Assembly: GCA_020137815.1 (NCBI GenBank)
Contig: CM035352.1
Span: 2,108,001 to 2,172,000, forward strand
Direction of reading: 5' to 3'
DNA from: Hormiphora californensis
Taxonomy: Eukaryota; Animalia; Ctenophora
DNA length: 64,000 nucleotides
Shown piece by piece: positions 1 to 64,000 of this stretch. The notes beneath the pieces were generated by a model that worked only from the letters and a program-made list of their open reading frames with translations, had not been told where the DNA came from and searched no databases. Made by a program: the position numbers and the translations under genes. Numbering within the stretch: position 1 is the stretch's first letter; every line of letters starts with the position of its first letter.

Positions 1-1
1 T

Positions 2-100
2 TACTTCAGTAGTGTCCTCTCCCTCAGTCTTCCTCTGAACCCTCGAAGTGAAAGAGTGACACTCCTCGCCATGGAAAAAGATAATCTCAAGCGAATTTAA
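2..100 (+). CDS. Possible 3' end of an upstream gene (..YFSSVLSLSLPLNPRSERVTLLAMEKDNLKRI*)
   Basis: Open frame from the window edge to TAA at 98-100, followed by AT-rich 3'UTR-like sequence. No recognisable motif. Confidence 0.25.
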   Translation, partial: YFSSVLSLSLPLNPRSERVTLLAMEKDNLKRI

Positions 101-1121
101 CTCACAATCTTTGTATCTTTGTTCCGCAAGAAGCGGGAGAATTCTCTCTTGTATATAAATGTGATGATGTTTTAAATTGTTTATGTTTTTAATATATTTG
201 CAGTGTTTACCATTTTATTATCCATATCAGTTTAAGTTACTGGTAAACAAATACAATGAATAGTGTCGTTGAATAATTAAAACATGTGTGTAGATAATTA
301 TCTGTCTTTCTCTCTGTCTCTCCCTACCCCTCTCTACCTCTCTCTCACCCTCTTACTCGATTTCTATCTCCATTCAAACATGTTTTAAACTGTGAGTTTG
401 ATATCGGATTACTGAAACCTTGGAAATGGTCATGAAATGAGGAAGAAATTATCAAACATGATTTAGACTATAATTGCCAGTGCTCTGTCTGGATGAAATC
501 TGTCCAAAATAAGGTCTACTTTCCTTGCGCGCGATAGTCATAGGTCTTGCGCGCGATGAAAGTAAGCATTGTTATCGTTCTAAAAAGACGCGCACCCATG
601 CAAGGCGCCCTAGGCTCAAAAGCCTAATTTGAAACCTATTTTGATCAAATTTTAAACTGTATCTTGTGAACACATAAATTTAAAACACTAAGGTTTTTAC
701 TAGACTCAAATCCGATCTATCAATCAGAAATAAGAGGCATTTGTCCGTTTAACTGGCAAACAGGGGTTTAATTGGCTTCAATTAGTCATTTGACCCGGGT
801 ACAAACACTTTTTGAAAAATTTTTTTCCACAGATCTGTTCATAAACTACCCTTCTTCACTCCTGAATAGGTCACAAAAACGTGCCTTTTTGGGGGGGTAT
901 TTTCCCCACTAGTTGTACTGGATAGGATTGCGACGCGCATGCGACGCGCATTTTTCTAATGCAGCGCAAAAAGTTTTTAATTTTTGCCGTTCGCGTTGTC
1001 GAAAAAAAATTTAAGTCTTTCAAAATCATTTTGGTTTTTCATTCTTGAACTAGTGACCTAAGGATTGAAGACTCAGGCCTCAGAAGAGGACTCGATATGT
1101 TCCTCGTCTGGCAGCTCTCAC

Positions 1122-1285
1122 ACCTTATTTCAAACGTGCATATCTCCGGTTCCTGATGAGATAAAGACCCGAAATTTGGAGGTTATGCTGTTATGAAGAA
1201 CTTGGTATGATCTTCCTAGCCTAACCTCCTAGTTTCAAGTCTCTATCTCATCAGGAACCGGAAATATGCGCGTTTGAAATAAGGT
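1122..1285. repeat. Inverted repeat, ~47-bp arms (fold-back/MITE-like)
   Basis: accttatttcaaacgtgcatatctccggttcctgatgagata ... tatctcatcaggaaccggaaatatgcgcgtttgaaataaggt. Confidence 0.75.
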
Positions 1286-1987
1286 CAAAAAGACCCCCCT
1301 CTCCCTTGAATAAAAAATCCGACTTTAAACAGTTATCAGGAAGTTTGGACTTGAGCCCCTTCAATTTTAGTCTGTACGGCGGCGCCATACCCCATTTGAT
1401 TCTCAAATTGGGAATCTGCGACAGTGCGCTCAGATGGGTCGCGGCGCCAGACAGATTTTAGTCATGTCAAGCCAATCAGAGGCCTTTTTTCGAAATCTAG
1501 GCCTCTGATTGGCTCGCAAACCGAAAAATGACCACAAATGAAGGGGCTCAAGCCTAAACTTCCCGATAAGAAAGCTTATTCCGGTTGCGTTGGATTCGTC
1601 TCGAAAAGGATATTCAGAAAAGCTCATCTCCGTGCTCCTAGGGGTTTCAGACCACAGTCACAGTGCTGCTTGTAGTCGTATTACCGTAATAGAAATACAG
1701 TAAGGAGACACGCACGTTGCATAACCCACAGCAAAAAGTGCATGTGTTCAGCACGTACTAGCGCCCTGATTGGCCACGGTTGCGTGTCGTCTTACTGTAT
1801 CTCAGTTTTCCATTACCATTTTCCCACTACAAGCGATCGTGATAGACCCTAGCCGACGTCCAAACAATAAGTGGCACGTCCCAGGGTTGGTTGACAGGTT
1901 ACAAAACTCGATTTATTAATTACAATTTACCTGGTAAGAGTTTGCTTTATATAACATCTCATTTTTGGTAGTGTTGGAGACGATAAA

Positions 1988-4900
1988 ATGATTAGGAGAC
2001 TTGTGGTTTTCCTCTACTGTTTGTTGGGTACCTCAGGTAAATTATTTTTTTGTTATAGTTCTTTCAAATGCGATTCATACTAACAGTCTGGAACTGCTAG
2101 CCGGGTCTGGGACATTTGTCTAGAACTGTTAGCCGGGTCTGGGACACTTGTCTGGAACTGTTAGCCGGGTCTGGGACACTTGCCTGGAACTGTTAGCTGG
2201 GTCTGGGACACTTGTCTGGAACTGTTAGCCGGGTCTGGGACACTTGCCTGAGTCTGGGACACTTGTCTGGAACTGTTAACCGGGTCTGGGACACTAGTCT
2301 GGAACTGTTAGCCGGGTCTGGGACACTTGTCTGGAACTGTTAGCCGGGTCTGGGACACTTGCCTGAGTCTGGGACACTTGTCTGGAACTGTTAACCGGGT
2401 CTGGGACACTAGTCTGGAACTGTTAGCCGGGTCTGGGACACTTGTCTGGAACTGTTAGCCGGGTCTGGGACACTTGCCTGGAACTGTTAGCTGGGTCTGG
2501 GACACTTGTCTGGAACTGTTAGCCGGGTCTGGGACACTTGCCTGGAACTGTTAGCTGGGTCTGGGACACTTGCCTGGAACTGTTAGCCGGGTCTGGGACA
2601 CTTGCCTGGAACTGTTAGCTGGGTCTGGGACACTTGTCTGGAACTGTTAGCCGGGTCTGGGACACTTGCCTGAGTCTGGGACACTTGTCTGGAACTGTTA
2701 ACCGGGTCTGGGACACTAGTCTGGAACTGTTAGCCGGGTCTGGGACACTTGTCTGGAACTGTTAGCCGGGTCTGGGACACTTGCCTGAGTCTGGGACACT
2801 TGTCTGGAACTGTTAACCGGGTCTGGGACACTAGTCTGGAACTGTTAGCCGGGTCTGGGACACTTGTCTGGAACTGTTAGCCGGGTCTGGGACACTTGCC
2901 TGGAACTGTTAGCTGGGTCTGGGACACTTGTCTGGAACTGTTAGCCGGGTCTGGGACACTTGCCTGGAACTGTTAGCTGGGTCTGGGACACTTGCCTGGA
3001 ACTGTTAGCTGGGTCTGGGACACTTGTCTGGAACTGCTAGCTGGGTCTGGGACACTTGTCTGGAACTGTTAGCCGGGTCTGGGACACTTGTCTGGAACTG
3101 TTAGCTGGGTCTGGGACACTTGTCTGGAACTGTTAGCTGGGTCTGGGACACTTGTCTGGAACTGCTAGCTGGGTCTGGGACACTTGTCTGGAACTGTTAG
3201 CCGGGTCTGGGACACTTGTCTGGAACTGTTAGCTGGGTCTGGGACACTTGTCTGGAACTGTTAGCTGGGTCTGGGACACTTGTCTGGAACTGCTAGCTGG
3301 GTCTGGGACACTAGTCTGGAACTGTTAGCCGGGTCTGGGACACTTGTCTGGAACTGTTAGCTGGGTCTGGGACTCTAGTCTGAAACTGTAATTAATAATT
3401 ACTTACATGATTACTAATTATAGAACACAGTAACACACATTTTTTAAATTCTACAGCCACGTTAGTGTTTTCCGATGGATCTCAGGACATCACAAATCAA
3501 TTCCTATTTACAAGTGGAGTAACCGATATCACCTTTGGTTGTTCTTATAGTTATACTGTGGATGATCCCAATGTTTTAACTTTAACATGGACGGATAACA
3601 ATGGTAAGTGTCATCCAGATTTATCTGTTATAGAGAACATATAAATTCTCGTTCCGAAAAAGTTGGTACCTCATAACGTGTGAACTGTGAGGGCTCGCCA
3701 AGTGTAACTAATCTTCTCTGGTCGTGTGTTGGACCCTGTTTGTAGTACCTACTACCCAATAGATCCTGCGCCGTGTACGTTGTTCTGAAAACTAACTAGT
3801 ATGTAGTTTCTTTACCTTCCTGCAGGTGATCCTGTGACTGCCAGTATAGACAGTTCAGAAGCAGGCATAATCAAACTCCCACTTGAAGTTAACAAGGCTT
3901 CAATGAAAGCACCTTACACATGTAAAATGATTAATACAGCCACATCGGAAGGGGAAGTAGCTACTCTGAATATTTATCAAGTCACAGGTTAGCCAAAACT
4001 GTTGTTACTTGCTCTGCAACTGTGCAGTATGTAGTGATTTTAATTATTATAGTAGTCCCTATTAATTAGAGTTTAGCCTAATTGATCCCATCTTTCTGAT
4101 GATTTATTTCATTACTCATTAGAATCGACATGTGTTATCTAAATTGGCTTATTGCGTGGCTAGATCGATTTGAAGATAAAGATTTTCCAGTTTTTCACCT
4201 GTCTTGCTCAACCCTGTCTCACTGCGTTGAAAAATGAAATAAGGGCTTGAACAAAACAATTTATCACACGATTTAAACAAATAATTGCTAACATATTATA
4301 ATTTATGTAATAGCTAGGCATAGCAGGGCATAGCTAATACTTATTATACCTTTCAGAATCTACTAATGATAAACACACGGTAGCAGAATTTAGTGCCGAG
4401 TCCGCGACACCACTGGTCCTTTCTGTTACCACAGATAAACCTGCTTTAGCTGATGATGATGTCACGGTGTCATGTACATCTTCAAAAACAGAAGTAAGTA
4501 AACCAGTTTATAACAAACACATTATACAAATTCACCAAAGCTTAACCTCACTTGTATTACAGGTTTCTGTATCAGAAGGGAGTGCAACTGTAACATATGA
4601 TAACGCGGGTGCAGAAGTCGGTAGTCACACTTCTGCAACATGTACATTTACCTTCTTCAGTCACTACACTGTTGACGTAGAATCTGCTGTCACCATCATC
4701 GGCGAAGGCGGTGAGTAATATGCAGGAACTGACCGAATCAGGAAATACTGGTCCCTCATTGGCTGACAACCAGTCACGTGACCTAAATAACGAGTTCTTA
4801 TTGGTTGTTTACTTGTGTCGGTCGGTTCCTGATCAATATGATTACTCAGAAACGTCGTTGGTCCAAGTTATGATCGATGGAAATGAGATGGATGGGAATT

Positions 4901-7900
4901 CAGCAGAGTTTATGTTTACTACGAGTGATATGGATGCAGTGGAGCTGGAATGTGGTTATTATTCCTTGGCCGCGATAACAGATGAACAAAAGGCTCAGTG
5001 GAGAGATAGTGAAGGTAAGACAAAGAAATAATCAAAGTTGTAGATTACATGTATTCAATTTGGCAATAAATATAAATAGATTGTTTATACTATAATTATT
5101 ATACAGGAAAAGAAAGTTGTTCATTAATCAACCAATATTATTATTTAACTGTAATAACGTATTAATTTCCCTATTAGAAACCATAGTGGCAGGTGTCGAA
5201 AAAGACTCTGAGTTCGTGTCAGTTAATACGATAACGATTGATCCTGCAAATGTAAAATCTCCATACACCTGCAAAGCTAAAACTGTTTCCGTCTACAAAG
5301 TGACGAGTAAGTAAGAATACAACTAAAGGGAACTGTAACACTTTTACTACAGCTCCCGAGATACTGAATGAGCTGTTAGCCAAAACTGTTGTTACTTGCT
5401 CTGCAACTGTGTAGTAGTGATTTTAGCTATATGTAGTAGCCCCTATTAATTAGAGTTTGGCCTAATTGATCCCATCTTTCTGATGATTTATTTCATTACT
5501 CATTAGAAACTACAAGTGTTATCTAAATTGGCTTATTGCGTGGCTAGATCGATTTGAAGATAAAGATTTTCCAGTTAATCAACTGTCTTGCTCAACCCTG
5601 TCTCACTGCGTTGAAAAATGAAAAGGGCTTGAACAAAACAATTTATGACATGGTGTAAACTGTAAACAAACAATTGCTAATATATTATAATTTATGTAAT
5701 AGCTAGGCATAGCTGGGCATAGCTAATACTTATTATACCTTTCAGAATCTACTTATGGTAAACATACGGTAGCAGAATTTAGTGCCGAGTCCGCGACACC
5801 ACTGGTCCTTTCTGTTACCACAGATAAATCTGATTTAGTTGAAGCTGATGTTACGGTGTCATGTGCAACTTCAAAAACGGTAGGAAGTAAACCAGTTTAT
5901 AACAAACACATTATACAAATTAAAAACAACAGAAGTTTTTAAGGTCTTTACAATTGTTTCATGATGCCCCACGAGGAGGCACCAATCATCAGTATAACAA
6001 ACACATTATAAATTCACTAAAGCTTAACCTCACTTGTATTACAGGTTTCTGTATCAGAAGGGAGTGCAACTGTAACATATGATAACGCGGGTGCGGAAGT
6101 CGGTAGTCACACTTCTGCAACATGTACATTTACCTTCTTCAGTCACTACACTGTTGACGTAGAATCTGCTGTCACCATCATCGGCGAAGGCGGTGAGTAA
6201 TATGCAGGAACTGACCGAATCAGGAAATACTGGTCCCTCATTGGCTGACAACCAGTCACGTGATCTAAATAACGAGTTCTGATTGGTTGTTTACTTGTGT
6301 CGGTCGATTTCTAATCAATATGATAACTCAGATACGTCGTTGGTCCAAGTTATGATCGATGGAAATGAGATGGATGGGAATTCAGCAAGGTTTATGTTTA
6401 CTACGAGTGATATGAATGCAGTGGACCTGGAATGTGGTTATTATTCCTTGGCCGCGATAACAGATGAACAAAAGGCTCAGTGGAGAGATAGTGACGGTAA
6501 ATTAACTAAGAAATAACCAAAGTTGTAGATTACATGTATTCAATTTGGCAATAAATATGAATTGATTGTTTATACTATTATTATACAGTAAAATAATATT
6601 GTTCATTAATCAACCAACATTATTATTTAACTGTAATACCGTATTAATTTCCCTATTAGAAGCCATAGTGGCAGGTGACCCCAATGACTCTGAGTTCGTG
6701 TCAGTTAATACGATAACGATTGATCCTACAAATGATGTAATAAAATCTCCATACACCTGCAAAGCTAAAACTGTTTCCGTCTACAAAGTGACGAGTAAGT
6801 AAGAATACATGCAACTATAGGGAACTGTAAGACTTTTACTACAGCTCCCGAGATACCGAATGAGCTGTCTAACCTTTCACCAGATTCATTTTAACAGAAC
6901 AGAATTAAGTTGATTATGCTACCAATTATCATTGATATATCATTGATACGTCCCATGACAGGTGCCGAAGAAGGTGAAACACAGGTTATTGTGCTAGGTC
7001 AGCAACCCGCCAAAGCTACACACACTGTCATCACCACCGACACAGATATGATCGATGGTGATGTGACCGTTTCTTGTACAGATGATACCGGCAATTCGGT
7101 ATGATACAAATTTCAATAATAACATATATATAATTATATAGAATATTAGGTTTATGTTCCAAGTTATAATCATAATATTAGAGTAGGACGTGTGATTGTT
7201 TGTGTGTTTTAAAATTGTGTAGTAGTTACTAGTTAGCTATATTGACTATCTTGAGTTGCCTTTCTCGTCACTCTGTCACTCCAGACAAAAGGGTCAGAAC
7301 ACCCCCTTCCCTATATATAATACCGGCTGTGGGCCTCAATTCATATCTACAACGTCCTTCATTCTTACAGGCGACTATAACTGAGGTAACTGTAGCTTCT
7401 GGTGAGGTATCAGTAACAGTTGCTCCTCCCCAAACAACCGGAGATACGCATTTCGAATGTGTCTTCACCTTTTTTGGAGAATACACACAGTCAGTGACTA
7501 CAACATTGACCATGATTGAATGTAAGTGGGTCATTAAATAACAATAAATATAATATACATATATAACTATGTATAAATATAACTATGTATAGTCTAGTTT
7601 TGAGAAATCAGTAGGAGATTCAGCGTGTCCCTGTAAATTATAATCCTCAACACACTTAACTGCAGAGTGCAGTCCGCAATGTTTTCTGCGTATCAGTGTA
7701 ACAACACCAGTACCTGCACTGATCACGTTCTATTTCCAGATAAGATATCCCATTCACCGGACATTCTCATGACTGGGCTGCCTATTACATTTACCTGTAC
7801 GTGTAAGGGCACGGAGGTTGGTTGTGGAACACTAGAACTAACTGACAATGTGGAAACTGACTCAGAGTGGACTTCTGATGCATGGGATGAGGACACAGAC

Positions 7901-10900
7901 AGCATTACAGGAACGGGCACAATTACTTTTGGTGAAAAAGGGCTAAAGAAGGAGTTTGCTTGTGGATCTGATACCCAGACAGAAAGTTCTTACGCTTCGT
8001 TGGAGCTTGATGTTGTGGGTAAGTTATTGATTCTTACCGCGGCTCCAAACTCATTTCAGTTCCCTTATTCCTTTGGATAAAGTGTTTTATTAACTGTTAC
8101 CCTCCTCCAAGATGTTACACTCGGTGTAGTTGGGTCTCAGTCTGCCACCAAGTACATAGCAAAAGGCCAAGATGTCTCAGTATCATGGACGATTGGACCA
8201 TTTTCTACGACTCAAACTGACGGTCCGGCGGAAGGTGATGTTACCATGGGATCAACCACTGGAGGAGTTGTAAGATCATTCACAACTAACGACATCGTGT
8301 ACACTGCAAAAATTAATAGTAGTGAGGCCAAGGAGAATCTACCTCTCACTTTTAAATTCAATGAAGGAACGGTATATGCGGGGAGGACTGTTGACGCAAA
8401 GGAAGTGGATGTTATTGGTAAGTTGTGGGATAAATGTAGAGAGGGTCCACCCCACTGCCAATGTTTTGGTATCGATAATCAGTGAAATGGACTTTGGCAA
8501 ACCTGCATAGTGCATTATAATGATGCTGTTTCAACCAACTTCAGCAATGATAATTGTGTATCATATACTAACATGTTAGTATGATACACAATTATTATTT
8601 CTACGAACGGCTAATGAAGCAAAGCTAACCGGAATACTCCTTCATCAAAACTAGGTTTAACGACGTCTCTGGCTGCAGCATATATTCTTGACGAATCATT
8701 AGGATGTAAAATTGGAAATGTGACCATTACAGCTCTCACTGCTCAAAGCCCACCAAAAATTACTTGGGATGATAAGGTGAGTACGTATGAGATAGATATG
8801 TCTGCATACTGTTAAGTGCTTATTCTAACTAATATAAGTGTGATGCCTTTGTTTATCTGGTGAATATGCTGAACAAATGATGATGATGATATGGAGCTTA
8901 TAACAAAGTAAAACAAGTTGTTTTAGTTTGTATCTAACCTGTGATTTTGAACTTTGTTCCAGGGTGTGTCAAGAACAAGAGCTATGGATAAGGATGGAGA
9001 CATTTATAGAAGCAATGAAATAGACTTCACATGCGCTGTCGATCTTTCTGGAATAGTGAAGTATAATGGTGATAAAGTTGCGAGTGGCTTTGAGCTAGCA
9101 ATATCAACTTCTGTCCAAAGTATGTGAAAATCCTCATTTAAGTTGTCTGAGAAACATGCTAGATAGATTCTTAGATATTTTTATATAGTGTTTCTTATTT
9201 GTAGTGTTATTGTAATCCTTAGTGCAAAAGAGGTGATACTTGATCCAGATTACTGCAGATTATTACTCCACGTAATTAAATGATATCACTATATAACATA
9301 CACATTGTATATTACATGTTAATAATACAATGCTCTTATAGGAACGAACGTGTTTGGAACTGCAACCCGATTCATCGAGAACAGTAATGTCAACGAAAAA
9401 CATTACGGTTTTACTCTTACCACAGCGACCACTTTAACCATTGCGAATAGCTGTAACGGAGGCACAGTCAGCTCCGATAACCAAAGTGTTGCAATTGCGT
9501 CAACTGATGACTTTACTAATAACAGGACCTGTAAGATAGAACTGTACGATGACAGTACCCTTGAGGCTGACGATCATTATACATACACATTTGCACGTGA
9601 TGGTAGGTACTTAGTTAATAGCATAGACTAAAATAACTATATAGCATAGGCTATTTTCGATTTCGGTTTCAACTTTTTTCCCTCTGTTTTTTAATCTGTT
9701 TAATGTTTTAGTGCTTGAGCTGGAATCTACTAAGGACACTATTTTTGTGGGCGAAGAGGCGATATCACAGGATTTGAAGTGTAAACTGACAGGACCTAAA
9801 TCTGTGGCTGAGTTGAATGCCGCTTACGAACCAAATCCCTGGACTTTCGCATTGGGTGAGTTAGTTTGAGCTGTTTTACTTGTTTATAAACTTCGTAGTC
9901 AATTAATCAGTAATCTACATTGTCGGGCGTAGGTGTTGTGGGCCTTGTAACCGGTAAAATACATTGTACATAACATGATGTTTGATTGCAGATGGAATTG
10001 CAGATCAAAGTACTGCTACAATTGGAGATGTTACTACATACACCGTCACCGCCACTGATCCTGGGACGTATACTTGTCTAGTGAAGTCTAAAGATGGAAC
10101 GGGAGAAGAGGCCTCCGTTTCAACTACTATATACCAAGTGACATCAGGTAACATATCAATTAAACATGTGGAAACTTTTAGCGCTTGGGGGCTTTTACGA
10201 TTCCCTGTTGTCTCTACCTCGCCGCTGCTACCTTTTTACCTAGCAACAGAAACTGTTGCCTAGCAACGTATGTTCGATATTAATAACATTATTGTTTAGT
10301 AGCAGTAACAGATACATCGTACATTGGAATATTTGCCACTGTATTCCACACTCCACAAACACGAATTCATTCCTTATAGTTGCTAATGAGACGGTGTATC
10401 TAGACGATACTATCACACAGAAAAGCCTGGACTGTTCTAAATCTTATACTGTTAATCCTGATAAATCTGATTTGGTTCCCACTTCTTATTCGTGGACTAA
10501 GAATGACAAAGCCGAAGTTTTTGATACGACGGTAAACAAGCAAGCTGCAAGTTGTTGAGTTAATCTCAGTGAAAATTAGTTTGTTAGAACTACGTAATTT
10601 ATATATTTGCTCCGATCCCAACACTCTCTTCCCAGGAATCGATAACAATAGCACCTGCGAATGACGACAAATATGTCTGCACAATGAAATTCGATGATAA
10701 TGTTTCAGTATCCCATAAATTTACAATCCTTGTCACTATTCCTAGTAAGTTATTTTTGGGTTAGTTAGCCAAACGCTGATCAAACTACCTACCGCGTGGG
10801 TATCATTAGGGACACTTATACAAAGTACAAGAAATCCAACGTGTACACACCATCCGATAAATATATCTACTAACTCCAGTTTTTATGTTTTTATTTTCGG

Positions 10901-13900
10901 TTTCCCATCAAATAGTAGATACCTATGGTGCGTTGGATTTCTTGTAGTGTTCCTAAACACACAAGTAAAATTTAGAATTCTAAACCCAACCTCCCACTAT
11001 AATAATATACCCTACAAGAGATGGAGAGCATCACATTTTATTATTTATCATTATTTATTTATTTTAGTAGTTCTGGACTACAAAATAACTATTAACTATT
11101 GCAGAAATTGAGGTCACGCCAGCTGAAGCTAAATGTTATCAAGGAACAGATACAAAAATGACAATTAAAGTAACAGGAAAAGATCCAACATCATCAGTAG
11201 TTGTGTCAATTACTTCTGACAAACAAGGTAAAATTGTACTTTTTTACGTAGGTCTACTTGAGTGAGAACGTATATGTGTTATGTTGACTATTGATTATTG
11301 CTTTAGATTCAGACTTTCCGTTTGACGACGTCGATTTGACATACGACACGAAAGAAGCGGCGTTTATCGGAACAACAGATATTGTCCTGGTCCCTAATGA
11401 TGATACTTATGATGATTATAATTTAAAGTTTTTCATTAAGGGCCAAGAAGATAAAGTATCCAAAACCGTTCCGTTTGATGTAGCTGAATGTAAGTACTAA
11501 TTGGGTTAGGGAACGTGATCTTGGGTGAGAGAGTCAAGGAGTACTTTATATACTATGTATACATATTTTATATATTGTATTACTTCAACAGTCTTTCCAG
11601 TAATTTAACTTTTACCACAAAGCTATTTTCAGGGGTAACACGTCCCGATAACGCGGTATATAACTACAAAGACGCAACGATGGACTTGGTTTACACTATT
11701 CAGCAAATAGATAATATAGAGCCTAGCATTATAATTTCAGATTCACCATCTACTACCAATAAAATGACATGTTCTGTTGATAAAAACTGTACATATACTC
11801 ATAAAATTACGAAGTTCAAAGACGATACTATATCTGTTAACATTACTTCAACTGAAGGGGATGTTAAATACTTGGTCAGCAGATCCACAAAAACTATTAC
11901 TCGGGGTAAGTATAGCTGGTAAAAACATAATACTATTTAATTGTCATTCGCGTTATTATAATGTAGAAATTAGTGTTGTAAGATTAAGGGGAAGTTTGTC
12001 GAGGCTTCCTAATCACTAATCACTATTCCAGCGTTGGTCGTGGAAAATCCATTCTTCCTTGCGGAGGGAGCTGTAGCACAATTATCTTGTAAAATGACCG
12101 CAGAATACGTATGTATTAATAATGTATTAATTAATATCAAAATTGAAAACACTAATATGTATGTAGTACATATCTTTTCTTGAGAGAGCGGGGGGGCACT
12201 CCCGTAATAGCTAATCTTTGACACTGAGAACGCTCAGCTGGTGTACTTGAATTTTAATGCGCTCTTGCGCTAACATGTCAAATGAAATAAAGTAAATAAC
12301 GGGTGACAACTAAAAATCTGGACAATTTTCTGTGAGCTCTAGCGCCGTCCCCGTTTGAGATACAGCTTCAGGACAATGATAGAACGATTTTTCAGACAAT
12401 TTTGAATCAGAATAACATAACGGGAAAGACTAAAAATTTCATTTTCATTGCCATATCGCATCATTTCCTCTTGGCCCACCAAAGCATGTAGTACGGAGAT
12501 TTGAGATTTCTATGTGATCAGAAACAAACTTCCCGATGAAATAGAATTCTCAAAATTGGAAGTCTGGTAGTTCATGCCATAACCAACATAACTGCCAAGT
12601 TTCAACATTCTAGCTCATCAGGAAGTTGGTTTTCCACGTCATAAATGTTTCGAGAGATCGTCAAAATGGCGATTTCTCAAATTACCTGTAAACTACGATT
12701 TGAAAGGTTTGTTACAGATGATTCTGTGATCAGAATTGAGATTAACGGAGTGTGAAACAAAGTTAATTTCGTTCAAAATTGTCTGAAAAATCATTCTATC
12801 GCTGCCCCGAAGCTGTATCTCAAAAAGAACAGGCGCTAGAGGTGCTAGAAAAGTGTGTAAATTTCACGTAATACATGCTTTGGTGGGGCAAGAGGAAATG
12901 ATGCGATATTGCAATGAAAATGAACTTTTAAGTCTATCCCGTTGTGTTATTCTGATTCAAAATTGTCTGAAAAATCGTTCTATCACTGTCTTGAAGCTGT
13001 ATCTCAAACGGGGACGGCGCTAGAGCTCACAGAAAATTGTCCAGATTTTTATTTGTCACCCGTTAAAATATCCCAAAAAGGTTTCGGATCCAGATCTAAA
13101 CATGCTAAAGTGGAACGTAACACCGGAGCTTGAGAATATGGTACAAAAGCTTGATCTGGTTTTCGATAGAGATGATAAGGTGTGGCTGGCTATTCTAAAT
13201 GGTAAGGTTTACTCATAAATGAGCCATTAAGTTTTATATAGCATTAAAAATTATTTCAGGTATTTGTTATAGGTATAGGTATATCAATACATGTATCACC
13301 TGCTGATTGAATTCCAACAATTATTACAGTGACTGTGACCTCTACGACTACGGCTGATAAGATCAACGAACTATCTTGCTCCAGTGTTACCTACAATGAT
13401 TTAGACGCTCAAAATCCTACTGTCGGTCAAATAATAAGTAAGTGCTAATGATAGTAACAACAAAAGTACAAAAGAAACAGAGAGATTGTTACCTTTACTA
13501 TTGAGAGAGTTGGGCCACCACATAACACTTCCTCAGCATTACCTACGATTAAACTCTCACTGAGTAACGTGGACGAGGATGGACAAGTGATCGTGAATTG
13601 TATATTCAACGAAGTAACAACACCCGGTGAATTCAGTGGAAAACTGGTACACCCAGGCACATCTCAATGGACGGAGAAGGAAGTAACTAATACAGATTTT
13701 GAAGAAATAAAGTACATCAACTCTGCCATTCACTACTCTGATGCGGGCTCCTACAGTTGTGAGGGTTCCTACAATCACACTGGCCATGACATTGTCATTA
13801 TCAAATCGGAGATGAAAACTCTCACTGTCAATGGTTTGTTATATTATTGTTACTTTCCAACATTGTTACTTATACATATAAGAACGAAGATCAGATATCG

Positions 13901-16900
13901 TATACTTTCCTCATTTAGCGTTGCTTATTCCACTTAATTTAATTTATATTAATCTATGTTTTGTTTCCAGCACACGCCCAGACAAACTCCTACTTCGAAG
14001 AGGGTCAGGATATAACAATGACAATTCAGTTCTCGGATAATATCAAATCACCTGTTGAATGGTAAGCATCGTGTTCTGCTATAACTGGACTGCTCGGGTG
14101 AAAGGGTAGCATGTAGTCAGACCCCGATTTACCGGGGTGAAAGCACCTAGGCTGCCACACTAGGGACTCAGAAATTAGCAGTTAAAATACCGGGGTGTAC
14201 TGTAAATCAAGGCCTGATTTACCGGGGTGTACTGTAAATCAGGGCCCGATTTACCGGGGTGTACTATAAATCAGGGCCTGATTTACCGGGGTGTACTGTA
14301 AATCAGGGCCCGATTTACCGGGGTGTACTATAAATCAGGGCCCGATTTACCGGGGTGTACTGTAAATCAGGGCCCGATTATTAATTTCTGGCTCCATCAG
14401 GTATGATGAAGAGGATGGTATAACGTATGAAGCCACTTCTAGCGCTAAACGAGCTGCAGATGATTGGAAAATAGTAGCAGAATTTAGTGGGAAAACCACA
14501 ACTCTGACTGCGCCCAAAGGTAAACACTGAACGTGATGTAATACATGTATTATATACATATACTACTATAACGAGAATACCCATCTAATCAATTATATTC
14601 TTAGTTAAATAGTGTATAAGAAATCACCAGATTGTAACCCTACGGCCTATAACAGTAACACCTTAGACTAAGGTGTTACTGTTATAGGCCGTAGGGTTAC
14701 AATCTGGTGATTAGTACCACTATAAAACACAGTAGGTACTGCTAGAGGAATATTGATACAACAGTTTTTATCACCCAGGATCAACCATAAAGAGCACTCG
14801 GACATTCAAAATCTCTGCAATGGTAGAACTAGGCACTGGTCAGGTGAAAAGGTTCGAGCGTAGAGCTCTTGATATTTACTGTAAGTAAGCAATTTATCGA
14901 GGGTTATGTGTGCTTTTCATATTTGGGTGGCATGTTTCACGTGTTGCCCAAATATGGTATGTCATGCCCTAATATGGCTTGTCACGTGTTTTAACATTTT
15001 TTAACTGCTGCCGTTATTGTTAACTTTTGTTGCCCAACAGCGGTTAAGACTGTGAGCGCCCTGATTGACAGCGATGCTGGTGTTACCAAAGGACGTGGTA
15101 TAGTGGAGTTCGATGGACTTCCCAACTTTCATGGGCTTCCCTCTGTTAAGACTAACGGAGAGCTCTCTGTCGATTTCGACTCAAAGTACGTACACTGTGT
15201 GATAGGGAATCAAATTAAAATTGAAGCATTGTGTACTTTACACTTAATCGATTCTAGGTGATTGCAAATTACTAATCGACGGATGTATTTCAGTAACCAT
15301 GACAACAACGTGTTCATATTCGTTACCCCTACTGAAGCAATTAAAACTACAACATCGGTTGACGTGGTTGTACAGTTTGGAGATGGTGAAAGCAACACCC
15401 AATCATTAACGTTTGGGGGAGCAAGTAAGTCTCAATTACATTTTCAAATTATTTCCATCATATGTACCAAGCAACATCTCCTGCACACCTTTTACTATAA
15501 CATCAACTACGATCCCTGGTGTTATCTCTATCGATCCCTGGTATTATCTCTATCGATCTCTGGTGTTATCTCTATCGATCTCTGGTGTTATCTCTATCGA
15601 TCCCTGGTATTATCTCTATCGATCCCTGGTGTTATCTCTACCGATCTCTGGTGTTATCTCTATCGATCCCTGGTATTATCTCTACCGAATCCTGGTGTTA
15701 TCTCTACCCAATCCTGGTATTATCTCTATCGATCTCTGGTGTTATCTCTATCGATCCCTGGTATTATCTCTATCGATCCCTGGTGTTATCTCTACCGATC
15801 TCTGGTGTTATCTCTATCGATCCCTGGTATTATCTCTATCGATCTCTGGTGTTATCTCTATCGATCCCTGGTATTATCTCTATCGATCTCTGGTGTTATC
15901 TCTATCGATCCCTGGTGTTATCTCTACCAATCCCTGGTATTATCTCTATCGATCCCTGGTGTTATCTCTACCGATACCTGGTATCATTTCTTCTCTTTTC
16001 AGGCATCGTGACCGATCCCGCTCTAGACGTAGAATCGAAGCGTGTGGTGTACGATGAGAGCGATGACCGCAGTAAAAATACCAATAAAGCCATATCTTGT
16101 ACCTTTCAAAGTGAAACAACTTTCAACATTATCAGTAAGTAGATATTTGTGTGGTCCACATGCCGTCATATTATTTCTGTGAGGGTTCGGTAGATCAATT
16201 AGGTAGATATCTGTATATTTCTGTGACTTGGTACTACTATTTGATGAAGAACTAATTTGTGTTATAATTTTGATAGCCGAAATCGAAATAAATTTCGATT
16301 TCGGCTATCAAAATTATGACATTTCTGGGCTTTTAATTATGACATCAATTTTGTAGCAGTAGCAGCCTGCACCAGATACATAATTCCCGCTTTGCTAAAA
16401 TAATGGTTGGTGAGAGCGGTAATAAATTTACCTAATTATATCTTCTTTACCTAATTATATCAATTCTTTACTTTAGAAAGCTCCGTTATTGGCAACAAAA
16501 CATCGCTCGACAAGGGTACCGCAGAGCAGATAGATATTCAATGGCATGAAATTGAGATGGATACTAAATCGCTATCATGCTCATTTGAAGTTGAATTCAT
16601 GGGCAATGTCGCATCCTTCTCACGAGAGGTAATTGTAAAAAGAATCACTGCTGCATGCCTCGTTTCCTAACACTGCCAATTGTCAACACAAGGCCATTTT
16701 GGCTTGTTCCTGGATGACATGATATACATAATAGCTGTCTGGCGGCGCCAGAACCCATCAAATTTAATGGGGTCGGCAGTGCCAGACAGAATAATAGCGT
16801 CCATTACCTACGTCTGCTTTTCTTTTTTCCACTTCCAGCTCCAATCGCCGTGAGGGTGTTACCTTTCCTATTGTTACTCACACCTCACACCTTCCTTTCA

Positions 16901-19900
16901 GTTCGAGGTCCTGGAAAAGAAAAGTGAGTTGATGAAGGGATGGATGGGATGGGACACCTGGTCAGGGTGTTGCAGCTATATATGCCTCTCTTTCTCTAGC
17001 TCTACCGTCCTATTTCGGACCTATCATGTTTCAAATTCCTCATCTTTCTTTCTATCCATCTCTCTCATTCTCGCGTCCATGAGGCAAATGTAATCAATGT
17101 AACGATCCTATATGCTAGAAAGGAAATGGAGCTGAGAGAGGTAGAGAGAAACATATGGGTTTAGAACGGAGAGAAAATAGTGGGAGATCTCACAGGGCCG
17201 AGGTGGAAATTGAAAATAGGTCGAGTCAAGTTTCAGGTTCTAAAGCGATTCTGAAAGTGAAAGCTGATAGAAAAAGTAATTTTAGGCACCTAAAATAGAT
17301 CTAGGTGCCTAAAATTAATTTTTCAGTCTCGCTCAATCCTACTCCTAGATGCCACCTGTTTAAAATCTTCCATGAGTGAAACTGGGAAGATTGAATCACA
17401 CATCTAGGGGAGCCACAGGTAATATGGGATACCTAACAACTTTTGGCCATAATTTTTTATCAGATGACAATAAAGTCACGCCGTCTTCATAGATGTGTCT
17501 TATTTGGACCAAGCTAACACATTACCACCAAAACTAACCCAATGAATGCTCCATAACGGAGATCTGGCACTATCCCATATTACCTTGAAAATTTGCAGTG
17601 GAATTTTATTTTGCTAAAATGGGATACCCATTTTTAACGAAAATGGGATATCCCATTTTATCAAAAAATTGGTATCCCATTTTATCAAAATTAATTTTTC
17701 GTCAGTATATGGTAACTTTATTGCACTTTGCTGGGATTAAACTAGTTTGTAATGGTATTCAAGTTTTGTTTATTATTAGTAAGTGGTCTGAAGGCTCCGC
17801 TATAGCCGACAGCCGTGAAATCATGAAAATTTAGAGACAAGCTACCAAATTTCTTCACCAACGGGTCCCTAAAGCCTCAAATAACACTCCTAAGTTCAAC
17901 AGCAGGGGTTAAAGCGTGAACAGGTTCATTTCCTAGCGGGCTGCTACCTGCATATAATTTCAGACAGGTCCACAATTTAGAAATTCTCTAAAAATTGCTA
18001 AAGAATTGGGGACCAAAGAGTTGATCGTTAACACATAATGTGGATAATATTTAGTAATTCCTAAACTAAGAAAGCTACATGGATACCAGAAACCTTTTGG
18101 TGTCTATAATAGAGGATTATATTAATGAGAATTGAATAATTATATCCACACGTGTAGTCGTGTTCTGCAGTTGATACTCGGTGTATTTTTTCAGAATATA
18201 CAAGTTTTTTTCGACTTATAAGCGAAAATAGGCTATAGTACTAATCGTAACTGAGAAATTTGCGTTTAAAATGGCCGTTTAAACAGTCATTTAAAGCCAA
18301 AATTTCATTATCCCATTTTCCCAAAACATGTTTTGGAAAAATGGGATAGTGAAATTTTGGTAAAATGGGGTATCCCATTTCAGTAAAATAAAAGTATCCC
18401 ATTATACCAAAATCATGAGTTTCTATAATTAGCTAATTATAATTAGACACGTTAATTTTGATGCTCTGATCTCTTCAGGTATAGATTATAAATACCTTGC
18501 TCATAAACTAAGCAGATCGATAATTTCTCAAGGAAACAGAGACGTGTGTACCAAATGAAAAAAGTAGCCTGATTTTTTACAATCCGTATTTTAAGATGAC
18601 GAGGGTGTTAGTGTACCATGTAAACATATCCCACCAAGGCTATAAACGGTTTCAGAACTAATCTAAGATCACTAATAAGAGTTATTAACTATTTATGAGC
18701 CTGTAACATGGCCAATCTTTTCAAAACACCGATTTCCCATTTTACCAAATTTCCCATATTACCTGTGGCTCCCCTACTACGTATCAACGGGGGTGCTCAA
18801 ATTGGAATGACATTTAGAAATAAGATCAAATATAATGCCGCAACTTTTCAAATTTTACCTCTCTTATACCTATACTTAGAAACATAGATCAACTTACAGA
18901 AACATAGTAGGTACCTATCCAGCTGTACCCAAGCTGATCAACTATATCAACTATTAATTCCCCTACTAACCACGGTGTTCATTGTTCAGACCATAACTCT
19001 TCATTGTTCATTGTTCAGACCAGAACTCTTCATTGTTCATTGTTCAGACCAGAACTCTTCATCGCTCATTGTTCAGACCATAACTCTTCATTGTTCACTG
19101 TTCAGACCAGAACTCTTCATTGTTCATTGTTCAGACCAGAACTCTTCATTGTTCATTGTTCAGACAATAACTCTTCATTGTTCACTGTTCAGACCATAAC
19201 TCTTCATCGCTCATTGTTCAGACCGTGTAACTCTTCATTGTTCATTGTTCAGACCAGAACTCTTCATTGTTCATTGTTCAGACCAGAACTCTTCATTGTT
19301 CATTGTTCAGACCATAACTCTTCATTGTTCATTGTTCAGACAATAATTCTTCATTGTTCATTGTTCAGACAATAATTCTTCATTGTTCATTGTTCAGACA
19401 ATAACTCTTCATTGTTCATTGTTCAGACCAGAACTCTTCATTGTTCATTGTTCAGACCATAACTCTTCATTGTTCATTGTTCAGACCATAACTCTTCATC
19501 GCTCATTGTTCAGACCATAACTCTTCATTGTTCATTGTTCAGACCAGAACTCTTCATTGTTCATTGTTCAGACCAGAACTCTTCATTGTTCATTGTTCAG
19601 ACCAGAACTCTTCATTGTTCATTGTTCAGACCAGAACTCTTCATTGTTCATTGTTCAGACCATAACTCTTCATTGTTCATTGTTCAGACCAGAACTCTTT
19701 ATTGTTCATTGTTCAGACCATAACTCTTCATTGTTCATTGTTCAGACCATAACTCTTCATTGTTCATTGTCCAGACCATAACTCTTCATTACTCATTGTT
19801 CAGACCATAACTCTTCATTACTCATTGTTCAGACCATAACTCTTCATTGTTCATTGTCCAGACCATAACTCTTCATTACTCATTGTTCAGACCATAACTC

Positions 19901-21558
19901 TTCATTGTTCATTGTTCAGACCATAACTCTTCATTTCCCCTGCAACTGTCAACTAACAACTTCAACTCCAACTACAGGCTCGAAGAACGCAGGAGCAATC
20001 GCAGCTGCAGTGGTGATAGCTATCCTGATCATCGCCATTATTGTAGTGTTCTTTGTATACCGGGCAAGGAAGAGCCGCCGACCAAATAATCAGGTATTAA
20101 ACTATTTACATGATCAATATATGAACAATGTGATTCTCATATTGATTATTAGGTGTTAATATGTATTAACAGAAGTTTACATAAAATAATACTGCCTCTC
20201 CCCGGTTTTATAATCCTAGAGATACTAACATTTCCTAATTCCGTCATTTCAACAGTATCCTACTACTATAGCTAATTGTGATCAGGACAACCGTAATAAC
20301 TAAACGGTTCAATTTGACAACTTGTCGTTTTCATAAAAATTAAATGACATAATAATAGAAAGTTTCAACTTTTCTTCTAGGAATTATCTGATATGACTAT
20401 CGGCTATGAAACAATGAATTCAGATGAAGAATGTTATAGAGTAGGGTGATATACGTGTTTTGGAAATGTGTGTCATTTGTGTGTCAATTCAGCATGGGGT
20501 CCCTTGTGTGTGTTATACATGTGTTCCTGGGCATGCGTAGGAAGAGGTTATTCTTTTGTTCGTATGTGATAAAGTACTAAGTAGTATGGGGAATGGGGAT
20601 GGGAAAATGGAATAGATAATATGGAACTATTTACTTATTCAGAATCAGATTGTCTGGCATGGGAGACTATTAAGAGCACCAGCTGCCCCCCCCCCCCTGT
20701 GTTGTAATTGGGGGTTCGCATTACCGAATCACACCCTTTATAATAAACAGCTATATCAGCTGTTATACAGGAACAGCTATAACAGAGAGAGAGAGCCTAC
20801 TGCTGCAGTCACCACCGATCTCTACACCCTGCATCTGTCTTTCTGTCACGCTCAATCTGTCTCTATAGTTTCTCGTGGGGCACCGGAGCATATTATTTTA
20901 ATCTCTTTCTACTCTCCCCTTCTCTTTATCGATATGATTCCACCTCTATCTCTCTCTCTCTCTCTCTCTCGCTATTCTCCTCCATCACCTCAGGACAAGG
21001 AGTTAGCCGTCCGTGGTGCCGGGGAAATGTTGCCCACAGCCCCAACATCTAATGTCGAGATCCGCCGGGAGACACCGCCGCCCTCTGATCCCTCCTCTGG
21101 GCCTAAAGTCCAAGAGAAAGTGGATGAGGCCTATACATTCCTGGAGAAGGTGCAGAATCGGTTCAAGGGGAGCAACCCGTGCGTGTATTCCCAGTTTTTG
21201 GCGGTACTAGGGGACTACCAGGCGAAGAAGATCACAAAGAGTGCCCTGTTGAATCAAGTTTCAGCCATCCTTCAGGACCATCCAGATCTTAATGGAGAAT
21301 TCGAGAACTTTGTTAGAAAAAAACAAAAAAGGCCAGCGGAAAATGTTTATGTCTCGACAGACACCCAGGTCGGATACCTAGCTGAGATGTCTATTTGTCT
21401 GCAGATTGCTAGCTGTCACTCATCTTCTCAAAATCTCAAATTCACACTTTCTTATTCTCTATCTTTTTTCTCTCTGTCCCTCTGTCTCTCTGTCTCTGTC
21501 TCTCTGTCTCTCTATATATCTCTCTCTCTCTCTCTCCCTCTCTCTCCCTCTCTCTCTC

Positions 21559-21596
<38 letters not shown>

Positions 21597-21908
21597 CTGC
21601 TTACATGTGATTTCAGTAGGGATCCCAGAAGGGTGAAAAATATAAAAAAATGGGGGCATTTTACAATTTACAAGTCATGTGTTTGCCTATTTCGGGATTA
21701 AAATGCCTTGCCTTGCATGTTTCTTAGAATCAGTGGACAGATCTGCTACCCGAAAAGCCCACTTTGTTCATTGTTCTCTTTATGTTTCCTGTTTCCATCC
21801 AGACGTTTAATGTTAAAGAAACACTGTTTTTAATTCAGACTAATCTTCTTTTTTTCACAGGGTGGAGGATCGGTCCATATGAACCAAATGGCTGAGGAGA
21901 GGGCTTAG
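1988..21908 (+). CDS. Multi-exon single-pass type I membrane protein with many Ig-like domains and a cytoplasmic PAH-like domain
   Basis: Exon 1 (1988-2036) is signal peptide-like, MIRRLVVFLYCLLGTS. About 40 GT-AG exons, mostly phase 1, carry Ig motifs (ITFGCSY...LTW, APYTCKM, DPGTYTCLV, DAGSYSCEG). TM exon 19978-20093 reads AGAIAAAVVIAILIIAIIVVFFVY-RARKSRR. Cytoplasmic exon is 20994-21368 and the last exon 21861-21908 reads GGGSVHMNQMAEERA*. Phases around the TM and tail exons are compatible. Confidence 0.8.
2086..3389. repeat. 32-bp minisatellite in intron 1 of the Ig receptor gene
   Basis: Unit gtctggaactgttagccgggtctgggacactt repeated ~40 times, with recurring truncated variants. Confidence 0.95.
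3989..6867 (+). repeat. Recent tandem duplication (~1.4-1.5 kb x2) containing four Ig-gene exons and their introns
   Basis: 3989-5374 and 5375-6867 are near-identical, including introns and an embedded MITE. The ORF track shows duplicated peptides 1482 bp apart. Confidence 0.9.
4723..4831. mobile_element. ~110-bp hAT-like MITE (copy; others at 6205-6312, 41625-41708, 45650-45743, 50636-50752)
   Basis: TIRs caggaac(c/t)gaccga ... tcggtcggttcctg with a shared internal gtcacgtgacctaaataacgagttc. Confidence 0.8.
10807..10955. mobile_element. Short MITE-like inverted repeat
   Basis: tagggacact..acaagaaatccaacg ... cgttggatttcttgtagtgttccta. Confidence 0.55.
12299..13063. mobile_element. Tc1/mariner-like non-autonomous element with long TIRs (family A, copy 1)
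   Basis: TA|acgggtgacaactaaaaatctggacaattttctgtgagctctagcgcc ... ggcgctagagctcacagaaaattgtccagatttttatttgtcacccgt|TA. TIRs exceed 150 bp. A second copy lies at 26280-27042. Confidence 0.9.
14188..14379. repeat. 32-bp tandem repeat related to a MITE terminal motif
   Basis: Unit cccgatttaccggggtgtactgtaaatcaggg, ~6 copies. The same ccccgatttaccgg motif occurs in the MITE at 37916. Confidence 0.85.
14622..14712. repeat. Perfect palindrome, 45-bp arms, 1-nt spacer
   Basis: aatcaccagattgtaaccctacggcctataacagtaacaccttag-a-ctaaggtgttactgttataggccgtagggttacaatctggtgatt. Confidence 0.95.
15511..15985. repeat. 22-bp intronic minisatellite
   Basis: Unit gatccctggtgttatctctatc repeated ~21 times. It explains the three overlapping repetitive ORFs. 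Confidence 0.95.
16264..16317. repeat. Perfect palindrome, 26-bp arms
   Basis: ataattttgatagccgaaatcgaaat-aa-atttcgatttcggctatcaaaattat. Confidence 0.9.
17407..18774. mobile_element. ~1.37-kb non-autonomous DNA transposon
   Basis: TIR ggggagccacaggtaatatggga ... tcccatattacctgtggctcccc, flanked by TA on both sides. Internal aaatgggata(c/t)cccatttt motifs are repeated. No transposase ORF. Confidence 0.8.
18977..19934. repeat. 29-bp intronic minisatellite just upstream of the TM exon
   Basis: Unit cattgttcattgttcagaccagaactctt repeated ~33 times. Confidence 0.95.
20381..20449 (+). CDS. Putative alternative cytoplasmic exon (ELSDMTIGYETMNSDEECYRVG*)
   Basis: Strong acceptor ttttcttctag, in frame (phase 0) with the TM exon. 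It ends at TGA 20447-20449 or could splice at GT 20441. Confidence 0.5.
   Translation, partial: ELSDMTIGYETMNSDEECYRVG
20994..21368 (+). CDS. Cytoplasmic exon encoding a paired amphipathic helix (Sin3 PAH)/harmonin-homology-like domain
   Basis: VDEAYTFLEKVQNRFKGSNPCVYSQFLAVLGDYQAKKITKSALLNQVSAILQDHPDLNGEFENFV fits the PAH pattern A..YL..VK.RF...P.VY..FL.IL..F.....I....V...V..LF..HPDL..EF..F. The exon is 375 nt, phase 0/0, with CAG acceptor and GT donor. Confidence 0.8.
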
Positions 21909-22529
21909 ATAAACACGGGTGGAAAGATAGGTGTATTCATGGAATTAGGGCCTGAATTACTCAAGGGGAAGATTTCCCAAAAAATACCCCGTGCACTTTG
22001 GAAATCGAAATGACGAAACTGAAGACGTTAGGAAATAGGAAGGGGTGTCATGATGCAGGTCTTGAAGGACAATATTTTTCACTTTGGGTGAGATATTTGC
22101 AGGAACGTGGGTCACAAAGCAGTGTGCAGTACTGGACACTGCTTTGTGACCCACGCCAAGTGTGTCAATCGTCGAATACAATGCGAGAATATTAATATCA
22201 AAATCAAATAGCTTTTTTCGCTTATCTATTTTTAATTTACATTTTAGATTTGATTGATTGTTAATTGTTATTTTGCCAGAAATTGACACAGTTGATTTCA
22301 TGAGAGCGATACTCTTTATGTTTTATAGTGTTTAGGAGATGTAGAGGTGAACAGGTGTAGATTTAGAACTATAGATAGTATATTGAGATTTTGAAATGTA
22401 TCAATTTAGATTCAACAGTTTCACCAGATCATATATATGATGTGTTTTGTATTCACCATGGGAGCCATTGGAATTAAAATAGGTGAAGTCACCAGACGGT
22501 AGATCTGGAAGGAATACTGGGAGAGAGAC

Positions 22530-22634
<105 letters not shown>

Positions 22635-24574
22635 TTTCCTCTCTGGTATGTGTGTCCTTCAATGTGATTTAAATGGAACGTCCCACCCTCACTGAGAGAG
22701 GGGGCGGAGGTGGAACTATCGTCACGTGACCAGTTTCCAGCCACCTTATTGGCTGGCTCAGGTGGCATTGGGACCGCCAGGTGGACAACCGAGACCTGGA
22801 TGGTCACATGAGCTACGGAATGGGTAACTTAATACTTCTACGAAGCTCCCTGATCCGCCCCACACAATATTACAACTGCCTCAAATGTACTGCACCTGTT
22901 ATAGCAGAGGGATCATAGTGAGAGAGATGGATAGAAAGAGGGGAGAGAGAAAATAAGATTCGAGGACCTCGAACTGTTATTAAGAATGCCTCGTGATGAA
23001 GCGAGCTAGGCTACTTTCAGTCTGAGAAAAACGAAAGAAGCTGAGGCTATTATTATGAAACTTGACGAATAAAGTCGAGTGTGTGATCACTGGATCGCTA
23101 TTGAAAGCTGCACCTTCTCTTGGTCCCTACAGTGTGCGGTAGAACAAATTAACAGGTACCTCTACCATTTCAAATATGGTTTAAATAACTAGGTAGGTAT
23201 CATGAGGGGCTTCAACGCTTATCCCACTCAGTCACTGTCCCAGGATCACAGAACACATTTTCTCGATATTTCCACAGACCACACTCAACACTGTCAGTGT
23301 CTTCAAGGCAGGTGACAGGTGGTTTTTATGAATTAAAATACTCGCCCGGGTTACATTATTCGGGAAAGGAAGATAGTGTCATTGAGAGCGTCGCTGGAAA
23401 CTTGTTAGTGCCCCATTATAACAGTGTACACCATGTATCTGTCATGTCAATAGACTTGGTAAATATTTCATAACGATAGGGAGTTCCCTGTTCCCCCGAT
23501 TGGTTATGAAAATAGACGCTAGACAAAACTGATTCCCTCTTTTAGGCGACATAACGAGGGCCTTTTACTTTTTAAATTACAAAATAGTATAGTAGTAGTA
23601 CCCTGTACCGCGGGTGTGGAATTAGTCACAGCTTGATTGAAACATATGAGTAGCGCGCGAGACATCAAACTATTAATAGTAAGCTAGTTTCAGCACTCAC
23701 CTTGACCAAACGCGCGGATGAGTTACGCGCGAAACAGTTTCCATCAATTGTCCAGTCCGCGCGCCATGCGGTTTATGTTGGCGCGCCTAAGAAATTATGA
23801 AAAGGTCACCGCGCCGTACGTATCGTCGTACCATGGATCTGCATGACCATTGACAAGCTGTCGCTGAGCTGCAGATGCTCATGCATATGATTTATACGGA
23901 CCATGTCTGACAAGAGGCACAAGTTAATTTATGGAGTTAAGAATAAGGGCTATATACAATATAAACTGTACTTATAAAACCACTAAAGTTCACGCTACAA
24001 ATAATACACACATGCTAGTCTTGAGGGAAAGTTTTGATAAAACGCTACCCATGCAGCTCCTATGATATCTGCAGCAGCACATGTTGCTCCCCACTTCAAT
24101 ACCTATCCAGGATGTTTTGAGGTCGCTCAATATGCACTCTTGGGACGTCGTGAGGGGTATTCGTAATATGGCCCATTGTTGTGGGCCCAATTATCAGATG
24201 CAGCCAGAAAATCATCTGTAGGGAGGGATATAATAGTGGTGTGAGGTGTCATAAAGATGAGTTTTAGAATTACATAAAACATCACTTGAACAAAGATGTC
24301 ACAGTCAAATTGTCACAGTGACATTGTCACTTGTCAGTGACTGCACAATAAAAGTAATAACAGTCATCAATCACTATACTAATATAACTGACACGTTTTG
24401 TGACACACATATTTCAATGCTCTAAGGAGTAGTAGTACATATTAAAACGGATACACCGCGAGAGATTACCCGTTTTGGAAACATATTTACTTAGAACTTT
24501 GCTCTGAAAGACGCTTTTTGGTAAATGGACATGGTATTCAGGTATGAAATACCATTAAATACAACTTCTAAATG

Positions 24575-29906
<5,332 letters not shown>

Positions 29907-30027
29907 CTGAAAGTGGGGGGTTTGTTAATTCCTCCGGTAAAACAAGACAGTATGATTTGTTATGTTCAATAACCCTTCTTTACACAGTGTAGCTAGGCAG
30001 GTAAGTCGGAAGAACCTGTCCGTTCCT

Positions 30028-30375
30028 CTCATGAGCGCTCATGAGTGTATCATGAGTGTGTCATGAGTGTATCATGAGTGTATCATGAGCGCTCATGAGA
30101 CGTTTTTAGGTGTTTCAACGTCTCATGAGCGCTCATGAGTGTATCATGAGCGTGTCATGAGTGTATCATGAGCGCTCATGAGTGCTCATGAGACCTTGCT
30201 CATGAGCGCTCATGAGACATATGTCTCATCCCATCTCTGTTTCAATGTCTCATGAGCGCTCATGAGACGTTTTGACCTACATGTGCTCATGAGTGTATCA
30301 TGAGACATGTCTCATGAGATATATGTCTCATGAGACGTTAGGGTTTGGGTTAGGGTTGGGTTTACGGTTAGCCTA
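30028..30375. repeat. TCATGA-based palindromic tandem repeat followed by a G-rich telomere-like tract
   Basis: ~12-bp units tcatgagcgc / tcatgagtgta, then gttagggtttgggttagggttggg. Confidence 0.85.
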
Positions 30376-31060
30376 GGTGAAACACCCACCACACTATGCA
30401 CCCAATGTCTACTGTCTGAGCATTCACTATAACAGTAGCTGTAGTCATTGTTTCAGCAATGCGTGCAGTAAAGAAAGTCCGATAAAACTTCTGCTTGCAT
30501 TGTGCAAGAAACCAAGTTCTTTCTTTCTCTTACTCCCTCTCTATCTTTCTATTGCTACTTATCTCTCTCTATCTCTCTATCTCTGTCTCTCTTTATCTAT
30601 CTTTCTCTCCCTCACGGAAAGGTGGCTATCAAGTGTTATATGATATTTATGCAAGTAATATATTTAAGCTGTAATCTCGCTGTCACGTACTGAAGAGCCG
30701 GGTAAGTCGAAGGGGAGGGGGGGGGGGGGGCGTTCTCCAAACGGACCTTTTTCTCACATGAATGTATGTTCAGGAAACAAGATACAGTTAGCTAAACAAT
30801 TAACCTTACAATACAGATGGTACTAGTGTGTATTATAACGGTGCTATGCTTCCGTGACCCTATTGTTCTTTCCCTTTGGGTTTTACAAACCCACTTTCCT
30901 ACTAACCAGCTGACACTACTGCCGTGAAACCCCCCCCAACAACCCCAACTGACTTTGTTAGCCTGTTCCCGCCCTTCCCGGGAGCGTGAGAAACCCAATT
31001 GATTTATACAGTAATTAAGTACCATATCATTTTTTGGCTTACACTTAACAAAACATTGAC

Positions 31061-31837
31061 CTGATTCGGGTGAGGGGGGAGGCACCATTATAGTTGACCA
31101 TCCAGAGCAGGAAACAACACTTGATCAGTGAGTAGAAGGGAATCCAGAAGAGAATGTAGTCGGAGAAAAAATAAAGGACCCCAAAAAGCCTAAAAGGGTT
31201 TTATTATGATTTTAGAGCCCTTTTCTTACTTCATTTTTTTTTTGATTTTTAGGGGTTTTGGTTTGGCAAAACCGGGCGCCGAAACCGCATGTAGTGAGGA
31301 TCCGGGCATTATGGCTGTCTCTCGAAGAGAGTTATCTTGCAATACGAAGCACTGACCGACATGTAAGTTGGTCAGTGACTCTGGTAGTGCGTAGCAGTGT
31401 TGAGCTGCTGACTTTGTTACCTAACACACTCACTCTTGAGGTACTAATATTCAGAATAGAAACAATCCTTGTGTTTTAGTACAAACCTGTAAACAATCCA
31501 GTAGGTAAGCCACTGAGTATCATCTCGTGTGTCTGCTGATTCTACCGCTTTGAAGGACAGGTAAGCGGGGAAGATGAAGCCGATGAAGTCACACAGGAAG
31601 GGAGATCCGTATCCGATAGCGAGCCAAACTGCAGTGAAACCGACAACACCCATAACAAGGTTGACTTTGCTCACCTGGAATTATGAATTACCCGTTAGAG
31701 GGACTGTGGAATAATGATGAAAATAATCAGTCTACCTTTGTCTTGTCAGAGGCTTGCTGCACCACATTGTCAACGCAAGGATATTTCACAAGGAAATCCT
31801 CGATGCTTTTTCGGAAGCGGTCCACTTGGGCTGCCAT
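31061..31837 (-). CDS. REEP5: REEP5/DP1/YOP1 family ER-shaping protein (3' end not resolved)
   Basis: Exon 31837-31736 MAAQVDRFRKSIEDFLVKYPCV..; exon 31674-31487 LCDFIGFIFPAYLSFKAVESADTRDDTQWLTYWIVY; exon ~31185-31061 FFSDYILFWIPFYSLIKCCFLLWM..NGA. This is the TB2/DP1/HVA22 signature. Confidence 0.88.
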
Positions 31838-32536
31838 GGCTGAACAGAGATGTAATTTAACGAAATTGGTAAAGAATATTCATTTTATCGTCTGTAACAA
31901 TTTTAGTCAGGCGAGACTGAGACAAGGCGAGACTGAGATACGGACAGCGGTCAGCGGAGGCTGGAAAGAAGAGAGGCACAGAAGATTTCACAAAACGACA
32001 AATTTGAGACGATGCGACACCACGCCACAAAATTGGGCGCGCGCGTGAATTTGTATCGCGCGCAGCATCGTTAAATGCAATATACGCCGCGCCTTACGTT
32101 TTCAATCCGAAAGAGCGCCGATAAAATGCATGTCAGACTTTTTGAAACTTCAGCTTCGAATATTTTTTTTAAATTTTCAAAATTTCGATTTTTCAAATTT
32201 TGAAATTGGCCTTTGAAATGATCTTTGAAAAGCGCTGCCTTATCCCTGCCTTATCGGGGGGCCAGCGGCGTTTGCCAAACATGATCTTTGAAAAGCGCTG
32301 CCTTATCCCTGCCTTATCGGGGGGCCAGCGGCGTTTGCCAAACATGCTCTGAGCTCTCGGTAGTTGGTCCCTACACCCGCGCCCGGATTGCACCCTACTT
32401 GTGGGGGTGGGGGTTACACCTACGCCACCGACCGCGGCTGAAGTGCTGTTTTGCTCGATCAGACTTTAATTTACTAGTCACTACTTTCTATTTAATAGAG
32501 GAAGGGGTATGAGTTCAGATATTTGGTGAAATCAAA
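31838..32536. promoter_or_regulatory. Short divergent intergenic region (probable bidirectional promoter) with a ~63-bp direct repeat at 32218-32345
   Basis: Head-to-head start codons of REEP (31837, -) and afadin-like (32537, +). CpG-rich. Duplicated atgatctttgaaaagcgctgccttatccctgccttatcgggggccagcggcgtttgccaaac. Confidence 0.5.
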
Positions 32537-33852
32537 ATGACATTCCGAGGCGGTGATCTATCTTACCAAGAAAATGGGTTCAGTAATGGGAATGATAGAT
32601 ACCCCCACAACAATTCTACTGAATATTATGTAAGCACACCACTTTACACTCAAAACCAGTGAGTGATACTCTTCCAAAACCTGTGAATTATAAATCTTAA
32701 ACCCCACTTCAGGGAAGCCCAAGAGAGGAAGAATACATGCGACAGGACAACAGGAACCGGTACGCCAGTAACTCTCCCGATACTAGGGATTCTAACCGGT
32801 ACAGGGGCGGACCTCCCGACCCTGTAAACAATCGACCTAATGATAGCTTCCAACCTCCTGATGATGATGTGAGGATGACCCCGGGGTACAAACAATGGGA
32901 GGAACTTAACAAAAAGATAAAAGAATGGAACAGCGAACGAAAAGAGATATTCCATCTTAGCTTTCCTGACAAGGTAGTTATTGTTACTTTGAGGGGTCAT
33001 AGTTACTGTCCCTATCCTGGATATCTTATCCACCCCCCTCTCTTTCAGTACATGGAGTATTTTGGAGTGGTACAGGTATTTTACCAGGAAACAGAGAGCA
33101 AATATATCAGCAAGTGTGTACGGATTTCTAGTGTTACTGATTGCTATCAACTCAAATGCATACTCAAGGAGAAATTCCAACTCCCCAGAGAGTTGAATCC
33201 TGGTCGTTTATCACTTTTTGAAGTACACATAAATAAAGGTAATCAACACGTTCCTCATGTACCTCACAGTGTCCAGTAGCTGCATAAAAGTTGTGTTATG
33301 TTACACACATTCCCTTCTAACTGTTATCATGATCCCCTCTCTTTCAGCTGAAAATCTGATGGACAGCCGATCATTTCCACTGCAAATACAACTTAGTTGG
33401 GTCAGTAGTGACCTAGACGGGCGGTTTGTTCTTAAACTGTACAGCGATATCCCCACCTCACAAGACGTATTTGGAGACGTTGCTACCTTCAAGAAGGCGA
33501 ACAACAATGACCTGAAGCTACAGCGCCAACGGAAAGCAATTCTGGACCAGAAACTCAAAGGTTTCTTCAAGGATCAGGATCAGCCCACTGGAGGGCCGCT
33601 CAGGGTGCATGCGGATAGCATAAATGATAAGCAGCCGTACAAGACCCTCCTTGTGTCTAATAATGATACCGCTTGGCATGTGATCAAGGATATGATGGAG
33701 AAATATGATATCCGGGGAAGTAGACCCGAGGAGTTTGCTCTCTTCCAGATTACACTGAGATCTGATTCTGGACGGGTGAGTTGTGTGAGAATGAGAGAGA
33801 AATGAGAGAGAGGGAGAGAGAGAGAGAGATAGAGAGAGAAAGCGAGAGAGAA

Positions 33853-33934
<82 letters not shown>

Positions 33935-36900
33935 TGAGAGAGAGAGTGAGTGTGTGTTTGATTGTTTGGATAGCTCCGTGTCGTACTATAGTTTGGTGAT
34001 GGGGTGATCACTGATCAGTGTGCGTGTGACAAGTAAATCTATTTCTGCTACCCACCGCAACAACCCATTATCAATTGTAACAGTCTTGGCTGATTATCAA
34101 CCGTTCCAGATGGATCAGTTTAAAGCAGATTTCCCCTTCCATTATATCTCAAATGTGTGTGTTTACTCTCAATTCTCAAATGAAGTAAAAATAGGAGGAC
34201 ACCATTTCCAGATTTAACAATGGTCCCCTACAGGCAGGAGGAGCAACTTCTCTCCAACTCGGACTGTCCTATGACCTATCTTGAAGAACAAACCACCCAA
34301 CACCTAGTATAACGTTTGATTTTAGACGCAGACCGCTCAATGCCTTCCCCGACATCCCCTGAGGAGCGGGAAACTGAGAGAAGGGAAACATTATCACGGA
34401 GGGTAAGTGTAAATGTTCTAATTGGGTGTCTAATTAGTATGCAATTAACTAACTATCCCACACTTCAGAGGCCGCCCTACTATGCCAGAGATGTACCGTA
34501 TCTGTTGGAGATAGGGGCTAAACCGGGGGAGAGGCCCATGGTATTTTATCTGGATAATCATATTTCTGAGATTGGCTCTAATCCGAATGATAAATATAAC
34601 TGCCTCTACCTACCCGGACCTGACGTAGACGGGGTAAGGACAATTATTATATGAATTATAACAACAAAACATGGTTTCCCACAAACTACTGCGTGTTCCT
34701 TCGAGTCCCACCATTGCCTGGCTAGACTGTGTAAAGTGAGGGTTAGAACATAACAAGTCCCACCCCACGGTTCATTGTTCATTCCAAGAATTCTAACATG
34801 CCCCCCCCTCCTCAAAGGTGCACTGTGTGATCCGACAGGAGAAGAACTGCATGCTAATCAACCCCGCATCACCGGAACCTACATTTGTCAATGGAACCCG
34901 GATCCCTGATTTTGTGGACCTACACCCTGACGATGTTATTAGTATTGGCCGGAACTACAAGTTCCAGTTTGTCGTTCCCTACAATGAGCACTACCCGTCC
35001 CAGGATGACACTTCACCCATGTATCGGTACCCAGCTCCCCCACAATATGGTACTCTGCCAAAGAGAGATGAGAACACAGTGAGCACGGAGAATGTGGAGA
35101 CGGTCTTTGGGGTGAGGGGAAATGTTGAAACTATATCTACAACTCGACAGGTTAGTTCATTGTACAGTTACTATCTGCATAGTCTAATTTCTGATCTAAC
35201 TATTGTATATTAATATTAGGTTGTCACATAATTTATATTGTCTTTCAACAGCTGCAAGTTTAGTTCTTTCAAATGAAATGTACTCAAGTCGTTACACTTC
35301 TCTTGGTCGAAGAAAGCACGTGACATCGTTTTTCAACTTCATTGGTGCAACATTCTGATTGATCACGGGTGGGTGCTCCTTATCAAACCTCTGCTCAACA
35401 TCATATCTTTTTGCCAGTGCCCAGAGAGTTAGCTTCATCAGCATCATAGCTAGATGCTTGCCAATGCATCCTCTGGATCCAGCCCAGAAGGGGGTATAGG
35501 AAAACTCAGCGGGGACGAAGTCTTCGGTCCACCGATCAGGGTTAAAAGTGAATGGATCCGCCCAGTATTCCTCAGTCGTGATGCATCACGTAGTGATTGT
35601 ACGCAATCCGGAAACCTTTGGTGTAAATTTTGTAGCCAGCGAAGTCATGCGACCCGTCTGCGTTTGTTGGTTTTTCTCGACTGAAGAGTAAAGAAAGAGA
35701 GTTAAATAAAAACAAATCAATTGAAAGGGAGGGGGAATATATGTCAATAGTGAATATAATACATTTTGAAATTAACAAACATGAATTACGTACTGGCTGG
35801 TAGTTCTCAATCCCCTCAGCAAAGCAGGTGCCATTCTCATCCCCTCCAAGATGCACTTTTCGGTAAACTTTAGATCCCTCAAATCCCCATTGCTCTCCAC
35901 CTCCACCTCCCGCAGCTCTTGGAACATTCTCTCTTGGATCTTTGGTTGTTTTTCTAGCAGCATAAACAGAGTACAGGTCTGTTTTACCAGATTATCCACC
36001 ACCAAACATACCGTCATCAAGTCATCCACAACTTTATCGAACACCATGCTATGCTTCAACAGCGTGTTGGTCTTTCCAGTCATTCTTCCTGCGTCTATCA
36101 AGTTTGCCACCATACTCTGCTTATCAGGCAGCTGCAGCCCAGATCGCATATCCTTGGATGTCTTTTTGACAGCTTCCAGACAGTCCTGACGGAGCTCCTT
36201 GACAATTTCAATTACATTTTGGGCCTTCATTTGGGTAAACTTCTTGTAGCTTATCAACGTTTTGGTCTCTTTAATTGAGATTTCATCGAGAATCCGAGAG
36301 GTCATATCAGCCACTTTCTGCGGCTCAAGAGGATCATCCATTCCCAGTGATTGCATGAATTGAATGTAGGTCACCGCCATCAAGTCATGGAAATCCACAA
36401 CAGATCCCTTTGGCCCAACTTTCCTGTACCACATACTACTAATATGTTCATCCAAGTGCTCCTTGCACTGTGGAAACAGAGCAGTCATGTTGGTCTTTGA
36501 GAAGAAATGGCTCATTGCCTTCCTCTTTATAGCCCAGTTTTTGCCATTGCCCGAGAGGATACTGGCCGTCCCGACCAACTTCTGTCCTCTGATGGCCCTG
36601 TTCGGTAGATCCATTGCCTTTCTGTATACGTCAACGGAAGTGGCCAGTTCTTTAAGGACTACGGGGTCGTGTGTAATCATGAGGAGGACGCTATTCATAA
36701 AGATGCAGTAGTTCTTTCCTAACTCCTTACGCCACCTCATAATCGTGTCCAAAAGGGCGTTATTTGCACGTGCTTTGTTGAGCGTGTATACGTGTCCAAC
36801 TACCCATCCATCCAATGGTGGTGTGGGAATGTGCCGGTTGTCCCATTTTAGTTTTGCACTACACCAGTATCGCTTACCAAAATAGATACCAACCAGGGCG

Positions 36901-39900
36901 GCCAGGGTCAGTAACAGGTACATAATTAGCTGCTACTGTGACGAGGGGAAGATATTAGGGCATTCTAGACAATTACTAACACGACATAATCCAGCTGCCA
37001 GCAGGGTGCACAATAAAGACTAGCAAATTTGTAAACTTGAAGCCTGTTAGTTTGCTGGATGAGTGAAAGATAAACAAGTTGATCTTAGTACGGTCTATTA
37101 AAACTAAACGAACTATTCTCATTTCAAAGTGTTCACTAATAGCAGTAGCAAGTCACTATCATAGTAACTCACTAAACTAACTCACTATGGTATCGTTCAA
37201 GGACCTCATTTTAGACACACTATATCCCCCGATGATGAGAATAAGCGGCGTCTTACAGATGCGGTAGTCGCAGGAAAGATGCTCAATACTCGCCTCTATA
37301 ATACTCCTCAGACAAAGCATTATATGTAGCGAAAACGCTACACCCCATTTTCTTGAGGCTCTAGTCTCTACAGGGCTAGTCCAGTTGCCGGACATGAGCA
37401 TCTTGGCAAATACGGAAGATAGGGTCAATTTCTAATAAAAATTTAACGACTAAACTATTCCTGTACACGTGAGTAGCCTAATATACCTCAACATTATTGT
37501 CATGATGAGGTATGTTGAGTATAATAAATAAAGTGATATATCCTAATTTAAACATAAGAATGAGTGGCATGATGATGTCCTGTCGACACGTGCAAATAAT
37601 GAAACATAATGCAGTTATTCTTGTTTATAGCCATAGTGAACAGAACTATAGGAAAGACCCCATGGTCACAATATATTATGTGACAACCTAATATCATGAT
37701 GACGTATGTCTTTCCCTGCCTCCGCTGATACCCCCCCCCATTCCAGGAGACGGAGATAGGACCTCCGAGTCGTAGGAACAGTGAGCTCCCTCGACAGACC
37801 CTATCACTGGATAATGAGCCAGGACGAGAGCCCATTGCAGAACAAACATTCCATGCAATGAACCGTGGCAGGTAATTTAAATTTTACGATTTTATCTGTT
37901 GGCAACAATATAATACAGTTGGACCCCGATTTACCGGGTTGCTCGGGGGAAAGGGTTTTGCCCTGTAAATCGGGGTGCCCGGTATATCGTGGTCGAATCG
38001 GGGTCCTCCCGGTTATTCGTGGTTCCGGTAAATCGGGGTCCGACTATATATAATATAAAAGTTTTGACCATGAATATCACTCTCAAGGAAACACTTAAAA
38101 ACCCAACATTTTCAGGGAATTACCCCGTGACCAGCCATCCGAATTCCCGGTCAAGTTACCCAACAATATGAACAATAAACCTCCCTCACCGACGCTGGAG
38201 GAGCAATCAGGGTTATTGGAGGAGTTCGAGTTTAGCATGGTTCCTCCTCAGGATCGAGTGAAGGATTCCCCTCCGACAACTCCGCTGGAAGAGAAAACTC
38301 TCTGGAATAACTACCCCAATAATCTGAACGGACCGCAGACATCTTACCGAAACCCAAGGGACCAGGGACCAAGAAATGTGCCCTACCAGGCACCGTATGA
38401 TCCACGACCCTACCCTCCCAGGGAATCGTATGATCCCCGTGATCCAAGAAACCGTCCATATGATCCTCGAGATCCGAGAAACCGGCCGTTTGACCCCCGT
38501 GATCCCCAGTCATTTGACCCTAGAATAGAACCACGAGGCCCGCCACCGGTTGAAAACAGGCCTTTTAATCCCCGAGATCCCATCCAGCCAGACCCCAGGT
38601 TATCACGAGGTGACTTCAGGCCCCCATACGATCCCCGTGGAGGACCTGATAGAAGGCCATCTCTAGACAGAAGCGTGGATGAGCCACCCCGATCAAGACC
38701 TGACTCTCGGGGTTTCCCAGGAAGACAATGGCAGGGGCCTGATAACTATAAACCAAGGGATCCAAGAGATTTCCGAACTCCTAGGGGTCCTCCAAGTCGA
38801 GGGGACTCTATTGAAGGACCGAGAGATCCACGTGACTTAAGACCTCCACCAAGAAGAGATGATACAATGAGAAGGGATAGTCCACCAAGAGGGCCAGATC
38901 CGCGAGATAGGAGAGAAGATCCGAGGGATAGGAGGGAAGATCCGAGGGATAGGAGGGAAGATCCTAGGGATAGGAGGGGTGATTCTAGAGACAGGGACCC
39001 AAGAGATCGGAGAGATGGTCCAAACGAGAGAAGGGGAGACCCAAGGGATCGAAGAGACGACCCTAGGAACAGAAGAGGTGATTCGAGAGATAGAGATCCT
39101 AGGGACTATCGTGAGCCACGCAATAGATTCGATTCCCGTGATGACCCGAGAGACTCCAGGCCGGATCGGGGTGGTGACCCGAGACGCCCAGATTCTCGAG
39201 AGAGGAGGGACCACCGGCCGGATTCAAGAGATAGGAGAGACCCCCGTGAGAGGTCTGGCTCGGCTGGAAGAAAGGATCCACCCCCTCCAAGAGATAGACG
39301 CGATTCGAGGGATGGAAGAGATTCAAGGGATAGAAGTGGATCTCGAGATGGGCTAAGGGACAAGAGGGAAGAGCCGAGGGATCGTAGGAGAGATGATCCC
39401 AGGAGAGTATCTCCCCCAAGGAGAGATGATCCTAGAAGGGTGTCTCCCCCTAGAAGATCGTCTTCCCCCCAGGAGAGATTCTCCTCCAAGAAGGGTGTCT
39501 CCTCCAAGGAGGGACTCGGTGGAAGACAACATGGGTGGTTTCGAAGATCAACCCGACGAACCGATCTACTCAAAGGTACGTGCTTTTTTTGCAATCTCTG
39601 AATTTCAGACAAAGTTGATGCTACTGGTCTCCTAAACCCTAACTTGCCCTCATATCATCTCTCCCTCAGCCGGGACCCAAGTTTGAGGGATCGGGGGTAG
39701 CCGTCTACTCGCCCCAAGAAGCAGAGCTTGGCCAGGATAGAGATCCCTGGTCGACGCCCACTGACGAGTTAGAGGAAGAGGATTTGGAAGATCTTAATAT
39801 TTATCGAGGTAAGTTTTGTTTTTCACATCCATTCTCCAACCCACTGGAGAATTCCTCGAAATGGTTAGTGGGAGGTTTAAGATCCCCGTTTTATGTTGTA

Positions 39901-42900
39901 GGGGTGACCGATTGTTTTTGACCCTTCTAGAAATTTAAGGACTGTTGAGAGGAAATAGCTTAATTTGGTGTGCTAGATGGTGTGCTAGAAGTTCTACCTA
40001 CGATAGAATATTCCAGAAAATTCCCCGACTTCCATTACCATGGAAACCCCTGGAAGCCCCCCTAAAACTCTTTATTCAAATCCCAGGACCGCCCGAGATA
40101 GATGCTGGTGTTGTGGGGCGACTTGATCATGCAAACATTCCAGAACCCCAGATATCGATGAATCTTCCTGCTAGTTTGTATGCTGATGAGGATAGCCTAC
40201 GGGATGTTGTGGAGTCCATAATATTCAAGGTTAATTTGGTAACATCACGTCATATTTAAAAGTAATATTATTGCAATGTCATGAAGGTGGATTATAACTT
40301 GTACATGTCATGCCTTCATGAGTTGAGTAGAGGGTGTTCTCCTCCCCTAATACTCAACAAGTCATGCCTTACTTGGCATTACTTGAAGGCAGGAGAGTGG
40401 GAAGGAAGAGGAGGAGAATGTGTGGTTGTGGCGAGTGTAGGGGCAGAAGTGCTAGGCAATTAAAGTATCAATTGGAAGGAGTGGAGAAGATCGTTAGAAG
40501 AGGCTCTGAGAACCCCAGGCCCCCAAGCACCCGAGCTTTCACGTCCCCGAGGAAGGGGGGGCCCTGGGGGAAAGAGAGCGGAGCTTCTATGCGAGAGACA
40601 GATACTCTCTAACTTCTCCATCTCTCCTCTCCCTCTCTATCTGATAATGTCTCTATCTCTCTCTCTCTCCTCTTCTCCTTCTCTCTCTCTCTCTTCTCTC
40701 TCTCTATAAATTTACAGTTTACCCTTCGCCAACGGGGAATTTAAGGGAAAGGTAGTGAATTAGGAAAACGGACATTTTGGAAATTACAGTCTCGCGAATG
40801 TCACCAATCTCGAAATGTTGACACATCCTATCTAGTTACGGTCCCGTAAAGGAGCTCAGGCGGGATCGCGCGAGTTTTAGACGTCAGATGTGATGATCAA
40901 AGGGAAAAAGAACTTGCATTGCAGACTCCTCGGTTAGTTGTGTGCAGCATATACCTTGATCTGGATGTATCGTCGGTTAACCTCAAAGTAGTTTGTTAAT
41001 GGTGTACTGCACCCTCAGTGTAGGAAAAGTAGAGAAGGGGGTCGGACTTGCAGAGAGAACTCAATTGTCGTGTTTAATTAATGTTGTTAAGAGAGCATAG
41101 TAGCCGGAACAGGAGCGCAAGCAAAGCAAGATCAGAGCAAGGCAACGGGGGCATTAGACATCCTTGTACGACTCACCCCCTGCTCCCACTCCAATAGTCT
41201 CGTCCCATCCTCTTAACCTCACGTTCAACTTGCTCATATTTTTAAAAACGTCCACTCATTCCTATTTGCTTTAATAATAGTATGATATATCCCTATCTCT
41301 CCCCCATCTCACCCTTGCACTAAGTACCCTTAAATGTCCTAAATATATAAATTCTAAATTTTGTCATGGAATGTAGCAGCTGACGTCAGGTCCATTAGTA
41401 AGGTGATGGATTAGGCGCAGCTCCTTCAGAGACGACACGTAACTGCACTCTGCATTACTGCAATGATTGATAGATGTCTACTACGATGATTGATATAGGC
41501 CTAGAATTTTAGTGGATGTATTACAAAGATATTGCACCTACAGCTGCAGCAGTAGTATGTGCAATATCTTTCTATTACAGGGTACCTACCTACCTACTAC
41601 CTAAGTAAGGTGCTAATAATCTCCAACCAATCAGAACTTGCTATTTAGGTCACGTGACAGGTTATTAGCCAATCAGGAACCAGTATTTCCTGATTCGGTC
41701 GGTTCCTGCTAATAATCTCCAAATTTTCCACCCAGGTGTGTCCGCTGACCATGTTCAGTCCTACATACGCAGTCTACTCAATACTGGATAAGATATCAGA
41801 TAATGAACAGCAGTGCGTACAGTTGTTTGATCTTGTCATCGACAACTACCTAGCTGCCATTCAGGTATTATTGAGACCTTTTTTTTCGATTAATCACCTC
41901 TTCTATGTATGTGTGTCTCTCTTTCTCTTTATCTCTATCTCTATCTCTATCTCTCTCTTTCTTTCTCTCTATCCTTATTTTTTCTAATCCCCTCGTTCTC
42001 TAACCAATGATTTTCCTCAGTCGTCTATGGAGTTTGTTGGCGGGGCCATCTTCTGGCTGTCCAACTCTTGTGAGCTGCTCCATCTGGTACAAACTCATCC
42101 CCGACTGTGTGACATTGCTGCCAAGGTATGCAATTCGTCTAATTTCCATATATATGGGCATGTTTCACTACGATATATGGGTGTCACGTGACTCGATCAG
42201 CCATTCAAACTGGGGCGTTCGGTGTGAATGTAAAGGTTGTATCCGGTTTCAAATACACTGTGAATTCCAGGGAGTAGGCAGTGAGAGAGAGAGGGAGATA
42301 TTAAACAGAGAGCTAGAGAGATACTAGATAGAGAGAGGGTGAGAGAAATTTATATTTTATAGGCGTGACTTGTGTAGTTGGCCCATCGATGAGGTATGAG
42401 ACAGAGCCAGAGACCAAAGTGTTGTGTTATAGACATGTCGACACACAACTTGTTTTTCAGTATGATCACACACTTTAATGGCTGTATTAGCTCATTACAT
42501 GCCATTATTATCAGTCCTGCTACACGATACACCAATTAGTGGTCTATGCTATACTGATACACATTCAAATGGTGATGTCATAATGCTTTCTTTCACTAAT
42601 TGGCCATCTGGAGATGATCTTCATGTCGCTGATATCATGATATCTACAGAAAAGTACAGTATAAGTTTACCTATTATATACTACTGTAGAGTGCTGCAGG
42701 CTAGGCATCTATTTAGCCACTTACTACAAACCAGATATAACCTCGAGTGAACTACTAAATTACTGAATAGCCGGCCCAGACTGAACATATAAATGAACTT
42801 TCTACTGCATATTTTACTTGGGAAATTGGAAAATGATTAAGGGCAACTTATAAAGCATTTGACAATACCACGCAAAACACACAAGTGCCTCACAATGCAA

Positions 42901-44415
42901 TGCCTCACAATGCCAATGCCTCCAAGATATTGAATCATGTGATTTATGTTGCCTACACCGCATCTAGATCAAATCAAATCCCCATACCTGTACTGACTTT
43001 TCTCCGTTCTCGGTCCGTTAAATGTTGATGATATGTCTCGGTGTTACATTAAGGTGCCTAACTGATCACTGCTCTCTTACATATTACATATAACTCACTG
43101 CTCTCTACTGCAGGTCGACCTGGCCCCGGTGATAAAAGTGGCTGTAAAGAGTACGATTGAGTCATGTTGTAACCAGCTGACACCCTACCTCTCTATGTTC
43201 CTAATTGATTCTGATATGGATGATAAACTTCCTGAAAATGCACTGATGAAGGTACAGTGGTTTGAACTGGGAAAAGGGTGAGGTGAGGGCATGGACACTT
43301 CTTCTGCCAGCTCTACGTAAAAGGCATGGCTTTTCATCGAAAGTTGAGAAAAAGGCATGGCTTTTCATCGAAAGTTGAGAAAAAGCTGTGTGTTGCCATT
43401 TGCCAACATCACCAAAGTTGAGAAATAAAAGTATCAGCTGTGTGCCACACCCCAAAAACGTTAAATAGTTGCCAATTATCAACCTCCCCGCCCCCTTTCG
43501 GGCAGGCCATCCTCCAGACGCAGCAATCACAAACAAACCCTCCCTTCAGGCGGATGCTCTTGGTTGTATCTGTGGGGACAAGTTAGTTGATCAGGATAAC
43601 ATGGCATCACTCCTTACTGAGTCTTTAGAGGCACTGATCGCCCGAAATGGCGCCTTCCCTGATGACAAGATGGTGAGTGTGTCTGACAAAGCTTCTAATT
43701 ATATCTTCTATCAACATAGTAATTTTATCATTTTTTGAGTATTCATTCAGTCTTCCCAGTTCCTTCCAAAGCATCATGCATAATTCACCTCCACAATCTC
43801 AATATTATATCTAGATTCTAGAAATTAGAGGTATGTGACTTTCCCTACATCATCATACTCTAAATCCTTTATCCCCCCTCACATTTGCATTCCAGCATAA
43901 ACGATATATTATGAGTGCAGAGACTGGAGAGTGTGATTAATATTGTAATATGGAACAAAATGTTGCATAGTTGGATTAAAGGTTGCAAAGGGTTGGTAAT
44001 GAATAATTACCTTCCGTGCAGGCTCATATATGCAATAAAGGGGTGACTTCGTAACCAAGCAAATGGGGGAGGAAAGGGTCAATTATTTTGTGTCTCCAAA
44101 TTAATAGTATTATTCCTTGGGTAAGCGTGATAAATCATCCTACAATTGATACCTTATTTCTAAGCTGTCTCGGATGAGAAAGATTAAGTGAAGATTTGGT
44201 GAAGATTTAGTGGCCGTGGGTTCACCATGGTACCAGACATGAAGTGCCTCTCTTTGTTGTCTTGGGTTGTCTGCTGATACTGTTGTGTGTGTGTGGATCC
44301 AGTGCTCTATAGGTAACGACTTCCTAACCTTTCTGCTACAATATACACACTCTCCCTCTAAATGCTTTCTCTCTCTCTCTGTCTCTCTCTCTGTCTCTCT
44401 CTGTCTCTCCCTCTG

Positions 44416-44491
<76 letters not shown>

Positions 44492-44994
44492 TCTCTCGCT
44501 CTCTCTCTCTCACTCTCACTCTATCCTTTTTCTCTGGAAACATTTGCGTGTGGGTGTGTGCCGATCATGCGGTACACAACGGCAGAGACAACACACCGCT
44601 TAGTGCAATAGTGCGAACAAGAGAGGGGGGGAGAGAGAGAGAAAGCGAGAGACAGAGAGAGACAGGGTAGAGAGAGGTGAGGACTGCAAAAGGGGAGCCT
44701 CTATAGGGAGAGTGTTTGTGCTAGAGACCAATGTATACCCTGAAATGGAAACAACCATTGAGAAATCGAAGACAATGATGAAAAGATAGACCAAAAATAG
44801 ATAGAGAGAGAGAGATATCCCCCCCCCCCCAGAGAGATGCAGTATATCATGGGCGTTTATCACCAAGCATCAGCTGGTGCAGCAGTTCGGTGTGAAAAGA
44901 TTGTGTTTGTGTGTGTGCAGTCTGTTTTAGCAGTTCATGCCTCTCAAAACAAACAAGTCATACATTCATAGATAACTACACAACTTTCTCTCAA

Positions 44995-45028
<34 letters not shown>

Positions 45029-46470
45029 AATCTCTCCCTTTCTCCATTCTCTCTGAGCTCGTCTCATCTATGATTTCACTTGAATAAACAAACCGCCCTG
45101 TCGATAGTCTGTGTGTCAAAGATTCAGGAATGTGAGACCGAGTAAAGGGGGGTTGTAAATGTAAAGGGGCCCATGAGGGAAAGGGGACGAAAAAAGAAAA
45201 TATATTATATCCCACAGTCCCATTCACAAACTATCTCCGAACAAATGACTTTTTGGAGGTCAGCCAAATGGAGATGAAATATCTTATGTGGGGATGATAA
45301 TGAGACATGTTCTTTAGTCTCCAACATCTGTGAGGCTAGTACAACATAAAATATGGATCCATGCTTACAGCATCCTAAGTCCGTACCCTTCACCTTCAAA
45401 TCATCATCCCACCCCCTTCTAACCCATATCCACTTCTAACCCCTATCCGCTTCTAACCCCCCCTTTTAACCCCCTCCTAACCCCCTTCTCCTAACCCCAA
45501 CTAATCTTCCAAGGTGTACCACTTGATATCAGTACTGTCTGTCATAACAACTCTCCTCCACCGAATGATAGTACCCGATGAGGCAAGGAGAGTTATCATT
45601 CTCCACCTTCTTACCTTCATGAATACCTGGATCTCCAACACGGTTAGTAATCAGGAAATACTGGTCCCTGATTGGCTGATAACCAGTCACGTGACCTAAA
45701 TAACGAGTTCTGATTGGTTGTTTACTTGTGTCGGTCGGTTCCTAGTTTTAAGACTTGTTGCTGTAACTATTATTTTACAAAATTTGCTGTTTGCTGTGAA
45801 AATGGGTCGAAGCAAGTTTGATCACATTTTTGTCAAATGTGTAAGGGACATGTCATTCTCTTGTTGCACGCGTCTCTCACAGTTTGGAGAAGGAAACCGG
45901 TTCATTTTATAACGTTTTCACTTTTTGAATTCAATTCTTTTCATGTATGTTCACTATTATTCACCGTATTGCATTCCCACGCAGGTGATGACAGACAAGA
46001 AATTGTGCAGAAGTATCTGGGGGTTGCGATTACAGCGACGTCTTGATAAGATAAACCAGTGGTGTGGAAGGGCAGGGATAAGCAAACCCATCTCTCAACT
46101 GATGTTGGAGCTCGTACAGGTACATTTTACTTTCACTTTCACTTTCACTTTTACTTTTACTTTTACTTTTACTTTCACTTTCACTTTCACCGTAATTTAC
46201 TTCTTCTCTTTCTGCAGATCTGCAGTTATACCTCTCTCGTCTCTAGCCTCGTAGTGAGACTGTGGTTGCCATGGTAACTAATCCAAGAGAGAGCTCTGGG
46301 GGAGAAAAATTGAGAGAGAAAGAGAGAGAGAAATAAGAGTTATACTATTCCCTTTCTCGCCCTTTATTCGGTTAAACTTGGCTCCTTTACAAATCTGGCT
46401 TCTATCACCTCTCCTTTGCATAGGGACCAGCACTCAAGTTATTGTTCATTTGTAATGGCCAACAAAGGGA

Positions 46471-46525
<55 letters not shown>

Positions 46526-49500
46526 CATGAGTATGAATGTGGAAGTGGCTCTAAACTGACATTAACAGAGGCGAGACACAACACACACAAACAAACAGCC
46601 CTGTTTCCACTATTGTTTCCACTATGATAATGGGTGTGTAACGTGTTTGTTTAGGTGACTACATGTTTAGTTACATGTAGTAGGACATACTACCTGGTGC
46701 TGCAATTTAGCTGCATGTAGTAGGTGTGCTGTTAGGTGTTAGTAAGAAGTTACCATTCCCTCGCCAATAGCACCCTACAAAAGAGGGGTTATTTCGTAAC
46801 CAACGAGATGGCTGTGGGGGTTGGAGGATTACCAATTCATCTCTTACTGATCATTTGGCGTCGGTAGGTCGTACTAGGGTGTTTCTTCTGGAGAGAGGTG
46901 TTGTTTTGACTTGGTGTCTCTTTAACCGTCTCAGACAGAGCAATTATACTAGTTTTGACTAGCACACTGTATGGGATAGTGAGAGTGTCAGTTGCAGTAT
47001 CATTAAAAATGAAACCAGAGTTTTAAAATTTCCCGTAGTGGTGGTACTGTTGGTATGCAGTGTAGCATATTTCTTCTCTTCTTCCTCTCTATCTCTCTCT
47101 TTCTCTCTCTTTCCTTCTCTCTCTCTCCTTCCTAGTAAAAAGAGACTGCGGGGTCATCATACCTAGCTCACACACGGTTTATAAGTGTGTAAGGGAAGCT
47201 CTGTGTGTGTGTGGGAGGGATCAGGGACCGATAGAGAACTGTACTTTTTAGTTGACGTGATCATCCCTGAATAAAAAAGTAGTGAACCCATATTGACCAA
47301 TATTGTTATTGTTCCAACGGGGCGCGAAACAGAGTCTAGCTAGACAAGACCAATATATCAAACTGCCCCAGTGCCCCACTCCAACATCCCTATTCCCCCA
47401 ACATGTCAGTAACCCAGTTTCTAGATCGACCAATATCACACTTCCCCCTATTCCCCGAATAACTATCCTACCTTTCTTTTCAGATTACTGATCTATTGAG
47501 GGCTCCAAAAGAAGACATAGACCAGCTACCCGACCTGCTACAGACCTGCACTGAGTTGAATTCCATGCAAGTGGGTACTATCCTGAGGAACTATAAATCT
47601 GCTTCTGATGAACCACCCGTAACGAGAGGTATTGAGAGAATTGAGTCCAGTTAACCTTTTCAAAATGTCTTATACACAATTTGTTGTGAGAGAGGGTCAA
47701 TCAAGGCAATTAACCGATTTATCTATCTCTCCAGAATTCATTGAAGCTGCAGTATCCATCACGGACTCCTTGGTGGATGTGAGGCTGCGAGCGGAGGGGG
47801 AGCCTATACAGCTATTGTTAGATGACCCTTTTATCCGTTATCCTATCCACAAACTGACAGCGTGCAATCACGAAACTGGGTTATCACATGATCTGGAGAC
47901 ATTCTTTAATGCTGTCTGTGAATGCGGTAAGAACTCTCCCAAGTAAACTCCTCTCTTCTCCACCGTCCTCCTCCTACTCTCTCTCTCTCTCACTCTTCTC
48001 TCTATCTCGTTTACTATCTTCCTCTCCCTCTTCCTTCTTTTTACTTCTCTTTCTCTCCGCGTCTCTCTCTCGTCTTTCTCCTTTTTCTCTCTTCTCCTTT
48101 TCTCTCTCTCCCTCTCTCTCGTCTCCTCTCTCTTCCACACTCTTCTTTCGCTCTCTCTTCGCCGTGTCTTTCTCATGTCTCTCTCTCACTCATCGCTCTC
48201 TCTTCTCTTCTCTCTCTCTCTCTCTCTCTCTCCTCTCTTCTCTCTCTCTCTCTCTCTCCTGTTATAGTACTGTCTAGACGTTAACATCCGGCATCTCTCC
48301 CTACAGAACCGGCTCTACAACTCACAGTTAATCCAGATGCTCTGTTCTGGTGCTACGCACAAGGTTTGTACCTCTACAATCTGCTGCTGCAGTGCAGTGT
48401 GGGGGCGGCATTTGATGGAGCGCGCCGCGACACGCGCATTACAAAAAGTAGGCAGTGGCCAGCGCGCAATAGAACACAGCACCCGTTCAAACAGACCCCT
48501 GGATCAACGCCAGAATTCCCCACTGAATTGGTCTGAAAACCCCGTCACGTCACAATGACAGATCTGGTCCTTTGTCACTCCCTGGCCCTCCTTTGTCACT
48601 CACTCCCTCCTCTCCTTCAGGTCAAATAGAGGAGGAACAGGGTGCAGTTGGTAAAACTGACAGTCAGAATATAATTGAACAGTGTGAGGTGGTGACCTAT
48701 GAAATTCCCAAACGGACCAAGAGCCTGGGAGTCAGTATTGTTGGAGGAAAGGATTCCAGCAATTCACATCTTGGAATATTTGTTAAGAACGTGTTCAAGG
48801 ATGGACCTGCGTACATGGTGAGTTGATAGAATATACCCAACTTGAATGATCAATAGTTTGCTGGTCCTACTATTGGTAATGAAATTACCCTTCCGCGTTA
48901 ATATGGCTCACAGAGGTATGCAATAAAAGGGGTGACTTCGTAACCAAGTCCTACTAGCAGTGTCCAGCGTGAACTGTTCTGACTGTCTCTGTGCCACCTA
49001 ATTAAAAAGAGTATCAATAATACAAGTGTGAACCAGTAGGTACCACCACCATCATTTTATTGGCCCCCATATCACATCCCCCCTCTATTCAGGACGGAAG
49101 ATTGAAACCTGGCGATCAAATTCTCGTAGTGGGTGGAATATCAACCTCTGACATAACTCAAGAACAGGCCGCTAAATTAATTGACAGCGACTCAGATTAC
49201 GTCCGGATTACTGTTGCCAAAATGGCGGCAGCATATTATGGGATCTTCAGCGAGGAAGGTACGATATTATATCTTGTGCAATACCCCTTGACACCTAATA
49301 AGGCTCGTGTGTGGGTACCTTGACAGCTACTATCATGTTGACAACCAACTCATTTGAGAGGGATGGGGGCGATAGGTTCTGTCTCGCCTTGTGTACAAAA
49401 TCTTACTTAGTTTACTGATTAACCCTTTGGAGACGATTGGGTCACAGGTGACCCACAACTTTGAACCCATATAGCGTCTTTCTAGACCATATTTGAAAGT

Positions 49501-50610
49501 TTTAAATCGTTTCCAGGGTTCCAGGCTAAAACAGGAATTTGCATTTTACGAGCATTTCTAAAGGAATGGCCCCCGATAAAAGTCTAAAACGGCATTTTTT
49601 AAACAGGTGCTAGCGACTAACCGACTCCATCATAGTTATCTCAACATCTTAGGGAGTCGATGAAAAATTTTTTGAGATCCGTGCTCCTTCAGAAAATTTT
49701 TCATCTCGGCCAATTTTGAAATTCTAAAATCGGCTACAGATAAGATAGAGAAGCTCATAGGGTGTGCAAACTGTGCAGAATGGCCGGGTTTATATAAGTG
49801 TTATGAACAAACATAGGGTCTAAAATGAGCGGTTTTCGAGTTATCGGGCAAAATAGCGGCAAAATCTCAATTCCTATTTTAGCGTTAGGGGACGATTGGG
49901 TCACAGGTGACCCAATAGAAATACAGGTGGTAGAACCAAAATTCCTTTTCCTGCGTTCAAGTAGGTTCAAAGTGAGTGTCTCCAGAAAGTTTTAGAGAAT
50001 TCTGTCGACAGGGGGCTTATCGTCCCCAAAGGGTTAAAACACTTCGAACGACTTTCCATGTCATTAATTACATGACTAATTACACGACTAATTACACGAC
50101 TAATTACATGACTAATTACAGACGGCACAACGACGACTTCAGAACTATCTGACATACCCGTATAAGATGAACAACGTTGATGTGAGTGAGTGTGACACAG
50201 CATGCCTTGTTGATAATTGTGTCCCTAAATACAACAATCTCTAAATGTTACCCCCTATAAAAGATTGTCGATTGTCGCTTGGATGGGATGGGGTAGATCT
50301 TGGACCAAGGGCCTTGGTGGCCGATGTGTCCCCGTCTGTCATATATATATATCGATGTTGCAACTCAAAAAACAGTGTCCCCCGTATAATAAATATTGCC
50401 CAATTATAGTTGTAATGTTCTAACACCCCCCACCCTATTCCAGGTGCGTCCCGTACATCTTCGCAACAAAGCAGCCCCAACCTACCCTCCCCTGAAACAC
50501 CAGGTGAAGAGGTCGTGTTTGGAATTGAAGGGGGAACACCTGTCGTCTCCTTTGAACCAGAACCGCAGAAGAATCTGCCACTAAACTTTAGAATTTCAGA
50601 TGAGGTTTAG
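32537..50610 (+). CDS. AFDN: Afadin/AF-6/canoe-like scaffold (RA1-RA2-FHA-low-complexity insert-DIL-PDZ)
   Basis: RA1 IKEWNSERKEIFHLS..EYFGVVQVFYQ..KCVRISS..SLFEVH..PLQIQLSW..DGRFVLK. RA2 GGPLRVHADSINDKQPYKTLLVS. FHA PYLLEIG..HCVI..TFVNG..VISIGRNYKFQF. DIL LQRRLDKINQW / LNSMQVGTILRNYK. PDZ SLGVSIVGGK..GIFVKNVFKDGPA-DGRLKPGDQILVV..QEQAAKLI..VAKMAAAYYGI. Probable last exon 50444-50610. A one-base frameshift lies in the C-run near 39465. Confidence 0.9.
35292..36923 (-). CDS. Cytochrome P450 (two exons), nested antisense in afadin intron 35151-37746; apparent frameshift at ~35574
   Basis: N-terminal membrane anchor plus PTPP hinge, WAIKRK (WxxxR), K-helix EGMR, intron 35793-35681, FNPDRW (PERF-like), heme motif PFWAGSRGCIGKHLA, stop at 35292-35294. 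Confidence 0.9.
37916..38046. mobile_element. ~130-bp MITE with TA flanks (Tc1/mariner/pogo-like)
   Basis: TA|cagttggaccccgatttaccgg ... ccggtaaatcggggtccgacta|TA. Confidence 0.8.
38116..39574 (+). CDS. Large afadin exon encoding Arg/Asp/Pro mixed-charge low-complexity repeats
   Basis: In frame with upstream exon 37747-37871 (phase 2). Repeats YDPRDPRNRP, RDRREDP and RRVSPPRR. After an indel near 39465 it ends EPIYSK|GT, in phase with the exon at 39670. Confidence 0.85.
49423..50033. mobile_element. piggyBac-like non-autonomous element
   Basis: TTAA|ccctttggagacgat ... atcgtccccaaaggg|TTAA, with internal direct repeat gacgattgggtcacaggtgaccca. Confidence 0.85.
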
Positions 50611-50635
50611 ACACTGTTTAGATTATAATATATTG

Positions 50636-50752
50636 CAGGAACCGACCAAATCAGGAAATACTGGTCTCTGATTGGCTGATAACCAGTCACGTGACCTAAA
50701 CAACTAAATAACGAGTTCTGATTGGTTGTTTACTTGTGTCGGTCGGTTCCTG
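50636..50752. mobile_element. hAT-like MITE with intact 8-bp TSD
   Basis: atatattg|caggaaccgacc ... ggtcggttcctg|atatattg. Confidence 0.9.
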
Positions 50753-50895
50753 ATATATTGAGTGCGACAGACCAGCTGATTGCGATAAGAATTATTATTA
50801 GGAACTGAGAATTGGGAAATGAATATCAAGAAGCCCAGTAACACTTTGAGAAGATTTATGTTGTTAAAAGAATGATCATAGTCGTGTTTATATAA

Positions 50896-51519
50896 CTAGT
50901 AAGCCCGCTCGCCCTACGGGCGAATGTCGGGGATGGTCAATGGCCAATGGCCATACAGTAAACTAAGCAAATAGTGTAGTATCATTTGAAATTTTTAAAA
51001 TCAGTAAATTTATCAGGTAAATTAACCACAGCGATTCTTTCGACAGAAAAACCACGGGTCCTCTTTTGCCAGGTCCTGAAGTATTTTATGAAGGAGCACA
51101 TTTGCAATTATTATTACTGCCATTTCTTATTAGTGCCATTGATACTTTGTCATTACGTGTGTTGACAACATTTTTTGAATAATAATCACCTCTTTTGTAG
51201 GATTCTATCACGTAGTCTATAGGCGTCAGCGCCAGTTTGGGACATATGGCTCCTCCAAACTCGCTGGCGATTGTGTTGAAGTTGAGTAGTCATGTTCACG
51301 AAACGTGGTGAACAGGGGGTGAACAGATCGAGCAAACGATCAATTACACAACCGGCAGAGAGATGAATCAAGGATGCACGTGCAGTTTAAGGCTCAAGCT
51401 GGCAGGTTGCCAGGGTCTAGGGACAACACGTGCAAAAGGCCATTTCCAGGAATTTTGTGCCATATTTGGTAAAAATACCATCACCCATCATTTCCCTATT
51501 TGCTTTAATAATAGTATGA
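50896..51519 (-). mobile_element. Non-autonomous Helitron
   Basis: On the minus strand: A|TCatactattattaaagcaaatagg ... hairpin gcccgtagggcgagcgggc then ttaCTAG|T. The same 5' terminus occurs at ~41260-41285. Confidence 0.8.
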
Positions 51520-52787
51520 TTACATTAATTACAGTAATGATATTGCATCTGAAGTTGGTTACGCAATCACCCCTTACTACCGCAATGCCCTACTGTAGAG
51601 GGGTAATTTCGTTATCAACATCGGAAGTTGAGAAATACACCGGGAAGACTTTGATTTTTGCTGTTTCAGACCCCTTGATATCACTAAAACAGTAAATTTA
51701 ATAGAACCTCATTGTTGAGACCTTCAGAGCTGTTATATATCCTGAGTTATCTATGAAATATAATGGTAGACACTATATTATACAAACATTATTACCAAAT
51801 ATTCAAAGAATCTCTTCCTGTTATAATGTTCCGTGAGAGTTTTCAGAGAGAGAATTGAGAGATCAGATTTGAGTGACAACTGCAATACAGAAAGTTGAGT
51901 TTCAGAATATTATTACAATACAGAAGTGTAGTAATACAAAGTTATAGAGAGCAGAAAGTTTATCCGTATAGTAGCTTTTGTTAGATTTTTTAACAATTTA
52001 AACTTTTTATCAATGAAAATAACGTGTTTCAAGCATTCCTTTGATAGTGATACACTCCTGGCGGCGCCGGACCCCGCTCAGATGGGGTCTGCGGCGCCAG
52101 ACAGTTGATACATAGATTACAGCTTCAACACGTTCCCACTTTGGCTCCATTGCAATCTGCGCAACCTCGAACTCACTCACTGGGACAGTATCTCAATATG
52201 TCTGACGCCTGGCCGGCGGCGCCATACCCCATTTGACAGTGCGCTCAGATTGGGTCGGCAGCGCCAGGCCATGGCCGGCCAGACAGTCTGACGCCCCTTT
52301 TTGACAGATATGGTCCGCACCCCCAGCTCCCTCGTGGCGTAACTGTCAGAGAATTGCAATCTGTCAGGCCAATGCTCTGACCACAGTTCTGATCACGCGC
52401 TCCGAAAACGAGAATGGGCCAGGCCAATGCTCTGACAGATTGCAATTGGCCTGGCCCTATTCTCATTGGCCCAACGGGTGGCCAATATGACGGAGGACCA
52501 CTGTGACCACTGACCGCGGTTCTCACTGCGTTTGAAGGAAATGGGAATAGGGTCCTGACTCCTGGCCCCTGCGAGGGTTGGATCCATTGCAACTTCTCGC
52601 TTTGCCTGCGAAGCAGGCAAGCCCCGTATGTGAGGGGATCGCCCTACGGGCGCGCGAACATGGGGGGCGCGACGTGCCCAACTTCTCGCTCCGTATGTGA
52701 GACTGAGATCGATATTGGTCGCTGCGCGACTTTGATCTCACTCAGGTGTCAATGTCACCAACTGCTGGGGCAGGACAATACAGATGC

Positions 52788-52980
52788 TCGACGGGTAAGT
52801 GGTAAATGTTGCCTCGATTTGGACACAATTTTTACAGTTTTGGTCATAACTCATCCATTTCTTGGCTAAATTGCAGAATCTTGGGCTCGTTGGAAAGAAC
52901 TCGATGCCCTCAATGAGTTATGACCAAAACTGTAAAAATTGTGTCCAAATCAAGGCAACATTTACCGCTTACCTGCTCGA
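52788..52980. repeat. Inverted repeat, ~65-bp arms
   Basis: ggtaaatgttgcctcgatttggacacaatttttacagttttggtcataactcat ... atgagttatgaccaaaactgtaaaaattgtgtccaaatcaaggcaacatttacc. Confidence 0.85.
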
Positions 52981-54588
52981 CGTGCCCACGTCATGTTTCA
53001 CACTTCACAGTGTGACACATGTGTGTTAACTGTTACTCGCACAATGCACATTATGTCACCAACCTCAGGTTTGCGGTAAATGTCAATTGTCAGGGCGTTC
53101 TGGTACAGAACTCACATGCACGTGAAATTTACAGGTACCTATTACCCAATCAATACCAAGCTCTTGCACTCTCTCTCTTGCACTCTCTCTCTTGCACTCT
53201 CTCTCATGGGATTGGGAACTCGAGAATTAGGCCGATACTATTGGCGATAGGCCGGATCCTATCACTGGTTTATATTCCGTCTTATGTAGTGTTAGGGTTC
53301 GATGTTAGGGCTGTATTAGACCCTAATTTCGGGTTGGGTTGTGTTTTTATCAAAATCCATATACCAGAACGCCCTAACTGTTTATTTGGCTCCATTGCAA
53401 CCTATTCTCGCTCTGCGAAGAATATATGTGAATATATGTGAATATATAATGTGAGAATGTATGTGAGATCGATCTCGGTCCGGTCGCTGTGCGACCTCGA
53501 TCTCACTCAGGCATCAATGTGGCCAAACTGTTTATATTACCGCTTACCCCGACCTCACAGCCACACAAAGCACAGGTCACCAAGTGCCTATAATGGCCTA
53601 TTGAAAAATTAAAAACACACTTTTTAAGAAAATTGTGGCACACAAAATATAACAATATACATTGTTCATTTTTATATCAATGACTCATTTGTTATTTGAC
53701 TATTTGAAAGAATATGTAGGTTTGCAACAAACACTTACGCACAAGGCATTTTGGAAAAATAAATCATCTTCTCGCTCCCACGGTCAATGTCACTCGACTA
53801 AAGTACGTTGAATTCAAATTCGTTAAATTAAAAAAGAGAATGGTATTGTCAATAGAAGAACAATGTTCACATTGTCAGCTTCAATCTTTGAATTTGATGA
53901 TATGTTGGGAAAAGGACCGAAAGGGGACAGCTAATAGTAAACTCCCTAGCTAGTTCGTATAAAATTAAACGCTTTAAATATCCATATCAAATGCTCAGAG
54001 CATTGTCCTGACCCCATTCTCATTTCTCTCAAGAACTGTGGTCAGAGCATTGGCCTGCCAGCAAATGCTAGTTTTAAATGAATGATATTGTTTACATTAA
54101 GATTTTAGTCTTTTCTCAGAGTGACAGAGTAACACTCTGACCCTATCTAAAGTGCGGTTTATCTTAGAAAAGAATCTTTAGCGCCGCCGACCTAACCCAA
54201 TAACTATAAAATCCAACTTTACTTCAACAGTCACCACTCAACTTTACTCTTTCAAGTATTCAGTTTCTAAATCTATAACTCCAGATTCCCCACTGTGTCT
54301 CTCTCAGGATTCACATCACATAGATTACATAGAGATATATATTCCATATTGCAGCGAGTACACACGAACATTAGCTGGTTGCTTCTCCACCACCAGCAAT
54401 ACTCTCACCTTCAACATTCTTGAAGGTTGCCCTGAAATGGATTGGGTTAAAATCATTTGCCGATAAATATCAAGGGAGTGATAGTGTCATGTATCATGAA
54501 AATGAAAATTGTATTTCACCGAATGTTTCACTGACATAGAAACACCATTGTACTATACTTCCACTTCTAAAGTCAGATCAAAACCCAC

Positions 54589-61430
<6,842 letters not shown>

Positions 61431-62151
61431 GTGTGTAAAAAGTGGGTATTATCAGTTGGGACTGGGAGTTGGTTGGGTTGTAGAATTTTTAATGAATAAT
61501 AATGTAAAGGAAGAGTGGTTTTGGGGGGGGGGGGGGGTATGACGTGTATATATAATGTTGGTGGCATAGTTCTAGAATCCATACTGGTTAAAAGCTGGAG
61601 TGACAGGGAAGGGTTGAGAAAACAACTGTTTACCTAATAAGGCGCTAAGGTCTGAAGGTCATACTTATTTGAGGGTCAGTGGCCACTAGGGGACACAGTA
61701 TCGACTTATTTGTTATTGCATGAGGCATACATTACACATAGTTATTACACATGTGACACTAGTCGCATAACATATTATGTGCATAGTGCATACGGTTCCT
61801 GCATTTTCAAATCGGTCCCTAATTAATGTAGTAAGTATATGGTTTTGTTTATACAATAAATAAACCCCGGGTGGGTATAAAAAGTGGAGAGGAATAAGAG
61901 CTTAGAGTGAGAGAGTTGCACCTGGCGTTAGAAATAATAGAAAATTTGATACTTGCCCAGTTCCGTATCACATTTCTATTGCTTATACCAGCTACAGCTT
62001 CAGTTTTCCGTGCTGAACCGGGTCTTTTGCTGTTGTAGGGGCCAGGGGAGTTGCTTTCTTTTCTGCTAATTAATTGATTATTTTAATTCCCCTCGGCTCC
62101 CATGAGTCAAAGATTCTTCGGCTCACTGTTTGCTCTCGGTACATGTATGTT

Positions 62152-62280
<129 letters not shown>

Positions 62281-63172
62281 ATCCTTCTATATCTCTCTCC
62301 TTCAGACTACTTCGTGCAGCGGCCGGCTCTGCAATAGAAACACACCTGCTAATTGGTAACAACTATGACACCGCGTGACATATAGCAAACCTCGTGCCGG
62401 CCATCTAGTTAGAAACAACCTTACAGGCTTTCTTACTTTTATCTGTATTGTATTCTGTATTTTTCTTGCTCTATGTAATTGTGAGGTCTATGCGGGATAT
62501 GAGTTCCTATATATATTCTAATTATTACAGCACTGTTATCCTAGGCAACCCTGAGCTCCCTTCCTTTCATTATTCGTTCTTTCTTGTTCAGTCAGGTGTT
62601 CGGGGGCCTGGGATCGCATGGCTGAACAAGATATAATATATCTTTAGTAAAATGTAACATATATGTTTCTTTTCACAGCTAAACTTTTGGTCTAAGTGAA
62701 CAATGAAGTTCATTATGAACATTGAACAACAACAATGAACAATATATATCATCATTGTGTGAGCTGTGTGTGTACAGATTGTACTAGGGACTTGAGGAAT
62801 AGAGGAGAAACAGAGATAGAGGAAAGATGGGGAGGGAGAGAGAGAGGGGGAAACTGAGAGAAAATAAAGAGAGTGTGAGAGATAGAAAGATGAAAAGAGA
62901 TGGATATGACATTGAGAGACTTATTGTATCTGTGAGACAGGCGTTGTCGGTATGAAATCATGATCTCTTTGTCTGAATTTTGCTGAGATGTATATTGTTG
63001 TCAGTTGCTACTTAGAGAGGAGACCACAATCTTTTACCCTCTTCCTGTTTGTTGTTAGACTTCTATACTTCTTTAATTTGCGAAAATATTGCATAATATT
63101 GTATAGTGTTTGGGCATGTTTTCTCTCTCGACCTCTCTAGATCTTCTCCCTCTCCATCTCTTTCTATCTATA

Positions 63173-63217
<45 letters not shown>

Positions 63218-64000
63218 TCTCCCTCTACCACTTCCCCTCGGCTACCGTGATATGCTGTCGGAAAATTTCCAGCTTTATCACGTGATATGATGGTACCACA
63301 TTATATTTTTGTGCCAGTCCAATTGATTTGGTCGTTTCCATGTAATGGAGATAAACCCATTATATCTGAAGAAATATGTTTTACTGTATCTACTTCCGGG
63401 AATTGACACGCGTGGTAACTATGGAAACATACGTGGTAACCATGGTATTAGAAACACGTTTTATGTGGTGAAATTATGAACCGGAAATAATATGACCATT
63501 TTCGAGGGTGTGGCTTTCGCTTTTCTCGGAAATTCGGTAGTTGTTCTAATTTGGTATAAAAACATGGCGTCATTTCGTCATTTCCTAACAAATTGGGCCC
63601 TTCCGGCTCCGCTACGTATCCATCACATAAATGTGTAGTGTGTGGTTTAGTCTATCTCTCTTCCCCCCCCCCTCTCTCTCTCTCTCTCTCTATAACAAAG
63701 GGGTACCTATTGTAATTGCTACTGCGTATAATAACGTCCGGGGGACGCGCCAGTAATTCCCTTCCTCTCTCTGGTACATTATTAGTAGTCCCCTACTGTG
63801 GTTCCGGCATTAACCTCCTACACGGCAAGTTGCCTTTTCACTTCTCTCGAACTTATTTGTTGACATGGATCGTATAGTGACTATTAGATAGTAGTAGACA
63901 CAGTAGAGGGCAAAATTGACATATTTTAGCTGGCTTTCACTGCTTTTTACTCCCTGGAAAGTATTTCTTGACATGGTAGTGACTAGTGATGTAGGTAACA

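Follow-up and report, generated by a model that had tools for sequence, protein, structure and literature searches.

A Sin3-type PAH domain in a predicted optional tail exon of an Ig-like receptor gene of the ctenophore Hormiphora californensis

A stretch of 64,000 nucleotides of the Hormiphora californensis genome (assembly GCA_020137815.1, contig CM035352.1, positions 2,108,001 to 2,172,000 of the forward strand; hereafter the window, from whose first letter all positions are counted) raises the question of whether a PAH domain encoded in the tail region of a predicted Ig-like receptor gene is genuine, and whether the receptor makes use of it. A first-pass annotation, drawn from the sequence alone, had proposed that the transmembrane (TM) exon of this gene splices in frame to an exon (hereafter the PAH exon) encoding a Pro-rich linker, the PAH segment, a basic motif and a tyrosine motif. 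The features discussed here are collected in Table 1.

Table 1. Features of the predicted receptor gene and of its tail region.
Feature	Position in the window	Strand	Basis or remark
Whole receptor gene model	1988..21908	+	Predicted from AG/GT ends and open frame
First coding exon, signal-peptide-like N-terminus	1988..2036	+	ATG at 1988; judged by eye
Ectodomain exons 2-36	3457..16628	+	Thr/Ser/Val/Asp-rich beta-type modules; introns mostly phase 1
22-nt micro-exon preceding the TM exon	16902..16923	+	Loose RNA end at 19978 equals end of exon 36 plus micro-exon
TM exon with basic stop-transfer residues, phase 0 end	19978..20093	+	Exon model; covered by RNA contig
60-nt mini exon, phase 0-0, YxxM (YETM) motif, optional	20381..20440	+	Both RNA joints
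PAH exon, 375 nt, phase 0-0, 125 aa	20994..21368	+	AG/GT ends, open frame; predicted cassette
In-frame ATG preceding the PAH domain, A at -3	21027..21029	+	Possible start of a ~129-residue soluble product
Four-helix PAH domain, exon residues 37-109	21102..21320	+	Pfam, PDB, models
NLS-like basic motif RKKQKRP, where helix 4 ends	21315..21335	+	Translation; putative
Tyrosine motif ENVYV, putative	21339..21353	+	Translation
Last coding exon, 15 residues and stop	21861..21908	+	In frame; RNA contigs over 3' UTR to 22355

By profile searches and predicted structures, the PAH domain in exon 20994-21368 is real, its match lying well outside what chance would give. Its reading as a Sin3-type PAH and not as a harmonin-homology domain (HHD) is upheld by a match to Pfam PF02671 with an E-value of 1e-11 (44.7 bits, cut-off 21.3), and all 19 of the 19 PDB sequence matches obtained at E<=10 are Sin3 proteins. 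In the Atlas, the ten best family matches (10/10) agree on PAH with a top score of 0.90, at a recognition value under the threshold of the tool. Models confined to the exon, folded without the last exon, display four helices. The alignment-free model retrieves Sin3 PAH domains at Foldseek ranks 1-4 (best E 0.093), and the model guided by a 40-row alignment (pLDDT 80.8) retrieves nothing else at ranks 1-12, with a best E of 1.8e-3 and none reaching E 0.001, a fold match that is partly circular because this model was built from PAH rows. Superposed on the Sin3 structures 2cr7, 2czy and 6xaw, the alignment-guided model gives TM-scores of 0.70-0.73 by query length with an rmsd of 1.1-2.2, compared with a TM-score of 0.55, at rank 26, for the HHD2 of RTEL1. 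No HHD family was returned by Pfam for the PAH exon at E<=10. A VIA wide search with the alignment-free model produced generic helical bundles (best Z 7.3) with no Sin3 chain among the 50 matches listed, and is uninformative. The HHDs of harmonin, whirlin, PDZD7, delphilin, CCM2 and RTEL1 are related in fold and binding mode, but they belong to soluble proteins and have one helix more, a fifth, whereas the PAH exon models as four helices.

At the residue level, a rule given in the accessible part of PMC7948954 places Ile, Leu or Val at position beta3 of the PAH helix 2-3 loop. The corresponding residue here is Ile80, in a column where 94% of the 79 PAH1 rows have Ile. The Mxd1-binding cleft positions of Sin3A are I308, V311, L329, L332 and K315 in the accessible text of PMC6295471, and their equivalents in the PAH exon, mapped by spacing on the PAH2 profile, are Tyr47, Leu50, Leu69, Leu72 and Gln54. 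Three of the five are changed, all of them in helix 1 (Ile to Tyr, Val to Leu and Lys to Gln with respect to the Sin3A residues of that text), and the cleft is still hydrophobic; the helix-2 cleft leucines are retained together with the core residues and the beta3 Ile. Since the helix-1 side of the cleft is changed, Mad-type partners cannot be assumed. The makeup of a Sin3 co-repressor (three PAH domains plus HID and Sin3a_C) is absent: when 1604 six-frame stretches from the window were scanned, the PAH exon alone gave a PAH match, and the PAH exon and the last exon together are too short for an HID.

With regard to its origin, 941 proteins match the PAH exon at E<=0.001 among 1.84 billion representatives. 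The best 150 of these 941 are 26-37% identical to it and every one of them contains two or more matched stretches, in a listing that would not reach down to a relative with one PAH scoring below about 60 bits. Of these best 150 of 941, 4 contain a hydrophobic window exceeding KD 1.9, which gives no support to a fusion. Profiles for PAH1, PAH2 and PAH3 were built from 79 proteins with three PAH domains; on these the exon obtains 50.6, 52.2 and 46.8 bits, below the lowest true-member score of every class on its own profile (93, 75 and 58, respectively). Among the columns well conserved within each class it keeps 16/47, 16/34 and 8/13, most of them core positions. Placed in a tree with 54 sampled rows, the query falls between PAH3 and PAH1+2; query and PAH3 rows constitute one side of a branch with support 94/92, not starred, and placement with PAH1 is not rejected in a constrained-tree test (p-AU 0.086). 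We regard the exon as probably encoding a PAH that is either old or evolving fast, with PAH3 as its most compatible class. It resembles Sin3 PAH1-3 (PF02671; 2cr7, 2czy, 6xaw, 1g1e, 2ld7) in its four-helix fold, core residues, beta3 Ile and helix-2 cleft leucines, but differs from them in being a single PAH of low identity without assignment to PAH1/2/3 by score, in its changed helix-1 cleft, in lacking an HDAC-interaction domain and in its position behind a TM exon. Searches for nearer relatives were negative within their scope: a word-index search with the PAH exon scored 0 of 177 candidates among longer proteins and 0 of 6 near ones, revealing no close relative, a metagenome scan returned two loci that match the Pro-rich linker only, and across the word-index, representative and metagenome searches no orthologous PAH exon was found for testing conservation of the fusion. 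In plants, PAH is a mobile domain, ranking second by frequency among the integrated domains of maize NLRs (according to the accessible part of PMC10257044) and occurring also in WRKY19 (PMC7948954, same proviso); the latter source further describes, in the part available, many PAH proteins without other Sin3 domains.

The gene that harbors the exon is predicted to encode a type I receptor. Positions 1-61000 of the window were read for the analysis. Counting the TM exon, which ends at 20093, the frame of the gene comprises 38 exons and runs through 1892 codons with no stop, with a signal peptide, Ig-like modules and a TM segment; the model was built by coordinates, and its RNA-seen joints begin at exon 36. 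Type I traits in the predicted protein include the signal peptide (judged by eye), basic stop-transfer residues and a single hydrophobic stretch above KD 1.8 in a hydropathy plot (windows starting at residues 1854-1868). That the TM exon ends in phase 0, as had been annotated, is borne out by the exon model, and the two RNA differences listed for this exon are both silent. In the ectodomain, about six modules carry an Ig-type Cys...[YF]xC pair, and pattern matches amount to five for C-W-[YF]xC and nine for C...[YF]xC. In a Pfam scan of 13 ectodomain exon pieces, most domains being split across two exons, an Ig family was the top match in 1/13, weak Ig matches appeared in another and none in 11/13; the best profile match, Ig_2 on exon 13539-13832, has an E-value of 5.8e-5 and 23.7 bits, below the cut-off of 27. 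The receptor could not be placed in any specific family, the best PDB match having an E-value of 0.013, and the Atlas returned no answer for an Ig exon. The 'Ig-repeat' designation of the first-pass annotation is therefore kept here as 'Ig-like': its C-W-[YF]xC patterns are present, but the profiles stay under threshold. A search with exon 36 gave one relative out of six candidates, 78% identical, whose flanks resemble intron read-through and in which no tail is visible. The neighboring genes of the window match RA, FHA, PDZ, FERM_C, TB2/DP1 and P450 families (6/7 pieces, Pfam), a set consistent with an animal genome.

The PAH exon holds the entire domain plus its linkers, and the Pro-rich linker, PAH segment, RKKQKRP and ENVYV all lie in its translation at the places where they had been annotated. 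The frame is free of stops over 125 codons, while the remaining five frames carry 3-6 stops each. Its acceptor scores 9.4, within the 4.8-14.2 range of 37 upstream acceptors, and ranks third among 95 AG sites of the tail region, where only two RNA-verified acceptors rank higher. The donor scores low (1.7), a weakness shared by both tail donors verified in RNA (3.0 and 3.3), and it is the top-scoring of the three GT sites from the domain end to 21368. An alternative donor at 21632 (score 4.8, in phase) was rejected, as its use would add CT-repeat sequence. All four tail combinations of the exon model keep the frame, yielding 1907 aa when the TM exon is joined directly to the last exon, 1927 aa with the mini exon, 2032 aa with the PAH exon and 2052 aa with both.

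How this tail is actually spliced was addressed with RNA from an oligo-dT metatranscriptome, stored as contigs and aligned to positions 19940-22450; the locus is present in one of the two runs listed, from one study. Contigs of this type cannot show strand, start or level, their depth cannot rank the parts of a gene, rare variants are dropped from them and DNA may contaminate such a library. Exon 36, the 22-nt micro-exon and the TM exon are joined in the RNA. From the TM exon two tail forms follow: one passes straight to the last exon, as seen from three loose ends that were matched to exon ends (one behind 20094, two before 21858), and the other passes through exon 20381-20440, with both joints present. 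The latter mini exon, absent from the earlier annotation, encodes YxxM, a PI3K-type SH2 motif. In its signal peptide, repeated Ig-like modules, single TM and optional short tail exons with Tyr motifs, the predicted protein resembles the L1, NCAM, DCC and Dscam classes, adhesion receptors of the Ig superfamily whose tails carry tyrosine motifs and are alternatively spliced; we know of no folded PAH tail in these classes, and the literature searches revealed none.

Both observed tail forms skip the PAH exon, and neither the 20093/20994 nor the 21368/21861 joint is seen in the contigs of this run. The splicing of the TM exon to 20994-21368 asserted in the first-pass annotation is thus possible in frame, by its phase 0, but is not among the RNA joints; its own junction check revealed skipping and no inclusion joint, so that the outcome named there as contrary, an exon never joined to the TM exon, was found in part and for one RNA run only. 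A single 203-nt contig of depth 2.8 lies at 21103-21305, within the PAH exon. It touches neither exon end and contains no joint, and no inclusion joint could consequently have been seen from it. The tail introns have no contig and the PAH exon has one, a contrast that is weak because a 203-nt piece placed by chance would lie entirely within the exon in 173 of 984 positions and a contig gap proves nothing. In sum, the RNA shows skipping, and inclusion of the PAH exon is neither shown nor excluded by the contigs. Overall, we find a receptor-PAH fusion plausible, with the chances leaning in its favor.

The same observations could be explained if the PAH exon were a relic, or a leaky exon not under selection, derived from an old Sin3 fragment in the intron and spliced seldom if at all, the 203-nt contig then stemming from pre-mRNA, DNA or a near-identical copy. 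Skipping by both observed joints, the weak donor, the want of relatives in the searches and the low contig depth would all suit this explanation, as would the openness of the frame for 126 codons upstream and 110 downstream of the exon, where it is not protein-like, so that open frames arise easily at this locus. Nevertheless, at 26-37% identity to any listed Sin3-like match (best 150 of 941) there has been time enough for decay, and yet the exon has kept its phase, its acceptor and donor, the residues of the core and 125 codons free of stops and frameshifts. The exon also has a GC3 of 0.58 versus 0.38 in the upstream coding exons. Its contig contains two differences and no gaps, and the one listed is silent, as are all three differences listed across the coding exons, which fall on third positions. 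Compared with 17 events in 441 nt of UTR, 2 differences in 203 nt give a Fisher p of 0.047 (0.36 for substitutions alone), a weak signal of constraint. With its strong acceptor, open frame and silent listed variant, the PAH exon looks maintained, and we consider the relic explanation quite improbable.

A second explanation is that a separate short transcript starts within the tail intron and produces a soluble PAH-only protein of ~129 residues (by arithmetic, 114 codons from the ATG to the end of the PAH exon plus 15 in the last exon), whose basic motif would serve nuclear import and which would compete with Sin3 for partners. The in-frame ATG at 21027, with its A at -3, lies upstream of the domain, and RNA on the PAH exon without a joint to the TM exon fits this origin equally well. 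A basic motif directly after the PAH is found in 0/451 Sin3-like PAH domains and suits a soluble nuclear protein, and PAH-only proteins exist (Atlas; accessible part of PMC7948954). However, a separate first exon has no need for the strong acceptor located 33 nt upstream of the ATG in phase with the TM exon, and the 21368/21861 joint that such a transcript shares is equally missing from the RNA contigs. A soluble product of this kind appears rather unlikely to us.

The explanation that we favor, although tentatively and at little less than an even chance, is that the PAH exon is a second optional cassette, giving rise to an isoform of the receptor whose tail would tether a helix-docking module to the membrane. 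The gene would encode a single-pass Ig-like receptor of ~1900 residues with a modular, alternatively spliced tail, short by default, to which the YxxM mini exon and the PAH exon could each be added, the latter in some transcripts. The phase 0-0 of the PAH exon, like that of the adjoining RNA-verified mini exon, supports a cassette; two skipping forms against zero inclusion joints in one run, PAH1/2/3 profile scores of 47-52 bits and the altered helix-1 cleft speak against it. The exon would have been derived from Sin3 by domain shuffling, a diverged PAH3 being the most compatible source. A partner would insert a short amphipathic helix into the cleft formed by helices 1 and 2 and might in this manner be recruited to the inner membrane face or held there, in the way HHDs act in membrane scaffolds. 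In the accessible parts of PMC8048344 and PMC7948954, the domain of harmonin binds the cadherin-23 tail at the membrane, and the former source assigns HHDs to six protein families with transmembrane proteins going unmentioned in that part. As no HDAC-interaction domain accompanies the PAH, the tail would dock or sequester partners rather than repress genes itself.

A more far-reaching proposal is that a splice switch lets an Ig-like adhesion receptor signal from the membrane to the nucleus, the PAH isoform capturing Sin3-type partners at the membrane and a cleaved PAH+NLS fragment competing with Sin3 on chromatin; we give it a low probability. The cleavage on which it depends, shedding of the PAH isoform followed by intramembrane proteolysis that would free a fragment with PAH and basic motif to enter the nucleus and compete with Sin3 for amphipathic-helix partners, is likewise unlikely in our estimation. 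Gamma-secretase cleaves many type I proteins following shedding, and the predicted topology, type I with one TM, would be suitable, as would an intact PAH followed by a K[KR]x[KR] motif at a position matched in none of the 451 PAH domains mentioned above. Notch-like intramembrane proteolysis of this receptor had been proposed in the first-pass annotation. Three steps would all have to take place (inclusion, shedding and cleavage), and no furin-type site R-x-[KR]-R is found in the 1892 predicted residues. Of 1086 windows of 125 residues taken from Sin3-like proteins, 220 also contain a K[KR]x[KR] match, the Mad-type cleft residues are changed and an HDAC-interaction domain is lacking.

The proposed PAH cassette has one of its closest counterparts in plant NLRs with an integrated PAH (maize NLRs and Arabidopsis WRKY19), in which a Sin3-type PAH has moved into a receptor and is proposed as a possible pathogen target (accessible parts of PMC10257044 and PMC7948954). 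Those proteins, in contrast, are soluble intracellular NB-LRR receptors, whereas here an animal single-pass Ig-like protein would carry the PAH as an optional exon. The first-pass claim that no Ig receptor with a PAH tail is known agrees with our full-text search of the literature, in which no Ig+TM+PAH protein was found; PMC7948954 lists PAH with HID, Sin3-C and plant WRKY19, and immunoglobulin is absent from its main text as far as accessible. A PAH tail on an Ig-like receptor would be novel once the junction is shown. If the PAH exon is never included, the locus is an ordinary divergent Ig-like receptor gene whose small tail is alternatively spliced, accompanied by an orphan PAH exon. In the accessible literature, PAH is described as a docking site of nuclear co-repressors, plant NLRs constituting the main exception. 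If the cassette is true, an animal surface receptor that splices a PAH into its tail would represent a new pairing, and would illustrate clearly how a module of a chromatin regulator can be transferred to adhesion or immune signaling and made switchable via alternative splicing.

The reading frame of the exon encoding the Sin3-type PAH domain (20994-21368, +) stays open beyond the exon for 126 codons upstream and 110 codons downstream, over a span of 20616-21698 (+), an openness to which Markov resampling, in a test picked post hoc, assigned p values of 0.003 upstream and 0.02 downstream. These open flanks contain CT repeats and are not protein-like in appearance; upstream of the exon, AG sites at 20643 and 20760 share its phase. 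In the 3' UTR, a near-perfect palindrome of 50 nt (22106-22155) overlaps indels in the RNA contigs of run X1, an oligo-dT metatranscriptome. Two small exons around the transmembrane exon are listed below with the neighboring genes.

Features in and around the predicted Ig-like receptor gene
Feature	Position	Strand	Evidence
Intronic tandem repeats, receptor gene	~18970-19935, 15500-15980, 14130-14380, 2090-3380		
Micro-exon, 22 nt, directly before transmembrane exon	16902-16923	+	RNA loose end confirms
Optional tail exon, 60 nt, YxxM motif	20381-20440	+	Joints at both ends in run X1
Coiled-coil gene and TB2/DP1 (REEP) gene	~27300-31850	-	
Afadin-like gene	~32700-50600	+	RA, FHA, PDZ matches
P450 gene, nested in afadin-like gene, opposite strand	35292-36932	-	
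ERM/merlin-like gene	~54900-61600	-	FERM_C match

Among the neighbors, the afadin-like gene includes a long exon rich in Arg, Asp and Pro (38099-39601), and the coiled-coil gene, judged by eye, has a lamin-like appearance; the one piece of it scanned gave no Pfam match. At ~56890-57145, a long poly-T run is followed by poly-G between flanks that look degraded, a stretch that is probably an assembly or read artefact.

One of the intronic tandem repeats of the receptor gene stops ~40 nt short of the transmembrane exon. In the ectodomain, exons 4-7 and 8-11 (~3990-6780, +) constitute a tandem duplication that includes the introns, with a DNA identity of 91.5-94% between the copies: the ectodomain of this receptor is still enlarging through repeat duplication.
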